Assembly: GCF_041381155.1 (NCBI RefSeq)
Contig: NC_091134.1
Location: forward strand, 61,182,902-61,246,901
DNA from: Argopecten irradians
Taxonomy: Eukaryota
Direction of reading: 5' to 3'
DNA: 64,000 nucleotides
The position numbers and the translations under genes are program-made. The notes below the pieces were generated by a model. The model did no database searches. It worked only from the letters and a program-made list of their open reading frames with translations, and was not told the origin of the DNA. Numbering within the stretch: the first letter of the stretch is position 1; each line of letters begins with the position of its first letter. Below, piece after piece: positions 1 through 64,000 of this stretch.

Positions 1-262
1 CTGGCCAGTATATAGATGTTATATGACCTTGTCAAGTATGTGACACACTACTGACCTAGTATATAGATGTTATAGACCTTGACAAGTATGACATACTGAC
101 TGCCAGTTATATGAGATGTTATGTGACCTTGTCAAGTATGACACACTGACTGGCACTATATAATGTTTATGGTGACCTTGTCAGTTATAACACACTGACT
201 GGTGGCCAGTATAGTAGATGTTATAACATGACCTTTGTCATATATAAACATACTGACTGGCA
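1..262. repeat. Tandem repeat, ~50-58 bp unit x ~5 (window-truncated). Diverged inverted relative of the 60-bp array at 7205-7555.
   Basis: Direct reading. Repeated units ctggccagtatatagatgttat..gaccttgtcaagtatg..acactgac. The reverse complement resembles the unit ..caagcttgacccataacactagtgct.. at 7205-7555. Confidence 0.75.
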
Positions 263-588
263 GATATAGAAGGGTCTGGATGAGGCTAAGAAGATCCTTC
301 TACTCATACTGCACTACCTACCCAAATCATGGACATTCAATTTCATTATCTTTGGAACAGGTAATATACTGACTAGATATGTTTCCTTGGGTTATTAAGT
401 TGGTTTTTAGGGCTGAACATTATGACAGTGAATCAATAATTATCAGAAAGTTAATCTTCATATCAATCATTTAAACAATTGCAAAGTAGTGTACGTAACT
501 TATACTATGGCTTTAGTAATTAGCATGCCCATTTGTCTCATCACAATATAAAAACCATTAGATTATTATCCGCTGCCCAACGAAGTTG

Positions 589-1245
589 GTGTAAAAATGT
601 GTCTTTTAAAGCCAAATATCGCCTAATACTGGCCAACGAAACGACTAAATACCCAATACTACCCAATACTACATGTAAATCACTAATTAAACATTTTTTA
701 TGACATAATCTATTTAATTATGTTAAATTAAAAAAAAATTGTCTTATAAAATGAGTTTTGTGTAAAAATGTGAGTTTTAAGGCCTAATATCGGCCAGAAA
801 TTACCCAATACTAGCTAACGAAACGACGAAATACCCAAAACTACCCAATACTATATGTAAATAACTTACTAACCATTCTTTTATGACATATTTTGTTTAT
901 CTATGTGAAATTAATATAAAGTTTGTCTTATAAAATCAGTTTTGTGTAAAAATGTGTCTTTTAAAGCCAAATATCGCTCAATACTGGCCAACGAAACGAC
1001 TAAATACCCAATACTACCCAATACTACATGTAAATCACTTATTTACCACGCTTTTGTGACATAATCTTTTTATTTATGTTAAGTTAAAATAGAGTTTGTC
1101 TTATATGACGACTTTTGTGTAAAAATGTGGGTTTTGAGGCCAAATATCGCCTATAAACACCCATATACCGCCAAACACATCTAAATGCCCAATACTACAC
1201 AATACTACATAAAAAGCAACTAATTTAGCATTTTATGCAACATTT
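589..1245 (+). repeat. Satellite array, ~178-bp unit x ~3.7 (unit contains gtgtaaaaatgtgtcttttaaagccaaatatcgcc...acccaatactacccaatactac). A partial copy lies at about 2790-2960.
   Basis: Units start near 589, 759, 942 and 1116 with >85% identity by eye. Confidence 0.85.
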
Positions 1246-2510
1246 CTAATTAATTTTGCTTTATGATAAATAAGTTTTACTTATAATGTACAATATACAA
1301 ATAATGTATCATTCATTTAATCCAAATTTCTAGTTTACATTATTCAAGGATTTAGAAGTGAGAGTCTTACTTATAAATCCTTGACATTATTATTTGAGTT
1401 ATATATGGCATAAAAAGTAATTTGTAAATGTAAAATAGATGATTTGCTTTGATATCCTTTACCCATAAATACCTGATATCACGCAACACAATGAGTCTAG
1501 ATACTACACAATACTACTTACACATTGTTTTGTTAAACTCTCCTAAGTATAATGTACATTATGTAACAATGTTATTTGTCAATAAAATGCGCGTGCTTGT
1601 CATCTACTGGGCTAGATATTGTTGTGGGAGTGGAAAAGGAATGACTTTCCTTGAGAGACAGCAGTCCACAATGTGACGGTTTATTACATTTTTGCTGTGA
1701 AATGCAAGGTTTTATTGTGAAAGTATACGGTATTTTCCAGTCGGGTAAAAATATCAAGTTTTGCATTTATTTGCAATACTTTTTTCATCTTTTATATCTA
1801 ATTTGGCACCAATAGGCTTCCGTATATTTATATCCTAAAAGTTATCAATTTATATTGTAAAAACGTCATTTTGTACGTTACAGGAATACACATGGTAAAA
1901 ATATGATTGGCTAGAAGTAGAAGATGGGATATGCATATTGCTCTATATACATTTTAATTTCCTGTCTTTAAGTCAACGTAAAACTATGAAAAATATTAAT
2001 AACCACTCTCAATTTCCATTTGCCGTTCCATTATCTATTTTGAGCAATACGGCAAATATTCTATTGCGAAACACAGGGATCATAAAATTAGTTATAGTTT
2101 ATATCAATATGGACCCGTTTTATTGGTATAGATCGAAAATCGGTAAAGTTTCTTTTTTTCATAGTATTGAGCATGTAAGAGGTCAGAGAAATCACTATAT
2201 ATTTGGAAATAAACACATAATCACGTGATCACTAGTTACCCAAAGTACAATTCCATATTTCAGCCAATGACACAAATGAGGAAGTAAGCATGGTACTTGT
2301 TTAACTAGGTTTTTTACTGCAGAAAAATGCACGTGTTTTGCACTTTTTTAGTGAAATTCTCTCGCGGATCGTGGTTTCATTTCCAAGGTTAGAAACAGAT
2401 TGAATTTCACAAATATAAATTTGTATCTATCTTGTTACAAGCGTTTGTTATATAAAGGCATCACGAATTTTAATACGGTTTTAATGGCCATGTACAATAT
2501 TGGTTCAACT

Positions 2511-2532
2511 GGGGGGGGGGGGGGGGGGGGGG
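2511..2532. repeat. Homopolymer (G)22
   Basis: 22 consecutive G read directly. Confidence 0.9.
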
Positions 2533-3595
2533 AATCCTCCCGGAATGAATTTGAATTTCATACATGTACAGTATAAATAAAGATTAAGATGAATTGATAG
2601 TATCATATCCTTATTTATTGAATACAAGGTCAGTATAGAGGCTAATTTAGCAAGTCTGACCATTATGTATGGATATACATGTTGCGATATATTCAGGTAC
2701 ATTTAGGAACCATTGGAGATATTTCATTAAGTTCTCAGTATGGGCTGTGCATCGAAATGAAGTTTGAAATGCTCAATGCTATCCAATACTGTAAACAACT
2801 TATTAACCACTCTTTTATGACATAATCTATCTAATTATGTTAAAATCAAGTATCTTTTACCTTCAATAATGAACTTGTTTTTACAAATGTGTGTTTTAAA
2901 GCCAAATTTCGCGCGGAAATAACCAATACACAATGAATTAATGCCCAATACTTCATAAAAACAACTAACATGATTAACAATCCTTTTGCCGTTTTTTTTC
3001 TTTTGTGTTTTGAATGATGTTTTGGTGTAAATTTATTTCAAAATTTGTAAGTCCTATACTGACTGAACCAAAATATAAATACCTAATAACTGTTTCAATT
3101 TCATACTCGGAAACAGGCTTTGAAGACTTTCTGACAGACGCAAAATAAGAAAACTTGCGTCTATAAATCGAGAGTAATTTAGCACCATACTACCTCCATG
3201 TCACTTCTTCCTCTAAAAGTTCTTTGATACATTCTTCTCTCCATGTGGGAAATGACTTGGATGAAGCGACTAGATCAACACCTTCATTAGCAACTTTTCA
3301 AATATGTACATCACGTAATTCTGATAAAAAATATCCAGCCAATTACGATTTTGGTGACAGATTCTTCAGATTTCTTTATTACTCTCTGACACACTTACGT
3401 GTGTAACAAGAGGTCAAATCAGTATAATACATTTTGACATGACGGAACACAGTCAACATAGCATTAGTATGATACAGAATATAATGGACTTATTGATCTA
3501 ATTATTATAAATTAATTTCTCTAATTTCTCAATAAACCTGCTAAGTTGCGAAAGAATACGTACGTTACACAGTGAGATTAGACCTTTCATTTTTG

Positions 3596-4400
3596 TTAGA
3601 TTAGGGTTCGTAAAATAATATTTTGGTATGTGTATTTGCCTAATTTGATGAACTGATATGTGAGTACAATTAAATAAGTAGTGAAATTCGTCACCAATAC
3701 CGTTGGAACAAAGGGGACAAATTCTTTCATTGCGGGTATATTAGCCCATCGTCCCGTTTCTATGGGCAAATGTAAATTAGAAGTACGTAATTTAACAATA
3801 TTTTTTCTATCTTTTTCATTCAGTTTCAATAGATAATTCTCCATTTGAAAATCGTTTTTAAAAACTGTATACATTTTACCTTTTGATGACAAATTCATAT
3901 CATTAAACCACCTTTGAATAAATTGATCCTTAAGTATTTGTTTAATGGTAAATTTTAAATATATTTTGTTCAATGTACAAGATTCCTGTATATTCCATAC
4001 AAAATTTAAGCCTGTCTCATAAAAAATATTTCGCACAAAATCGATCCATTTAAAACTTATGTTTCCATTTACATGCAATTGGTACATTAGTTTATATATT
4101 TTGCTTGACAATTTATCAGTGGAAATTAAATTATACCAAAACATGACCATTCTACATTTCACTTCAATACTCAACGGATATCTACTCAATTCACCATAGA
4201 CTATAAAGTTTGGTGTACTACGTCTCAAACCTAAGATACGTTTACAGAATTGCAAGTGATTTTTTTCAATAAGAAAATACAAATATTGTACATACAAAGT
4301 GAAGGCATCGATGTAGCCAGTTTTTCGATTTATTTCGAGTAAACATAGCTCACCAACAGTCCAAATTGTATCGTAGTCATATGTGTGAGAATGCCTATCA
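3596..4400 (-). mobile_element. Non-LTR retrotransposon (LINE, CR1/L2-like) ORF2 C-terminal fragment
   Basis: The 233-aa ORF contains ..ILGLRRSTPNFIVYGELSRYPL.. and ..KLRTSNLHLPIETGRW... These are motifs typical of the region downstream of RT in CR1/L2-type LINE pol proteins. There is no upstream RT or EN, so it is a fragment. Confidence 0.6.
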
Positions 4401-5914
4401 TAATTTTTTTATTTCACCGAAAAACTTTAATTACTAATGCATATTTACTATGATTTTTAAACGAAACTTACTATAAATCCAATATGCGTGGGTTGATAAG
4501 TTGGTTGAAATGCTTGTTACCGCGAGAGTCATTACACATTATTAATATACTTTTGGCATTTCATTATAGTTACATGTTACATTTACTCCAGTGAGTGTAA
4601 TAAAAGATTTCTTTTTCATATTAACGGCGGACAAAAGTAATTTGACTAAATATTAACTATCTAAATATCTGGTATAATGCGATTACTAGTCCGCTAAACC
4701 TGCCTATATTATTAGGCTTTTTTATTTATTTTTTTTTTGCCTAATATATAGTCTATATATTAGGCAAAAAAAATTAAAAAGCCGACGTCAATTTCTCATT
4801 TTTTCTTCATAATTCCACAGGCGAAAATAAAAATGTGTCTATCTTCAGTATTGAACATATTCAAGTCATATCATTTCGGATAAAAGTATCATTTTACACA
4901 TTTCAGATACATTGTGCAATTTTAGAAATAGATTACACAGTGTATGAAGATATCTTATAAAGTATATAAAATATCTTATATATATGCAGTGAAATTAAGG
5001 ATCGACATTGCTCTTTGAATAAATGTCATGTTGGCTTGCCATAAGATTGATTTGTTTAATTTCTTAGCTTCAGAGTCTTTTATCACTGAATATATTTCCT
5101 TTCTATAACAAGCGACTATACAGTGTCCTCGCAAGCAACTATACATCGCCAGTTTCAAAACAATGCAAGTGACTATACAATTTTAACTAATCATCCTACA
5201 ACTTCAAAATTCGATTAAGTAAAAGATATGGTGTCCATTGATATATATTGATATGTGTTTTATATTGTTAGATTCACCTTAGATGGTGCTTGAAAGAATG
5301 GAAGTCATACAGAATACCTTAAAATTGTGCAAAATATTAGGCGGGCGTCTTAATTCTTCGATGATGAACAGCAGATCAACTCTCGAAATGTGTCTGAAAC
5401 GTTAATGCTGATTAACCCTCAACATCTCATTAGTCACTGGTAGTTCAAATTGCTATCCATGACGCCATTTATAACTGAAAATTACAAAAAAAAAATGTAT
5501 AGAATAAATGAAATTGGCAAAAATTATCCACTATCCATTGTCTTAGCAAGTGATCGAGTACCGCTATACAGACTCGCAACTACGAAATTTAAAAAATACT
5601 ATTTATACACTTCCGTTCATACACTCTGGATTCGTTCATGTCCAATGTTAGAGATCAAGTAACCAATGAGAATTCAGCCTTGTCAATCACTTGATGATTA
5701 TAATGACTGACACCTGTAATTAGTGTCCGCTAGCCAATGATATGTTTGAAGAGGAGGGGCCTAGAGTCGAGCACCTGTCAATTATACCTGACTGATCAAA
5801 GGGGACGTCCACGGACAAATGCCGTAATTTTTCTACACCGTGTATTTTGTAAAAAGATTAATTATAAAGTTTGAATGGATTTCTACGAAATTTTAGTAGA
5901 AAAAAATCGCGTTA

Positions 5915-5996
5915 TTGCACAAAACTTTGGCGTTGTTACGCGAAACTTTGGCGTTATTACGCAAAACTATCGCGTTATTACGCAAAATGTACATTA
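5915..5996. repeat. 20-21 bp tandem repeat x4 (cgcgttattacgcaaaacttt)
   Basis: Direct reading. Confidence 0.8.
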
Positions 5997-6654
5997 TACG
6001 TATGATGGTTAGCACACATTTTTGTAGCTATCAGAAAATAATCAACAACTTTCAAACCAAACGGTTATTACATGATCAATGGTGCAAAAACGTGTGCATT
6101 TGATGAGGCAAATATTTATTTTATGGTGTTATACCACCCTAATTAATTTACATTGTGTAAATTATGAATGAGGTCGTATACATAATCGGACATCATTTTT
6201 TATATTCTACCTGGGTAATATAACACCATATGCATATTAAACGAATTCGAATCGGTCCCTAATTTTTACATTAGATGTGTAGTTTCTCTGAAAAATATCA
6301 ATTGGATTATTTGAGGTGCTTGAAGGATGGCCATAGGACACTACCCTGGTGAACTCAACGTTTGGACATTGGAGTTAAAAATTACAATATCTATGCGAAT
6401 ATGACGGCACAACACTAATATTAGATGATATTTTTGAAAAAGGTAAACAAAAACTTAAATGTCATATTCCTAACAACGGTAACAACCATTTTTTCCAATG
6501 ATTTTCAAATTTCTTTTGAAGAGTATCGCTTTTATTAAAAACTATATATTTTTGGATACGGTAGTGATATTTTATAACATTTACATGTGCATTTACATTA
6601 AACGTTTTATGGAGACACTTTGTTTTATAAATATAGTGCTTAATAATTCTCACT

Positions 6655-7135
6655 TGCAACCACTGTAGTTTCGAACACACATTTTTACACAAAACTCATT
6701 TTATAAGACAAACTTTATTTTAATTTAACATAGACAAATAGAAAATGTCATAAAAAAATGGTTAGTAAGTTATTTACATATAGTATTGGGTAGTATTGGG
6801 TATTTCGTCGTTTCGTTAGCTAGTATTGGGTAATTTCCGGCCGATATTTGGCCTCAGAACCCACATTTTTACACAAAACTCATTTCATAAGACAAATTTT
6901 ATTTAAATTTAATATAAATAAATAGATTATGTCATAAAAGGATGTTTAATTAGTGATTTACATATAGTATTGGGTAGTATTGGGTATTTAGTCGTTTCGT
7001 TGGCCAGTATTGGGCGATATTTGGCTTTAACACACTCATTTTTACACAAAACTCATTTTTAAAGGCAAAATATAGTTTAATTGAATGGTATTGATTATAT
7101 AAAGTCCCAAAACAATGATTTATTAGCTATTTACA
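6655..7135 (-). repeat. Same ~178-bp satellite family as 589-1245, in inverted orientation, x ~2.7
   Basis: The reverse complement of the units matches gtgtaaaaatgtg...acccaatactacccaatac. Confidence 0.85.
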
Positions 7136-7200
7136 GGTAGTATTGGGTAGTATTGGGTAGTATTGGGTGGTATTGGGTAGTATTGGGTAGTATTGGGTAT
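7136..7200. repeat. Microsatellite (GTAGTATTGG)n x6. This is an expansion of the 10-bp motif found inside the 178-bp satellite unit.
   Basis: gtagtattgggtagtattgg... read directly. The motif is the reverse complement of cccaatactac. Confidence 0.9.
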
Positions 7201-7204
7201 TTAG

Positions 7205-7555
7205 CCGCGCCGCAGGTAGACACATCAAGTGTTGACAAGCTTGATCCATAACACTAGTGCTTATGCTCTGTACAGGTAGGCACATCAAGTGTTGATATGC
7301 TTGACCCATAACGCTAGTGCTTAAGCTCTGTACAGGTAGACACATCAAGTGTTGGCAAGCTTGACCCATAGCACTAGTGCTAAAGCTCTATACAGGTAAG
7401 TACATATTGTTGATATGCTTGACCCATAACGCTAGTGCTTAAGATCTATACAGGTAAGTACATCAAGTGTTGGCAAGCTTGACCCATAACACTAGTGCTA
7501 AAGCTCTATACAGGTAAGTACATATTGTTGTTGCTTGACCCATAACGCTAATGAT
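7205..7555 (-). repeat. Tandem repeat, ~60-bp unit x6 (ctgtacaggtagacacatcaagtgttggcaagcttgacccataacactagtgctaaagct)
   Basis: Six consecutive units read directly. Confidence 0.85.
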
Positions 7556-8175
7556 ATCTTGTTAGGAAATTAATTCAAAATAAGTTGATCTATTTGATTG
7601 GTCTCAATAGTGCTGTCATAAAAAGGCAATATGTACAGTCAAAATTGTGGTTAATCTGAATGTACTGCAATCTATGAAATTTCTTGCAGGGATGCAGTTA
7701 AGTTGTTGGTTGTACTGTATGTACCTGAAAATTTGTGATTGATATATCATTTTATGCTGCAACTGTCCCACAAACTGACCGATAACTACGGCCGGATAAA
7801 CTTCTGCTATATCTGTCAATATGAAATGCTTTAGGGGATCCGTCAATGCAATCACTTGAATATGTTACACATTTGACAAAACTTTTTCTTATTTGACCGA
7901 TAACTTTAACCTTCAGGTGAATGGAACGTCATTCAGTCCCACTAAAAGGTGACATCACATTCACCGGAATTACGTCATTCTTATGATATTGCAAATCTTG
8001 TATAGCGCTTATATATTTCCCACGTTAGTAAAAGGAGTAGGTACACTCTCATTCGGTTATTAAATAAGTGAATGAATCTCTTCCTCCGCATCAAAGAAGT
8101 GTTTCACTTCGAGCAAAACCAAGTAAATAACTGGCAATTTGCTTTCTTTTTGAATGTCATAATGGTTGCAGGATA

Positions 8176-8328
8176 AACAGAATACATGGTTAGTATCTTA
8201 TAATACAAGTTTTATTTTGGTGCTCAACACGGAAAGCCAAGATGACTTGGCACAGCCTTGTCATCTCGGCTTTCTTAAGTCTCACACCAAAATAAATCTT
8301 GTGTTGTAAGATACTAACCATGTATTCT
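8176..8328. repeat. ~150-bp foldback. It has 30-bp terminal inverted repeats (acagaatacatggttagtatcttataatacaag / cttgtgttgtaagatactaaccatgtattct) and a nested inner palindrome (gaaagccaagatgac / gtcatctcggctttc).
   Basis: The reverse complement of the right arm equals the left arm apart from 2-3 mismatches. The inner palindrome was verified by eye. Confidence 0.7.
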
Positions 8329-8559
8329 CTATATATGTAAAGGGTATATTTACATGTCCATTGCATAATATCGAAAAATTAATTAATCAGCTTCATGTTT
8401 CAGTCACAGAAGTGCAAATATTGGTTGTTATATTTCTGAAATTGATGTGTTACGTGCTTAGGCTACCTTTACATTTTCTTCCTGGTCTGCTAGCATGCAT
8501 TACTTAAAATTGGAAAGTAGCTAAATAAATTTTATATTTTATTTCTATTTCAATTGCAG

Positions 8560-8747
8560 TCTGTAGATGCTAACATGGGAAATACAGATCTGTACCGACC
8601 TCTGCACTCATTTTACCTTTTAAAGCCGGAGAATGCATTACGGAATATTTTCCTTGTGTCTGATGGACATATCAACCACAAAGATGTTACCATGGATACA
8701 GTACACAAAAACTCCCAACATACACGGGTGTTCACCTTTGGTGTCAG
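8560..8747 (+). CDS. Gene A exon (vWA domain middle: SVDANMGNTDLYRPLHSFYLLKPENALRNIFLVSDGHINHKDVTMDTVHKNSQHTRVFTFGV)
   Basis: Acceptor caattgcag| and donor gtgtcag|gtctga. It holds the vWA MIDAS-region motifs GxT and the hydrophobic-DG strand. It is phase 0 in and phase 2 out. Confidence 0.7.
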
Positions 8748-9275
8748 GTCTGAAACAAATCATTCTTTAAAAAATTCAACACTTATCATTGGAAAATTTG
8801 GGTAGTAGACTTAGAATATTGATTCAATAGTATTTAGTAATTAGACTGATGTGGGAGACCAATAGTAACCTTAGTGTCCATCTATATGTCTAAAACTAAA
8901 ACAAAAATTGTCCCATTTCAGTAAAAATTGGTATACAGGAGTATTTGCAGGGGTTACTAGTCATTTACTACTAACTACAGCTAAGGGGTCAACTATATGG
9001 GGTCAGGGCCATTACTGTTGGATTTCAGTTTTCTAATAAGTTTTACTACGATAACCAAATATGATATTGACTTCCCAATCACTAGTCAGTTTTAGTGAGG
9101 ATGATGTTTTAGTGATTTCACGTGCATGTGATTTAATTTGATTCGTAAATTGATTGTACATATTTCACATTTTTTCATCTGCAGGAAAAGGCCATGTAGT
9201 GTACTTACCTGGCAATTTTAAAGTTATCTTGGTATTGAATGTCTCCCCTCCTTAAAATCACCACCTTTTTGGATT

Positions 9276-10935
9276 TTTAGCCCACCATCATCAGATGGTG
9301 GGCTATTTAAATCACCTTTTGTCTGTGGTCCGTCGTCCGTCCGTCCGTCCTTCTTTCCGTCCGTCCGTCCGTTAACAATTCTTGTTACCGCTATTTCTCA
9401 GAAAGTACTGAAGTGATCTTTCTCAAATTTCATATGTAGGTTCCCCTATGGCCCTAGTTGTGCATATTGCATTTTGGGACTGATCAGTTAACAAGATGGC
9501 TGCAAGGTGGCCATCTTGGATTTTGGTAGTTAAAGTTTGTTACCGCTATTTCTCAAAAAGTGCAGAAGGGATCTTTCTCAAATTTTATATGTAGGTTCCC
9601 CTAGGACCCTAGTTGTGCATTTTGCATTTTGGGACGGATCGGTCAACAAGATGGCCGACAGGTGGCCATCTTGGATTTTGGTAGTTAAAGTTTGTTACCG
9701 CTATTTCTCAAAAAGTGCAGAAGGGATCTTTCTCAAATTTTATATGTAGGTTCCCCTATGGCCCTAGTTGTGCATATTGCATTTTGGGACCGTTCGGTCA
9801 AAAATATGGCCGACAGGCGGCCATCTTGGATTTTGATAGTTGAAGTTTATTACCGCTATTTCTCAGAAAGTACTGAAGGGATCTTTCTCAAATTTCATAT
9901 GTAGGTTCCCCTGGGACCCTAGTTGTGCATATTGCATTTTGGGACCGATCGGTCAACAAGATGGCCAACAGGCGGCCATCTTTGATTTTGGTAGTTAAAG
10001 TTTGTTACCGCTATTTCTCAAAAAGTGCTGAAGGGATCTTTCTCAAATTTTATATGTAGGTTCCCCTAGGACCCTAGTTGTGCATATTGCATTTTGGGAC
10101 CGATCGGTCAACAAGATGGCCAACAGGCGGCCATCTTTGATTTTGGTAGTTAAAGTTTGTTACCGCTATTTCTCAAAAAGTGCTGAAGGGATCTTTCTCA
10201 AATTTTATATGTAGGTTCCCCTAGGACCCTAGTTGTGCATATTGCATTTTGGGACCGATCGGTCAACAAGATGGCTGACATGCGACCATCTTGGATTTTT
10301 ATAGTTAAAGTTTGTTACCGCTATTTCTCAGAAAGTACTGAAGGGATCTTTCTCAAATTTCATATGTATGTTCCCCTAGGGCCCTAGTTGTGCATATTGC
10401 ATTTTGGGACCGATCGGTCAACAAGATGGCTGCCATGCAGCTATCATGGATTTTTATAGTTAAAGTTTTTTATTGCTTTTTCTCAGAAAGTATTGAAGGG
10501 ATCTGTCTCAAATTTCATATGTAGGTACCCCTAGGTCCCTAGTTGTGCATATTGTGTTTTGGGACCGATCGGTCAACAAGATGGCCACCTGGCAGCCATC
10601 TTGGATTTTGATAGTTAAAGTTTGTTATTGCTATTTCTAAAAAAGTACTGAAGGGATCTCTCTCAAATTGTATATGCAGGTTCCCCTAGGGCCCTAGTTG
10701 TGCATATTGCATTTTGTAACTATTAGGTCAACAAGATGGCTGCACAGCCGCCATCTTGGATTTCATCGTTGAAGTTTGTTACCACTATTTCTTAGAAAGT
10801 ACTATAGCGATCTATCTCAAATTTTATATGTAGTGTGTTTGAAAAAGTTTGAAAAGCAGGGAAAAGATCCCTCTTTCCATTGTCAGACATAGATAATTCT
10901 TTGGTGGGCGCCAAGATCCCTCTGGGATCTCTTGT
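9276..10935 (-). mobile_element. HINE/DINE-1-like non-autonomous element carrying satellite B. On the + strand it reads, in order:
- TTTAG + hairpin (agcccaccatcatcagatggtgggct)
- (CCGT)n microsatellite 9319-9372
- ~155-bp satellite B x ~9.5 (9383-10835)
- palindromic tail (agatccctctgggatct)
   Basis: Direct reading. The order of hairpin, tetranucleotide microsatellite and tandem array matches the 3-prime to 5-prime layout reported for Helentron-associated HINEs. Confidence 0.6.
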
Positions 10936-11002
10936 TAAGGCAATGTGGTTTTCACTAATTACTACATCTTATTTCTCATATTTTTCATATTTTTATCAAC
11001 AG

Positions 11003-11102
11003 CAGTGTAATGAATCGCCACTTGCTTGGAGCTCTTGCTCGCGTTGGGGCAGGTGCCTTTGAGGGATTTGATAGTAAAGCAAAATCAAAATGGGAAGGCA
11101 AG
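11003..11102 (+). CDS. Gene A exon (S(S)VMNRHLLGALARVGAGAFEGFDSKAKSKWEGK). NAGNAG acceptor at 11002/11005.
   Basis: Acceptor tatcaacag(cag)| and donor ggcaag|gtaaac. The phase is consistent with the previous exon. The peptide resembles the VWA5A region ARASGGTSEFITGKDRMQSK. Confidence 0.65.
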
Positions 11103-11324
11103 GTAAACTGTATTTCTATAAAACTTGGAAGTTTGAAAGTATAAAGTCTTGTTGAGAATGAAATTTTTATTCTTTTATAAAGAAACATGATAAAGTAATA
11201 GTCCTGCTAAGCAGTCCAACAGCAATGTTAACGAAAGTTCTATAATTACATTGTAAATTTTTGCTCCAATTACACATTCTGCTATGTGATAATAGACCTA
11301 AGGAGCTTAATTCATTCACTTGTG

Positions 11325-11590
11325 TTTTTAAGCCCAGCATCATCAGATGATGAGTTAAGTCATATCTTTTTTGCCAGCTATAGTTCTCTGAAATTGTTCT
11401 CAAAAGTTCTGAAAGTATCTTTTCCAAGAGTTTTTAACAATTCAAGTTTGTTATTGCTTCTTCTCAAAATACTGTGTGTTTCTATATCCCTATTGATCTC
11501 TAGGTGTGTGTATTCCATTTTGGAATTGATTTAGAAAACAAAGCCAACTGCAGGTGGCTATCTTAGTTTTGATAATTTAAGTATTAAATG
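11325..11590 (-). mobile_element. Degenerate solo copy of the same element type, with a hairpin remnant (ttaagcccagcatcatcagatgatgag) and about one diverged satellite-B monomer
   Basis: The monomer gttattgcttcttctcaaaatactg...caactgcaggtggctatcttagttttg aligns to the satellite-B unit gttaccgctatttctcaaaaagtg...caagatggccgacaggtggccatcttggattttg. Confidence 0.5.
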
Positions 11591-11868
11591 TTTCCACAAT
11601 AACCACATCTCAAAAGATGTTGGATTATTTATGGTCTAATATTACAAGTTTGCTCCCATTGTCCTTACCTTAGTATTGTTTATACATGTACTCCATTTTA
11701 GGGTCATATGAAAACCAAAACAGGAGAGAAATGAAAAAAGTATAGCTGATATATATAGGTCCTTGATTTAACCGATATCACATTATTCAGTTATGAACCA
11801 TAAGATCCCTCAGATCTCTTGCTAAAATATATACAATACTACATGTACATCATTATATCTGTTTCCAG

Positions 11869-12036
11869 GTGAAGTCACAGATTGCTAAGGCGGGTCAGCC
11901 TGGTTTGACATCAGTTGCTGTCTCTTGGCAACAGGAAGATGGTGCCCCGCCTCCAAAACAAGCACCCAATCAAATCACAGCTCTGTTTAGTGGATCAAGG
12001 ATGGTTGTTTACGGATTTGTAAAGAACTGTTCCAGT
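11869..12036 (+). CDS. Gene A exon (VKSQIAKAGQPGLTSVAVSWQQEDGAPPPKQAPNQITALFSGSRMVVYGFVKNCSS)
   Basis: Acceptor gtttccag| and donor ccagt|gtaagt. It resembles VWA5A ..VSLSWHLPPG..IFRGQRLISYAQL. Confidence 0.7.
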
Positions 12037-12151
12037 GTAAGTTGTTTGTCTATGATTTCCTGTAAGCCTTTGGGAGTCAGAAGTTGACAACCCTTTAATA
12101 ACATGTAACTGTCATATGTTATACAGTTCTATGTAAAACAAACTGGTTACT

Positions 12152-12927
12152 CAGTATTGCCAACTCACTCGATTTCTCCGGGTTGACCCGTTTTTTTAGA
12201 CATTTTAGAATGCATAACCTGATTGACCCGTCTGGTCATCAAATAACTTGATTTTCAGCACTTGTACAAAAGTGTCAAAAAGCTCACAAAAATCACGTCA
12301 GATAAAGCCATAAGCGCAATTTTAATTACATCTCAGGGCTTTAGACTCATATCGGCCTTTGTATAATGCAGGTAGCTATGTTTGTGTTTACACAAACTTT
12401 CATAAAGGTGTGAAATTGTAGCAATTAATCTATTCAGTCATGCATCACAATGTCTATGATCGTTTTTAGCAAGAGCCAGCTAGCAAAATCAGACATGGCC
12501 ATTTAATACTCTTCAAAATCAGTAATAATCTTTTCAAAACTCTTCAAGATTTACTCACATAAATAAAACATAGTCACGTGAACGGTATCCTAGCTGTTGA
12601 AGTAGGCAGACAAGCTAATCATAATGGCTGCCATTTTGTTTAGTCAAAGACAATAGTGAAACCAGACAAAAATCCGGATTTATTTAATAAATATTTAAAA
12701 GATTTTTTAATAATTTTCTTTATTAATTATCAGATATTAATTTCATTATTACAAAAATATTCATAAATATTATTGAATAACAATATGAATATCATAAATA
12801 TATGCATATTCTAGGCTTTAAAAAAGTGTTTAAAATTTCACTCAAATGACCCTTGTTTTGACCCTTTCACCCGTTTTTTCAAGGGTGATCACCTGATTTG
12901 ACCTCATCAGAGGTTGTTGGCAATACT
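12152..12927. mobile_element. MITE candidate, ~775 bp, terminal inverted repeats cagtattgccaac...gttggcaatactg
   Basis: 13-bp perfect TIRs read directly, with subterminal gacccg/cgggtcaa-like repeats. The TSD is not clear. Confidence 0.4.
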
Positions 12928-13177
12928 GGTTTCTGACTGCATAAAATATTATTTAGAAAAGAAGTATTAATATTGTAATTAAGTGTATTTGTGATGTCTA
13001 CTGATGATAGTTTTCTGGGCATTGTGTGAACCACACCTGACATTACTCACCAGTCATATACAGGTGATGCAGTGCTTATATAAGAAATTACCCGCCAACT
13101 CTGTATAGATTGTCTGTAAACTGATTCCATCGCAACATTTAAGGTTCTATTAAGAAAATGTTTTGTTTCTTCTGCAG

Positions 13178-13258
13178 GCAACATTGACTGCTGAAATAGG
13201 CGACCAGGAAATAGCAGCTTTAGTGACCAAATCTGACCGATATGTCACCAAAGGAAAG
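13178..13258 (+). CDS. Gene A exon (ATLTAEIGDQEIAALVTKSDRYVTKGK)
   Basis: Acceptor tcttctgcag| and donor ggaaag|gtaaga. It is 81 nt and phase 0. Confidence 0.6.
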
Positions 13259-13453
13259 GTAAGACAGCTCACAAGTGCTAAACAATAACGTGACGGCATC
13301 AATACATGTGGCGTAACTGCGGCGTGCATTGTAGATGACGTCATCAATATTGACGCATAACAACATTCCTGCGATAATGGCGCGATGAAAAAGCTGAAAA
13401 CCAACTGGAATTTCATCATTTTTTCTACAAAGTATGGGAGAAAAAGAATCAAA

Positions 13454-13552
13454 CATGGGTCTGTCAAGTGGACAAGCCTCGGGTTGACCGGCCAAAATCT
13501 TTCACTCGGGTTGAGATATCCCTGTCCACTTGACAGACCCATGTAAGATCCT
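13454..13552. mobile_element. Small hairpin MITE. It has 24-bp perfect inverted repeats (catgggtctgtcaagtggacaag / cttgtccacttgacagacccatg) with a ~50-bp loop. A related half-copy lies at about 29245-29275.
   Basis: Direct reading. Confidence 0.55.
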
Positions 13553-13792
13553 AGTAGTCTCCTATGATCCAGTTTGCTAGTTTTTCTTAGATCTGTACTA
13601 GAAAAAGTAATTCTCCCATAATCTGTCAATGTCCCGTTTCCAGTTTGTAACATGTACATGTACTTGGAAAAGTAAAACAAAGGACTCACATGTGACTTTC
13701 CTTGATTTAAGCATGATATGTTGATTTTTAGTTTCAGTTTTAAGATGTTTGTACAGATTCAGGGAATTTCCACTAACATTTTGATGTTACAG

Positions 13793-13873
13793 ATTTTACA
13801 CCGTTTGGCAGCCAAAGCAATCATTCGTGATTGGGAGGATGGACTGCTCTCCCCAGATGGTCTAAATCAACAG
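13793..13873 (+). CDS. Gene A exon (ILHRLAAKAIIRDWEDGLLSPDGLNQQ)
   Basis: Acceptor ttgatgttacag| and donor caacag|gtaaga. HRLAA is a VWA5A-like motif. Confidence 0.7.
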
Positions 13874-14688
13874 GTAAGATGTCTTTTTAAGAATATTACT
13901 TTATCAACTGTGGTTTATATTTCTATACTGTTGTGTGTGGTATTTTAATACCATTGGTTTGGAAAAGTTTAGTTCAACATATGTGTATGTTGTTCAAGAC
14001 ACAAACATGTATTTCTTATAAAAGTGTTTTGAAACTCTTCTGGAATCTTCTAAGCCTTGACACTTTGAGCTGCACACAGGATTTACCTAGTAACTGGTTT
14101 ATAAGTGATTGTCCAAAAAAGGATCACATATAAACCGGGCAGCGGTCCAAAATCTTAATATATACCGGCTACAGGTCTCTTATAGACCAGTTAAGGGTAC
14201 ATTCTGTGCCTTCCATGAAATGTAACACAAAAGGAACAAAAGGGTTTACACTATATTAAACTGTGTTTTAAGGGTTAAATAGACAATCTTTGGACACCTT
14301 CTTCTAAGTTACATATAGGCCAATAGCCTTATTATTTCTTAAAATGAATGGCTTTGAAAATTAATTCATGATTACAGGAATGAAGTAAGTTTTAAGTTTT
14401 AATAAGGATTGTTAACTCGATGTCCAAGGCCTTGGCAGTTGATATAAACATGGGCCTGTAGAATGCTTGAGTTTTGGAATGTGCTAGGTTTATTGATGGA
14501 AGAAAGTCAGAATACCCGGAGAAAAACCACTGACCAGCAGTCAGTACCTAGCAATTCGAATTCACGACCCAGAGGTTGAAGGCTTGTGGTTACACCCCCC
14601 CCTAAATTTGCTCTTGTTATAGAACATCTCATTGACATTAACTTTTGTATACATAGTTTGACCGTCTGAATTAATGTTTTTATTTCAG

Positions 14689-14790
14689 AGAATGAAGATG
14701 GACCTAAAAGGCTATGTTATAAAGCTTAGCAAAGAGTTCTGTATAGTGACTTCACTAACTAGCTTCATCGCAGTGGAAAAACGTGAAAAG
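14689..14790 (+). CDS. Gene A exon (RMKMDLKGYVIKLSKEFCIVTSLTSFIAVEKREK)
   Basis: Acceptor tttatttcag| and donor gaaaag|gtctga. TSFIAVE compares with SSFTAFIAI in VWA5A and ITIH. Confidence 0.7.
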
Positions 14791-15209
14791 GTCTGAGAGA
14801 AAACTTAATTTCAAAAATGTAACTTTGAAGTTAAGAGTTTGTATTTTGTTGTACTTTTGGCCGTTCTGCTCTTCCTATCAATATATATATATAGAAACAA
14901 CCACATTATGGATATTTCTAAATAAATGTCACAGTAGGTTATTTTGTACTATGCCCCCTATGAAACAACTCTGTTGTTTCTATTGCATTATTATAGCTTT
15001 AGTTTTAAAACAATCTTGAATACTTTAGTACAAAAAGTCTGAAATTTTCTGATTATAATAATAGAAAGACATTTATAGAAATGAGATAATATTTTCTTCT
15101 AACAAGGTATTTTGTTATATCTTTACATATGAGCTGTTTATAAAAGGCTGACAAAATCATTGTGTGTTGACTTGTAATAGTGGTGATGTACTTGTCTGAT
15201 TAATAATAG

Positions 15210-15335
15210 GATGAAGAAATGACATGTGCTCCGGATATCTATGAACTCTTGGATGAAGTGCGAGAAAATGTTTGTTCATTCCTTCGCCTCGACATCACCC
15301 CAAATGATTTTGAAGCAGCTCTAGATTCTGATGAT
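15210..15335 (+). CDS. Gene A exon (DEEMTCAPDIYELLDEVRENVCSFLRLDITPNDFEAALDSDD)
   Basis: Acceptor ttaataatag| and donor gatgat|gtaagt. It is 126 nt and phase 0. There is no homology support beyond frame and splice sites. Confidence 0.5.
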
Positions 15336-15417
15336 GTAAGTGTGTTTTTAGATATAATCAAGCCTTCAGATTACTAAAAGGTTATTAGTAAGGCTTGTAA
15401 GACAAATTTACTTCAGA

Positions 15418-16382
15418 TAGGGCTGAAACGATTAGTAATTTTTGTATTCAATTATTTGGTCTCATGTAATCGATTACTAATCGATTAATCGTTTGAATTG
15501 AAGGCAACTATATTGTTTCACTACTGACTACTGAAAACGTCCGCCATGTTTTGTTATCAACTAATAATAACACCTACCGTATAATATGACAGAGGACATG
15601 CCTTATATAATATAAGCCTACCAATATCCCAATGATATTTAAATCTCTGCAACAAATAAGAATAGATTTATTGACAAAACAAACGTATTTTATCCCAAAT
15701 AAGCTCTGAATTCCGTTCCTGTATTGTCTTCCGTAACATCGTTTAAATCAAGTCTGCTAACCCGCTGTTTTGACGTGACCTTCACACGTACGACTAATCA
15801 ACCAAATCTGGATCGCCACGGAGCAACATGACCAAATTTTCGTCAATGAACTTTTTTATTTCCGTGATCAAAAAAACAAAATAAATCAACAACTCTTATA
15901 TTCAATTAGAATATGAACAAAAACATTCTTTTTATATGATAAACACATGCAATAGTAAAATCTAAATGTTCAAGATTACTGCTCCTTCCGCTCCCGAGCG
16001 TCCCGGCGGCGATTAGGCCTCCGTGACGTAACAACATGGAGTCGATCGCTAGTGAAAATTGGCGAACAGCGTGTTGCAAGCTTTCTCATGACATCCACTT
16101 TTTCATTGATTAATGACTTTAACTTCCACAGAGACGTAATTTAACAAGTATTTCTCACATCATATATGCTTTGTTGAGTTCAAAACATGTACATAAAGAG
16201 ATGAAACTCCAGTCGGAATGGCTTACTCAGAAATCCATGATCTGTCAACGTGTTTAGTCAGCTTACAATGCACTGGCTATGCATGTTACGATTAACGATT
16301 AATAAAATCTTTAATCGATTATCAGCAATTAGCTTCATTAATCTAATCGCCTCCGATTATTCGACTAATCGTTTCAGCCCTA
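15418..16382. mobile_element. Non-autonomous hAT-superfamily DNA transposon (~965 bp). It has 18-bp perfect TIRs (TAGGGCTGAAACGATTAG) and an 8-bp target-site duplication ACTTCAGA (15410-15417 and 16383-16390).
   Basis: TIR and TSD read directly. An 8-bp TSD plus a TAGGG.. terminus is the hAT hallmark. There is no transposase ORF inside. Confidence 0.75.
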
Positions 16383-17194
16383 ACTTCAGACCATAGGCAC
16401 ATTTTTAGTAGGGGGGAGGAGGGCAGTATTCTTGAATCAACGATCCCCACCTGTCCGTAGAAAAAAATGTCCAGACACTTCCACCTTATTTATTGAATCA
16501 ATTTCAGTGAAACTTGGCAGCAACGCTGGCAGGGCCATGTGTAGATGTGTATGCAGGTTTTATCTTATAAAAAATTTGGTTGCCAAGGTAAACAGGTCAC
16601 TGTACACAGGTTTTATAATGTAGCCAATGACTAAGCTTGTTGTTAAATTTTGGATAATTTTCTTCAAACTTGGTGAATTGTTGTAACACATGGATATCTA
16701 TAATTTGACACACCACATGATTCCATAGCAGTTTTTATGGAAAAAAGATTGTACATAGATAATCTCATTTACTCTCTGATATCTTAAGCATGCACTATGA
16801 TTACCAGGTACCAGGTGAGCGATTTTATTGTGTTCATGAAACTTAACCCTGTTATCTGACGTAAATGACCATACAATGTAGTTTGTTTCTGCCGAATAAT
16901 TATGTAATGAGAGCAATATCTGACATTTAAATCAATTTGTAAGTTTTAATTGTAATATTAAATACTTCACAATTACTTAGTCGGTATATCCAAAGATGTA
17001 ATGTAAATAAAAAACAAAAAGAAAAAAAAACCTCTGAGCCTTGTGTTTCCGTAAGGTTGTCAGTTATACACATATTTCATAACTTAATATTAATGTCATA
17101 CAATTGAGACACAAAACCTTAATTAACCACTTTGTTGGAACTGTCCAAAAGTATATACTTTTCATAGACATACAGAATTCTGATTTATTCTCAG

Positions 17195-17233
17195 GAATCC
17201 ACCAGTTATTCGACAGATGATACCGGTGAACAT
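17195..17233 (+). CDS. Gene A micro-exon (ESTSYSTDDTGEH)
   Basis: Acceptor tgatttattctcag| and donor gaacat|gtaagt. It is 39 nt and phase 0. Support is weak because it is short. Confidence 0.4.
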
Positions 17234-17274
17234 GTAAGTAATACATCAATTATTGTATGGATGTACCTTAAGGT

Positions 17275-18512
17275 GGCTAAGATGTGATATTGTTTATGTA
17301 GACAGAAGATCAAGTAAATGAGGTAGAGGTGTGATATTGTTTATGTAGACAGAAGATCAAGTAAATGAGGTAGAGGTGTGATATTATTTATGTAGACAGA
17401 AGATCAGGTAAATGAGGAAGAGATGTGATATTGTTTATGTAGACAGAAGATCAGGTAAATGAGGCTGAGATGTGATATTGTTTATGTAGACAGAAGGTCA
17501 GGTAAATGAGGTAGAGATGTGATATTGTTTATGTAGACAGAAGATCAGGTAAATGGGGTAGAGATGTGATATTGTTTATGTAGACAGAAGATCAAGTAAA
17601 TGAGGTAGAGATGTGATATTGTTTATGTAGACAGAAGATCAGGTAAATGAGGTAGAGATGTGATATTGTTTATGTAGACAGAAGATCAGGTAAATGAGGT
17701 AGAGATGTGATATTATTTATGTAGACAGAAGATCAGGTTAATGAGGTAGAGATGTGATATTGTTTATGTAGACAGAAGTTTAGTAAAAATGGGTAGTGAT
17801 ATGATATTGTTTATGTAGACAGAAGATCAGGTAAATGAGGTAGAGATGTGATATTGTTTATGTAGACAGAAGATCAGGTTAATGAGGTAGAGATGTGATA
17901 TTGTTTATGTAGACAGAAGATCAGGTAAATGAGGCTGAGATGTGATATTGTTTATGTAGACAGAAGATCAGGTAAATGAGGAAGAGATGTGATATTGTTT
18001 ATGTAGACAGAAGATCAGGTAAATGAGGTAGAGATGTGATATTGTTTATGTAGACAGAAGACCAGGTTAATGAGGTAGAGATGTGATATTGTTTATGTAG
18101 ACAGAAGACCAGGTTAATGAGGTAGAGATGTGATATTGTTTATGTAGACAGAAGACCAGGTTAATGAGGTAGAGATGTGATATTGTTTATGTAGACATAA
18201 GATCAGGTAAATGAGTTAGAGATGTGATATTGTTTATGTAGACAGAAGATCAGGTAAATGAGGTAGATATGTGATATTGTTTATGTAGACAGAAGATCAG
18301 GTAAATGAGGTAGAGATGTGATATTGTTTATGTAGACAGAAGATCAAGTAAATGAGGTAGAGATGTGATATTGTTTATGTAGACAGAAGATCAGGTAAAT
18401 GAGGTAGAGATGTGATATTGTTTATGTAGACAGAAGATCAAGTAAATGAGGTAGAGATGTGATATTGTTTATGTAGACAGAAGATCAGGAAATGAGGTAG
18501 AGATGTGATATT
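17275..18512. repeat. 37-bp minisatellite (unit ~tgtgatattgtttatgtagacagaagatcaggtaaatgaggtagaga) x ~33, left block
   Basis: Direct reading. It sits in a gene A intron. Confidence 0.9.
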
Positions 18513-18514
18513 GT

Positions 18515-20370
18515 TTTTAGGTCATCTGACCCGAAGGGTCAGGATGACCTATAGTCATCATGTTTCATCCGTCATCGTCCGCCGTCCGCCGTCCGCCGTG
18601 CGTTAACTTTTCACATTTTGAACTTCTTCTCAAGTTCTACCAGTGCAATTTGGCTGAAACTTGCATGAAATGATCCTGACATGGTCCCGACAAAGTGTTG
18701 TTATTTTTCGGGTCGATCCGAAATCAAAGATGGCCGCCACAGCCGCCATCTTGAAAACACATTTTGAACTTCTTCTCAAGTTCTACCGGTGCGATTTGAC
18801 TGAAACTTGCATGAAATGATCCTGACATGGTCCCGACAAAGTGTTGTTAATTTTCAGGTCGATCCGAAATCCAAGATGGCCGCCACAGCCACCATCTTGA
18901 AAACACATTTTGAACTTCTTCTAAAGTTCTACTGGTGCGCTGAAACTTGCATGAAATGATCCTGACATGGTCCTGACAAAGTGTTGTTATTTTTCGGGTC
19001 GATCCGAAATCCAAGATGGCCGCCACAGTCGCCATCTTGAAAACACATTTTGAACTTCTTCTCAAGTTCTACTGGTGCGATTTGGCTGAAAATTGCATGA
19101 AATGATCCTGACATGGTCCTGACAAAGTGTTGTTATTTTTCGGGTCGATCCGAAATCCAAGATGGCAGCCACAGCCGCCATCTTGAAAACACATTTTGAA
19201 CTTCTTCTCAAGTTCTACTGGTGCGATTTGGCTGAAACTTGCATGAAATGATCCTGACATGGTCCCGACAAAGTGTTGTTATTTTTCGGGTCGATCCCAA
19301 ATCCAAGATGGCCGCCACAGCCGCCATCTTGAAAACACATTTTGAACTTCTCAAGTTCTACCGGTGCGATTTGGCTGAAACTTGCATGAAATGATCCTGA
19401 CATGGTCCCGACAAAGTGTTGTTATTTTTCGGGTCGATCCGAAATCCAAGATGGCCGCCACAGCCGCCATCTTTAAAACACATTTTGAACTTCTCAAGTT
19501 CTACCGGTGCGATTTGGCTGAAACTTGCATGAAATGATCCTGACATGGTCCCGACAAAGTGTTGTTATTTTTCGGGTCGATCCGAAATCCAAGATGGCCG
19601 CCACAGCCGCCATCTTGAAAACACATTTTGAACTTCTTCTCAAGTTCTACCGGTGCGATTTGACTGAAACTTGCATGAAATGATCCTGACATGGTCCAAA
19701 CAAAGTGTTGTTATTTTTCGGGTCGATCCGAAATCCAAGATGGCCGCCACAGCCGCCATCTTGAAAACACATTTTGAACTTCTTCTCAAGTTCTACTGGT
19801 GCGATTTGACTGAAACTTGCATGAAATGATCCTGGCATGGTCCCGACAAAGTGTTGTTATTTTTCGGGTCGATCCGAAATCCAAGATGGCCACCACAGCC
19901 GCCATCTTGAAAACACATTTTGAACTTCTTCTCAAGTTCTACCGGTGCGGTTTGACTGAAACTTGCATGAAATGATCCTGACATGGTCCTGACAAAGTGT
20001 TGTTATTTTTTAGGTTGATACGAAACCCAAGATGGCAGCCACAGCCGCCATCTTGAAAACATATTTCGAACTTCTTCTCAAGTTCTACCGGTGCGATTTG
20101 GCTGAAACTTGCATGAAATGATCCTGACATGGGCCCGACAAAGTATTGTTACATCTCTGGTTGATCACAAATCGAAGCTGGCTACCATGACACTCTATCT
20201 AATTAATTTCCTATATGTTAAGGCCCTTGGGCCTCTTGTTTGAAATAAAATTTGTTGAAAGAAATTGAAAATGATCCTGACATGGTCCTGACAAAGTGAC
20301 ACCATATATAATTAATTTTACTATTGCCAAGGTAGTCAGATGACCGTTAAGGCCCTTTGGGCCTCTTGTT
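18515..20370 (-). mobile_element. HINE-like element carrying satellite C, inserted inside the 37-bp minisatellite. On the + strand it reads, in order:
- TTTTAG + hairpin (ggtcatctgacccgaagggtcaggatgacc)
- (CCGT/CCGC)n
- ~146-bp satellite C x ~10.5 (18603-20150)
- duplicated tail ..gtcagatgaccgttaaggccctttgggcctcttgtt
   Basis: The minisatellite unit is split (..gatattgttt | element | gtagacataagatcagg..) and resumes in phase. The tail contains gtcagatgacc, which is complementary to the head stem ggtcatctgac (an asymmetric TIR). Confidence 0.65.
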
Positions 20371-22195
20371 GTAGACATAAGATCAGGTAAATGAGGAAGA
20401 GATGTGATATTATGAAGACAGAAGATCAGGTAAATGAGGAAGAGATGTGATATTGTTTATGTAGACAGAAGATCAGGTAAATGAGGTAGAGATGTGATAT
20501 TGTGTATGTAGACAGAAGATAAGGTAAATGAGGTAGAGATGTGATATTGTTTTTGTAGACAGAAGATAAGGTAAATGAGGAAGAGATGTGATATTGTTTT
20601 TGTAGACAGAAGATCAGGTAAATGGGGTAGAGATGTGATATTGTTTATGTAGACAGAAGATCAGGTAAATGAGGTAGAGGTGTGATATTGTTTATGTAGA
20701 CAGAAGATCAGGTAAATGAGGTAGAGATGTGATATTGTTTATGTAGACAGAAGATCAAGTAAATGAGGTAGAGGTGTGATATTGTTTATGTAGACAGAAG
20801 ATCAAGTAAATGAGGTAGAGATGTGATATTGTTTATGTAGACAGAAGATCAGGTAAATGAGGAAGAGATGTGATATTGTTTATGTAGACAGAAGATCAAG
20901 TAAATGAGGTAGAGGTGTGATATTGTTTATGTAGACAGAAGATCAAGTAAATGAGGTAGAGGTGTGATATTGTTTATGTAGACAGAAGATCAGGTTAATG
21001 AGGTAGAGATGTGATATTGTTTATGTAGACAGAAGACCAGGTTAATGAGGTAGAGATGTGATATTGTTTATGTAGATAGAAGATCAGGTAAATGAGGTAG
21101 AGATGTGATATTGTTTATGTAGACAGAAGATCAGGTTAATGAGGTAGAGATGTGATATTGTTTATGTAGACAGAAGGTCAGGTAAATGAGGTAGAGATGT
21201 GATATTGTTTATGTAGACAGAAGGTCAGGTAAATGAGGTAGAGATGTGATATTGTTTATGTAGACAGAAGGTCAGGTAAATGAGGTAGAGATGTGATATT
21301 GTTTATGTAGACAGAAGATCAGGTAAATGAGGTAGAGATGTGATATTGTTTATGTAGACAGAAGATCAGGTAAATGAGGTAGAGATGTGATATTGTTTAT
21401 GTAGACAGAAGACCAGGTAAATGAGGTAGAGATGTGATATTGTTTATGTAGACAGAAGATCAGGTTAATGAGGTAGAGATGTGATATTGTTTATGTAGAC
21501 AGAAGATCAGGTAAATGAGGTAGAGATGTGATATTGTTTATGTAGACAGAAGATCAAGTAAATGAGGTTGAGATGTGATATTGTTTATGTAGACAGAAGA
21601 TCAGGTAAATGAGGTAGAGATGTGATATTGTTTATGTAGACAGAAGATCAGGTAAATGAGGTAGAGATGTGATATTGTTTATGTAGACAGAAGATCAGGT
21701 AAATGAGGTTGAGATGTGATATTGTTTATGTAGACAGAAGATCAGGTAAATGAGGAAGAGATGTGATATTGTTTATGTAGACAGAAGATCAGGTTAATGA
21801 GGTAGAGATGTATATGTTTATGTAGACAGAAGATCATAATGAGGTGTGTGATATGTTATGTAGACAGAAGATCAGGTAAATGAGGTAGAGATGTGATATT
21901 GTTTATGTAGACAGAAGATCAGGTAAATGAGGTAGAGATGTGATATTGTTTATGTAGACAGAAGATCAGGTAAATGAGGTAGAGATGTGATATTGTTTAT
22001 GTAGACAGAAGATCAGGTAAATGAGGTAGAGATGTGATATTGTTTATGTAGATAGAAGATCAGGTAAATGAGGTAGAGATGTGATATTGTTTATATAGAC
22101 AGAAGGTAAGGTAAATGAGGTAGAGATGTGATATTGTTTATGTAGATAGAAGATCAGGTAAATGAGGTTGAGATGTGATATTGTGTAGACAAAAG
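20371..22195. repeat. 37-bp minisatellite, right block x ~49
   Basis: Same unit as the block at 17275-18512. Confidence 0.9.
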
Positions 22196-22610
22196 ATAAG
22201 GTAAATAGAGGTCAATCATTTAAATCGATGCATGTCATAATATTCTTCATGGATTGTAACCAAATTTGGCCAGAAACATCCTCTAAGAGTTTGTATAGTT
22301 ATTGGCTCTGACCCCCTGGGGCAGGAGGGGCGAGGTTTAATAGGAGAAATAGAGGTAATTCCTTTAAATCGCTACTAGTCATAGAGTTCTGCATTAAATT
22401 TGGCTAGAAACATCTTTTGAGGAAGGGGAACAGACTGTTTATAAATTTTGGCTGTAAAGCAGAATAAGTGGAGCCTAATGGGGAAATTAGTAAATATCTA
22501 AATTTACTTCAGAAAAGAAACAATGAACCTGTAATCAGAACCTTACTTGGCATTACAAACCAGGTGAGCGATACAGGCCCTCTTGGCCTCTTGTTTAGAT
22601 GATTTCAATA
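22196..22610 (-). mobile_element. Headless fragment of a satellite-D element: ~1.7 monomers plus tail (..accaggtgagcgatacaggccctcttggcctcttgttt)
   Basis: It matches the 31054-33057 element at the monomer and tail. Confidence 0.55.
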
Positions 22611-22673
22611 CTTTTCTCTTTACTTTATTTTTGAATATAAACTGATAATTAGATAAGTTTTGTCTCTTGATAG

Positions 22674-22709
22674 GAAGAAGAAGAAAAGAAGGGTGAAAGT
22701 GATAGAAAG
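22674..22709 (+). CDS. Gene A micro-exon (EEEEKKGESDRK)
   Basis: Acceptor ttgtctcttgatag| and donor agaaag|gtaaca. It is 36 nt. Support is weak. Confidence 0.35.
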
Positions 22710-23640
22710 GTAACATCTGGAAATTGACCATAATAAGATTGATTATTTAGCCTTTACAAGCAATTTATTGTTCTGTTTATTATGTGCAACACTCAATAAA
22801 CAAACAGGATACTTTATGATTGGAAACATTGCACAAATCGTGGCTAAACAAACTCTTGAAAAAAAAACTATCATACACCAATCCAAAAAAATGCCCTGCA
22901 CTTAACAATGAAGGGCTACTTATATAATAAATCCAAATTTGGACACGCTTTTCATAAAATTATTGCATGTACCAGGGAGGAGATTAAAGTAAGGCCATAA
23001 ATCACTATTTTGTAAAAGAAATCAAGGAAAGAAAACTTCACAGTTCTTATATTTTCAGTCTGCATTTGATTCGTGGTAAGTGAATTTGAGACTTCAAAAA
23101 CGGGGAGGGGCGCTTATTGTGTCGGTATAGGGTAATCATGTTTTCAGTCTGTATTTAGTAAAGAAAATTTTATTAAAAGATTTAAATTCAGGGTAATTGA
23201 ACTTAAATGCCTTGAAAAGGGGGAACCAAAATTTTATATCTGACTTCTGTATTTGACCCAGTAAGCACCCTACCCCTATCAGTTCCTCTCCCCCAGTTTT
23301 GAAGCCTCAATTTCACATACCTCAAATTAGATGGAGACAAATATATGAAAAACCAAATTAAATCATTTCTTGTTTTGATTTCTTTAATTTGCAAATTGAT
23401 TTATGGCTTACTGTGTGCAATTATGTTATGAAATTAATGGCCGTCTTATTTCTTTCAATTTTTGAAGCATACTGTGCACTTCTGGGGTCAATTGTGATAA
23501 TACATTAATTTTGTAGTATGTAATTAAAAAATAAAATTAATATAGTGACTTGCTTATATGAACAAGTTCAATAGTGTTTAATGGGTTTAGATTTTGAATT
23601 AATTGAAAATTTTAGATATTTTGTTTTCCTTTTTTGATAG

Positions 23641-23693
23641 AGTCCAGTACCACGTCAGTATGCCTTTTTTGGGGCAGGAGGTGATGATTATGA
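23641..23693 (+). CDS. Gene A exon (SPVPRQYAFFGAGGDDY-)
   Basis: Acceptor ttccttttttgatag| and donor tatga|gtaagt. It ends in phase 2 and joins in-frame to the next exon. Confidence 0.45.
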
Positions 23694-24434
23694 GTAAGTC
23701 TTAGTTGTAAAAATTACTTCAATTTAATGGAGTCAATTTAAAAGCATAATTCAATACCAGCGAGTTTATCACATCATTTGAAAATATAAAAATGCTAATA
23801 TAAGAAAATAATGAACAACAATGATTGACATATTAAGTCCTTTTATTGGCTCAGTAGCGTATTTTTAAGACTGAGTTGGTTCAAGTAAATAACCTTGACT
23901 TTCATTTAAGTCTGAAAAGAATATTTAGTATTTTGTCTCTGTACTAAAGAGGCCTATACCATCTTCTCCACCTGATTATCACCCCCATTGGTCCATCCAG
24001 GTGATATGGTATGTCACCAAAACTATGTCAGTGTGACCTATTTTGAATTGAATTGTGACCTCAATTTAATGAAAAAATCACTTGTTTAGGGTCTTTCTTC
24101 TATATAATAAGGCACACTGAAGCATCGTACTTGGGAAACGGGGTTCATCTAGATGAGACATAGTGTTTCATACCAAAACCAGTACAATTGTTCAGTACCA
24201 TTTGTGTAGTTATATCAGTGTTTATATTTCAGTTCAAATGGCTATATATATTGTCTACTTGAAACTTTAGTAGATGGATGAGACTTTGAACTACATATAA
24301 GATATGTTGGTTAATGGGTATAATAAAGTAGGTGAAATAAATTTCATGCCATTGAATTGACTTGCTGTTGATCAGTACATGTTTGTATGTAGTTTAGAAT
24401 GTTATATTGAAGATGGTCTCAAACTCTTTTTTAG

Positions 24435-24525
24435 AGTGATTTCATCTTCCCATGATCATGACATTCCCACTGCTAATCCTGAATACTGTCTAATGTCTCA
24501 AGAGAAAGAATCTCCAGAAGACGTT
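24435..24525 (+). CDS. Gene A exon (-E VISSSHDHDIPTANPEYCLMSQEKESPEDV)
   Basis: Acceptor ctcttttttag| and donor gacgtt|gtaagt. The phase completes the GA- from the previous exon. Confidence 0.45.
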
Positions 24526-24897
24526 GTAAGTATAAATCATTGCCTTTTGTCTGTCTTCTTGTGTCCCTAAACAATTGATATTTTAAACTTCTCCAAAACT
24601 ACAAAAGCAAATTAAAAAAAACTTCTTAGGCATTAAGACCATTGAAAATGGTGAATTGTGTGGCCACTTTCCCTAGGAGGCTGTGGGGCCGGTCAAAAAG
24701 GCTGTAATTCACTAGAATTTCAAAAGTTGTCTTCTCAATTTACTTATGAAGTAGGATCAAATACTCTTCATATATAGAAGGATCATTATAAGGTTCTTTT
24801 CAGAAATTGTGAATTTCTTGGTCCTGGGATCTCAGCTTATCCCCTGGGGAGGGGATCAAATTGAATATAATAAACAATTATGGCCCTCTGTGGAGGA

Positions 24898-24992
24898 ATA
24901 CATCTAGAATTGTCTCCCTGGAAAGAGTTATTTTCTCGAGGGCGAAGCCCGAGAGAAAATAACTCTTTCCAGGGAGACAATTCTAGATGTAT
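24898..24992. repeat. Near-perfect hairpin. It has ~41-bp inverted repeats (atacatctagaattgtctccctggaaagagttattttctcg) around a 12-nt loop.
   Basis: The reverse complement was verified by eye. Confidence 0.7.
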
Positions 24993-25289
24993 CCGGACAC
25001 ATAGGAACATAATTATTTTATTATACCGAACAAAATTAAAAGAAAAAAAAATCTCTGTTAAAAGAACCCAAGAAGATGTTTCCCAACAACAACGTTGTTA
25101 AATATTCGTTGGGCTACAAAAAATAAATAACAGCATTGCCATTGTTGGTTGACGTTGCAGATGACGTCAACTTCCGGTCACGTGCGGTTATTTCCCTCGC
25201 CTTCCAATTCCGGGGAAACATCTAACTTATGCAATATCATGTGATCAAGTTTAATCCAATCAGAACATTCTAAATGAAAATGAGGTATA

Positions 25290-26850
25290 ATAATAGCTTA
25301 TAGTCATACATGTTGTGTCCATCGTCATGCACCTTGTGTAAACTTTTAATTCAAATGACTTCTTTTCAATAAACAAAGGGCCCAGCATATTCATATTGGG
25401 CCTGCGGCATGCTGGCATAAAGTGGTACCAAGTTTGTTCGAATGAATGACCTTGACCTTCATTTCAGGTCACAGGGGTAAAAAAGGCTAAAATATTTAAA
25501 CAACTTCATCTCTGTAACCAAAAGACCCAGGTTACTCAAATTGGACCTGTTGCATGCTGGCACAAAGGGCTACCAAGTTTGTTCAAATAAATGACCTTGA
25601 CCTTTATTCAAGGCCACAGGAATCAAAAAGGCTAAAATATTAAAGACTTCTTCTCAATTGCTAAGAGCCCATGAGACCTGATATTGGGTCTGTAGCATGT
25701 TGGGGTGAAAGGCTACTAAGTCTGTTGAATGAATGACTTTGACCTTCCTTCAAGGTCACAGGAGTCAAATAGGCTTCAATCTTTTAATCACTTTTTGTGA
25801 ATAACTAAGAGGCCGGGGTACTGATATTGGGTCTGAAGCATGCTTGGGTGAAGAGCTACTGTAACCAAGTATGTTTAAATGAATGACCTTGATTTTCATT
25901 TCAAGATTACATGAATCAGATACAATCTTACTGTGTATTTCAGTTTAACTAGATATTGTATTAGCAGTCAGATGACCATTAAGTCACTTTGGGCCTCTCG
26001 TTGAGCATTATTTGCTCACCTGCCCAAAGAGCAATTGAGCTTATATGTCCGTCTATCTGACATGAACATTTCCCTTTAAATAATTTCTTCTCCAAAAGTA
26101 GCAGACTTAGCGTCCTTAAACTTGACTTATATTATACTGGGATAAAAGGCTACTAAATAAGTTTATTCTAATGAATGACTTTGAATGAAGGTTAAGGTCA
26201 CATATGTCAAATAACCTAAAATCTTTTAACGTTTTTTTTTTGTTAATAACCAAGAGGCCAGGAAACCTGATATTGGGTCTGTGACATGCTGGGATAATGA
26301 CTGAATGTCAAGGTCACAGGGGTCAAAATAGTGAAAATCTTTAAACAACTTAAAATAACTAAGAGGCCTAGAGACCGGTTATTTGGACTGTGCCATGCTG
26401 GGACAATAGGCTACAAAGCTTGTTCAAACAAATGACCTTAACCTTTATTCAAGGTCACAGCTGTCAAATATTGGAAAAATATACAACTACTGTACTGGAG
26501 AATTACTAGTATATGTGTAATACTTTAATTGTTAGTTGAAGAAAAGGTGAACATTTTCAGTCTATTTGATTATTTCATATTGATGTGAAGTTGTTTTGTC
26601 CTACATACTGTATACTTGGAAGCCTGCTGTATTTTGTCAGGAAGCCTGCTGTATTTTGTCAGGAAGCCTGCTGTATTTTGTCAATAGTCAGATGGGCCAT
26701 TTTTGGCACCATATAAAATTATATGCTCCCATTAGTTTAAAGCCAGATGGGTGCATTAGGGGCCATTATAGCTTTTACACATCTTTGTTACATTTTGTAT
26801 CATATCTCAGGTGACTGTTAAGGCCCATGGACCTCTCTTTTGTTGTACCA
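25290..26850 (-). mobile_element. Two adjacent satellite-A (~145-bp unit) HINE-like elements:
- The first is 5-prime-hairpin-truncated: array 25380-25960, tail ..gtcagatgaccattaagtcactttgggcctctcgttg to about 26013.
- The second has a variant head tttgctcacctgcccaaagagcaattgagcttat, about 3 monomers, a (ggaagcctgctgtattttgtca)x3 block at 26616-26682, and a tail at about 26800-26850.
   Basis: Satellite-A unit: ..gctaccaagtttgttcaaatgaatgaccttgaccttcattcaaggtcacaggggtcaaataggctaaaatctttaaa.. The same family appears at 35120-35400 and 53470-54200. Confidence 0.55.
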
Positions 26851-26924
26851 ATACCAATATCAAGTATGAATATCCAGGATATGAACAAGTCAGTAACATC
26901 AGTCCATAGGCTATCAAATACTTT

Positions 26925-27000
26925 TTAGCTCACCTCTTGAAGAGGAGGGGGGGGGGTGCTTATAGAATCACCCTGGTGTCAGCGTTGGCATTAAAATGAC
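26925..27000 (-). mobile_element. Degenerate hairpin-head remnant (tttttagctcacctcttgaagagga(G)10tgcttat)
   Basis: It matches the ttttagctcacctg..ggtgagcttat head family. It contains a (G)10 tract. Confidence 0.35.
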
Positions 27001-27474
27001 CGCGTTAAGGGTTTGGTGAAATTGTTGAAATGAAATAATGTTATCTGTAATAAATGACATGTAGTTCTACAATGATATTGGATTATAATTGTTAGCTCAA
27101 GATTAGCTTATACCATAATGTGGGTTCTGTCCTTCAACAGTCGACTTAACCGCTGGTCAGAATTTATCCCAATTTGACAAGTATTGCATCCTTAAGAGGT
27201 GGGAACTGAAAATTATACAAAAGATCAGGCTGAGTGGCGGGGCCAAAGGTATCAATTTGTCTATTTCCAGAATGATTTCTTCCCAGTAACTAACTAGACA
27301 TAAGATAGTACACATATTGCATTGGTAGCAATCCTATGGAGTTGGGGATTCAAAATTGTTCAAATGGTTGGCCCCCTAGTTCACTTGAGGTAAATTGATA
27401 TTGTATATATGTTGTAAGGTCAATTGAATTGGCATTAGAGCCTGAAATTGACAAAAGATATATATCATTTGCAG

Positions 27475-27581
27475 TATGAAGCAGCTTTGGGTGAAGTGTA
27501 TGGACTTTTGTCTGACTTAGAAGAAGATGTGTATGACGATATGTATTGCAATGCCGATTCTGAAGTTGAGAGGTCACACAG
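27475..27581 (+). CDS. Gene A exon (YEAALGEVYGLLSDLEEDVYDDMYCNADSEVERSH-)
   Basis: Acceptor atcatttgcag| and donor cacacag|gtaggt. It ends in phase 2. Confidence 0.5.
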
Positions 27582-29389
27582 GTAGGTAAAGTATTCTGGG
27601 AATGTGTATATATTATTTGTTAGCGGAAACTAATAGGATTACGCCTCATTAAGTAGAGCTTAATATTTTACTTAAAGACCTAATATGATACAAAGTATTT
27701 TTTTGCTGACATGATTAAACATTTTACTATAAATTCAATGTAATTTAAACTTTCAGGTAGCTCTAAAAGTTTCATGCATGATATGGTCCTGCTGATGTTA
27801 AGTTAAAGAAGTTTTATTGAATATTAAAATTGTTATGAACAAGGTCAATCATTTTGATAAATTGTGGAAGAAAGCAGAGTGAGGAGTTTGGAGGTTTCGT
27901 TAGCCTGCCATACCCCTTTCTAACTTATATAACCATAGTAATATGGCTTTTACAAAGAAAGTTGAGATCTATATCTAGCTCACCTGATCGGAAGGGCCAG
28001 ATAGTTGCCATGAAATATCATCTATCCCTCTGTCTATTAATTTTTCCTTTGCTGCTAGATCTGCATAGATTGTAACCAAAGGAGGGGTATCACTTTGGGC
28101 TGTTTTACGGCCACTCAGTCATAAGCAAATTATTTTGCATGAAGATACATTAGGGTCAGCTGCATATTGTATGCTATTCAGAATATCCATGTTTTTCTAT
28201 GCTCATGATAATTTCAGAGGTCAAAGATCAAACGGTGGAAATTCACATTTTCATTGTTTAAGTCCTAATTAATTAAATATTAGAATAGAGATAAACTTTT
28301 TTGCAGATTTTGCATGTAAATATTGGGTTTGTAAAGTTCAGTTCAGAAAACTGATGAAAAGTTCAAAAAGTAGGTCACAGTGACCTAGTTAAGCATTTAT
28401 TCTATTTAAGCATTAAAAACTTTAATATTTTTGCTGAAAACTAAGATTTTTTCACCGATTTGATTGCTTGAAATTGATGTTTAGTACTGCATAAGGATCT
28501 TGACTTGACCTGTTTAAGATGATTACATCCTAGGGTCACATTGGTTAGGTCAGGTGCATAAATTAGGTCATATTCAATGAATGGTATCATCTATCCACTA
28601 AGCATATGCTGTTTTCCAATGTTTAAAACATGATTTGAAATTATTTAGACTTGTTTTATGAGCTTAATTTCAAGCAACGCATTGACTGTGGTAGGATGTT
28701 AGAATTATGCCTTCTGTCCCACTGCATGATCGTGACAGGCGACTAAATTTGGAATCTTAATTTCACGGTTACTGAGATGAAAATATTATAATTTTTCAAC
28801 CATTTCAAAGCTTTAGAGTAATGTTTAGCACTTGATTTGTATTTTGTCAGATCTACAATAGATTATTACATCCTAATATCACATTTGCTGGGTCACATGT
28901 ATAAATGTTATAAGTACAGGTTATGTACAAAAACATCCTTCAGGCCTAGGCAAACAGAAATTGTATAAATCTTGGTTCTGACCTCCCCCTGGGCCAAATA
29001 TGGGGAAGCTGAGATAAGATAATTCCTCTAAATTGCTACAGTAACTATAGTCTTAAGGTTCTTCATCCAATGGATTTTAACTGAATTTGATTAGAAATGT
29101 TCTTTGGGAAAGGTGAACAGATTTTGTATAAATGGCTGGGTGGGACTCATTAGGGGGAAATAGAAATAATTCTTTTATATGATAACCTTGAGTAAATAAA
29201 CATAACCTGTACCAGTGGAAATCTTACAAAATGACATAAATGAAATATCCCTGTCTATTTGACAGACCCATGTTTGACTCCTTTTCTCCCATATTTGAAC
29301 AACAATTGATGAAATTCCAGTCATTAAATTGTGCCATATCCTAGAAATGTCATAATAATAATGATAACATTGTTGACAATGGGCGACAC

Positions 29390-30957
29390 ATATATTGATG
29401 ATGTTATGCTTTTGTCTTAAGTATGGAGCCATCCTTTATGAAGTCACAGTGGCATATGTGAGTAAAGCCAGTCTGCCATATGGCAGTCATTGCTTTATGT
29501 CAATCTGGCAAAATTTCCAACTATGCAGTCAATGATGTCCCTAAGCATCATTATAGAATCTCGCCATGTTTTATTTTGAAATCCTTGTTGACCTTGTTTT
29601 GATAATAAATAATGTAATTAAAGACTTCTTTGCTTGCAAATAATTGGAGCATTCAGAATTTAAAAAAGTAGTTGTTGTAAAAATTCCAGTTACCTCTGTT
29701 TGTTACATTTTTGTATATCACCACATTGAATGTTTACTTTTTATCATCAGTAGAGTGTCAGAAGGGGAGTCAATACCTTCATCTTTACTGGTGACGGAAA
29801 AAATGGTGAGTTTACACAGATAAGCATTCCAGATTCATATTAATCCACCGGCATGCTGGAATGACTAGATCACTAAATAAAGTATTTCAGTGAAAGTTAC
29901 TCTGTGTTCTATTTTGTCTTTGTATGTAACAGTTATCTATCCTTGAGTTATCTATTTGGCCCACTTCATTTAAAATGCCAGGTGGAGTCAGTCATGTGGC
30001 TGGCTTATAAAAGGCTTGTGTCAATAAAATTCTGCCAGTAAGCTAATTAAATCCAAATTTGTATTTAGAAAATGTGATGTTTTCCCAGATAATTACGGTA
30101 ATATTTATTCCTGACTGGCATGGTAAGTGTGTTTTTAGCTCACCTGGCCTGAAGGGCCGGTGAGCTTATATATATTGATGATGTTTGCTTTTGTCTTAAG
30201 TATGGAGCCATCCTTTATGAAGTCACAGTGGCATATGTGAGTAAAGCCAGTCTGCCATATGGCAGTCATTGCTTTATGTCAATCTGGCAAAATTTCCAAC
30301 TATGCAGTCAATGATGTCCCTAAGCATCATTATAGAATCTCGCCATGTTTTATTTTGAAATCCTTGTTGACCTTGTTTTGATAATAAATAATGTAATTAA
30401 AGACTTCTTTGCTTGCAAATAATTGGAGCATTCAGAATTTAAAAAAGTAGTTGTTGTAAAAATTCCAGTTACCTCTGTTTGTTACATTTTTGTATATCAC
30501 CACATTGAATGTTTACTTTTTATCATCAGTAGAGTGTCAGAAGGGGAGTCAATACCTTCATCTTTACTGGTGACGGAAAAAAATGGTGAGTTTACACAGA
30601 TAAGCATTCCAGATTCCAGATTCATATTAATCCACCGGCATGCTGGAATGACTAGATCACTAAATAAAGTATTTCAGTGAAAGTTACTCTGTGTTCTATT
30701 TTGTCTTTGTATGTAACAGTTATCTATCCTTGAGTTATCTATTTGGCCCACTTCATTTAAAATGCCAGGTGGAGTCAGTCATGTGGCTGGCTTATAAAAG
30801 GCTTGTGTCAATAAAATTCTGCCAGTAAGCTAATTAAATCCAAATTTGTATTTAGAAAATGTGATGTTTTCCCAGATAATTACGGTAATATTTATTCCTG
30901 ACTGGCATGGTAAGTGTGTTTTTAGCTCACCTGGCCTGAAGGGCCGGTGAGCTTATG
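29390..30957. repeat. Tandem duplication of a ~780-bp unit (29390-30169 and 30170-30957). Each copy ends with the hairpin tttttagctcacctggcctgaagggccggtgagcttat.
   Basis: The two copies are >98% identical by eye. Indels include ttatgc/tttgc and A6/A7. Confidence 0.85.
29750..29804 (+). CDS. Gene A candidate exon (-S RVSEGESIPSSLLVTEKM), in copy 1 of a 780-bp tandem duplication. The paralogous copy at 30530-30585 has an extra A that breaks the frame.
   Basis: Acceptor tttttatcatcag| and donor aaaatg|gtgagt. Only copy 1 keeps the phase chain intact. Confidence 0.35.
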
Positions 30958-33057
30958 TCATGGCGCGGCGTCCGTCGTCGTCCGTGCCGTCCGTCCGTCC
31001 GTCCGTCCGTCCGTCCGTCGTCCGTCCGTCCGTCCGTCGTCCGTCCGTCCGTCAACATTTCCTTTAAATCGCTACTAGTCATAGAGTTCTGCATGGATTG
31101 TAACCAAATTTGGCCACAAACATCCTTGGGGGAGGGGGAACAGAACTTGTATAAATTTTGGCTCTGTCCCCCCCGGGGCAGGAGGGGCGGGGCCCAATAG
31201 GGGAAATAGAGGTAAATCCTATAAATCGCTACTTGTCCTAGAGTTCTGCATGGATTGTAATCAAATTTGACCACAAACATCCTTGGGGGAGGGGGAACAG
31301 AACTTGTATAAATTTTGGCTCTGGTCCCTCAGGGGCAGGAGGGGCGGGGCCCAATAGGGGAAATAGAGGTAAATCCTATAAATCGCTACTTGTCCTAGAG
31401 TTCTGCATGGATTGTAACCAAATTTGACCACAAACATCCTTGGGGGAGCAGAAACAGAACTTGTATATAAATTTTGGCTCTGGTCCCCCAGGGGCAGGAG
31501 GGGCGGGGCCCAATAGGGGAAATAAAGGTAAATCCTTTATATCGCTACTTGTAATAGAGTTCTACATGAATTGTAACCAAATTCGGCCACAAACATCCTT
31601 GGGGGAAGGGGAACAGAACTTGTGTAAATTTTGACTCTGGTCCCCCGGGGGCAGGAGGGGCGGGGCCCAATAGGGGAAATAGAGGTAAATCCTTTAAATC
31701 GCTACTAGTCATTGAGTTCTGAATGGAATGTAACCAAATTTGGCCACAAACATCCTTGGGGGAAGGGGAACAGACCTTGTATAAATTTTGGCTCTGACCC
31801 CCGGGGGCAGGAGGGGCGGGGCCCAATAGGGGAAATAGAGGTAAATCCTTTAAATCTCTACTAGTCATAGAGCTCTACATGAATTGTAACCAAATTTGGC
31901 CACAAACATCCTTGGGGGAAGGGGAACAGAACTTGTATAAATTTTGGTTCTGATCCCCCAGGGGCAGGAGGGGCGGGGCCCAATAGGGGAAATAGAGGTA
32001 AATCCTTTATATCGCTACTTGTCATAGAGTTCTGAATGGAATGTAACCAAATTTGGCCATAAACATCCTTATGGGAAGGGGAAGAGAACTTGTATAAATT
32101 TTGGCTCTAGTCCCCCGGGGGCAGGAGGGGCGGGGCCCAATAGGGGAAATAGAGGTAAATCCTTTAAATCGCTACTAGTCATTGAGTTCTGAATGGAATG
32201 TAACCAAAATTTGGCCACAAACATCCTTTGGGGAAGGGGAACAGAACTTGTATAGATTTTGGCTCTGACCCCCCCGGGGGCAGGAGGGGCGGGGCCCAAT
32301 AGGGGAAATAGAGGTAAATCCTTTATATCGCTACTTGTCATAGAGTTCTGAATGGAATGTAACCAAATTTGGCCATAAACATCCTTTGGGGAAGGGGAAG
32401 AGAACTTGTATAAATTTTGGCTCTAGTCCCCCGGGGGCAGGAGGGGCGGGGCCCAATAGGGGTAATAGAGGTAAATCCTTTAAATCGCTACTAGTCATTG
32501 AGTTCTGAATGGAATGTAACCAAAATTTGCCACAAGCATCCTTTGGGGAAGGGGAACAGAACTTGTATAGATTTTGGCTCTGACCCCCCCGGGGGCAGGA
32601 GGGGCGGGGCCCAATAGGGGAAATAGAGGTAAATCCTTTAAATTGCTACTAGTCATAGAGTTCTGCATGGATTGAAACCAAATTTGGCCACAAACATCCT
32701 TGGGGGAAGGGGAACAGAACTTGTATAAATTTTGACTCTGGCCCCCCGAGGACAGGACGGGTGGGGCCCAATAGGGGAAATAGAGGTAAATCCTATAAAT
32801 CACTTCTTGTCCTAGAGTTTTTCTTGGATTGTGACCAAATTTAGCCATAAACATCCTTGGGGGAAGGGGAACAGAACTTGTATAAATTTTGGCTCTGACC
32901 CCCTGGGGGCGGGAGGGGTGGGGCCCAATAGGGGATTTAGAGGTTAATATTAAAATTCCTTCAGAAAAGAAACAATGAACCTGTATTCAGAACATTACTT
33001 GGCATTACAAACCAGGTGAGCGATACAGGCCCTCTGGGCCTCTTGTTTACAAACAAC
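30919..33057 (-). mobile_element. HINE-like element carrying satellite D. On the + strand it reads, in order:
- hairpin agctcacctggcctgaagggccggtgagct
- (CGTC/CCGT)n microsatellite 30958-31053
- ~157-bp satellite D x12 (31054-32935)
- tail ..ttcagaaaagaaacaatgaacctgta..accaggtgagcgatacaggccctctgggcctcttgtttac
   Basis: Direct reading. The satellite-D monomer contains the GC-box-like aggaggggcggggccc. Confidence 0.6.
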
Positions 33058-33179
33058 ATAATTATAGCCCCCTACCCTTACAACAAAGTTACGCCGTTTT
33101 GTTACAAAATGATAAAACAATTACTCCTCTTAAACTACTGAAGAAATTTCATCGAAGTTTGGTAGCAATAATCTTTATA

Positions 33180-33430
33180 CAGTGCAGATATGCATAATTG
33201 ATATCTGAACAAGACATATTCATCTTTATTTAGGTCATCTAACCTGGAGAGTCAGGATGACCTATATTACAGTGCAAATATGCATAATTGATATCTGAAC
33301 TAGATATATTCATCTTTATTTAGGTCATCAAATTAAACCTGAACGGTCAGGATGACCTATATTCATCATGCTTTGTCTGTTGTCATGCTCTGTTTGTAAA
33401 CATTTAAACCACTTCTTAATAACCGATGTA
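33180..33430 (-). mobile_element. Degenerate element. It has two tandem copies of a ~90-bp segment, each with the hairpin head (taggtcatctaacctggagagtcaggatgacct / taggtcatcaaattaaacctgaacggtcaggatgacct), then a decayed microsatellite and the start of a satellite-A monomer.
   Basis: Compared with the 53395 element head, tgtcatcatgc..cgtc..aaacttttcatttaaatgacttcttc. Confidence 0.45.
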
Positions 33431-35119
33431 TCTCCATTTGCCCACTTTTTATAATCTGATAATTACGGTAGCAGAATGTTATGACAAGGATTATAATCTA
33501 TTTCAGAGAAGTTAACCTGGATTTACCTGTATTTTACCTGTAAAATTTCACCTGTACTACTGTACTTATTCCATAAGGGTATCATTTATATATAACATGT
33601 ACATGTATGAAAATTATATTACATGGAAAAATCTATAAATTTGTTACTCTATTTGTGATCTCAGTTATGTTCTTGATATTTTTATATTAAGTGAACATAT
33701 CAAATGTATAATCAATATTTGGTACTAACAAAAAAAATCCTTTCTATCATTTTGACAAACATACATACATGCCATACAATTACATTAAACTTCATGTACA
33801 TATACACATAAATGATAACTAGAAAAATAGTTTATGGTAATATCTAATCATACAGTTTATATTTACGCCTCTTTTCATTAGAAATAACCTTTTTGACATT
33901 TTATTTTACTAAAATATATTGCAATATATCTTCATTTTTAGGAACCCCATTGTGCCAATTTGCTGACAAAAATCTTACCAGTACTTTTACGTTCATAATT
34001 GGACATGTGCGAAATTTATTATAAAAAGTCCTTTTTCGAAGTATCACTAGCTAAAAGATTACTGTTTTTCCGGGAAGATTGCGTGTTCAAACTATCCGGA
34101 ATCAGCAAAACTTTGAACAATTTATCATTGTTCTTCAGTTATAGTATAATGTTAATCAGTTACAATTACATTTGTAGTCTCTCAAACAATTTGCATTCTG
34201 CAGAAGTATATCTTATGTAAAAATCCTTAGGTTTTTTATAGTGTGACATATATATATACCAACTCATGCAAATTCAGTTTTGCAGGCTACTGTTTTCGAT
34301 ATTACAGTACAACATTTAGGACAAAAGATATCTCAATTAATCCAAATATCACATTCTGACTAAAAGTATATTATCTTAACCTTTTATTAAGTAGATATTT
34401 TAGGGGCCATCTGGATGTTTAAAAAAAATTGCGAAAATATCATCCTTGATGAAAAAATAGCTGGATTTTCTCAATGTGTAACATACAAATATATACAGTC
34501 ATTGTAGAATTGGAAGGCCGGGACATCGGTAAAATTTGGTATCGATTGTATCGTATAAAACTGTATACGATATAATTAATTATATACAATTATGTTATTT
34601 ACATGTATATATATTGTTACATGTATCCTCCTATAGAACAGTATCTTGTGATATATTCTCTAATTCTCTATATGTTTGGATAAGTACACATGCCAACATA
34701 AGAAGCATTATTATCTTATATGATAATGTTAGTGGAATATGTGTATTACTTTTGTCAAATATTTTGTAGCTAACAGGTTAGTAATTACAGGTACATACAG
34801 TACCGTGCCAAAAGTATTGTAAATTAATGGTAATATTACATATTTGTTTTTAAATAACTCTTGAAATTGCAACAGTTTGTAAAAAACAACTTGCTATTTT
34901 TGTGACAAAAACATATATAGTACTGTACTGTATATATTGATATCTTTCTATTTCCCCACTTTTGACAAACTATAGTTTGCTCAGGTAAACTAATACAGGT
35001 AAGCACAGGTAAAAATTAATATGGAAATGACTATAATTGGTTTTCCATTGTTCTTCTATACCAACACTTTTCTTTGTTCTCTAAAAAGTGGGCAAATGGA
35101 GAACACACCACCCAAGGTA

Positions 35120-35400
35120 CTGATATAAGGCATTTAGCATGCTTGGATAAAGGTTTATTAAAATTCACAGGGATCAAAAAGGCTAAACATTTTAAATGAC
35201 TTTTTGAACAATTTAGAGTACTTGTGACCTGGTATTGGGCCTGTAGCAAGCTAGCGTAAAGAGTTATAAAGTTTGTTGAAATGAATGACCTTGAATTTTA
35301 AATGACTTACTGCATACTTCATTTCTACTATATGTAGTCAGATGACTGTTAAGGCCCATTGGGCCTGACTTGTTAGAGTTATGCTCTTTTGTTACACAAG
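35120..35400 (-). mobile_element. Headless satellite-A fragment (~1.5 monomers) plus tail (gtcagatgactgttaaggcccattgggcctgacttgtt)
   Basis: Matches the satellite-A unit and the tail consensus. Confidence 0.5.
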
Positions 35401-35742
35401 TGGAGTAAAGTTGGATACCTGAATAACATTTCTGTTTTTTTTTCTGGTGTCAATTGTTTTTCTCGGTGTTCTGCCATACTTTTCTTGACCAGCTAAATCT
35501 CCCCTGGTCTAGCTATAGTGACACCCAGTCAGCACACTGGCAACATATGAAGTCCTACCATTGTAACAATAGGTGCTATAGTTATATCTAGCTATTAGCT
35601 TTGAGAGTTTAATTTTTGACCCTGATTGCATTGTTGTGGTTCCTCTCTCCAGAGTTCTTTGACACGTCTCACTCCTTATTTGATCCTAGCTGCTGTAACC
35701 AATATGTTTATACCATGAAAGCTGATATCTGTTCTGTTGCAG

Positions 35743-35846
35743 TCTATGATGTCTGAAGAGGAGTCGGATGAAGAAGAGGAAATGGGGTTTGGACTCTTTG
35801 AGGATGATCATGCAGCTGACTTCATTGTGGAAAAGCAGATGAAACT
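35743..35846 (+). CDS. Gene A acidic exon (SMMSEEESDEEEEMGFGLFEDDHAADFIVEKQMKL-). If the weak donor ct|gtataa is not used, the frame reads through to a TAA at 35869-35871 with AATAAA at 35946-35951, giving an alternative terminal exon.
   Basis: Acceptor ctgttgcag|. The frame is continuous with the exon at 29750-29804. The ribosomal P-protein-like EESDEEEEMGFGLFEDD motif was read directly. Internal donor use gives a phase-2 end that matches the next exon exactly. Confidence 0.5.
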
Positions 35847-35945
35847 GTATAAACTACATCTTACATATTAATTATTTGTGTATCAAGCTAACTTATTGTG
35901 ATTAGTTTTGTTATGACAATCACCATTTAGAAAACATAAATTTTG

Positions 35946-35951
35946 AATAAA
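35946..35951 (+). promoter_or_regulatory. AATAAA polyadenylation signal, ~75 nt after the read-through stop of the acidic exon (possible short isoform of gene A)
   Basis: Hexamer read directly. Confidence 0.3.
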
Positions 35952-36497
35952 TGATCAATGCATTTTTCTCATATTTAATATTAGTATGATACCCTTGAAC
36001 TGCAAATATATGTACTTAATTTGATCAATCATCAGATGGTGGGCTATTCAAGGTGCATTTTGTCTTGTTATTGCCATTTCAAAGCGATGCTGTAGTGATC
36101 TTTTCATAGAGAAGAGTAGAATTTTAGACATGAAATTATCTTCAAAGGCTGATTGTCAAGTTTTCGGATTTACTATATCTACTTTTAAATTAGTTTCATC
36201 AATAGTCATAACCAGAATGACCTTTGAACTATCCTTAAGCTTCAACCTATGGTAAGGAGAGTTCCATGAAGTTTCCTCTATGTCAAATATATTATTACAT
36301 AAACTTGAATCATGAAGCAAGAACATTCTAAAAAAATTAATGAAAATAAAATGCCGGGAACTTACTTGTCTAAAGTTACACAAGTTAGCTGTATTTACTG
36401 CTGCTGGTTCTGCTTATAATAAAAAATGATTTTGTGTTTACAAAAAATGTATAATCTCTGTCAAAAGCAAGACATATTACATTTGTTTTTTTTACAG

Positions 36498-37920
36498 GAG
36501 TTCTGAAGAAGACTCGAAACAAGATCATCCAGTGACGCTACTATGTGCAGATTCTCTGCCTTCCTTATCAGAACGGTCTGCCTCACCTAAAACATCATTT
36601 TTACCCACTACAATAGAGGAGGACGTCTCAGAAGCTATTAGCTGTACCATTGCAAGGCCTGATAAGGTTGCCACATCGGTTTCCCCAAGGCCGTTAGGTG
36701 CAGGTCCACCCGAAGTCCCCCTATTTGACATGATGGATTTGAAATCCAGAGGCCCTCCAGATCATACTTCTGGTATGCTTAAAACCTATCGTCATCTAAG
36801 CCAATTTCATCCCATTGAATTGTCAGAAATACAACCTCCACCTGCCATGGCCTTTACACCTGGAGCAGCACCTTCCCATCAACAACAATCTGCAATGGCT
36901 GTTACACTGGGAGCTCCTCCACAAACACAGTCTGCCATGGCCTATACATCAGAAGTCCCTCTTCCTCTTCCACAACAAGCTGCTAATAGGTCAGCAATAA
37001 GTGCTCCATCAGCTAGGCCTCCTCCGCCTCCTCCGCCTCGTCAAATGCTTGACATGGCATTTACATTAAGTGGACCTCCTCCCCCACCAAGGGCTCCATC
37101 AGCTGGGCCTCCTCTGCCTCCTCAAATGCTTGACATGGCTTTTACATCAAGTGGACCTCCTCCCCCACCAAGGGCTCCATCAGCTAAACCTCCTCCGCCT
37201 CCTCCAATGCTTGGCAAGGATTTTACATCAAGTGGACCTCCTCGCCCACCAAGGGCTCCATCAGCTAGACCTCCTCTGCCTCCTCCAATGCTTGGCAAGG
37301 ATTTTACATCAAGTGGACCTCCTCGCCCACCAAGGGCTCCATCAGCTAAACCTCCTCCGCCTCCTCCAATGCTTGGCAAGGATTTTACATCAAGTGGACC
37401 TCCTCGCCCACCAAGGGCTCCATCAGCTAAACCTCCTCCGCCTCCTCCAATGCTTGGCAAGGATTTTACATCAAGTGGACCTCCTCGCCCACCAAGGGCT
37501 CCATCAGCTAGACCTCCTCTGCCTCCTCCAATGCTTGACAAGGCTTTTACATCAAGTGGACCACCTCCTCCACCTCCTGTATCTCTCATGGCTGTTACAT
37601 CAAGTAGACCTCCTTCCCGATCAAATTTTCGATTAGCTGGACCACCTCCACCTCCTCCAATGCCTTACAAGGCTTTTACATCAAGTGGATCTTCTTCCCC
37701 ACCAATGCCTCAAATTACATTTTGTAAAATGTCTGCAAAGATTCCTTCAAGTCATAAAAGTTACTCATCTGACGATGATGATGAGTATTACAGGGTGCAT
37801 TCTCTCAGTAAGCCTTCCAGACCTGATCCAATTCCAATGTCTTTGGATTATGACCTTGATGATGTACCAAAATATAAGGATGAAGGCAAAGATGGGGTTG
37901 TGCATTTTGCATGTTCACAG
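36498..37920 (+). CDS. Gene A large exon. It is proline-rich and low-complexity, with 8 tandem 23-aa repeats (FTSSGPPRPPRAPSAKPPPPPPMLGKD) encoded by 69-bp DNA repeats (about 36990-37560). It has an FH1-like polyproline character.
   Basis: A 470-aa ORF with acceptor gtttttttttacag| and donor tcacag|gtatgt. It starts with 1 nt completing a codon and ends in phase 0. Confidence 0.6.
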
Positions 37921-38776
37921 GTATGTCCAAGAGTTTGTGATTGATATATTGCAATACATGATATTTACTGATATCATAATTATTTAGGTATTTTTTGCTA
38001 AATAAATACATAATACATTATGTATATTATATTTGATTCAAAAGTGTAGTCATGTACATTCCTAGAACCGATCAAATTGCACTAAATAATTCAATCTATA
38101 CATATGAGAAACGGATACATTTTATCATAAATGTACTAGTTAATCTACATTAGTGCTCCTTGATTACCTATACCTCATGAGAAAACATGCATTCGTTTAT
38201 ATAAGGGTTGTCAAACCGGTTGGAATTCACTAACCGGTTACTCGATATATTTTCCGATAAAGTAACCGGTTAGTTGGTGAACTTATATGTAACAATGGCT
38301 ATAATTTAACGTACCGGTTTGTGTGCTGCAGTTTAAACGAGTTGTACTAACGACAGTGTGACTACCTTTTTAATAAGACTATTTTGTTAAACCAACACTT
38401 TCAATTCTGATATTTCTAAGAACTACTTTCGGTATGGAATCTGGAAATTCCAGATTCTGGAAAGAATAGAAAGTACAAAAAAGTTAAACTGACTTTATGC
38501 AGCGAGTCGTGAACAGTTGCTGATAGCAAATGGAGCCACAGCAAATTCTACCAATGTTGTGTTCGTTTGTTAACTACTATTAGCGTAGGCCTTTTGTTTA
38601 GACGTATTGCTATATAATTTGAAACTGTCACATCAAGAATAATGTAAATACTGCAAGTTTCTCTAAACATTGTACATTGTAAAGAGCCTGAATAAACCTG
38701 AATAAAGTTTGAAGAGATAGACTACAGGTATGATGTGTGTCTAGTTTTCAATCATTTGTTTACCAATATCTTTTTT

Positions 38777-39000
38777 GGGGCCGCGGTGGCCAAGTGGTTA
38801 AGATGTCTCGATATATTACCACAAGCCTTCCACCTCTGGGTCGCGAGTTCAAATCCCACGTCGGGCAGTTGCCAGGTACTTACCGCTGGCTGGTGGTTTT
38901 TCACCGAGTTCTCCGGCTTTCCACCACCAACTAACCTGGCACGTCCTTACATGACCCTTGCTGTTAATAGGACGTTAAACTAATAAACCCAAACCCAAAT
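38777..39000 (+). mobile_element. tRNA-derived SINE. It has a tRNA-like head (ggggccgcggtggccaagtggttaag...gagttcaaatcccacgtcgggcag, with A- and B-box-like motifs), a conserved central domain (..ccttacatgacccttgctgttaataggacgttaaac) and a short aaacccaaacccaaa tail.
   Basis: A-box TGGCCAAGTGG and B-box GAGTTCAAATCC were read directly. The central domain recurs at about 51625-51665. Confidence 0.65.
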
Positions 39001-39228
39001 TAATATCTTATTGTGTCTCGCTATATACATACAAACATTATACAAACCTATTTGATAATACATGTACCATATTTGACCCTATAAACACTTCAGGCCCCTA
39101 CAGAACTGGTAAAATGGGTTGGGAAATCATCAGAAGACCCTGATTTTGGATTCACGCTAAAGTTTTAAACAAATTTTAATAATTGCAGTTATGATACTTA
39201 AATGTAAAGTGAAATTTCTTTAATTTAG

Positions 39229-39306
39229 GTACTAGAAAAATGTGACAGCATTCCTTCACCTGCCAGTATTCTAGCTGATGAAACAGAGGTTATTGTTATT
39301 TCTGAG
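39229..39306 (+). CDS. Gene A exon (VLEKCDSIPSPASILADETEVIVISE)
   Basis: Acceptor tctttaatttag| and donor tctgag|gtaagc. It is 78 nt and phase 0. Confidence 0.5.
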
Positions 39307-39670
39307 GTAAGCAATTTTGGATGTGTTTGGAACAGTCATTAAATACATGAATAAGGATACTGAGTTATACCTAGTTTTTATATACTTAGTCATAAAGTGA
39401 GACATATCTTCTCGTATTTCTTTATCATGGGGTATTAAAATGAAACTGAAATTTATTTACAGTGTTTATCAAGAGATAAATAACATGTAAGTGTGAAAAC
39501 TTGAACACATACTCCAAATAGAATAGAAATATACTTTTAAATTGTTGCCTCACACACCACAGTGCTTTAAAATTTATCAATAGGATTGAATTGTATATAA
39601 ACTGTCATTACATTGGAAAGGTTTGAATGTAACCATAAAATCTTAAATTGGGATTTTCTCAATCTTACAG

Positions 39671-39754
39671 GAGTTGACAGCACAAAAGGCTTCTCGTACA
39701 AAGAAAAAGAAGGCAATGTTGTCCATTTCAAAGCCACTCAAAAAGATCGACCTG
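39671..39754 (+). CDS. Gene A exon (ELTAQKASRTKKKKAMLSISKPLKKIDL)
   Basis: Acceptor ctcaatcttacag| and donor gacctg|gtaaat. It is 84 nt and phase 0. Confidence 0.5.
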
Positions 39755-39865
39755 GTAAATAATTAAGCTTCAACACATCTTCTGGTTCTAAAGATGTGAT
39801 ACATTTTTCTCTGACTGTATTTATAACACCCTCTGTTGTAGGTTATCATTAGTATAAAGTCATAG

Positions 39866-42800
39866 GTAGGTATTGTTATACTGTCCTTGGTACATAGTCA
39901 TTGCTAGGTATTGTTATACTGTCCTTGGTACATAGTCATTGTTAGGTATTGTTATACTTGTCCATTGGTAATAGTCATTGTTAGGTATTTTTATACTGTC
40001 CTTGGTATATAGTCATTGTTAGGATTGTTATACTGTCCTTGGTACATAGTCATTGTTAGATATTGTTATACTATCCTTGGTATATAGTCATTGTTAGGTA
40101 TTGTTATACTGTCCTTGGTATATAGTCATTGTTAGGTATTGTTATACTGTCCTTGGTACATAGTCATTGTTAGGTATTGTTATACTGTCCTTGGTATATA
40201 GTCATTGTTAGGTATTGTTATACTATCCTTGGTATATAGTCATTGTTAGGTATTGTTATACTGTCCTTGGTATATAGTCATTGTTAGGTATTGTTATACT
40301 GTCCTTGGTATATAGTCATTGTTAGGTATTGTTATACTGTCCTTGGTATATAGTCATTGTTAGGTATTGTTATACTGTCCTTGGTATATAGTCATTGTTA
40401 GGTATTGTTATACTTTCCTTGGTATATAGTCATTGTTAGGTATTGTTATACTATCCTTGGTATATAGTCATTGTTAGGTATTGTTATACTGTCCTTGGTA
40501 TATAGTCATTGTTAGGTATTGTTATACTGTCCTTGGTATATAGTCATTGTTAGGTATTGTTATACTGTCCTTGGTATATAGTCATTGTTAGGTATTGTTA
40601 TACTGTCCTTGGTATATAGTCATTGTTAGGTATTGTTATACTGTCCTTGGTATATAGTCATTGTTAGGTATTGTTATACTGTCCTTGGTATATAGTCATT
40701 GTTAGGTATTGTTATACTGTCCTTGGTATATAGTCATTGTTAGGTATTGTTATACTATCCTTGGTATATAGTCATTGTTAGGTATTGTTATACTGTCCTT
40801 GGTATATAGTCATTGTTAGGTATTGTTATACTGTCCTTGGTATATAGTCATTGTTAGGTATTGTTTATCTGTCCTTGGACTATATAGTCATTGTTAGGTA
40901 TTGTTATACTGTCCTTGGTATAGTCATTGTTCATTGTTATACTTCCTGGTATAGTCATTGTTTATTGTTATACTGTCCTTGGTATATAGTCATAGTTAGG
41001 TATTGTTATACTGTCCTTGGTACATAGTCATTGTTAGGTATTGTATTGTACTGTCCTTGGTACATAGTCATTGTTAGTATTGGTATTGTTATACTGTCCT
41101 TGGTACATAGTCATTGTTAGGTATTGTTATACTGTCCTTGGTATATAGTCATTGTTAGGTATTGTTATACTGTCCTTGGTACATAGTCATTGTTAGGTAT
41201 TGTTATACTGTCCTTGGTACATTAGTCATTGTTAGGTATTGTTATACTGTCCTTGGTATATAGTCATTGTTAGGTATTGTTATTACTGTCCTTGGTACAT
41301 AGTCATTGTTAGGTATTGTTATACTGTCCTTGGTATATAGTCATTGTTAGGTATTGTTATACTGTCCTTGGTATATAGTCATTGTTAGGTATTGTTATAC
41401 TGTCCTTGGTATATAGTCATTGTTAGGTATTGTTATACTGTCCTTGGTACATAGTCATTGTTAGGTATTGTTATACTATCCTTGGTATATAGTCATTGTT
41501 AGGTATTGTTATACTGTCCTTGGTATATAGTCATTGTTAGGTATTGTTATACTGTCCTTGGTATATAGTCATTGTTAGGTATTGTTATACATCCTTGGTA
41601 TAGTCATTGTTAGGTATTGTCCTTTAGGTATTGTTATACTGTCCTTGGTATATAGTCATTGTTAGGTATTGTTATACTGTCCTTGGTATATAGTCATTGT
41701 TAGGTATTGTTATACTGTCCTTGGTATATAGTCATTGTTAGGTATTGTTATACTGTCCTTGGTATATAGTCATTGTTAGGTATTGTTATACTGTCCTTGG
41801 TATATAGTCATTGTTAGGTATTGTTATACTGTCCTTGGTATATAGTCATTGTTAGGTATTGTTATACTGTCCTTGGTATATAGTCATTGTTAGGTATTGT
41901 TATACTGTCCTTGGTACATTATCATTGTTAGGTATTGTTATACTGTCCTTGGTACATAGTCATTGTTAGGTATTGTTATACTGTCCTTGGTACATAGTCA
42001 TTGTTAGGTATTGTTATACTGTCCTTGGTATATAGTCATTGCTAGGTATTGTTATACTGTCCTTGGTACATAGTCATTGTTAGGTATTGTTATACTGTCC
42101 TTGGTATATAGTCATTGTTAGGTATTGTTATACTGTCCTTGGTATATAGTCATTGTTAGGTATTGTTATACTGTCCTTGGTATATAGTCATTGTTAGGTA
42201 TTGTTATACTGTCCTTGGTATATAGTCATTGTTAGGTATTGTTATACTATCCTTGGTATATAGTCATTGTTAGGTATTGTTATACTGTCCTTGGTACATA
42301 GTCATTGTTAGGTATTGTTATACTATCCTTGGTATATAGTCATTGCTAGGTATTGTTATACTATCCTTGGTATATAGTCATTGTTAGGTATTGTTATACT
42401 GTCCTTGGTATATAGTCATTGTTAGGTATTGTTATACTGTCCTTGGTATATAGTCATTGTTAGGTATTGTTATACTGTCCTTGGTATATAGTCATTGTTA
42501 GGTATTGTTTATACTATCCTTGGTATATAGTCATTGTTAGGTATTGTTATACTGTCCTTGGTATATAGTCATTGTTAGGTATTGTTATACTGTCCTTGGT
42601 ACATAGTCATTGTTAGGTATTGTTATACTGTCCTTGGTACATATAGCCATTGTTAGGTATTGTTATACTGTCCTTGGTATATAGTCATTGTTAGGTATTG
42701 TTATACTGTCCTTGGTATATAGTCATTGTTAGGTATTGTTATACTATCCTTGGTATATAGTCATTGTTAGGTATTGTTATACTGTCCTTGGTATATAGTC

Positions 42801-45800
42801 ATTGTTAGGTATTGTTATACTGTCCTTGGTATCATAGTCATTGTTAGGTATTGTTATACTGTCCTTGGTATATAGTCATTGTTAGGTATTGTTATACTGT
42901 CCTTGGTATATAGTCATTGTTAGGTATTGTTATACTGTCCTTGGTATATAGTCATTGTTAGGTATTGTTATACTGTCCTTGGTATATAGTCATTGTTAGG
43001 TATTGTTATACTGTCCTTGGTATATAGTCATTGTTAGGTATTGTTATACTGTCCTTGGTACATAGTCATTGTTAGGTATTGTTATACTGTCCTTGGTACA
43101 TAGTCATTGTTAGGTATTGTTATACTGTCCTTGGTACATAGTCATTGTTAGGTATTGTTATACTGTCCTTGGTACATAGTCATTGTAGGTAGGTACTTCC
43201 TTGGTATAGCATTGTTAGGTATTGTTATACTGTCCTTGGTACATAGTCATTGTTAGGTATTGTTATACTGTCCTTGGTACATAGTCATTGTTAGGTATTG
43301 TTATACTGTCCTTGGTATATAGTCATTGTTAGGTATTGTTATATACTGTCCTTGGTATATAGTCATTGTTAGGTATTGTTATACTGTCCTTGGTATATAG
43401 TCATTGTTAGGTATTGTTATACTGTCCCTTAGGTATTGGTCCTTGGTATATAGTCATTGTTAGGTATTGTTATACTGTCCTTGGTATATAGTCATTGTTA
43501 GGTATTGTTTATACTGTCCTTGGTACATAGTCATTGTTAGGTATTGTTATACTATCCTTGGTATATAGTCATTGTTAGGTATTGTTATACTGTCCTTGGT
43601 ATATAGTCATTGTTAGGTATTGTTATACTATCCTTGGTATATAGTCATTGTTAGGTATTGTTATACTGTCCTTGGTATATAGTCATTGTTAGGTATTGTT
43701 ATACTGTCCTTGGTACATAGTCATTGTTAGGTATTGTTATACTGTCCTTGGTATATAGTCATTGTTAGGTATTGTTATACTGTCCTTGGTATATAGTCAT
43801 TGTTAGGTATTGTTATACTGTCCTTGGTACATAGTCATTGTTAGGTATTGTTATACTGTCCTTGGTACATAGTCATTGTTAGGTATTGTTATACTGTCCT
43901 TGGTATATAGTCATTGTTAGGTATTGTTATACTATCCTTGGTATATAGTCATTGTTAGGTATTGTTATACTGTCCTTGGTACATAGTCATTGTTAGATAT
44001 TGTTATACTGTCCTTGGTACATAGTCATTGTTAGGTATTGTTATACTGTCCTTGGTATATAGTCATTGTTAGGTATTGTTATACTGTCCTTGGTACATAG
44101 TCATTGTTAGGTATTGTTATACTGTCCTTGGTACATAGTCATTGTTAGGTATTGTTATACTGTCCTTGGTATATAGTCATTGTTAGGTATTGTTATACTA
44201 TCCTTGGTATATAGTCCATGTTAGGTATTGTTATACTGTCCTTGGTATATAGTCATTGTTAGGTATTGTTATACTGTCCTTGGTATATAGTCATTGTTAG
44301 GTATTGTTATACTGTCCTTGGTATATAGTCATTGTTAGGTATTGTTATACTGTCCTTGGTATATAGTCATTGTTAGGTATTGTTATACTGTCCTTGGTAT
44401 ATAGTCATTGTTAGGTATTGTTATACTATCCTTGGTATATAGTCATTGTTAGGTATTGTTATACTGTCCTTGGTACATAGTCATTGCTAGGTATTGTTAT
44501 ACTGTCCTTGGTATATAGTCATTGTTAGGTATTGTTATACTGTCCTTGGTATATAGTCATTGTTAGGTATTGTTATACTGTCCTTGGTATATAGTCATTG
44601 TTAGGTATTGTTATACTATCCTTGGTACATAGTCATTGTTAGGTATTGTTATACTATCCTTGGTACATAGTCATTGTTAGGTATTGTTATACTGTCCTTG
44701 GTATATAGTCATTGTTAGGTATTGTTATACTGTCCTTGGTATATAGTCATTGTTAGGTATTGTTATACTGTCCTTGGTATATAGTCATTGTTAGGTATTG
44801 TTATACTGTCCTTGGTATATAGTCATTGTTAGGTATTGTTATACTGTCCTTGGTATATAGTCATTGTTAGGTATTGTTATACTGTCCTTGGTATATATAG
44901 TCATTGTTAGGTATTGTTATACTGTCCTTGGTATATAGTCATTGTTAGGTATTGTTATACTGTCCTTGGTACATAGTCATTGTTAGGTATTGTTATACTG
45001 TCCTTGGTACATAGTCATTGTTAGGTATTGTTATACTATCCTTGGTATATAGTATTGTACTATCCTTGGTATATAGTCATTGTTAGGTATTGTTATACTG
45101 TCCTTGGTATATAGTCATTGTTAGGTATTGTTATACTGTCCTTGGTATATAGTCATTGTTAGGTATTGTTATACTATCCTTGGTATATAGTCATTGTTAG
45201 GTATTGTTATACTGTCCTTGGTACATAGTCATTGTTAGGTATTGTTATACTATCCTTGGTAACATAGTCATTGTTAGGTATTGTTTATACTATCCTTGGT
45301 ATATAGTCATTGTTAGGTATTGTTATACTGTCCTTGGTATATAGTCATTGCTAGGTATTGTTATACTGTCCTTGGTATATAGTCATTGTTAGGTATTGTT
45401 ATACTGTCCTTGGTATATAGTCATTGTTAGGTATTGTTATACTGTCCTTGGTATATAGTCATTGTTAGGTATTGTTATACTGTCCTTGGTACATAGTCAT
45501 TGTTAGGTATTGTTATACTGTCCTTGGTATATAGTCATTGTTAGGTATTGTTATACTGTCCTTGGTACTTATAGTCATTGTTAGGTATTGTTATACTGTC
45601 CTTGGTATATAGTCATTGTTAGGTATTGTTATACTGTCCTTGGTACATAGTCATTGTTAGGTATTGTTATACTGTCCTTGGTATATAGTCATTGTTAGGT
45701 ATTGTTATACTGTCCTTGGTACATAGTCATTGTTAGGTATTGTTATACTATCCTTGGTATATAGTCATTGTTAGGTATTGTTATACTGTCCTTGGTATAT

Positions 45801-46878
45801 AGTCATTGTTAGGTATTGCTAGGTATTGTTATACTGTCCTTGGTACATAGTCATTGTTAGGTATTGTTATACTATCCTTGGTATATAGTCATTGTTAGGT
45901 ATTGTTATACTGTCCTTGGTATATAGTCATTGTTAGGTATTGTTATACTGTCCTTGGTATATAGTCATTGTTAGGTATTGTTATACTATCCTTGGTATAT
46001 AGTCATTGTTAGGTATTGTTATAGGTATTGTTATACTGTCCTTGGTATATAGTCATTGTTAGGTATTGTTATACTGTCCTTGGTATATAGTCATTGTTAG
46101 GTATTGTTATACTGTCCTTGGTACATAGTCATTGTTAGGTATTGTTATACTGTCCTTGGTATATAGTCATTGTTAGGTATTGTTATACTGTCCTTGGTAT
46201 ATAGTCATTGTTAGGTATTGTTATACTGTCCTTGGTATATAGTCATTGTTAGGTATTGTTATACTATCCTTGGTATATAGTCATTGTTAGGTATTGTTAT
46301 ACTGTCCTTGGTATATAGTCATTGTTAGGTATTGTTATACTGTCCTTGGTATATAGTCATTGTTAGGTATTGTTATACTGTCCTTGGTACATAGTCATTG
46401 TTAGGTATTGTTATACTGTCCTTGGTATATAGTCATTGTTAGGTATTGTTATACTGTCCTTGGTATATAGTCATTGTTAGGTATTGTTATACTGTCCTTG
46501 GTATATAGTCATTGTTAGGTATTGTTATACTGTCCTTGGTATATAGTCATTGTTAGGTATTGTTATACTGTCCTTGGTATATAGTCATTGTTAGGTATTG
46601 TTATACTGTCCTTGGTATATAGTCATTGTTAGGTATTGTTATACTGTCCTTGGTATATAGTCATTGTTAGGTATTGTTATACTATCCTTGGTATATAGTC
46701 ATTGTTAGGTATTGTTATACTGTCCTTGGTATATAGTCATTGTTAGTGTTAGGTATTGTTATACTGTCCTTGGTATATAGTCATTGTTAGGTATTGTTAT
46801 ACTGTCCTTGGTATATAGTCATTGTTAGGTATTGTTATACTGTCCTTGGTATATAGTCATTGTTAGGTATTGTTATAT
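39866..46878. repeat. 36-bp minisatellite (tatagtcattgttaggtattgttatactgtccttggta), ~7 kb and ~195 units, in a gene A intron
   Basis: Direct reading. Units carry occasional t/c (tatag/catag) and g/a variants. Confidence 0.95.
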
Positions 46879-47384
46879 CTTTACTTTACATTCCTTATAC
46901 TATTCTATAGTTAAAGTCTTTTAAAGTACATTTTTTTCAGATGTTTGTGCACGTGAAATGTTGACCAGTCAACATCGAAATGCTGACTGCTTACTTCATG
47001 TTGATGTTACAATTTATATTTGGCACGTATTTGTCTAAATGATAAAAGATATAACAAAACATTTGTAGAGTTTTTGGTCAACATGTTATATGGTGATTTG
47101 TTTTACTGAACTAACCCTAACCCTAGTTCAACGTAACACATGTTGACCTCAAACTCCGTCAACGTAAATGCAGTCAAGTGTCTGTCAAGAGAGACCAAAT
47201 AGGATCAAATGAATTGTTTTTCAAAACAAAATTTTCTTCAATGCTTGGAATTTCAAAACAAAATTTTCTTCAATGCTTGGAAATAATTATTATACTGTAG
47301 AACCCTTTATCGTATTTATAATAGATTGAAAAATCTTATGGTGGAAGCATGATACCTGAACATGTCTTTATGATATACAAATAG

Positions 47385-47498
47385 GAGCAGTCTGTTTCGT
47401 GGAGGAAATGTGAGTCACCAGACTTCTTCAGAAAGATGGATCAAGAAAATGACTTACTTGAAGCTGATCAGAAGAAGCCAACAGAACATGCAAAGAAG
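47385..47498 (+). CDS. Gene A exon (EQSVSWRKCESPDFFRKMDQENDLLEADQKKPTEHAKK)
   Basis: Acceptor tacaaatag| and donor aagaag|gttggt. It is 114 nt and phase 0. Confidence 0.5.
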
Positions 47499-48094
47499 GT
47501 TGGTATATAAAGCAGGTACAATGAAGTAGCAGATCCAACATATGTTTTCATCAGGTAATGTCGAAAGAAATGTCTACAGATACTTCTAAGTTATAGGTAA
47601 TAATTAGTCCCAACAATTCTAAGTTAGCGTATTACAGAGAGATCTGTCCGTACAGGTAGGTATTGATTGTTATGTCAAGTTTTTCAGAGAAAAGACATAA
47701 TTTTCACTCACAAACGTCTTTAATGTTTACATTACTACTGCACAGTAGAGCTTGATGTTACTACTAAACCCAATGTATGATAATTTACAATTTTTACATT
47801 TGTTTTGGCTCAGCTGGCAAAGTTTTACCTTCATCAGAGGTCACGAAAAGATTGGATTCATGACAGTATGAGAATTTACAAAGGATATTCTTAAAATTAA
47901 TCAATAAGAAAATTAAAAGTGATTAAAAGTGTTCTATTTATCTTTGTTTATTCGGGTTATCGATTGAATGATTTGTTACTGTTTAGTTGGTTTTCCTTTC
48001 AACAACAGCAACAGTCCAGAAACCCATTAGTCCAGAAACCCATTATTTCTCATCAAATATTTTCCTCTATGCATACGTGTCGGGTTTTTTTCAT

Positions 48095-48122
48095 CCTTTA
48101 TATATATATATATATATATATT
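48095..48122. repeat. (TA)n microsatellite
   Basis: Direct reading. Confidence 0.9.
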
Positions 48123-48641
48123 AATTTCATTTCTTATAACTGGAATAACTGTAGTGTAGTTAGAAAATTAGCACCTTTGTAAATAGTTATGTTTTACAAG
48201 AAATACGAGCACTTGGCTTAAAATTTTTAGCCTAAAATATCTGGCGCGAACAGTGCTAAGATGTATTTACCGTTAAAATATGTATTAACTGGTAATGACG
48301 TTACATTCAATACTTTCCTCCATAGACAGATATTCTGTAATACAAAATGAATGCAAAGACGGAATAAAAATTATAGGCATACATATATATACTGTAAACA
48401 TGGATATTTTAGCGAGTGCTTAATTTCGCGATTTGCATGCATAAACTCCCCCTCTCCTAAATTTCCATGTTTATAGTAGATATAAAATTTGATATGTATG
48501 ATAGGATTGAGGATAAGTGTACTAGAATAGACTTTGATTATACTATAACCTTTTGAGCTGATGGTTTCTCTGATACATTTAATAGATAATGCAGGATTTT
48601 GTTCTACAACATGATGTGTTTGTTCTTTTGATTTATTCAAG

Positions 48642-48768
48642 ATACCAGTTGGTAGGAAGTGTCATGGAATGAGAGTAACAGAGAGCATTGAAAGAAATAC
48701 GGAGGAATTAAGCTTCCAAAGGGCTGGAGCCTATCGTACAAGGTCTTCTGGTGGATCTTGCTGTATGG
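48642..48768 (+). CDS. Gene A candidate exon (IPVGRKCHGMRVTESIERNTEELSFQRAGAYRTRSSGGSCCM-)
   Basis: Acceptor tttattcaag| and donor tgtatgg|gtatat. It ends with 1 extra nt, which the next confirmed exon needs. There is no homology support. Confidence 0.3.
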
Positions 48769-49602
48769 GTATATGCTATATTTGATATTTCACACACTTG
48801 TGACCTTGTTGGGAAGATTACTTATCAGATTTGCTTATCTGAATGACCTTGAGCTTTATTTCAAGTTCTATAATCTAATTTTGAAGATTGTTTAAACACA
48901 ATTTAAGCATTCGAGAGCTTTAGATTTCTGAATTAACCAAAAGGCGAGGAATTAAGACCCATTGAATGTTTTCTTTACTCTAGTGCTTCAGTCTGTATTG
49001 ACTTTGGCGTTGGTTGAAAATATATACATTTCATCTCAAATTATTTCTGTGTAAAGAGATCATATTCTATCATCCCTACAGCTCTAGAAAGGAAAGTAAA
49101 TTATTGAACTTTTAAATTGAACTTTGTTAATTGTTTCGCAGAATTAATAGTCAGTGTTTGAAGAGACACTGGTGTGACAACATACTTTTGTTTCTTGAAA
49201 AAAAAACCCACTGATATTTAGAAGGACTAATCTGTTGTTTGGGCAGCACAGTCCCAATACCGCTCCATAATAGAGGACCTTTGCTGTTTCTTCCTGGTAG
49301 GCCCTAATACAACACTTGATATTTTTCCAATTTCAACAAAATCTAGGATTAAGCAACAGGCAATGCCTATGTAAGTTCTCTTTCTCTCACCATAATAACC
49401 ACCTGTAAAACCACACAGTCAATCACAGTGCCCCGTTATTCAATTCTTTTGATGTGCATCAAAGGTCCAAACTTCCTTTTTATCTTTGCTCACACGGTTT
49501 TCAGTTTTCCTACAAAAATATCCCATAGGTGGATATAATGACAGTGATAGTAACCACTGGAATATCAAGGTGAATAATAGAACGCAAACGGTTTCTTGGT
49601 AG

Positions 49603-49776
49603 GCCCTAGAACGGCAACATATGAGAACACACGCAATGGAAGAGCTCTACATGTAGATGGACGATGGGTTCAGGATAAAGAAAGACCAGAAGAACTGCAT
49701 GGATTTTTGTCTAAAGTCAAAGATAAATCTGGAGGCAAAGGCCGAAGCTTAAATGATCTGACTGACAGAGAGCCTG
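49603..49776 (+). CDS. Gene A possible additional exon (..PRTATYENTRNGRALHVDGRWVQDKERPEELHGFLSKVKDKSGGKGRSLNDLTDREP-)
   Basis: Acceptor tttcttggtag| and strong donor cctg|gtgagt. It is phase-neutral (1 nt in, 1 nt out), so frame cannot confirm or exclude it. Confidence 0.2.
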
Positions 49777-50654
49777 GTGAGTTAGGCTGAGACATAATCT
49801 CTGATACTACAAAGATGGTAGCTGTTTTCTTCATTTCTTCTCCTGGAACTTTTCAAAAGACAGTCAGACTTCAATTCATGATTTTTTCTTTCAGTGTAGA
49901 AGGCTTATTTTGTAGTGATATTCATACCAGGCAAGGGAGATGATTATGTCACACCTTGCAGTGGTTTGCTGACACTTTCTTGAAAGAGTGATCACATCAA
50001 TGTTATGATGTATCCTGATTAACATGTCACATGATTGCGAACATGTCACATGATTGCCAACATGTCACATGATTGCGAACCTATTGAGAAGGTGAAATAT
50101 TGTACACCAGGCCATTAATTTTATGGTTGACACAGAGGCTGTTATTATAATTTTTAGATTATATCCAACTGATAATATATTGTCCTGTTTAATAATCCAG
50201 AAACTTTGGTAGACTTTATGGATATCCAGTGTTAAGATGATAACTTTTAGGCTGCCTCGCTGCTGCTGATTATCAGCCAGTGAATGGAAATGGACTGGTC
50301 AAAATTACTCTGCAAGATCTGCTGATGTACTTAGCTGTAATCCCTAGACAGCCAGCTGACATATATCACATGTTACAATCCATTTATGTATATATTTATT
50401 GCTTCTCAAGTGATAGCTCTTATTTTGACAGTCAAATGTTGGCGCCTTCATGTCTTTATTGTTTTGTATAACCCCCTGCCTACGATCAAGCTATGTGGAG
50501 TATACTGTCTCATCTGTGTTTTGAATTGAACACTGACAATCGATGGATTATGAAAACATTGTGTACAACACATACAATGTTTGGCATATTTTCTTTTAAT
50601 GATATTCCCAAAACTCCTTCCCATTTACTAAACTAGTACTTGTATTAGTACATT

Positions 50655-50760
50655 TACTAGTTTTTAGCTCGCCTATTCGAAGAATAGGGGGAGCTAATGT
50701 TGTCACCCCGGCGTCGGCGTCGGTGTCAGCGTTGGCGTCCCATTTCACGTTAAAGTTTTT
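50655..50760 (-). mobile_element. Hairpin-head remnant (tttttagctcgcctattcgaagaatagggggagct) followed by a (CGTCGG)-like microsatellite remnant
   Basis: Same head family as the 30919 element. No satellite array follows. Confidence 0.35.
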
Positions 50761-51404
50761 GAGCAAGTTTCTGTTTCGTCAATTGTTTAAGCTTAAGTCA
50801 TAATAAATGTTTATGATTTTATTTTCCTAATGTGTATGGATGCTGAACGTGATAATACAACCAATTTGGGGCCCTTTAAGGGGTTTTTGAGTCTGTTAAT
50901 TTGTCATATTTCCATGTTTAAATAGTAAATACTTGAACATCAACTTCTTCTGAATAGACGAGCTTTGCTGTTCTCCAACAGCTCTTGTCTTTTTCCTAAC
51001 TTACTCTGCTGTCACATTTTTCTCTCAAATCTTTTATAAAACTAGGTATGCTTATCATCTGTTGGTGTGTCTCCATATTTCCTGCATTATGAGAGGTTTT
51101 GCTATATGTTGTGAATAGAAAATATCATGGAAAACTCCAGTCATATGACACACTTAGGAACCAATTCAAATCTTGAATGTTTTACACGAAGAGTAGAGAA
51201 CATGTGCAGGTCTTTTAATAAAATATAATTGGAAATGCTGCTATTGTATTTAAGTAAAAACAAGATATTATTTTCATATAGACAAGTTCTAAATTCTTAT
51301 TTAGGATCACGTTTTAATAACATCATGTAAAATTGGTGATGCAATACACTGACATAAGCAATTGCATAGAAATGCTCTTTGTATACATACATTATAGAGT
51401 GCCA

Positions 51405-51680
51405 TGTCAGTATACCGGGAGTTGGATTACTGGTTCGCCCGGGCCGTTGTCAGTATAATGTGACGGAGTGGGGTGTGTTGCTTTGAGTCTTTGGTGGAAT
51501 GTTTCAAATATATAGCACTATAAAAAGGGCAACAGTTCCACTATACAAGGAGGCACAATGCGAATATACCACAGTCTTCCAAAGCACGCACAGCGCACTT
51601 CATACACACTGCACCCCGCATGCATGGGAAGCCATCCTTACATGACCATGGCTGTTAATAGGACATTAATTAACAGAGCA
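51405..51680 (+). mobile_element. Second SINE-like copy. It shares the conserved central domain (ccatccttacatgaccatggctgttaataggacattaa) with the 38777 SINE but has a different 5-prime part.
   Basis: Domain identity read directly. A B-box-like ggttcgccc lies at about 51440. Confidence 0.4.
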
Positions 51681-52004
51681 CCATGTACTGACTGGTAACC
51701 ACAAAATTAAATTTCATGTACTCCAAGGTCAAGGTCATTAGAGGTCATCCTGGTCACATCACAGGACCAGCGGGGTTAATCCCTTAATGAGCAAGTCATG
51801 GTTTACTCCATAGGAATGGCAAACAAAGCTTATAAACGGTCATGATTATTTTGTTTAATTGCATCTTTCCATAAAATTTCAGACATGTTGACTTTTAATA
51901 GAGAACAATCTATATTCCATGCGCATATCTGTTGTGCTTAAAGTGGCTTGTCGGAGTTGAAGAAATGAAGCCTATCTTCAATTGTTTTGTTTGTTATGTT
52001 TTAG

Positions 52005-52105
52005 ATCTTGCCGATGTCGGATCAAAAATGCCAGTCATTGCTAAGGCAGCAAAGAAAAACCTCAGTAAAAAAGAATTTGACATCCTGAAAAAAATTCAAA
52101 ATAAG
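52005..52105 (+). CDS. Gene A exon (-D LADVGSKMPVIAKAAKKNLSKKEFDILKKIQNK)
   Basis: Acceptor gttatgttttag| and donor aataag|gtacat. Confidence 0.6.
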
Positions 52106-52427
52106 GTACATGTATATCCAAACGTAAAAAGTAAATGGATACTTTAACATCTTTAAAGGATATGAAAATAAAGTGCAATGTAAATATTCATCTTCATAAT
52201 AAACTATTGGATTGGATTTAAGGTTAACTATTGATAGTATTATCAATATTTTGAACAACCCTATTACTATTTGATAAATAAAGCAATTATAACCGAATCT
52301 CTATTATTATAAATATCACATTATGAAAACGATGAAATATTAGACTTCATAAAAGTCGAGGTATCAGCTGTATATGAAATTGAAATTTCACACTCATATT
52401 GTTCATAATAAACTGATTGTATTACAG

Positions 52428-52524
52428 TTAGGGGGTTGGACGAGGGATGAACTGGAGAAGGACCTGTATATTGATTTATCAGCCTGTATTGAGGTCCTAA
52501 ACACTGCAGGACTGAAGTCACTTG
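52428..52524 (+). CDS. Gene A exon (LGGWTRDELEKDLYIDLSACIEVLNTAGLKSL-)
   Basis: Acceptor gtattacag| and donor cacttg|gtaggt. It resembles the VWA5A C-terminal NGSWDLNEDLAKILG. Confidence 0.65.
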
Positions 52525-52857
52525 GTAGGTGGTACTGCATCGTAACTTCATCTCTATGGGAGTTTACTCAACAGGATTTTTCTCCAGTTGCATTTAATTT
52601 GATAAAAGTCGGTAAAAAGAAATGTAATTACGTTGTTTATTTTACTTTGTGGACTTCCTTTTCATTTTTGGACAGTCTTGAGCTAAAAACTTTGGAAACA
52701 GGAGAAAAAAATATCATACACAATTAGAGCCGAAACCTTGTTTTCTGGTATGGTTCGATCACACATAATAAATTTATATTTAAGATGCTGAGTGAAGGGT
52801 ATTCGATCATCGGTAAATGAACAGAAATCCTACTATACTGCATGAATATTTTTTTAG

Positions 52858-53153
52858 GTGTGAAGGTCGCTATGGAAATGGAGAATGTTTTAGTGACAGC
52901 ATTTGTTGTCATGTGGATACTCAAGACACTGGCACCAGAGTTATTCCCCTTGGATACCACCACCAGGAATTGGTCCCAAACTGCCGTGGAAATAGCAGCA
53001 GCCGTACTGGAGATATATGACCATGATCGGTCGTTGTTGGACAAGGCTGTTCAGTACTGTGACCAGTTAGAGAGGGCACACCCAGGTGTCGCCTATATAT
53101 TGGAACTGGGGTCTAACTGGTTCAATGTGGCTTCAAAAATATTAGGGTTATGA
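52858..53153 (+). CDS. Gene A terminal coding exon (-G VKVAMEMENVLVTAFVVMWILKTLAPELFPLDTTTRNWSQTAVEIAAAVLEIYDHDRSLLDKAVQYCDQLERAHPGVAYILELGSNWFNVASKILGL*)
   Basis: Acceptor tatttttttag| and stop TGA at 53151-53153. It resembles the VWA5A C-terminus ..SSGWATILAVIWLHS..ELLERKAVAWMRAH. Confidence 0.65.
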
Positions 53154-53394
53154 TTTCTATAACTGATGCAAAATTGAAAAGACTGAGTAACTAGAGTATC
53201 ATTTGAATATGAAGAATTTTGAAATGAGATTAATGTTCTTTGATTACAAGACATTTGAAATTAGGCAAAGGCATTTCAAATGAACTATATACTTTTCAAA
53301 TGAAAATTGTTAGGTAGTTGATATGGTTGTATGTGAAAAGGTTTATTTTTTTATGAAAACTTATGGTGTGCTGATTATGTAAAAGACATATTTT

Positions 53395-54350
53395 AGGTCA
53401 TCTGACCCGAAGGGTCATTATGACCTATTGTCATCATGCACCGTCTGTCGTCGTGCGCCGTGCGTAAACTTTTCATTTAAATGACTTCTTCTCTATAACC
53501 GAAAAGCCAAGGGTACTCATATTTGGCCGGTAGCATGCTGGGATGAAGGGCTACCAAGTTTGTTAAAATGAATGGCCTTGACCTTCATTCAAGGTCACAG
53601 GGGTCAAATAGGTGAAAATCTTTAAATGACTTCTTCTTAATAACCAAACAGCCTAGGGACTTGATATTGGGCCTGTGGCATGCTTGGATGAAGGGCTACC
53701 AAGTTTTTTCAAATGAATAACATTGACCTTCATTCAAGGTCACAGGGGTCAAATAGGTGAACATCTTTAAACGATTCTTCTTAATAACAAAGAGGCCTAG
53801 GGACCTGATATTAGGCCTGTTAGATGCTGGGATGAAGGGCTACAAAGTTTGTTCAAATGAATGACCTTGACCTCCATTCAAGGTCACAGGGGTCATAAAG
53901 GCTAAAATCTTTAAACAACTTCTTTTTAATAATAAAGAGGCCTAGGGACCTGATATTGCGACTTTGGCATGCTTGGATAAAGGGCTAATGAGTTTGTTCA
54001 AATGAATGACCTTGATCTTCATTCAAGGTCACAGGGGTCAAATAGGCTAAAATTGTTAAAAGACTTCTTAATAACCAAAATGCCTAGAGACCTGATATTG
54101 GGCCTGTGACATGTTGGGATGAAGCTCTACAAAGTTTGTTCAAATGAATGATCTTGACTTTAGGGATCAAATAGGCTAAAATATTTAAATGGCTTCTTTT
54201 TAATAACCAAGAGGCAAAGGGGCCTCTAATGTGCTTAGGCATGATATAAATTCTTATTCACTCTCCTATTTGTTAAGTATGAACCATGCATGATTACCAG
54301 ATAGCAGGTGAGCGATTCGGGCCCATTGGGCCCTTGTTACATTTACAATA
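53395..54350 (-). mobile_element. HINE-like element carrying satellite A, immediately 3-prime of the gene A stop. On the + strand it reads, in order:
- ttttag + hairpin (ggtcatctgacccgaagggtcattatgacc)
- decayed (CGTC)n 53437-53468
- ~145-bp satellite A x ~5 (53470-54200)
- tail ..accagatagcaggtgagcgattcgggcccattgggcccttgttac
   Basis: Direct reading. Confidence 0.6.
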
Positions 54351-56411
54351 ACACAGAATTGATGCACTTAATTCTATTGTTAATTTATAACTACCTATAT
54401 CACTGTACAAAATTGAATTGAAATTGTAGACCACAACTTGCCTTCTTGGTTTGATTATGTCATGCGCATTTAAAAACTCTTTAGAAGTAAAAATGATTTT
54501 GACGGAACAAGTTCATGTTGTTATCAGATATATGTTTGGGCAGTTAAAAGAACTTGAACCGTAATTAAGGTCGGCTCTGATATTGTTGTCATATACTCTC
54601 AAAGTTTACTATAATCTGTATCTATGTAAAACATTAATCATACTTTCTAGGAAAACTTTCTTATAAATCATTGTGATATATTTTACAAGAAGTATTTTTT
54701 TGTATTTCTTTTACTGTTTTAACTATATTATAAAGTCTGTGATCAACCTGAATTGTGATAAAAAGGACATAGTTGTATGAGTGATGCGTCATAAAACTGG
54801 CCTTTAAGTTATAGGAAATTGTAGTTTCTCACACACATCTACATGCATTTCTCAATACTGCGAAATGTAGCATGTGATGTGTCAGCAAAATGTTTATATT
54901 GATGATGGCTCCACATTATGTGTATTGTTTGAAAAATGTTTTTTAAGCGGAAAACACTTTACCTTCATGATCAGTTAATGCATAATTCAGTACTCTGAAC
55001 TGAAAGTTGTTAAGTATACGATTGGCATTATTCATGACTACTAAATAAGCTGTTGATGTAATAAATGAATTTGATCGTATAATGATGACCATTCTTGCTT
55101 TTCATGCTCATAAAAGCATTACAATTTTATCGCACTAACATTGAATTTAAATGTGGTGTATGGAATGATCAGTGATACGAAATAAATTCATAGGTTTTTG
55201 AAAAACCTTTTCTTATAGAAAAATAAAAACAAATGCTTATCTTAAGAATAGCACCAATGAGGGCAATTATTTATGCCTTTTTGTGACACGAACAAAACAA
55301 AACGGCTGAACTATTTTAGATTAGAGATTGTTGAAAACTAAAGCTTATATCGTTATGTTATTATTTTACATATTTTGTTTATTATTCATTTTAATGTGAT
55401 ATTGCCATGATGTATACTATGCATTGGAATATATCAATAAATGCATTTTCCATTTAAAACTTACCACTTTACTTGTCAATGTGTGTTCTTTTTACCAGTT
55501 TGTCATGGAGGTTTTCAGAGGTGAGACAGATCATACGATTCTTGCTGTTTGATTGAGAGCATGGAAACATAACTAATTATTAATATAATAATAATGAGGG
55601 GAAAAAGCAACAACAAAAAATTAAAACGACCAAATATGTAAAATTATGATATAAAGCTCAATATTTAGCGAGTCCTCTCTATTCTTTTGACACCCACAAA
55701 TTTGTTTTTGACAAAGGGCTTCAGAAAAGACGCTTGCTAAGATTATTAAATAATATTAAGTATCATAGATTATAAAGTTTGTTTATGTTTAAAGAGAAGG
55801 AGAAACAGTAGGAATCCACTTAGATCTTTTTTGGTCAAAATAGAAAGATCCTCAGCAGTAAAAATGTATGAAAATGAGTTGATTTTACAGGAATTTTATG
55901 GACCGGAAGTTATTAGTCTATCCTCATGAGTGCCAAGTGAAGTTCGTCTATATTGTGTTATGTTTGGCTGGGATTTGAGCACACTATGTCTCTTACCTTT
56001 TATGATATGTAAAACCACTTGAGTACGGAGTCCGGAGATCTCATAAACAATTTCAAGTGATAACCATATGACGAAATTCCTAGCATTTCAACCAAACTGT
56101 TGTCTGAAGGTGAAATACCTGCAAATGGAAGGGGTAATCGGATCGGAAGACGGCAAGACTAGACAACGATGTTTAGTAGGCATATTGATTCTTTTTACAT
56201 GTATATATGATGTTAAGCCGTAAAATTTCCTTGGCCAATTGATCAAATTGAGTTTTGACTATTACCGTCAAACATTTATATTTCATTTTGTCTTTGTTTT
56301 CGAAGGTGAGCGAAAAAGAACACACTTTGTTAGGTATTTATTGGGTAATGAGGTTTAACGTCCTAATTATAACCAGGGTCATTAAAGGTCAGCCTCCCCT
56401 ATATGTAATGT

Positions 56412-57555
56412 GCCGGTGTAACGTTGAAAATGGACCCCCGTTGAAAACTGACCTCGGGTCATTTTTCAACGTTGAAAAATGACCCCGAAAACCGTTGAAA
56501 ACTGAACTTTCAGCGCACTTTTTACACCTACCCGTTGAAAATAGACCCCGTTGAAAAGTGACCCCATAAGAACTCGTTTTTACACAACAACACAACACGA
56601 CACCACAACACCACGAAACCACACACCATCACACAGCACAGCAACACACCAACAACACAACAACAAAACACAACATAACACCACACAACAACACATCACA
56701 TCACACAACAAAACACAACAAAATAACACAACATCACACAACACAACATCAAACAACATAACATCACATAACACAACCACGCATCACACTAAACACAACA
56801 CAAGACAACATTACACAACAACACGACACAACATCACAACAAAACATCACACAACACAATCACAACACACAACACGACCTAACAACACAACAATAGAACA
56901 ACACAACACCCGACAACAACACAACATCACACAACATAACGCAACAACACATCACAAAACAACACAACACAACCATACGCAGAACACAACATAACTGATC
57001 CATACGCAGATATAATACATGCATTCTTGTATTGCAGGGAATAAATATATATTAACAATTACTGAATATCTGACAAACGTAAAATCGTCGAAAATATAAT
57101 CATAAAAAATCATTAAGAAACAAATTAATGATATCCCATAATTATAGTTTTGTAACACTATCCACTGGTACTAGGAAGTGAACACCACATAGTACAAACT
57201 TAGTGCCGTATTCTCCATAATAAACATACAAGCACCTAAAATATTTAAATGAGGTATTTGTTACGATGATAACAATATCAATTTTCAATTCAAATCGAGG
57301 TGATTACGTAATTTAAATACCAGCACAGAAGGGTCGCTTATATTAGGAAAGGCGGTAACAGAATTCGAGAACAGTTATATATGTGAATGTACTAGGGTCA
57401 TATTTCAACAGATCACCCGTTGATAGTTTGCCAAAGTCATTTTTCAACAGACCTGCCGTTGAGAATTGACCCTAGACACTGTCAATTTTCAACGGCATGT
57501 TCAATTTTCAACGGCATTCGGGTCCGTTTTCAACGGAGGTCCATTTTCAACGTTA
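56412..57555. mobile_element. Foldback-like element (~1.15 kb). It has ~150-bp inverted arms built from ~22-bp subrepeats (CCGTTGAAAAyTGACC), flanking a ~420-bp (CAACA/CACAA)n low-complexity core (56575-56995) and a ~400-bp AT-rich segment.
   Basis: Left arm 56412-56560. The right arm 57400-57555 is its reverse complement: ggtgtaacgttgaaaatggacc appears in both. Opposite-strand ORFs share VFNGGPFSTLHR. Confidence 0.6.
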
Positions 57556-58849
57556 CACCGTATGTATGCATGTTTTGGGAGACTGCAGTATATTGTATAT
57601 TTGTCCCCGTGTAATAGTGGACTATTGTGGTTTAGAGCTCCCTCACTAAAGCATGTCGTCAACAACACATCCATCCGTCATATCAAACTCACATCGGATA
57701 AACCAGTCGTCCCACTCCTTTTCTACTGAGCGTTAAGCAAGATCAGAAACTACCCTTTTAATGTCGTGTCACGACTAGAGGATATAACGTTGAGTCTTTC
57801 ATACTGGGACGAACGTTTAACTCGAGGCCAAGGTAGTAAAATGGTATTACAGGAGACATTATGATGAAGAAAGTCAGTTAGGAAACGATAATATCTAGTC
57901 ACCTTTTCAATTCATTCAAACGCCTTTCCTACAGGGGAGACATACATGTGGTCAAATCATTTACGTATTTGACATTCTATCCTTTACACGGTACTTCCTG
58001 AGAAGTTTCAGGTATACATGGCTTTAGATCGGCGTGCTGCCCTACATTATTCATGTACAACCTATATTTCATATGTCAATTTGTGATTATGAGTTGCGTG
58101 TTATAACGATCTACCTATGTTTATCCCATAACTATGCATGTTTCACAATGTAAAACTCCTGTGATAAATTCCATAGCAGTTGGTTATCGTTTATGTTTAC
58201 ACACTTCCTTGAATGAGAAACAACTGATCACCATGGTATTCAGATAGAGGTAAGTTATAGGATAAACAAGATCCCCAACACGTGACTGCTGTTCATCATG
58301 TTTATTTAACACTCGTTAGTTAATTTTCAAATTTTTAAAAGACACGAGCCTTAGCGAGTCGTTTAAAAATTTAAAAATTAAATAACGGGGTTAATAAACA
58401 TGGTTAAGAACAGTCAGTTGTTGAGGAACCTCTATGTAACAGCACTTCAGGGTACCTGACGTCATTTTTTATCAAAGAAAACTACTAAGTACGTAACTTT
58501 TCACACAAACTGATGACGTATCAATCAGTACCTACAGCAATCAGAGTAAGTACCTAATTACTTGTCCTTCAGGATCATCTCCTGTGATGTCCATTTAAAA
58601 TTACGTTTCAAGAGTCTTGAATATAAAAATATGTGTAAACTACCCCGCTTGTTAATTCTACTTTAGGTTGATCTATGGTTTGGCATTTATGTAGATATAT
58701 CTATTTATTTTAAAAAAGTATATATTTTTTTCATGTTTTAATTTTAGTAAAAAAATAAACACTTCTCCGTCAACACTAATTCAAGTTTGTTACTCACAGT
58801 GGCAAATATGGACAGACTTATATCTGCCTGCTTACAATATGGCAACGGA

Positions 58850-58860
58850 TATAAACCAAT
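58850..58860 (+). promoter_or_regulatory. Possible TATA box (TATAAA 58850-58855) plus CCAAT (58856-58860), ~135 bp upstream of the gene B ATG
   Basis: Motifs read directly. No transcript evidence. Confidence 0.2.
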
Positions 58861-58991
58861 CTTAATACAATTTTTAGCTCCCGAAATGAGATAGAATGAA
58901 ATTCTTACACATCTATGCAACAGAACAATGGGTGTGAGAATCGTGAGAGCTTATCACAAGGGAGAACCGACGCGCCGGAAGTTGGCCAGTT

Positions 58992-59071
58992 ATGAACAGA
59001 ATAAGGATATCAAGAAGAATGTTTGCTTTTGTTTTGCTGCTATTGGCTTCATCATCTGCAGCAGATGACGG
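58992..59071 (+). CDS. Gene B exon 1, start codon plus signal peptide (MNRIRISRRMFAFVLLLLASSSAADD-)
   Basis: ATG at 58992, hydrophobic core FAFVLLLLA, donor gacgg|gtaagt. Confidence 0.7.
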
Positions 59072-59607
59072 GTAAGTTATATTGATGTAATAGCAATATT
59101 GTAACAATATCTTTACTTACTGATCACATCGTATGTTCCGTCAAATAAATATTCCATATCATTATTTCCTTCTTATTTAGAATATAACAAAATAAAAGAG
59201 CATCATCATTTGCACGGTAATGCTGTAGTGTAATAAAGCGGACCAAAGTTAAGGGTTACTAATAGGACACAGATATCTAAATCTTTGTTCAGTATCACTG
59301 TAGACGTATCATGTTGGTAGACCGGGTAAAAATACTTCCCACCATTTTTTTTCATATTTAAAAACAACGATTATGTTTTAACGTTGGTTCGGTAGTTTTA
59401 GGTAGTCTCTGAACACCACGTATTGAAGACAACAGGTACCGGTTAAATCTGTATATAAATTGTTTGATAATGATATTTCATTAGATATCGTATGGTACGC
59501 TCGTATTGCTTGTATTGGAAACCTTAAGATGCTAAAGTTTCTGTCCTATGGAAAATTGGTTTCCATAACTTTTTTTGTCTTTTTTTTTTGTAACAGGGTG
59601 TTTGACA

Positions 59608-59674
59608 TCAAGTACCCAAATGTTGTTATAGCGGCCCAGGGTGATGGGAATGTGTCGTTACAGGTAACATTTGA
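59608..59674 (+). CDS. Gene B exon 2 (-G VFDIKYPNVVIAAQGDGNVSLQ)
   Basis: Acceptor tttttttttgtaacag| and donor ttacag|gtaaca. Confidence 0.65.
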
Positions 59675-60068
59675 TATGTCTCAAGAATTATAAGGTGTTC
59701 TGCTTAAATATGGAGGATATAAAACTATATGTATTAATTGTTTGCGAAATCTAATATAACTAACATGCATAATAATGTATAAAGGCAGAATAATTCGCAC
59801 TATTTTTTAACAACATTTCATTGGTTAAAATTGATCCTATATTGGCACGGTGGTTATCTTCCTTATTTGTTGTTACAAGACTTGTATTTATTACTACTAT
59901 AGCTAAGCAAAATGTACATGATTGAATGGATATATGTGAAGTGAAAACTAATTCCCTACCTTTGTTATACTCCATTCATTGTTTTGAGGTGATAATCCAA
60001 CACATTTACGAATATTGACGAAATCATATTGGCATCACTTAATATAGTAATTATTATCCTCCCGTCAG

Positions 60069-60161
60069 TCTGGCCCTGCCACGAAGGACTTGTACATACT
60101 TCCTGGACCAAACGGAGGCTCTGTATACATGGAGGATACAGATCTGCTGCATATAATAAAG
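60069..60161 (+). CDS. Gene B exon 3 (SGPATKDLYILPGPNGGSVYMEDTDLLHIIK)
   Basis: Acceptor cctcccgtcag| and donor ataaag|gtaata. Confidence 0.65.
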
Positions 60162-60623
60162 GTAATAAGATATAACTATATCTATTTAACTCAGTTCAAC
60201 AAGACTATGCAGTGTTTGTATGCTAGCATAAGATACAAACTTTTGGAAAGTCTCTCTGTTGACTTCATGATCACGTCTGGGAAAACACTTTCATTTATCA
60301 AATGTGAGATCAGATGTGTTTATTACTTTAAATATGTATGTTGGTTCCAATTTCGCCATATAACCTTATTCCATATAGTAAATTACTCTCTATCTTCATA
60401 CGTAACTATAACTGTAATTATAAAGCAAGTAAAGTAAGCGGTTTGGAAAGGTTATGTGCAGTCTTCCCTTCTCGAAAGGGTTCATAGCGTTCGACATATC
60501 TATAGACGTTACCAGCTTTTACATTCTACAGAGTACATATTTGGGAAGGTGTTATAATTATTTTATTCCACTTATTATCGTACTAACTAACATAATTTTG
60601 TTATTTGTCTTTCTCTACTCTAG

Positions 60624-60725
60624 ATTGCTGAAAGCCTTCCGCCTGTCTGGTCTCCTCATGCTCACGTAGCATTCTTCGGCACATTTAAGGGTGAAGAGAA
60701 GGTGGACTTGAAACTAGAAGCGGAG
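60624..60725 (+). CDS. Gene B exon 4 (IAESLPPVWSPHAHVAFFGTFKGEEKVDLKLEAE)
   Basis: Acceptor ttctctactctag| and donor gcggag|gtaata. Confidence 0.65.
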
Positions 60726-61250
60726 GTAATAAAACCTAAAAAGCAATTGTTTAAGGATACATTCTGTGTGCACAGTTAATATTTAGATGGTTTCCCCTGT
60801 ATTTGGCATGTGACGAGTGCGTTTATGGTTTGGTGTCCATTCTATAGAATTGTATTTTACAGAATCATGCTGCTAAAGAGAAGGGACAAAGAACACATTG
60901 CACGGTCACATCAAATTGCCAACTTAATTTATGTTAAACCTTAATCAGAAGGGAAAAAAATACATTTTTATGCTTAAGTATGTCTCGGCAATGGGTAGAA
61001 ACAGATCATTCCGCATAGAAGTGTACAGTCAACTCAAGGATAAACGTGAGGACAGTCTCATGGGAAGGTAATGTTCAGAAATGAAGTCATGTAGGAAGCG
61101 AAGATATTGTCTTAAATTTATTGGCCTCTATGATTTCGGTTTTTTCCAATCTGCGGAAAATTAAAATATTTAATATTTTGGAATTTTAAAATGGTATTCA
61201 AGTACTAAATCGACATTTTATTAATAAATTTTGCTGAAGTATAATTTTAG

Positions 61251-61455
61251 TTGCTATCGTTTGAGGACCCGGAGGGTAGGGCCCTCAAGTTTGCCCTCGT
61301 TGCTGGAGACCTACCACCAGGTTTCAAGTTGAACGGTACCACTGGTCACGTGACGGGTGTTGTCCCTGATGTAACCACTAGTTACAAATTCACCATCCGG
61401 GCTATCGATGTACATAACAAGTACGCTGACGCAGTGTTCAAGATGGAAACCTTAG
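61251..61455 (+). CDS. Gene B exon 5, cadherin-like (Cadg/putative Ig) domain (LLSFEDPEGRALKFALVAGDLPPGFKLNGTTGHVTGVVPDVTTSYKFTIRAIDVHNKYADAVFKMETL-)
   Basis: Acceptor ataattttag| and donor cttag|gtacaa. The pattern F.L.AGDLP.G..LN..TG.V.G.V.....Y.F.I.A.D is typical of dystroglycan-type cadherin-like domains. Confidence 0.7.
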
Positions 61456-62172
61456 GTACAACTAATAAAATAAGATGGTTGTTTCTTATTCTACTTTTCA
61501 TAAAATTTCAGTAATGTATTTGAGATATATCTTATTCAAATGAATCAACTTTGGTTTTCATAAAAGTTCCGCTGTGTTGGATACACACATCGCAATTTCC
61601 TGTGTGGTCAGCGGATTGCATTTTCTTGAGAAAGTAAAATGATTTCTTTCACTATTTCGCAAATGACGTTTGGAGGTACATATTGCATTAATTCCTCGTC
61701 ATTGAATGTTGTCTATTATAGAATTTTCCCTTAAAGTATTTTTGCTGTAAATGTAAACTTAATTTGTGTATAGCAAGATCATTTTTTTACGTGTACATTC
61801 ATTTTCATAAGCTTACTTTTTGTAGCAGTTTATAACGTACAAATGGCAAGCCTTGGATAAGTTGATACAAAGACGTAAACGTTGAAAGAGAAACGTCCTT
61901 TACAGAAAGAAATTTAGAATTGTGTTCAGTTTATTGAATTAGAATAATTGACCTGAATACGTGTTTGATTCAAAAATAGTAGTCACTTCCATCATAATCG
62001 GTTTTTGGTTAAATAGAATCGCGTTGTGATGTTTTTTTGATATATCGAAATTAGCAAAGAAATGTAGTTAACCTGAATGTAAATGTAAATTTGTGGAAAT
62101 AATAAGTAATGAAGAAGATTGTTTTCTTGCATTGATTATGACATCCTTATCAAATATGATATATATACTTCA

Positions 62173-62287
62173 GAGTTTGATCACTGTGCGTCCAACCCTT
62201 GTCTACATAACGGTGAGTGCACTGATAGGACAGGTGGATTTTTCTGTAACTGTACGACTACCTACGGTGGAGCTAAATGTGAATATG
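62173..62287 (+). CDS. Gene B exon 6, EGF-like domain (-E FDHCASNPCLHNGECTDRTGGFFCNCTTTYGGAKCEY-). Boundaries are +/-1 nt (see the coordinate caveat in the rejected list).
   Basis: Six-cysteine EGF pattern CxxxxCxxxGxCxxxxxxFxCxCxxxxxGxxCE. Acceptor tatacttcag| and donor atatg|gtaagg. Confidence 0.7.
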
Positions 62288-62696
62288 GTAAGGATTAAAT
62301 TTATTGTAGTATTTTGAAATTTGTGTTGTATTAATGATCTTGTTTTATGTAATTGTATTTAATACTACTTTCGAAAAGGAGATGGCTAACTTATATTTAT
62401 TTTTATCTTATTTCAGTGAGATACTTCAATGCTTTTCGTTATTTTTTGAGAGTTTTGTTTACAAAATAAAAAATGACTTGATATTCGATTTATTTGCTTT
62501 ATCAAGAAATCATGTTTACAAATCTATATGTATAATCAATGCCTTTATTGTAAATGGAAAGTCACGATAATGTTGTGTTTTTGCTCTATACTTAGATTGT
62601 CTTTAAATATTGGTGGGAAAGAAAAAAAATATCCAGTGAGAATGTCGCATTCTGCATACAAACAGCGTAAAAAGGATTATTTACGTTTTATTTAAG

Positions 62697-62864
62697 CATG
62701 TTCGAATAATGCCGTTGGTATAAGAAGCCGGAGCATCATACCCGATGCCCAGTTGTCAGCCTATCAAACTTACAGTTCCTATCTAGCCTCCAATGGCAGA
62801 TACAGCGCCAGCGGCTACGGTTGGTGTGGAGTAAATACCGATTCGTGGCTCCAGGTGGACTTAG
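62697..62864 (+). CDS. Gene B exon 7, discoidin (F5/8 type C) domain N-terminal part (-A CSNNAVGIRSRSIIPDAQLSAYQTYSSYLASNGRYSASGYGWCGVNTDSWLQVDL-)
   Basis: Acceptor gttttatttaag| and donor acttag|gttact. It carries the canonical discoidin motifs C..LG..SG.I.D.Q..AS and WLQVDL. Confidence 0.8.
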
Positions 62865-63355
62865 GTTACTATATTTTCTTCTTTTGATATTTCTATTTTC
62901 AATAACAGAAAAACTCATTTGTATGACCTAGAGAAGGTATTTCGATGTCACCATATTTTGATGTCCTTGCTTCATCTGTCGACATTTTTAACATGAAATA
63001 CCATTCACTCGATTTATATTCGTACCGTGTTATTTCTTAATATCAATAATAAGTTTCATTCGGTAGAACTTATGTAAAGCTGTAGGAAATAGCATTTAGT
63101 AGTTAAGTCTAAAATTGATGTTTCGCTTAATTAGCCATTAAATTTCAGTCATTTTCCTTTTTCCAGTAACACCACTACTTACGCTGTATTCAGATTTGAT
63201 ACTTTAAGGTTTGTTCTCAGCACTTTCAAAGAAAATAGCACAATACCTAACAGGAGTTTATTGATAAAATTATTGCTTAGAAAAATACTATGTTACCATT
63301 ATGATAATAGGCCAATGGTTCTCGACCTGTTATTTTTACATAAATGTTATTGCAG

Positions 63356-63489
63356 GAAATATAACAAGAATATACAGAGTCAGTCAGCAAGGATATTCTA
63401 GTTCTCAGTACACCTTAGCATACACAATATCTTACAGCATTGATGGAAACACATTCCAGAAAGTCAACGACACGAACGGAAACGAGCAT
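63356..63489 (+). CDS. Gene B exon 8, discoidin middle (-G NITRIYRVSQQGYSSSQYTLAYTISYSIDGNTFQKVNDTNGNEH)
   Basis: Acceptor gttattgcag| and donor gagcat|gtacgt. Confidence 0.75.
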
Positions 63490-63754
63490 GTACGTATGGT
63501 TTAATTTCACAATGCATTTATGTCTGTTCATAAATAGCGCCCTTTTGTAATTCGTAATTTCCCTCATGCACTGATTTAATGAATAATTCAGTTACAGTGT
63601 TAGGTGTTTAACTGTACGCATGTTACAAGCATCTTAAAGAATCTTGACAGAGAATGAAAATTTCAACGTTTAAACTATGAATTTGTTAAAGCATGTTCTA
63701 TGTAAACGTACGCATGTTTAGCATTGCTATGTTGAATTATTTTTGATGTTACAG

Positions 63755-63898
63755 ACATTCTCAGCGTCTACAAGCACACGTTCCTACAGTCTACCCACAC
63801 CCGTCGATGCAAGATTTGTTCGTTTCCATCCTACGAGCTTCCGTAGCAGGCCTTGCTTTAAAGTGGAACTGTATGGATGTCATGTGTACGAAATCTGA
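63755..63898 (+). CDS. Gene B exon 9, discoidin C-terminal (TFSASTSTRSYSLPTPVDARFVRFHPTSFRSRPCFKVELYGCHVYEI*)
   Basis: Acceptor tgatgttacag| and stop TGA at 63896-63898. The motifs ARFVRFHP and ELYGC are the usual discoidin C-terminal signature. Confidence 0.8.
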   Translation, partial: TFSASTSTRSYSLPTPVDARFVRFHPTSFRSRPCFKVELYGCHVYEI

Positions 63899-63903
63899 AT
63901 AAA
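63898..63903 (+). promoter_or_regulatory. AATAAA polyadenylation signal overlapping the gene B stop codon
   Basis: tgAATAAAtg read directly. Confidence 0.5.
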
Positions 63904-64000
63904 TGTTCTCAAAATTTTGCAAAGATTTGAAGTTTTGTTATAAAGAAGATTTAAGTATTTTAACAATGCCACACAATGTAAATCGCCATAAATGTTACGA

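Follow-up and report, generated by a model that had tools for sequence, protein, structure and literature searches.

Tandem duplications of host flank and left-end hairpin at Helentron-type elements in a scallop genome: a breakpoint apparently set by the hairpin

Background

Helentron-type nonautonomous rolling-circle elements (HINEs) account for a large share of the repeats of bivalves and Drosophila and have been associated with duplicated genes and with the origin of satellite DNA. In plants and human cells, experiments with paired Cas9 nickases reportedly give rise to tandem duplications from paired or staggered nicks through fill-in and end-joining. To our knowledge, no nick or cleavage site of a Helentron has been mapped biochemically.

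The subterminal inverted repeats (subTIRs) of HINEs measure about 11 to 13 bp, with the 5' one lying 2 to 4 nt from the terminus (PMC7492417, PMC4067079). In rolling-circle elements, 3' end-bypass continues beyond the 3' terminator and takes in the 3' flank, as described for Helraiser, and the Helraiser transposase in vitro also shows an internal bottom-strand cleavage of its own left end and is paused and terminated by hairpins (PMC4778049). In the multi-5'-end Helitron arrays of Xiong, Dooner & Du (2016), as summarized in PMC12628747 and PMC8268682, the repeated unit begins at the 5' end, extends into interior sequence of the element itself, and originates on a circular intermediate. A tandem copy of host flank plus left hairpin was not found in the literature cited here, including PMC7492417 and PMC4067079.

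Structure and boundaries of the element

The window is the whole stretch of 64,000 nucleotides of Argopecten irradians DNA that was analyzed; all positions refer to it (Table 1). By its sequence features, the element at about 30922 to 33048 is a Helentron-type nonautonomous rolling-circle element of the bivalve pearl/Cg_HINE type. Its modules follow one another in the order hairpin, (CGTC)n microsatellite, 12 copies of a 157-bp satellite, 3' subterminal repeat, and palindrome. The 5' subTIR GCTCACCTGG at positions 30925 to 30934 is matched by its complement CCAGGTGAGC over 10 bp without a mismatch. A few nucleotides downstream of the 5' subTIR lies a short repeat complementary to it, an arrangement of the DINE-1/Cg_HINE type, and the two fold as a hairpin. 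The microsatellite stands at the end of the left module and is followed by the central tandem repeats. The palindrome AGGCCCTCTGGGCCT at 33027 to 33041 is located between the 3' subTIR and the end of the element, 6 to 7 nt from the latter, with a fold energy that is not significant by itself (z = -0.9 to -2.0). Insertion into TT or T-rich sequence without target-site duplication is seen in a sibling element, which sits within the T-run of a 47-bp satellite monomer and has not duplicated its target; in the element at 30922 to 33048 itself, only T-rich ends are visible. No autonomous Helentron ORF (Rep/helicase/endonuclease) was found within the 64-kb window by ORF and Pfam analysis, and the family sequence, comprising the AGCTCACC hairpin and the 157-bp monomer, gave no match to any named family.

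The 30-nt hairpin AGCTCACCTGGCCTGAAGGGCCGGTGAGCT occurs exactly twice in the window, compared to 0 occurrences expected in shuffled sequences. It folds with -13.6 kcal/mol (z = -5.7, the value of both canonical left ends), and the outer 8 bp of its stem form a perfect palindrome. Exact and degenerate searches with this hairpin gave no match in metagenome contigs or in bacterial and archaeal genomes, and among viral contigs a 15-mer produced chance matches only, without a hairpin, while the sibling hairpin produced none. A search with the sibling-family hairpin matched two contigs of the king scallop, which were of use for placing the element boundary but not for the locus of the young duplication. 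Exact look-ups of six ORFs of the window, including the one spanning the junction between copies 1 and 2 and the large exon, were all empty, and Rfam showed no match over positions 27000 to 34000.

The sibling HINE serves as a natural empty-site control, with the interrupted 47-bp monomer placing its 5' terminus 0 to 2 nt before the stem. A comparison of six independent left ends, two of them from the scallop contigs, shows upstream flanks that have only a T-run in common. The duplicated 747 bp therefore lie outside the element. Their assignment to an older, decayed element upstream was rejected, as the repeat remnants of that element stop at 29180; its decayed 3' end, placed by eye near 29275, lies about 115 bp before the start of the unit.

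Table 1. Positions of the features discussed, in window coordinates
Feature	Position	Strand	Description
Sibling HINE	18518..20369	+	inside one 47-bp satellite monomer; control for termini
Copy 1	29390..30169	+	747 bp of nonelement DNA, then 33 bp equal to the start of the element's left end
Candidate exon, copy 1	29751..29805	+	55 nt, A6
Hairpin of copy 1	30137..30166	+	5' subTIR GCTCACCTGG and internal inverted repeat; solo left end, then TAT, then junction
Copy 2	30170..30956	+	787 bp; the intact element has its true left end in the final 33 bp
Candidate exon, copy 2	30530..30585	+	56 nt, A7; reads ...TEKN
Hairpin of copy 2	30924..30953	+	functional HINE left end; then TAT GTCATGG and microsatellite
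(CGTC)n microsatellite	30969..31053	+	left flank module; motif class as GTCY/GTCC/GTCK of Cg_HINE (PMC7492417)
Central array	31060..32948	+	12 x 157-bp satellite-like repeats
3' subterminal inverted repeat	33012..33021	+	CCAGGTGAGC, exact complement of the 5' subTIR
3' palindrome	33027..33048	+	AGGCCCTCTGGGCCT overlapping CTCTTGTT(T); 3' terminus of the element
Older duplication, unit A	33178..33267	+	90 bp, with 53 bp of flank followed by T + hairpin AGGTCATC...GATGACCT + ATAT
Older duplication, unit B	33268..33362	+	95 bp; then TCATCATG, decayed microsatellite, truncated monomer of the 145-bp type

Structure of the tandem duplications

Local alignment reveals two directly adjoining copies of 780 and 787 bp. 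The 33 bp of the element contained in the unit comprise the terminal T, the 5' subTIR/inverted-repeat hairpin, and TAT. Across 779 aligned bases, the copies differ by 0 substitutions and 3 indels: an additional A at 29406, confined to copy 1 (TGTTATGC, compared to TGTTTGC in copy 2), an A6 tract at 29798 to 29803 in copy 1 against A7 at 30577 to 30583 in copy 2, and a 7-bp slippage duplication of CCAGATT within 30609 to 30622 of copy 2 only. This restriction to indels fits error-prone repair synthesis. The 747-bp body has no third copy within the 64-kb window. Upstream of its first copy there is no hairpin, and the arrangement is that of flank plus hairpin, present twice in place.

Several of these features had been proposed by a sequence-only reading of the same DNA. 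Its unit occurring twice in tandem and ending in the hairpin is recovered by the alignment, its placement of the duplicated sequence outside the element agrees with the six left ends and with the sibling in the 47-bp satellite, and the (CGTC)n tract and the 157-bp array do follow copy 2 alone. The hairpin had been taken for part of a mobile-element end, which the HINE anatomy bears out, and the suggested link between stem-loop and duplication is strengthened by a breakpoint 3 nt past the stem that is repeated at a second HINE. A 1-bp difference between the copies was also reported; the A6/A7 tract is real, but two further indels accompany it. The reading further singled out a candidate exon in each copy, and the features it described are present: the peptide RVSEGESIPSSLLVTEKM, a polypyrimidine tract with a CAG acceptor, and a GTGAGT donor. 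The window contains, however, 6 distinct donor sites with the combination of polypyrimidine tract and AG, open frame, and GTRAGT donor, compared to 4.4 ± 2.5 in shuffled sequences, and these two copies supply 2 of the 6. The configuration thus occurs at the rate of chance, Pfam gave no match for nine ORFs of the window, both "exon" ORFs included, and the exon reading is not supported; the proposal of mutually exclusive exons is an unsupported, though not impossible, speculation. The term "in frame" would have a meaning only relative to known neighboring exons. The sole clear coding exon nearby lies at about 36498 to 37944 on the + strand and has no detectable homologues.

A second pair of adjoining units lies about 2.2 kb away. 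Judged from the alignment of its units, it is an older, independent duplication at a HINE of a different family, with the same make-up of flank plus hairpin. Unit B is identical to unit A at 84 of 90 aligned bases (93%) and differs by a 5-bp indel. Both units carry two inner-stem changes compared with the family consensus; decay of the hairpin may have preceded the duplication, or a different subfamily may be represented. Once the annotated satellite arrays are set aside, the 64 kb contain no other adjacent two-copy duplications of 40 bp or more, and both of these terminate at a left-end hairpin.

Junctions and origin of the duplications

Both junctions have the form "stem + TAT/" (the slash marking the breakpoint), with a microhomology of 0 nt in the young duplication and at most 1 nt in the older one. 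These values argue against simple slippage and against homologous unequal crossing-over. There is no hairpin 5' of copy 1 that could act as a crossover partner. The shared junctions and their 0 to 1 nt of microhomology suggest a break at a fixed point, the 3' foot of the hairpin, with subsequent fill-in or end-joining, and the breakpoint of the duplication thus seems to be set by the hairpin, with n = 2 examples of the recurrence in one window.

The likeliest cause of such a preferred strand breakage would be a nick by a rolling-circle Rep/helicase, for which the left-end cleavage by the Helraiser transposase offers a precedent (PMC4778049). On the bottom strand, the palindromic outer stem would read alike to the enzyme on either strand, and the break would roughly mirror the normal 5' nick; on the top strand, the break could instead arise if the left hairpin caused termination too early. 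If the opposite strand also broke, 0.09 to 0.8 kb upstream, the result would be a staggered break, and fill-in with blunt end-joining, or fork collapse and restart, would then duplicate the interval between the breaks, including the hairpin. Two details speak against a nick: the mirror symmetry is approximate, with the normal terminus 0 to 2 nt and the junction 3 nt from the stem, and the bottom-strand context of the junctions is C/ATA or A/ATA, compared to T/T at normal termini. The distal breakpoints show no recognizable signal. The idea that the distal boundary of either unit hides a cryptic rolling-circle terminator was considered and rejected, with bottom-strand folds no better than those of shuffled sequences (z = +0.55 and -0.28). 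Taken as a whole, the reading preferred here, to which we give about an even chance, is that the young duplication is a real, very recent tandem event that occurred in place and without transposition, with the hairpin foot as a preferred breakage site and a Rep/helicase nick as the likeliest agent. A more specific version, which we regard as rather doubtful, makes the Helentron left-end hairpin a strand-symmetric nick site, where an off-pathway stem-TAT/ cut would recurrently duplicate upstream host DNA and so provide a capture route on the 5' side.

Replication could also stall at a hairpin beside a microsatellite with no transposase present. A possible, though on balance unlikely, origin of the duplications is a replication error, in which the GC-rich hairpin and the (CGTC)n tract stall or break the fork at the hairpin foot and the duplication follows through template switching, break-induced replication, or unequal end-joining of sister chromatids. 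The strength of the hairpin and its position next to the microsatellite, a context common to both duplications, agree with such an error, as do the indel-only differences, which suit error-prone restart synthesis, and the possibility that decay of the hairpin was already under way when the older example was duplicated. Template switching usually leaves at least 2 nt of microhomology, however, more than either junction contains, and a stall is predicted at either foot of the hairpin, whereas both junctions lie at the same foot and at the same distance from it. Nor are such duplications seen at the 3' palindromes or at other inverted repeats of the window. Mere coincidence, with two ordinary tandem duplications ending beside hairpins in a repeat-rich window, is scarcely credible: among the very few duplications with two copies, two stop within the same 3 nt of a left-end hairpin, for which about 7 independent hairpins with about 7 positions in 64,000 give a chance of roughly 1e-3 per breakpoint.

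The young 780-bp pair might also be a false tandem made by the assembler, from stacked haplotypes or from a chimeric long read beside the hairpin and microsatellite. Zero substitutions combined with indels, one of them in a homopolymer, resemble the error profile of long reads, and no independent sequence of this locus was retrieved. One sequence laid down twice would nevertheless be polished into identical copies, so that the fixed 7-bp difference argues for two templates. Heterozygosity in bivalves is high, and stacked alleles should show several single-nucleotide polymorphisms in 779 bp. The second example, 93% identical with its 5-bp indel, has the same design and is an old duplication in the genome, for which an artefact is implausible; for the young pair, we consider one improbable. 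Transposition-mediated capture, as put forward by the sequence-only reading, would involve a rolling-circle read-through or bypass of the element end, with the 747 bp now forming cargo of the element. Helitron-type elements do capture flanking DNA through terminator bypass (PMC4778049, PMC4067079), and two 5' ends with one 3' end form a layout known from Helitron arrays (Xiong et al. 2016, as summarized in PMC12628747). Bypass, however, takes DNA from 3' of the terminator, and the duplicated DNA here is 5' flank, at the wrong end of the element. The missing hairpin upstream of the first 747 bp indicates duplication in place and not an inserted composite, the window holds no transposed or other copy of the 747 bp, the known multi-5'-end arrays repeat the element's own interior, and the distal boundary is devoid of any terminator-like structure. 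Capture is therefore very improbable.

Significance and comparison with known systems

The locus now combines a single 3' end with two 5' ends, both intact, and transposition from the upstream hairpin could mobilize the 754 bp of copy-2 sequence between the hairpins. A fixed breakpoint of hairpin plus 3 nt in two families is a prediction that can be counted genome-wide, and it hints at where an enzyme or a stalled fork cuts. Should the strand-symmetric nick be true, loci with two 5' ends would carry host sequence, potentially exons, into new copies and would act as a seed for tandem repeats; should the event be no more than an accident of local repair, noncoding DNA has simply gained an ordinary young duplication here.

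Compared with the HINE/DINE-1-type Helentrons, such as oyster Cg_HINE and the bivalve pearl, CvA, MgE, and DTC84 elements (PMC7492417, PMC4067079), the element at 30922 to 33048 shows all structural modules, but the canonical element has a single left end, in contrast to the two of this locus. With the multi-5'-end Helitron arrays, the locus shares a pair of like-oriented 5' ends upstream of one 3' end. In contrast to those arrays, its first hairpin is followed by host flank, and the repeat has stayed at the original site; in place of 3'-truncated element copies, the 747-bp flank follows hairpin 1 and the microsatellite follows hairpin 2, with nothing shared between them. With the 3' end-bypass of Helraiser, the locus has in common a hairpin that serves the rolling-circle machinery as a signal, as well as an effect on flanking host DNA. 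The opposite end and direction are involved, however: the duplicated DNA lies 5' of the element, the distal boundary contains no terminator-like hairpin, no new terminator has arisen, and there is no sign of mobilization. In contrast to the duplications from paired nicks, the source of the nicks is inferred here and not observed; as in those duplications, the interval between offset strand breaks would be duplicated, leaving a blunt junction with little or no microhomology.

A tandem duplication ending in a left-end hairpin

A segment has been duplicated in tandem at its original site: the left-end hairpin of a rolling-circle element sets the proximal boundary, the distal boundary is arbitrary, and the copies meet at a blunt junction. 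The two copies show no substitutions across 779 aligned bases and differ by three indels: an additional A at 29406 in copy 1 only, A6 (29798-29803, copy 1) versus A7 (30577-30583, copy 2), and a 7-bp CCAGATT slippage duplication inside 30609-30622 in copy 2 only. Both terminate in the same 30-nt hairpin followed by TAT, which as single-stranded DNA is very stable (-13.6 kcal/mol, z = -5.7). The (CGTC)n tract at 30969-31053 and the 12-copy, 157-bp array at 31060-32948 continue copy 2 only, and the 64-kb window holds no further copy of the 747-bp body. The sequence-only reading had thus described the boundaries, the hairpin ends and the array after copy 2 accurately; it was also correct on A6/A7 but overlooked the other two indels.

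Features of the duplicated region and of the surrounding window
Feature	Position	Strand	Remarks
Copy 1	29390-30169		780 bp; direct reading and alignment of the copies
Copy 2	30170-30956		787 bp; direct reading and alignment of the copies
Hairpin AGCTCACCTGGCCTGAAGGGCCGGTGAGCT	30137-30166 (copy 1), 30924-30953 (copy 2)		two occurrences, none elsewhere in the window
Adjoining element	~30922-33048	+	HINE anatomy
3' subTIR CCAGGTGAGC	33012-33021		exact complement of the hairpin 5' arm GCTCACCTGG; downstream of the 157-bp array
Palindrome AGGCCCTCTGGGCCT	33027-33041		downstream of the 157-bp array
Terminus CTCTTGTT(T)			3' end of the adjoining element
Second duplication	33178-33267 / 33268-33362		53-bp flank and left hairpin (AGGTCATC...GATGACCT) of another HINE family, repeated once
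233-aa ORF	3596-4297	-	
Large coding exon (470-aa ORF)	~36498-37944	+	clean polypyrimidine tract and CAG acceptor

Identity of the element and position of its left end

Judged by its match to the published anatomy, the element with hairpin and array is a Helentron-associated interspersed element (HINE), a nonautonomous Helentron. In HINEs, a 5' subterminal inverted repeat (subTIR) pairs with an internal inverted repeat; a microsatellite and central tandem repeats follow, and on the right there are a 3' subTIR and a 3' palindrome. Insertion is into TT, without target duplication (PMC4067079 for DINE-1 and the mite and mosquito HINEs; PMC7492417 for the oyster Cg_HINE, which has GTCY/GTCC-type microsatellites in common with the elements of the window). 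The left-end layout of T-run, TAG, hairpin, TAT(N)GTCAT(CATG), GTCY-type microsatellite, GT(T/A)AAC and satellite-like array recurs at three or more further places in the window (~9278, 18518 and 53394), with differing hairpin sequences and satellites. It also occurs in NSIT01000731 (1-868) and NSIT01000495 (1-891), two contigs filed as Pecten maximus (king scallop) gill metagenome (source traced via PMC5772249) that are host DNA; their HINEs have a left end identical to that of the window element at 18518 and arrays 70-75% identical. The adjoining element is a new member of the well-known bivalve HINEs.

The duplicated DNA had been read as external to the element, and two lines of evidence bear this out. 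A sibling HINE at 18518-20369 sits within one monomer of a 47-bp satellite, splitting GATATTG-TTTTT/TTTAT-GTAGACA into GATATTGTTT / TTAGGTCATC... and ...CCTCTTGTT / GTAGACA; the sibling therefore starts 0-2 nt before the stem, without target duplication. In the upstream flanks of six independent left ends, a T-run is the only thing in common. On both observations the body lies outside the element, so that the repeat unit consists of 747 bp of nonelement DNA and the element's first 33 bp.

The sibling, which has a 146-bp array, is inserted in an array of the 47-bp satellite (17280-22212; 26 + 40 copies), within the T-run of a monomer, and the locus forms a natural filled- versus empty-site comparison. 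It carries two 3' ends in tandem (20190-20369): the first (...GTTAAGGCCCTTGGGCCTCTTGTT, ~20216-20240) lacks a 3' subTIR; after a spacer of 28 bp and an incomplete monomer comes the second, which is complete, with subTIR CAGATGACC, palindrome and CTCTTGTT, finishing at 20369. This looks like terminator bypass or the head-to-tail insertion of a 5'-truncated copy.

A second, older duplication

Self-comparison of the window, excluding TRF-listed satellite arrays, yields just two cases in which a segment of 40 bp or more stands as two adjacent copies: the one described and that at 33178-33362. Only the second unit of the latter runs into TCATCATG, after which come a microsatellite in decay and the first 145-bp-type monomer of its element, truncated after ~25 bp. 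The units are identical at 84/90 positions and also differ by a 5-bp indel; the duplication is therefore of some age, and an assembly error is excluded for it. Read from the stem base, the junctions are ...GGTGAGCT TAT / ATATATTG in the young pair and ...GATGACCTA TAT / TACAGTG in the old one, with the single-copy continuations TAT / GTCATGG and TAT / TCATCATG, respectively. The break thus falls 3 nt past the stem in both HINE families, with junction microhomology of 0 nt and at most 1 nt.

The candidate exon

An exon had been proposed within each copy, at 29751-29805 (55 nt) in copy 1 and 56 nt long in copy 2. The interval is open in one reading frame and lies between TTTTTATCATCAG and GTGAGT. 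Under the same counting rules, the window has this combination at six distinct donor sites, including these two copies, compared to 4.4 ± 2.5 in composition-preserving shuffles, and Pfam gives no match for the enclosing ORFs, which leaves the proposal unsupported. On the same strand, the large coding exon follows after 6.7 kb, so the duplicated region may lie in an intron or upstream of a gene. The large exon encodes tandem 27-aa proline-rich repeats (PPPPPPMLGKDFTSSGPPRPPRAPSAK; 81-bp period, 6.8 copies). Two database searches gave no homologue for it, Pfam no domain and exact look-up no record; nothing therefore ties the 18-residue peptide to it.

Other elements and repeats

Recognizable HINE left ends lie at 9279, 18519, 26927, 27977, 30137, 30924, 33232, 33322 and 53395, all on the plus strand, as is the only clear coding exon; a motif scan of the whole window finds none on the minus strand. 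The module at 26927-26990 (TTTTTAGCTCACCTCTTGAAGAGGAGGGGGGGGGGTGCTTATAGAATCACC) has the outer stem of the adjoining element and a different inner stem, broken by a G10 run. Just upstream of the duplication, 27977-29180 holds an old decayed element of the same AGCTCACC family as the adjoining element, with the hairpin remnant TAGCTCACCTGATCGGAAGGGCCAGATAG, a microsatellite CATCTATCCCTCTGTCTATT apparently decayed through CpG loss, and 157-bp monomer remnants 65-79% identical; its 3' end, placed by eye at ~29275, is ~115 bp before the duplicated unit. A 38-bp satellite forms a 7-kb array at 39852-46877 (~183 copies, 92-94% identity, 114-bp higher-order period). The 233-aa ORF resembles the C-terminal portion of the reverse transcriptase of a non-LTR retrotransposon and has no Pfam match at E ≤ 0.01.

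Mechanism and rival explanations

In the best model, one strand break would occur at the hairpin's 3' foot and another 0.09-0.8 kb upstream. Whether the breaks are resolved by fill-in with blunt end-joining or through a fork that collapses and restarts, the stretch from one break to the other would be duplicated together with the hairpin. The fixed break would most likely be made by the rolling-circle enzyme. In both stems the outer 8 bp form a perfect palindrome, so the bottom strand presents a hairpin that looks the same, and there the observed break roughly mirrors the nick normally made at the 5' end. On the top strand, the left hairpin may instead be mistaken for a terminator. The transposase of the bat Helitron cuts, in vitro, within the left end on its bottom strand, and pauses and terminates at hairpins (PMC4778049), which is a precedent for the hairpin-foot break and not a test of it. 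Terminator-like hairpins at the distal boundaries do not exceed chance. That the Helentron left end acts as a strand-symmetric nick site driving 5'-side duplication and capture seems unlikely.

A serious rival dispenses with transposase: a replication fork may stall at the GC-rich hairpin adjoining a microsatellite. The absence of microhomology and the position of both junctions on the identical side at the identical distance count somewhat against it. Two ordinary duplications ending at hairpins by coincidence are not credible, since the chance is ~1e-3 per boundary, given ~7 independent left-end hairpins per 64 kb, yet there are two cases. Unequal crossing-over between hairpins is excluded because there is no hairpin upstream of copy 1.

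Divergence by indels alone, as in the young pair, is what error-prone repair synthesis would leave, and long-read sequencing error fits it equally. An assembly artefact is nevertheless quite improbable: a fixed 7-bp difference separates the copies, the older case presents the same design as true genomic sequence, and stacked bivalve alleles, given high heterozygosity, are expected to carry SNPs.

Comparison with known systems

Rolling-circle transposition begins at the 5' end, and a missed terminator leads into the 3' flank (PMC4778049). In contrast to this classical end bypass, it is the 5' flank that is duplicated here, and there is no sign that the unit ever moved; the end-bypass capture suggested earlier is thus not supported. 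Helitron arrays with many 5' ends and one 3' end (Xiong et al. 2016), as described in PMC12628747 and PMC8268682, repeat the interior of the element itself, whereas here flank and left hairpin are repeated. Duplication of a flank together with the left hairpin at a fixed junction, of which the literature examined holds no earlier account, is a modest but concrete lead provided by two cases from one window.

Follow-up and report, generated by a model that had tools for sequence, protein, structure and literature searches.

The window, by which we mean the whole 64,000-nt stretch of Argopecten irradians DNA that was analysed, carries on its + strand a series of exons collinear with those of two intron-rich, PARP4-like animal loci from ENA assemblies (L001 and L002). 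The vWA-region exons are 50–62% identical to these loci by tblastx and, when concatenated, match the Pfam family PF13768 (VWA_3) at 27.4 bits (cutoff 27, E=4e-6); at L002, matches to PARP catalytic, VIT and VWA domains lie collinear upstream. The elements that follow the vWA domain (an HxLAAKxxI helix and a TSFxAV strand) and the C-terminal helical domain align to L001 and L002 as well as to two metagenome loci described below (L004 and L012). This C-terminal domain is homologous to the MVP-interaction domain of PARP4 and to VWA5A/Vwa1's own C-terminal domain (CTD), with 76% identity to its counterpart in Ylistrum balloti and 35% to that of a Haliotis PARP4-like protein. It found no match in a Pfam library that seemingly holds no PF26156 (PARP4_MVP-ID) model, and PF26156 is a precomputed match on the Haliotis homologue. 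A phmmer search with the last exon (52860-53150) retrieved, at 99% identity, the 1280-aa protein XP_069141939.1, one of eight RefSeq isoforms (X1–X8) named "protein mono-ADP-ribosyltransferase PARP4-like". Exact-sequence look-up of a 470-aa ORF and of isoform X1 gave no record, and a first search with a vWA exon returned exon fragments only.

The RefSeq proteins begin with MGNTDLY inside the vWA domain, at the exon next to the upstream vWA exon that homology places at the start of the window (Table 1). A VIT domain N-terminal to vWA would fall ahead of the window, and BRCT and PARP catalytic domains are likewise missing from it. The annotation of the orthologous Y. balloti region splits it into two genes, one encoding BRCT, PARP, VIT and VWA domains and, downstream of it, one encoding the linker and the CTD. 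Because the BRCT+PARP+VIT+VWA model lies directly upstream there, the most fitting description of the gene in the window is that of a scallop PARP4 orthologue's 3' part and not, as an earlier note on this DNA had labelled it, that of a VWA5A-like gene; VWA5A-like proteins and PARP4 both belong to the VIT-vWA-CTD superfamily (PMC10539598). The RefSeq protein has additional exons between 15335 and 35743, and also between the Pro-rich exon and the C-terminal-domain exon, so that a model joining the latter two directly was discarded.

Table 1. Coordinates, in the window, of the features of the PARP4-like gene and of the stalk-tail-like motif.
Feature	Coordinates	Strand	Basis
Upstream vWA exon LDEAKKILLLILHYLPKSWTFNFIIFGT, outside the RefSeq protein models	276..362	+	tblastx homology
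vWA / hybrid / helical-bundle exons	8545..15335	+	tblastx to PARP4-like loci L001 and L002; Pfam; splice sites; RefSeq protein
vWA-region exons (approximate)	8545-8748, 11013-11102, 11866-12039, 13160-13261, 13778-13876, 14689-14790, 15210-15335	+	
Exon directly 5' of the motif exon, RVSEGESIPSSLLVTEKM, ending in phase 0	29752..29805	+	tblastn of isoform X1, 100% identity
Motif exon, 104 nt, coding	35743..35846	+	sequence and splice sites; present in 8/8 RefSeq isoforms
SEEESDEEEE, an acidic cluster whose serines form two CK2-type sites (S-E-E-E, S-D-E-E)	35752..35781	+	direct reading
Hydrophobic core MGFGLF, then acidic cap EDD	35782..35808	+	pattern match 35782-35807
Intron start; read-through tail YKLHLTY and stop, noncoding in all annotated isoforms	35847..35871	+	sequence and RefSeq isoforms
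Large Pro-rich exon 3' of the motif exon, 1423 nt	36498..37920	+	sequence; isoform X1 tblastn
C-terminal helical domain exons 52428-52524 and 52858-53153 (stop included)	52428..53153	+	homology, splice sites

The motif exon translates as SMMSEEESDEEEEMGFGLFEDDHAADFIVEKQMK plus two bases of a Leu codon. It starts ttgcag/TCT ATG ATG TCT GAA GAG GAG TCG GAT GAA GAA GAG GAA and continues ATG GGG TTT GGA CTC TTT GAG GAT GAT CAT GCA ... AAA CT/gtataa, its acceptor being in phase 0 and its donor in phase 2; the next acceptor (ttttacag/G at 36497/36498) supplies the G that completes the split codon CT/G (Leu), and the exon is in phase with both neighbours, as had been noted before. Skipping the motif exon alone would bring GAG TTC TGA, and with it a stop, into frame in the Pro-rich exon, in which an 81-bp (27-aa) unit is tandemly repeated 6.8 times at 37027-37574 and which ends in the donor CAG/gtatgt at 37920. 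A duplicated pseudo-copy of the exon on the 5' side lies at 30531-30581.

All eight isoforms carry ...VTEKM/SMMSEEESDEEEEMGFGLFEDDHAADFIVEKQMK/LSSEEDSKQ..., spliced at the predicted sites, and in each of them the motif starts at residue ~404-417 of 1221-1281, in the long linker that joins the C-terminal helical domain to the vWA-containing core. The observation that a motif resembling the tail of ribosomal P proteins lies internally and in frame in a vWA-containing gene is therefore borne out, since the exon is present in every isoform. RefSeq isoforms X1–X8 are computed models, and they differ from one another away from the motif exon, by NAGNAG-type shifts and two cassettes, a pattern that transcript evidence yields in the NCBI pipeline. 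The earlier note had extended the feature to 35871; its first part is the exon, and the stretch from 35847 onwards is intron. The read-through that it described is present in the DNA: if the donor is ignored, the frame stops at 35869-35871, and an AATAAA follows at 35946-35951, inside the intron. The short isoform that it derived from this is not borne out, as none of the eight RefSeq isoforms terminates right past the motif, the weak-looking CT/gtataa donor is used in every one of them, and in an intron of 68% A+T, chance alone would produce an AATAAA roughly every 700 nt.

In the P-stalk proteins of the ribosome, the tail comprises two sub-motifs, a charged cluster with phosphorylated serines and the sequence MGFGLFD (PMC11624264, PMC3280276), and the exon covers both (the human tail reads ...KKEESEESDDDMGFGLFD). 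MGFGLFE, at 35782-35802, fits MGFGLF[DE] and shares six of its seven residues with the stalk tail; SEEESDEEEE, which places serines in a CK2-type context in the acidic cluster upstream of the core, reads as the counterpart of the charged, phosphorylated part of the tail, with predicted CK2-type sites. A degenerate DNA pattern for M-G-F-G-[LF]-F-[DE]3 had a single match in the window, and 100 shuffles yielded no match. Across 596 Gb of genomes from bacteria and archaea, the same pattern gave 13 matches, none of which was the composite motif, that is, the core behind an acidic run; the matches in prokaryotic and viral control scans were chance-like, except for one viral ORF. Given the absence of matches among the shuffles and the rarity of the pattern in prokaryotic DNA, the likeness of the scallop exon to the P tail is not due to chance.

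This likeness is confined to the very end of the P proteins. The Pfam model PF00428 (Ribosomal_60s) aligned to the exon at profile positions 73-88 of 88 only, with 12.3 bits against a cutoff of 28.1, and gave no match at E<=1 to a 223-aa context; with a score under the cutoff and a tail that is not C-terminal, the scallop protein falls outside the P1/P2 family. We saw no remnant of a hinge, stop codon, 3'UTR or poly(A) tract flanking the motif and no other P-like sequence in any frame of the window. Since the match is limited to a P protein's final ~16 residues, the motif exon does not appear to be a fragment of a P gene. A homologue search with the motif exon and the start of the next exon returned no match at E<=1e-3. 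The centrin match that phmmer gave for the motif peptide among PDB sequences was set aside as spurious; the acidic bias filter probably removed P proteins from that search.

Comparison with other animal PARP4-like loci points to a motif that comes and goes. Argopecten and Ylistrum DNA align at this locus in exons alone (73-82% identity), and unlike the Argopecten gene, the 63-kb Y. balloti locus holds no MGFGLF-like sequence in any frame. Nor did we find the P-like core in the whole linker of the PARP4-like locus L002, in the 10 kb upstream of the Haliotis asinina PARP4-like gene model (L052) or in the 10 kb upstream of the C-terminal-domain ORF at a further animal locus (L054). In the L002 linker, TPAPVTASLDFGMAQPLMDTAPMAQRRIQ is repeated nine times, and there is also a separate acidic ORF. 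Among the animal loci examined (Ylistrum, L002, Haliotis and L054), the full motif has so far been seen in Argopecten alone; it is not conserved across animal PARP4 genes, which weakens the case for an essential role, and the notion that it is ancestral to the whole family was dropped, the Ylistrum locus barring that conclusion for animals. The Ylistrum locus does have an exon of 83 nt (L051:22561-22643) that runs from phase 0 to phase 2 like the 104-nt exon of Argopecten and encodes VLMNSGKTSESESDQDTYFDSTIKYQQ, an acidic serine cluster ending in TYFD and devoid of MGFG. Among 2240 CAG sites, its acceptor region is the top match to the acceptor of the motif exon, by a margin of 12 against 11, and the two exons are probably orthologous. 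The absence of the motif from orthologues had been named beforehand as a point against the proposal; the core is indeed missing from Ylistrum, but the acidic exon probably is not. We infer that the motif is evolutionarily labile within animals, the full core being found in Argopecten and not in Ylistrum, and that, most likely, its gain or loss took place within an acidic exon that already existed, and it was not captured from a P gene.

A scan of metagenomes for the internal pattern yielded 30 loci, 11 of which have an acidic run directly upstream; in ten of these 11 the core is MGFGLFDD[DE]. Two of the loci are genes of the VIT-vWA-CTD superfamily. L004 is an intronless ORF of 1006 aa (protein P0014) that comprises VIT, vWA, HQLAAKKAIQELEEG, KWTSFVAV, a low-complexity linker with ...EEEEESSDDNMGFGLFDDD and the LISLQTFSGAWEW C-terminal domain, while L012 has EEEEDDEDEDMGFGLFDDDD ~110 residues ahead of its C-terminal domain. 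A profile search built from L004, L012 and the scallop protein retrieved 1770 proteins, the best 120 of which belong to fungi (Cladosporium, Zymoseptoria, Fusarium, Alternaria, Cercospora, rock-inhabiting Dothideomycetes and a lichen fungus) and are VIT-vWA proteins. Within these best 120 of 1770, the strict motif is present in 35 and the relaxed motif in 64, about half having no recognisable copy. The cores are MGFGLFD (24 proteins), MGYGLFD (10), MGYALFD (10), MGFALMD (5) and others, and the median distance between motif and C-terminus is 124 residues. In an alignment of 93 sequences, the top-residue frequency at the seven motif columns is 0.55-0.76. Most of the linker columns that flank them are at 0.1-0.35, with higher values at a few Pro and FG columns, and the linker is otherwise unalignable. 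The Ribosomal_60s model matches P0014 with its profile end at 27.1 bits, just under the cutoff, and is among the precomputed matches of three fungal homologues. These fungal proteins go by the database names 'VWA5A', 'VIT domain-containing protein' and 'related to vault PARP'.

The AlphaFold model of one fungal homologue, P0029, shows a confident VIT-vWA core (residues 17-694) and a confident helical C-terminal domain (829-921), separated by a linker with pLDDT <50 for nearly all of residues 697-825 and about 30 over residues 773-825; the motif, at 810-816, falls in this linker. Such a profile is what one would expect if a linear motif lay free within a disordered loop, a loop that is described, though not analysed, in PMC10539598. 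The sequence around the scallop motif is probably disordered as well, to judge from its composition and the absence of homology, and the scallop linker has further acidic-hydrophobic patches (DIYELLDEV and EVYGLLSDLEEDVYDDMY).

The composite motif also occurs in eukaryotic proteins outside the VIT-vWA superfamily. It is found in a seven-blade WD40 protein (L009, where the preceding ORF is WGR-like by eye), in a DUF4139 protein (L026), in a 693-aa ORF with no Pfam matches (L022), in ORFs from moss-associated metagenomes (L027, L032) and in two further carriers, L030 and L007 (=L010), and the end of the Ribosomal_60s profile also matches L007 and L030.

Taken together, these comparisons lead us to favour, with moderate confidence and at what we consider an even chance, the view that the exon encodes a P-stalk-type short linear motif, recurrent in the VIT-vWA/PARP4 superfamily, that would dock readers of the stalk tail in trans. 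The readers of the tail are translational GTPases, Gcn2 and ribosome-inactivating proteins (RIPs) (PMC11624264, PMC2632931, PMC3280276), and free P-tail peptides bind the ricin A chain (PMC6162817). The scallop motif could thus dock eEF2, eEF1A, eRF3, Gcn2 or ribosome-inactivating toxins, and a docked reader would be tethered to the VIT-vWA/PARP4 scaffold or contested with the ribosome. CK2-type phosphorylation might tune docking, as it does on the stalk, and the acidic residues past LF would stand in for the terminal Asp and its carboxylate. A bolder extension, which we put forward tentatively and consider possible though distinctly less probable, is that mimicry of the P tail evolved repeatedly in cytosolic VIT-vWA proteins, those of the PARP4 branch among them, to draw its readers off the ribosome; the ADP-ribosyltransferase scaffold might thereby be presented with eEF2 or a different translational GTPase, as a substrate or for regulation, or the proteins might be a built-in decoy for sensing toxins that inactivate ribosomes.

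Among the alternatives, the one that survives best, unlikely as we hold it to be, is that the exon is a convergent acidic-hydrophobic motif with a different reader (the vWA MIDAS or the C-terminal domain, for which it would be a pseudo-ligand, MVP or an E3 ligase), its likeness to the P tail being functionally meaningless. MIDAS sites of vWA domains bind acidic ligand residues, it has been proposed that Dictyostelium Vwa1 has an autoinhibited form in which its C-terminal domain folds onto vWFA (PMC10539598), and the scallop linker has the additional acidic-hydrophobic patches given above. Against this explanation stand the identity of the core to the stalk tail at all but one position, the fact that MGFGLFD is itself the core found most often in fungi, with most of the remaining variants known from real P proteins too, and the occurrence of the composite motif in unrelated proteins that have no vWA domain; AlphaFold leaves the fungal motif undocked on any domain (pLDDT about 30), which is weak evidence.

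Rather less probable, in our estimation, is that the motif serves as a decoy or bait, the stalk-tail mimic capturing or sensing ribosome-inactivating toxins or pathogen effectors before they reach the ribosome. Ricin, trichosanthin and Shiga-like toxin dock on this very peptide (PMC2632931, PMC3280276, PMC5086656), synthetic P-tail peptides inhibit the ricin A chain (PMC6162817), the patchy gain and loss of the motif resembles conflict-driven evolution, and many fungal carriers belong to plant-associated genera (Cladosporium, Zymoseptoria, Fusarium, Cercospora). However, with one copy in each protein, ribosomal stalks would be present in great excess over the decoy, and the present results fit ordinary docking of a partner equally well. 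It is improbable that the motif is a neutral accident, an acidic low-complexity exon that drifted onto MGFGLF with no selected function: the linker does evolve very fast, being unalignable between the two scallops, and the core is missing from the nearest available relative, but the expected frequency of the motif is very low and it recurs in the same superfamily in fungi. Least probable of all is that, in the Argopecten lineage, a ribosomal P gene or retrocopy was the donor of a captured exon or of a small templated insertion, an origin that the earlier note had raised as exon capture and for which one may cite a similarity of ~17 residues that includes both serines and the recent date that the Ylistrum locus would allow, but against which stand the truncated Pfam match, the absence of P-gene remnants and the probable orthologous exon of Ylistrum, whose small size, acidic composition and phase class point to a change inside an existing exon, if by a narrow acceptor margin.

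The P-stalk tail is among the most conserved docking peptides of eukaryotes and, to our knowledge, is regarded in the literature as peculiar to ribosomal proteins. Little is understood of what VWA5A/BCSC-1, Vwa1 and PARP4 do in the cell. The exon and its gene (in RefSeq), the P-stalk tail and the VIT-vWA-CTD family were already known; what appears to be new is the occurrence of a known docking peptide in an internal, non-ribosomal context. In the literature searched, outside which most subscription journals lie, we found no mention of a stalk-tail motif in VWA5A, Vwa1, PARP4 or any other non-ribosomal protein and no link between PARP4 and the stalk; full-text matches to variants of the motif were to Arabidopsis P0 only, and neither the Dictyostelium nor the BCSC-1 interactome papers refer to such a motif. 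The earlier suggestion of a novel domain combination holds in the sense that the combination is undescribed in this literature, and has to be qualified in that it is common among fungal VIT-vWA homologues. The main interest lies beyond the single scallop exon, in recurrent stalk-tail mimicry within the VIT-vWA/PARP4 superfamily. A copy of the stalk tail in a scallop PARP4-like protein and its fungal homologues leads to a cheap and testable hypothesis, the binding of translational GTPases, Gcn2 and RIPs, and the WD40, DUF4139 and other carriers raise the possibility that stalk-tail mimicry is a wider, overlooked class of linear motif. If mimicry of the P tail has indeed evolved repeatedly, it would offer a first molecular entry point to what the VWA5A/PARP4 family does, and it would define a P-stalk-mimic motif class in non-ribosomal proteins.

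The closest known system is the ribosomal stalk itself. The tails of uL10/P0, P1 and P2 (...EESEESDDDMGFGLFD) share with the scallop exon two serines of CK2 context in an acidic cluster, MGFGLF and an acidic residue after it, and they sit in intrinsically disordered sequence, as the scallop motif is predicted to do. In P proteins, however, the tail is the extreme C-terminus, whereas the scallop motif is internal to a non-ribosomal protein, where EDD and more protein follow in place of the C-terminus; it has one extra acidic residue between serine and methionine, and the protein around it lacks the P1/P2 dimerisation domain, the uL10 domain and the Ala/Lys-rich hinge. Synthetic P-stalk peptides that inhibit ricin and Shiga toxin also present the stalk tail off the ribosome and bind its readers (PMC6162817 and PMC11418909), but these are artificial and have a free C-terminus, whereas the scallop copy is natural and internal.

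Within its own family, the scallop protein shares with vertebrate PARP4 (vault PARP) and with the other scallop and abalone PARP4-like proteins a common plan of vWA domain, long linker with a Pro-rich exon and C-terminal domain of the MVP-interaction type. The fungal VIT-vWA-CTD proteins (P0014, P0128) have the same domain order and belong to the same superfamily, with the motif in a disordered linker upstream of the CTD, but they have no PARP context; in them, the motif lies 15-100 residues from the C-terminal domain, as against about 760 in the scallop, and gives way to D/G and Pro/Ala-rich sequence. Fungi and scallop belong to different kingdoms, and we note the likeness of their motifs with no claim of common descent. 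Dictyostelium Vwa1 and human VWA5A (BCSC-1) are intracellular proteins of the order VIT-Hyb1a-vWFA-Hyb1b-helical bundle-VITpt2, followed by a long disordered loop and a C-terminal domain, and no acidic or P-like motif was reported for Vwa1 (PMC10539598). Unlike these two, the gene in the window falls, by name and by its Ylistrum orthologue, in the PARP4 branch, and its motif occupies the position of the very loop that was left unrendered in the work on Vwa1 (PMC10539598).

The pairing of an acidic run with MGFGLFDDD, which recalls the stalk-like motif of the PARP4-like gene, is also found internally in eukaryotic ORFs that are unrelated to this gene, at three loci matched in the pattern scans (L009, L026 and L022; see table), the WD40 protein at the first of these being preceded by an ORF judged by eye to be WGR-domain-like. 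Only one viral or prokaryotic match, from an A+T-rich viral contig, carries an acidic run ahead of the core, and its ORF possibly represents a viral stalk-tail-like motif.

Other linkers of PARP4-like and VIT-vWA relatives have features of their own. At L002, the PARP4-like locus of another animal, a linker exon encodes nine tandem copies of TPAPVTASLDFGMAQPLMDTAPMAQRRIQ, followed by a separate, very acidic ORF; by its sequence, the [DG]FGM...LMD core of this repeat would be faintly reminiscent of GFGLFD. In several fungal VIT-vWA proteins (P0128, P0062, P0072-74 and others) the linker matches Nucleoporin_FG (Pfam PF13634), with P0128 scoring 42 bits over residues 761-848, and FG-type repeats and a stalk-like motif are therefore combined in one linker.

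Coordinates of features in the window and at the matched loci
Feature	Position	Strand	Remark
vWA exon	window 276-362		upstream of annotated MGNTDLY start
233-aa ORF	window 3596-4297	-	
Local duplication, ~780 bp	window 29377-30825		includes exon 29752-29805
Second exon copy	window 30531-30581		
81-bp tandem repeat	window 37027-37574		coding, within large exon
38-bp satellite	window 39852-46877		~183 copies (7 kb); strong GC and AT skew
146-bp array, 47-bp array on either side	PARP4-like introns		
155-bp and 157-bp arrays	PARP4-like introns		
Remaining satellite arrays	window 9382-10833, 17280-18516, 18612-20182, 20370-22212, 31060-32948		
Second gene	window 61251-63895	+	downstream of PARP4-like gene; exon-like ORFs, by eye
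L002 tandem repeats and acidic ORF	L002:13129-14757, 16223-16459		noted intervals
Ylistrum PARP4 orthologue, interval noted	L051:1-3047		
Seven-blade WD40 protein	L009:33-2012		motif internal
DUF4139 protein	L026:2536-3045		motif inserted
693-aa ORF	L022:2397-4475		no Pfam match
Viral contig motif	L049:2545-2570 (= L015:832-857)		146-aa ORF ending ...KDEDDYVMGFGFFEEDVSIFINVEV

Annotation may have split the PARP4 models of scallops, or cut them short at the N-terminus: in Argopecten a vWA exon lies ahead of the annotated start, and the Ylistrum balloti orthologue is annotated as two adjoining genes, one with BRCT, PARP, VIT and VWA domains and the other with the linker and CTD. The exon directly before the motif exon lies in a local duplication, its second copy reading ...VTEKN as opposed to ...VTEKM in the first, and this second copy is unused in the RefSeq PARP4-like proteins.

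Satellites crowd the PARP4-like introns. Elsewhere in the window, the ORFs of the second gene resemble, by eye, a cadherin/dystroglycan-type repeat and an EGF module (CASNPCLHNGECTDRTGGFFCNC), together with sequence of the discoidin/F5-8 type C kind. The 233-aa ORF resembles the C-terminal portion of a putative non-LTR retrotransposon reverse transcriptase.

The large Pro-rich exon that follows the motif exon contains 6.8 copies (94% matches) of the 81-bp repeat, which encodes the 27-aa unit PPPPPPMLGKDFTSSGPPRPPRAPSAK and looks like a recent in-frame expansion. The repeat unit of Ylistrum, PPPPPPKSAMAFTPA, is related to that of Argopecten, yet different.

Follow-up and report, generated by a model that had tools for sequence, protein, structure and literature searches.

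Coding minisatellites (VNTRs) occur in disordered protein regions, for example in proline-rich salivary proteins and mucin-type repeats, and length polymorphism is their defining population property. The closest single gene described is PARP4, the vault PARP. The largest exon of human PARP4 (residues 1223–1582) is disordered, variable in length and sequence among vertebrates and positively selected (PMC4038475), and it forms the disordered linker from the ITIH-like region to the MVPID domain (PMC10450202). In mammals the equivalent region contains residues under strict conservation, and transcripts always include it (PMC4038475). Mammalian PARP4 is docked inside the vault lumen, and conservation of the MVP residues that bind PARP4 is reported for vertebrates only (PMC12280208); the bivalve gill is rich in MVP (PMC5302490). 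In mouse, a GST-VASP-EVH1 pull-down recovered Parp4 together with Mvp, and the recovery was lost with an EVH1 inhibitor, a result that its authors left unverified (PMC9581539).

We analyzed a window of 64,000 nucleotides from Argopecten irradians, in which a large exon carries an in-frame tandem repeat (Table 1). The host gene is PARP4-like, and the repeat lies in the linker that connects its ITIH-like/vWA body to its MVP-interaction domain. The C-terminal helical domain encoded in the window shows 100% identity to XP_069141939.1 (“protein mono-ADP-ribosyltransferase PARP4-like”, Argopecten irradians) and 72% identity to its Ylistrum counterpart. Moreover, the vWA part matches PARP4-like proteins of Tegillarca, Lingula, Anneissia and Dysidea, and the ITIH-like C-terminal exons also align to PARP4-like proteins. 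A profile built from the C-terminal domain and 12 homologs (13 sequences) matches human PARP4 residues 1574–1707 with E=2.1e-18 (PDB entries 9bw6, 9bw7 and 11jf), the boundaries of the human MVP-interaction domain (MINT/MVPID) being residues 1562/1570–1724. Human PARP4 was reached by this 13-sequence profile only; when the C-terminal domain and the exon were searched as single sequences against the PDB, only chance matches came up (YihQ, SPT16 and, within a tagged construct, a V5-tag-like GKPIPNPLLGLDST). PF26156, which we infer to be the MVP-ID family named by UniRef, was seen precomputed and gave no match in the Pfam copy used, and a further search for homologs by the MINT profile yielded just three short ENA fragments and no vertebrate linker.

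Table 1. Features of the PARP4-like gene in the window, in window coordinates.
Feature	Position	Strand	Basis or remark
vWA / ITIH-like exons, first four	276–359, 8575–8745, 11001–11105, 11872–12036	+	Pfam, tblastn with P0001, exon map
vWA / ITIH-like exons, last three	13178–13258, 13793–13873, 14689–14790	+	Pfam, tblastn with P0001, exon map
Acidic exon before the linker exon (SMMSEEESDEEEEMGFGLFEDD...EKQMK-L)	35743–35846	+	matches Tegillarca homolog P0001
Linker exon, 1423 nt = one base + 474 codons	36498–37920	+	open frame, splice sites, RefSeq match
Older single-copy motif units PPPAMAFTPG, SAMAVTLG, SAMAYTSE, upstream of the array	36835–36993	+	translation
Diverged first unit AISAPSARPPPPPPPRQMLDMAFTLSG, 5' array edge	36994–37074	+	53/81 bases identical to central unit, same register
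Core array of six in-register units, 81 bp (27 aa) each	37075–37560	+	each 72–81/81 bases identical to central unit
Two degenerate relic units PPPPPPVSLMAVTSS... and PPPPPPMPYKAFTSSG..., 3' array edge	37561–37722	+	
Small linker exons 1–3 of 5	about 39229–39306, 39671–39754, 47385–47498	+	exon map
Small linker exons 4–5 of 5	about 48642–48770, 49603–49776	+	exon map; splice sites of 49603–49776 read
C-terminal MVP-interaction-type (MINT/MVPID) domain, three exons	52005–52105, 52428–52524, 52858–53153 incl. stop codon	+	splice sites

The sequence-only reading had described the host as a vWA protein, and vWA-domain exons are in fact found upstream in the same gene (Pfam VWA_3, E=4.8e-6, 27.1 bits vs a cutoff of 27). 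Of the VIT and vWA domains, the window shows only vWA, with the VIT domain upstream of the window start; the exon at 276–359 is outside the RefSeq models of Argopecten, which begin inside the vWA domain, and the N-terminal PARP1-homology region (BRCT, WGR, HD and the ART catalytic domain) is outside the window. Full-length molluscan homologs have the domain order BRCT, PARP_reg, PARP, VIT, VWA, linker and MINT. All of these domains lie within one protein in the Potamilus homolog, and at the Ylistrum locus a BRCT-PARP-VIT-VWA gene model stands immediately upstream of the linker/MINT model. On this indirect evidence, the Argopecten repeat may share a polypeptide with the PARP catalytic domain. 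On the 3' side, five small linker exons separate the large exon from the C-terminal domain exons, as shown by the RefSeq model; a direct splice from the large exon to the first MINT exon was ruled out on phase (0 vs 1). Isoforms X7 and X8 skip the exon at 49603–49776. In alignments, scallops have Ile and Ala at the positions of R1689 and Q1682, which are contact residues in human MINT. Because of these replacements, and because the MVP contacts are reported as conserved in vertebrates alone, vault docking of invertebrate PARP4, which would be to MVP repeats 3–5, is uncertain.

The 1.4-kb exon of the sequence-only reading was recovered as an exon of 1423 nt, the largest of the gene (the next largest has 291 nt), with an acceptor AG at 36496–36497 and a donor GT at 37921–37922. 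Both splice sites are consensus and phase-compatible with the neighbouring exons, and the phase-2 donor of the acidic exon joins 36498 in frame. The translation of the exon matches residues 452–925 of RefSeq isoform X1 exactly, and the exon is unchanged in 8 of the 8 RefSeq isoforms of Argopecten irradians “PARP4-like”. Its GC content is 43.5%, vs roughly 33% in the surrounding region. An open frame inside the repeat carries no weight, since the array alone is open in two frames of the plus strand and one of the minus strand; the spurious long ORFs described earlier are indeed present, with 188 aa in another plus frame (37070–37633) and 180 aa on the minus strand (37125–37664). The 230 non-repeat codons in the flanks (164 and 66) are also open in frame, for which the chance probability is about 2e-8. 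The repeat is real and coding, and it is an ordinary kind of feature.

The exon consists of 25% Pro and 13.5% Ser, and the array of 38% Pro. Disorder-promoting residues account for 67–78% of the sequence, and in a charge-hydropathy plot the array falls on the disordered side and the whole exon is borderline. The exon encodes part of a linker of roughly 880 residues that is rich in Pro and Ser and, as judged by composition, very probably disordered. Pfam scans of the exon and of the whole isoform matched no linker domain. A homology search with the exon itself found no match and is uninformative, as it also missed the identical RefSeq protein in the collection, the word prefilter having been saturated by polyproline proteins.

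An in-frame coding tandem repeat had been placed at 36990–37560, and it was found there, arranged head to tail: TRF reports 37027–37574 with 94% matches, 0% indels and a score of 914. The period of 69 bp (23 aa) had to be corrected to 81 bp (27 aa); the unit written out in the sequence-only reading itself, PPPPPRAPSAKPPPPPPMLGKDFTSSG, has 27 residues and is found verbatim at 37156–37236. The count of eight units was likewise revised to six near-identical units, one diverged unit and two degenerate relics (TRF 6.8 copies). The exon does contain eight FT[SL]SG motifs, matching the earlier figure, seven of them at exact 27-residue spacing and one further on. Six copies of a 33-nt core of the unit lie exactly 81 bp apart, where chance predicts 0. 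The consensus unit of the core array is PPRPPRAPSA[KR]PP[PL]PPPMLGKDFTSSG, and its period of 81 bp, a multiple of three, together with 6.8 copies and 0% indels, is that of a coding minisatellite. The two relic units are identical to each other at 54 of 81 bases and to the core units at about 20–33 of 81, and both keep polyproline plus an [AD][FV]T pattern. The single-copy units upstream of the array are of the SAMAFT type, like the 16-aa repeat of Ylistrum. The 12-mer ATGGCYTTTACA is present at 36847 and 37135 of the window and in six copies in the Ylistrum exon (expected 0.02–0.06).

The repeat had been called recent, and the comparison of units agrees with this: they differ at 0–9 of 81 positions, and units 4 (37318–37398) and 5 (37399–37479) are identical to each other. 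These differences comprise 8 nonsynonymous and 1 synonymous, where 70–72% nonsynonymous is expected under neutrality; at least 8 of 9 has a neutral probability of about 0.2, with only 9 variant states. The inter-unit differences stand at neutral proportions and thus offer no argument for selection on the array itself. The Argopecten irradians sequences compared come from one genome, all members of the sequence cluster being isoforms of that genome.

The linker evolves far faster than its flanks. Between Argopecten and Ylistrum, identity is 80–92% in the ITIH-like exons and 58–75% in the MINT exons, and no alignable sequence was found across residues 236–1116. The homologous annotated coding exon of Ylistrum holds a 48-bp (16-aa) array with 83% matches, and the 81-bp unit was not found at the Ylistrum locus. 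In fact, every ortholog examined has a linker repeat of its own, with periods of 27, 16, 14, 12, 24, 10/20/30 and 5/10 residues, those of the other molluscs and amphioxus each being different, and the MINT-type C-terminal domain is kept in molluscs, a chiton and amphioxus. Common to both scallops are polyproline runs (7 runs of at least five prolines in Ylistrum and 8 in the window exon) and an [AD]-F-T-[SPL] core. Counts of this core are 9 in the window exon and 13 in Ylistrum, compared with about 0.1 in shuffles. The pearl oyster Pinctada has an A/V-F-S variant in MSAMAFSAGP units. A profile of the 18-position motif unit gave no PARP4 match in the PDB at E≤10, which counts against the motif in human PARP4; a human “VASFGSAAPP” resembles it as an anecdote only. 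Conservation of polyproline runs does not extend across orthologous linkers: there are none in the chiton and two in the freshwater mussel Potamilus.

Lying between the vWA region and the MINT-homologous domain, the scallop large exon is the positional counterpart of human PARP4 exon 30, the largest exon of that gene. We give a probability of roughly 60% to the reading that the array is a young, lineage-specific expansion in the PARP4-like linker, a proline-rich tether in which a short motif is multiplied. About seven 81-bp units would have been amplified in tandem, probably by unequal crossing-over or replication slippage. An older unit of 16 residues, PPPPPP-KSAMAFT, would still make up the array in Ylistrum, and the 27-aa unit may have derived from a “KDFTSGPP” variant of it. 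The array would lengthen a flexible, polyproline-II-rich tether (189 residues, up to about 590 Å fully extended), and each copy would add one [AD]-F-T-S-S-G motif between two short polyproline tracts. The motif copies could then present a multivalent, low-affinity docking surface to a putative partner. The exon would be the invertebrate counterpart of the hypervariable, disordered exon 30 region of vertebrates, with hypervariability that here takes the form of repeat turnover.

We then weighed other explanations against this expanded tether. First, the expansion may be inert, a neutral product of slippage or unequal exchange tolerated in a spacer indifferent to its sequence, with a motif and proline tracts that bind nothing. 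This is somewhat unlikely. It accords with linker repeats whose period and sequence change from lineage to lineage, with a linker unalignable even between two scallops, with the near-neutral substitution counts and with an exon in which Pfam finds no domain. It is opposed by the [AD]FT[SPL] core and flanking polyproline, kept in 9–13 copies in two scallops with otherwise unalignable linkers, by the pearl oyster variant, by the retention of the exon in all RefSeq isoforms, and by the strictly conserved residues and constant inclusion in transcripts of the mammalian equivalent (PMC4038475). The shared scallop motif may also come from common descent with concerted evolution rather than from selection.

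Second, it is rather improbable that the array is an FH1-like platform whose polyproline recruits profilin or SH3, WW and EVH1 adaptors and links the protein to the actin cytoskeleton. The FH1 likeness proposed by the sequence-only reading holds in composition only; the Pfam scan of full RefSeq isoform X1 showed VWA_3 only, with no FH2 or other formin domain. Candidate sequences of the type recognized by proline-binding domains are indeed present: the exon has 8 runs of at least five prolines (6 of at least six and none of at least eight), 3 PPLP and 11 PPR matches, and 8 PxxPx[RK] and 4 [RK]xxPxxP matches of SH3 type, where 2.8 each are expected from shuffles, a weak signal in a sequence of 25–38% Pro, with SH3 regex matches only about 2–3 times the shuffled expectation. 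The EVH1-type [FWYL]PxPhiP (FPPPP) and WW-type PPxY motifs had zero matches in the exon and in its Ylistrum homolog. The mouse VASP EVH1 pull-down favours such a platform, and the position of mammalian PARP4 in the vault lumen (PMC12280208) and the few or absent polyproline runs of the chiton and Potamilus linkers count against it. The idea of an added cytoskeletal module was not borne out; the repeat lies in the disordered linker of a PARP4-like protein. Membership in the FH1, EVH1-ligand, WW class I and FG-nucleoporin classes was considered, and each fails on a defining feature.

Third, the PARP4 linker across bilaterians could be, not a mere spacer, but a repeatedly regenerated multivalent module of Phe plus a small residue, serving a conserved partner or a cohesive vault phase, with the scallop array as its newest expansion, possibly driven by pathogens. 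We regard this as speculative and improbable. The spacers around Phe plus a small residue would be either proline-rich or polar, and the forms observed are FG-like ones in the chiton, in sea slugs and in amphioxus and A-F-T/S plus polyproline in pteriomorph bivalves. The cohesive phase would form inside or around the vault; pressure from pathogens is the driver proposed for mammals. Pfam Nucleoporin_FG (PF13634) had no match in the scallop exon, and the chiton alone passes among the orthologs.

Fourth, the turnover of linker repeats could reflect an arms race, that is, recurrent positive selection imposed by pathogens, a process put forward for exon 30 of mammalian PARP4. The linker corresponds in position to the vertebrate exon that varies in length and is positively selected (PMC4038475, PMC10450202), it diverges far faster than its flanks, and nearly all inter-unit differences change an amino acid. 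The nonsynonymous excess is not significant (P about 0.2 for at least 8 of 9), however, and relaxed constraint predicts rapid change equally, so we hold this explanation to be quite improbable. Finally, an intronic minisatellite or assembly artefact with a fortuitous open frame is hardly credible in spite of the several open frames of the array, given the unique open flanks, the in-phase consensus splice sites, the 8 RefSeq isoforms, the homologous coding exon in Ylistrum and a 570-bp array that sequencing reads easily span.

These results would extend the “hypervariable largest exon” picture of PARP4 from vertebrates to molluscs, in which the variability of the linker appears to arise through birth and turnover of in-frame tandem repeats. 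Between scallops and a pearl oyster, nothing of the linker is preserved except the [AD]-F-T/S motif beside polyproline, which offers a peptide that can be tested for partners. Candidate linker peptides of the scallop protein are DFTSSGPPRPPR and APSAKPPPPPPMLGK. Moreover, the presence of a MINT-type domain in molluscs, in a chiton and in amphioxus is relevant to a recent proposal by which PARP4 became a vault component in vertebrates alone. There is also a lesson for annotation: owing to the low-complexity linkers, C-terminal fragments of PARP4 are separated from the catalytic half and receive wrong names (POM121, Rpb1). An Aplysia PARP4 fragment, for example, was auto-named POM121.

The scallop array presents no new kind of biology. 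Like coding minisatellites, it has head-to-tail, near-identical units of a length that is a multiple of three, diverged edge units and no indels; its host protein is intracellular and not secreted, unlike the salivary and mucin-type VNTR proteins. Like formin FH1, it has several short polyproline tracts (5–7 Pro, some PPLP) with short spacers between them, lies in a disordered region and originated by tandem repetition, but it has no adjacent FH2 or formin context, and its unit carries a conserved non-proline F-T-S-S-G core. Several other invertebrate PARP4 linkers resemble nucleoporin FG repeats in having Phe plus a small residue and low-complexity spacers, and the chiton linker even passes Pfam Nucleoporin_FG, whereas the scallop motif is [AD]-F-T rather than FG and its spacers are polyproline rather than polar.

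The vertebrate PARP4 exon 30 region (PMC4038475, Daugherty et al. 2014; PMC10450202, Suskiewicz et al. 2023) also differs from the scallop exon. The scallop variability consists of tandem-repeat birth and turnover (81 bp in Argopecten, 48 bp in Ylistrum), the scallop gene has five extra small exons between the large exon and the MINT exons, and no similarity was detected between the scallop and human linkers. The two are alike in belonging to the same family, in their position between vWA and MINT/MVPID, in predicted disorder, in varying in length and sequence between related species with conserved flanking domains, and in being present in all annotated isoforms.

A young, lineage-specific, in-frame amplification lies within a hypervariable linker exon of the PARP4-like (vault PARP) gene of Argopecten irradians. 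A strong tandem repeat noticed earlier at 36990-37560 by a sequence-only reading was borne out by Tandem Repeats Finder, which reports a single array. The period of 69 bp or 23 amino acids given there was a miscount, since the unit as written (PPPPPRAPSAKPPPPPPMLGKDFTSSG, found verbatim at 37156-37236) has 27 residues. Stepping through the open frame 81 bp at a time gave the units listed in the table; the "eight" units counted before correspond to the eight FT[SL]SG motifs that the exon contains, of which seven are spaced exactly 27 residues apart and one lies further along. The units at 37318 and 37399 do not differ from each other. Moreover, a 33-nt core sequence of the unit recurs at intervals of exactly 81 bp, in six copies (0 expected by chance), and the window has no further copy outside the array.

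Features in the window (window positions)
Feature	Coordinates	Strand	Details
Linker exon	36498-37920	+	1423 nt
Tandem array	37027-37574		period 81, 6.8 copies, 94% matches, 0 indels, score 914
Diverged unit	36994-37074	+	53/81 bases identical to central unit
Six near-identical units	37075-37560	+	each 72-81/81 bases identical to central unit
Two degenerate relics	37561-37722	+	
Spurious ORF of repeat	37070-37633	+	188 aa
Spurious ORF of repeat	37125-37664	minus	180 aa
38-bp satellite	39852-46877		7 kb, 183 copies, 92% matches, strong GC and AT skew; intron between PARP4-like exons 39671-39754 and 47385-47498
47-bp satellite	17280-18516, 20370-22212		two blocks within 17280-22212
146/432-bp higher-order array	18612-20182		between the 47-bp blocks, all in one PARP4-like intron
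155-157-bp repeat family	9382-10833, 31060-32948		intronic tandem repeats
270-aa ORF	3599-4408	minus	first large intron
Start of neighbouring gene	~61250-63998	+	He_PIG Ig-like, EGF and F5/8 type C (discoidin) domains

The repeat is real and coding. Two plus-strand frames and one minus-strand frame are open within it, so the open frame there is no proof of coding, and the long spurious ORFs described earlier are indeed present. The frame from 36499 is open across 474 codons, and at a genomic GC content of 33% the 230 unique flanking codons would all stay open by chance with a probability of about 2e-8. A polypyrimidine tract and AG at 36496-36497 precede the exon and CAG/GTATGT marks its end at 37920/37921; the GC content of the exon is 43.5% versus 32-34% in the surroundings. 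The upstream acidic exon stops two bases into a codon (AAA CT/GTATAA), which makes an in-frame junction with the single leading base 36498. In addition, all eight RefSeq isoforms carry the entire exon and the unaltered array, with isoform differences confined to other exons; isoform X1 maps to the window as 24 exons from 8575 to 53150, among which this exon is the largest by far (next largest, 291 nt).

Concatenated conserved ORFs matched PARP4-like proteins from three genera (Lingula, Anneissia, Dysidea), a vWA protein from Tegillarca and, in the scallop Ylistrum balloti, a protein of 701 aa annotated as "uncharacterized"; in the upstream exons Pfam found VWA_3. An exhaustive HMMER search showed the C-terminal 164 residues to be 100% identical to a 1280-aa protein, XP_069141939.1 ("protein mono-ADP-ribosyltransferase PARP4-like isoform X2", Argopecten irradians), one of the eight isoforms. 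A C-terminal domain profile built from 13 species matched full-length human PARP4 (PDB 9bw6, 9bw7, 11jf) at residues 1574-1707 (E=2.1e-18), which is the MVP-interaction domain, MINT or MVPID (residues 1562/1570-1724; PMC2169495; PMC10450202; PMC12280208). The full PARP4 architecture is backed indirectly by the domain order of full-length molluscan homologs (BRCT, PARP_reg, PARP, VIT, VWA, linker, MINT) and by the BRCT-PARP-VIT-VWA gene model of Ylistrum, which terminates just upstream of the linker/MINT model. Because the catalytic half lies outside the window and the RefSeq models begin inside the vWA domain, we only infer that in Argopecten irradians one polypeptide carries both the repeat and a PARP domain. 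These models start at a Met within the vWA domain (8575) despite a clear vWA exon at 276-359, and the Ylistrum gene is likewise split into a catalytic and a linker/MINT model; the splitting may be artificial or may reflect an internal promoter.

The scallop protein may plausibly be anchored in vaults. MVP is abundantly expressed in bivalves (PMC5302490), and sea urchin vaults show bands of about 200 kDa, with a VPARP homolog encoded in the genome (PMC550661). PARP4-contacting MVP residues are reported to be conserved in vertebrates only (Lodwick et al., PMC12280208). In human MINT the Arg before LELG (R1689) contacts MVP (PMC12280208); in our alignments Ile and Ala occupy the positions of R1689 and Q1682 in the scallop domain. 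The R1689-equivalent site (53105-53125, …AYILELG…), adjoining the invariant LELG, is Ile in both scallops and M, S, T, Q or R among invertebrate homologs.

The exon had also been read as an FH1-like polyproline module serving as a binding platform. The composition is as described, with polyproline tracts and PxxPx[RK], PPLP and PPR matches in the exon, and in a mouse experiment both Parp4 and Mvp were pulled down with VASP-EVH1, an inhibitor-sensitive result that its authors did not verify (PMC9581539). However, there is no FH2 domain and no FPPPP or PPxY motif, SH3-type matches are just 2-3 times the shuffled expectation, and the polyproline is unconserved among orthologs; "FH1-like" therefore describes a resemblance in composition only, not membership.

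In fact, every ortholog examined carries a linker repeat of its own, with periods of 27 residues in Argopecten, 16 in Ylistrum, 14 in Pinctada, 12 in Aplysia, 24 in Plakobranchus, 10/20/30 in the chiton Liolophura and 5/10 in Branchiostoma. Apart from an enrichment of F followed by G, S or T, about twofold above shuffles in most of them, these linkers are heterogeneous in content. That of Liolophura (P0029, residues 1318-1407) passes Pfam Nucleoporin_FG and that of Plakobranchus (P0024) passes the Rpb1 CTD heptad model. Given such varied repeats and content, what is conserved in the linker is not polyproline but repeat turnover in a low-complexity tether. C-terminal PARP4 fragments are automatically named "POM121" in Aplysia (P0019) and "RNA polymerase II subunit rpb1" in Plakobranchus (P0024), probable misannotations, and PARP4-like models with Hsp70 and 14-3-3 fragments (Pinctada imbricata P0016, 403-544; Branchiostoma P0025, 284-318) are probably chimeric gene predictions.

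Between the two scallops, identity is 80-92% in the ITIH-like C-terminal exons and 58-75% in the MINT exons, and no part of Argopecten residues 236-1116 could be aligned to Ylistrum. The homologous large exon of Ylistrum (about 34990-35930 of its locus sequence, L001) holds a different array of 48-bp/16-aa units of the type PPPPPP-KSAMAFT-xAx (10.5 + 4.4 copies, 70-83% matches), and the 81-bp unit was not found in that locus. Runs of at least five prolines number eight in the Argopecten exon and seven in that of Ylistrum, nine copies of the core [AD]-F-T-[SPL] are present in the former and 13 in the latter (about 0.1 in shuffles), and the 12-mer ATGGCYTTTACA, encoding M-A-F-T, is present in both far above chance. 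Single SAMAFT-type units directly upstream of the array (PPPAMAFTPG, SAMAVTLG, SAMAYTSE) are older, and the pearl oyster homolog carries PMSAMAFSAGP units. One "SAKDFTSGPP" unit stands at the 5' edge of the Ylistrum array; in Argopecten the 27-residue unit seems to derive from amplification of this variant together with PPRPPRAPSAK, a stretch of 11 residues.

Similarity among units is highest in the centre of the array and falls off at its edges, so the array was probably generated by unequal exchange or slippage. Units differ by 8 nonsynonymous and 1 synonymous changes against a chance expectation of 70-72% nonsynonymous, a count from which no selection on the array can be inferred. Its 38% Pro and its place on the disordered side of the charge-hydropathy plot suggest a disordered, polyproline-II-rich region. 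Its contour length would add up to ~590 A to the tether, each unit bringing a single F-T motif plus a pair of polyproline tracts, which could together give multivalent weak binding to a putative partner. One lead deserves experiment: the [AD]-F-T/S plus polyproline motif, retained by pteriomorph bivalves in an otherwise unalignable linker.

Introns of the gene also contain satellites (table). The 155-157-bp family has a close relative in the Ylistrum PARP4 locus (L001, 36176-36500), with most columns invariant (two copies per species), and this non-coding satellite is more conserved between the scallops than the linker-coding exon. By eye, the 270-aa ORF looks like the C-terminal portion of a reverse transcriptase of LINE type; it gave no Pfam match at E<=0.01.

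In position, the scallop exon corresponds to exon 30 of human PARP4, the largest exon of that gene (residues 1223-1582). This human exon is predicted to be disordered and is invariably included in transcripts; its length and sequence vary greatly across vertebrates, and positive selection acts on it in both primates and bats (Daugherty et al., PMC4038475). Exon 30 has been placed in the disordered segment joining the ITIH-like region to MVPID (Suskiewicz et al., PMC10450202). We found no sequence similarity between the scallop and human linkers, and the motif profile searched against PDB gave no PARP4 match; the human "VASFGSAAPP" is anecdotal. RefSeq already contains both the gene and this exon, and the repeat is undescribed in the literature searched. 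It belongs to a known kind, to which it adds a new case: a coding minisatellite within PARP4's hypervariable, disordered linker.
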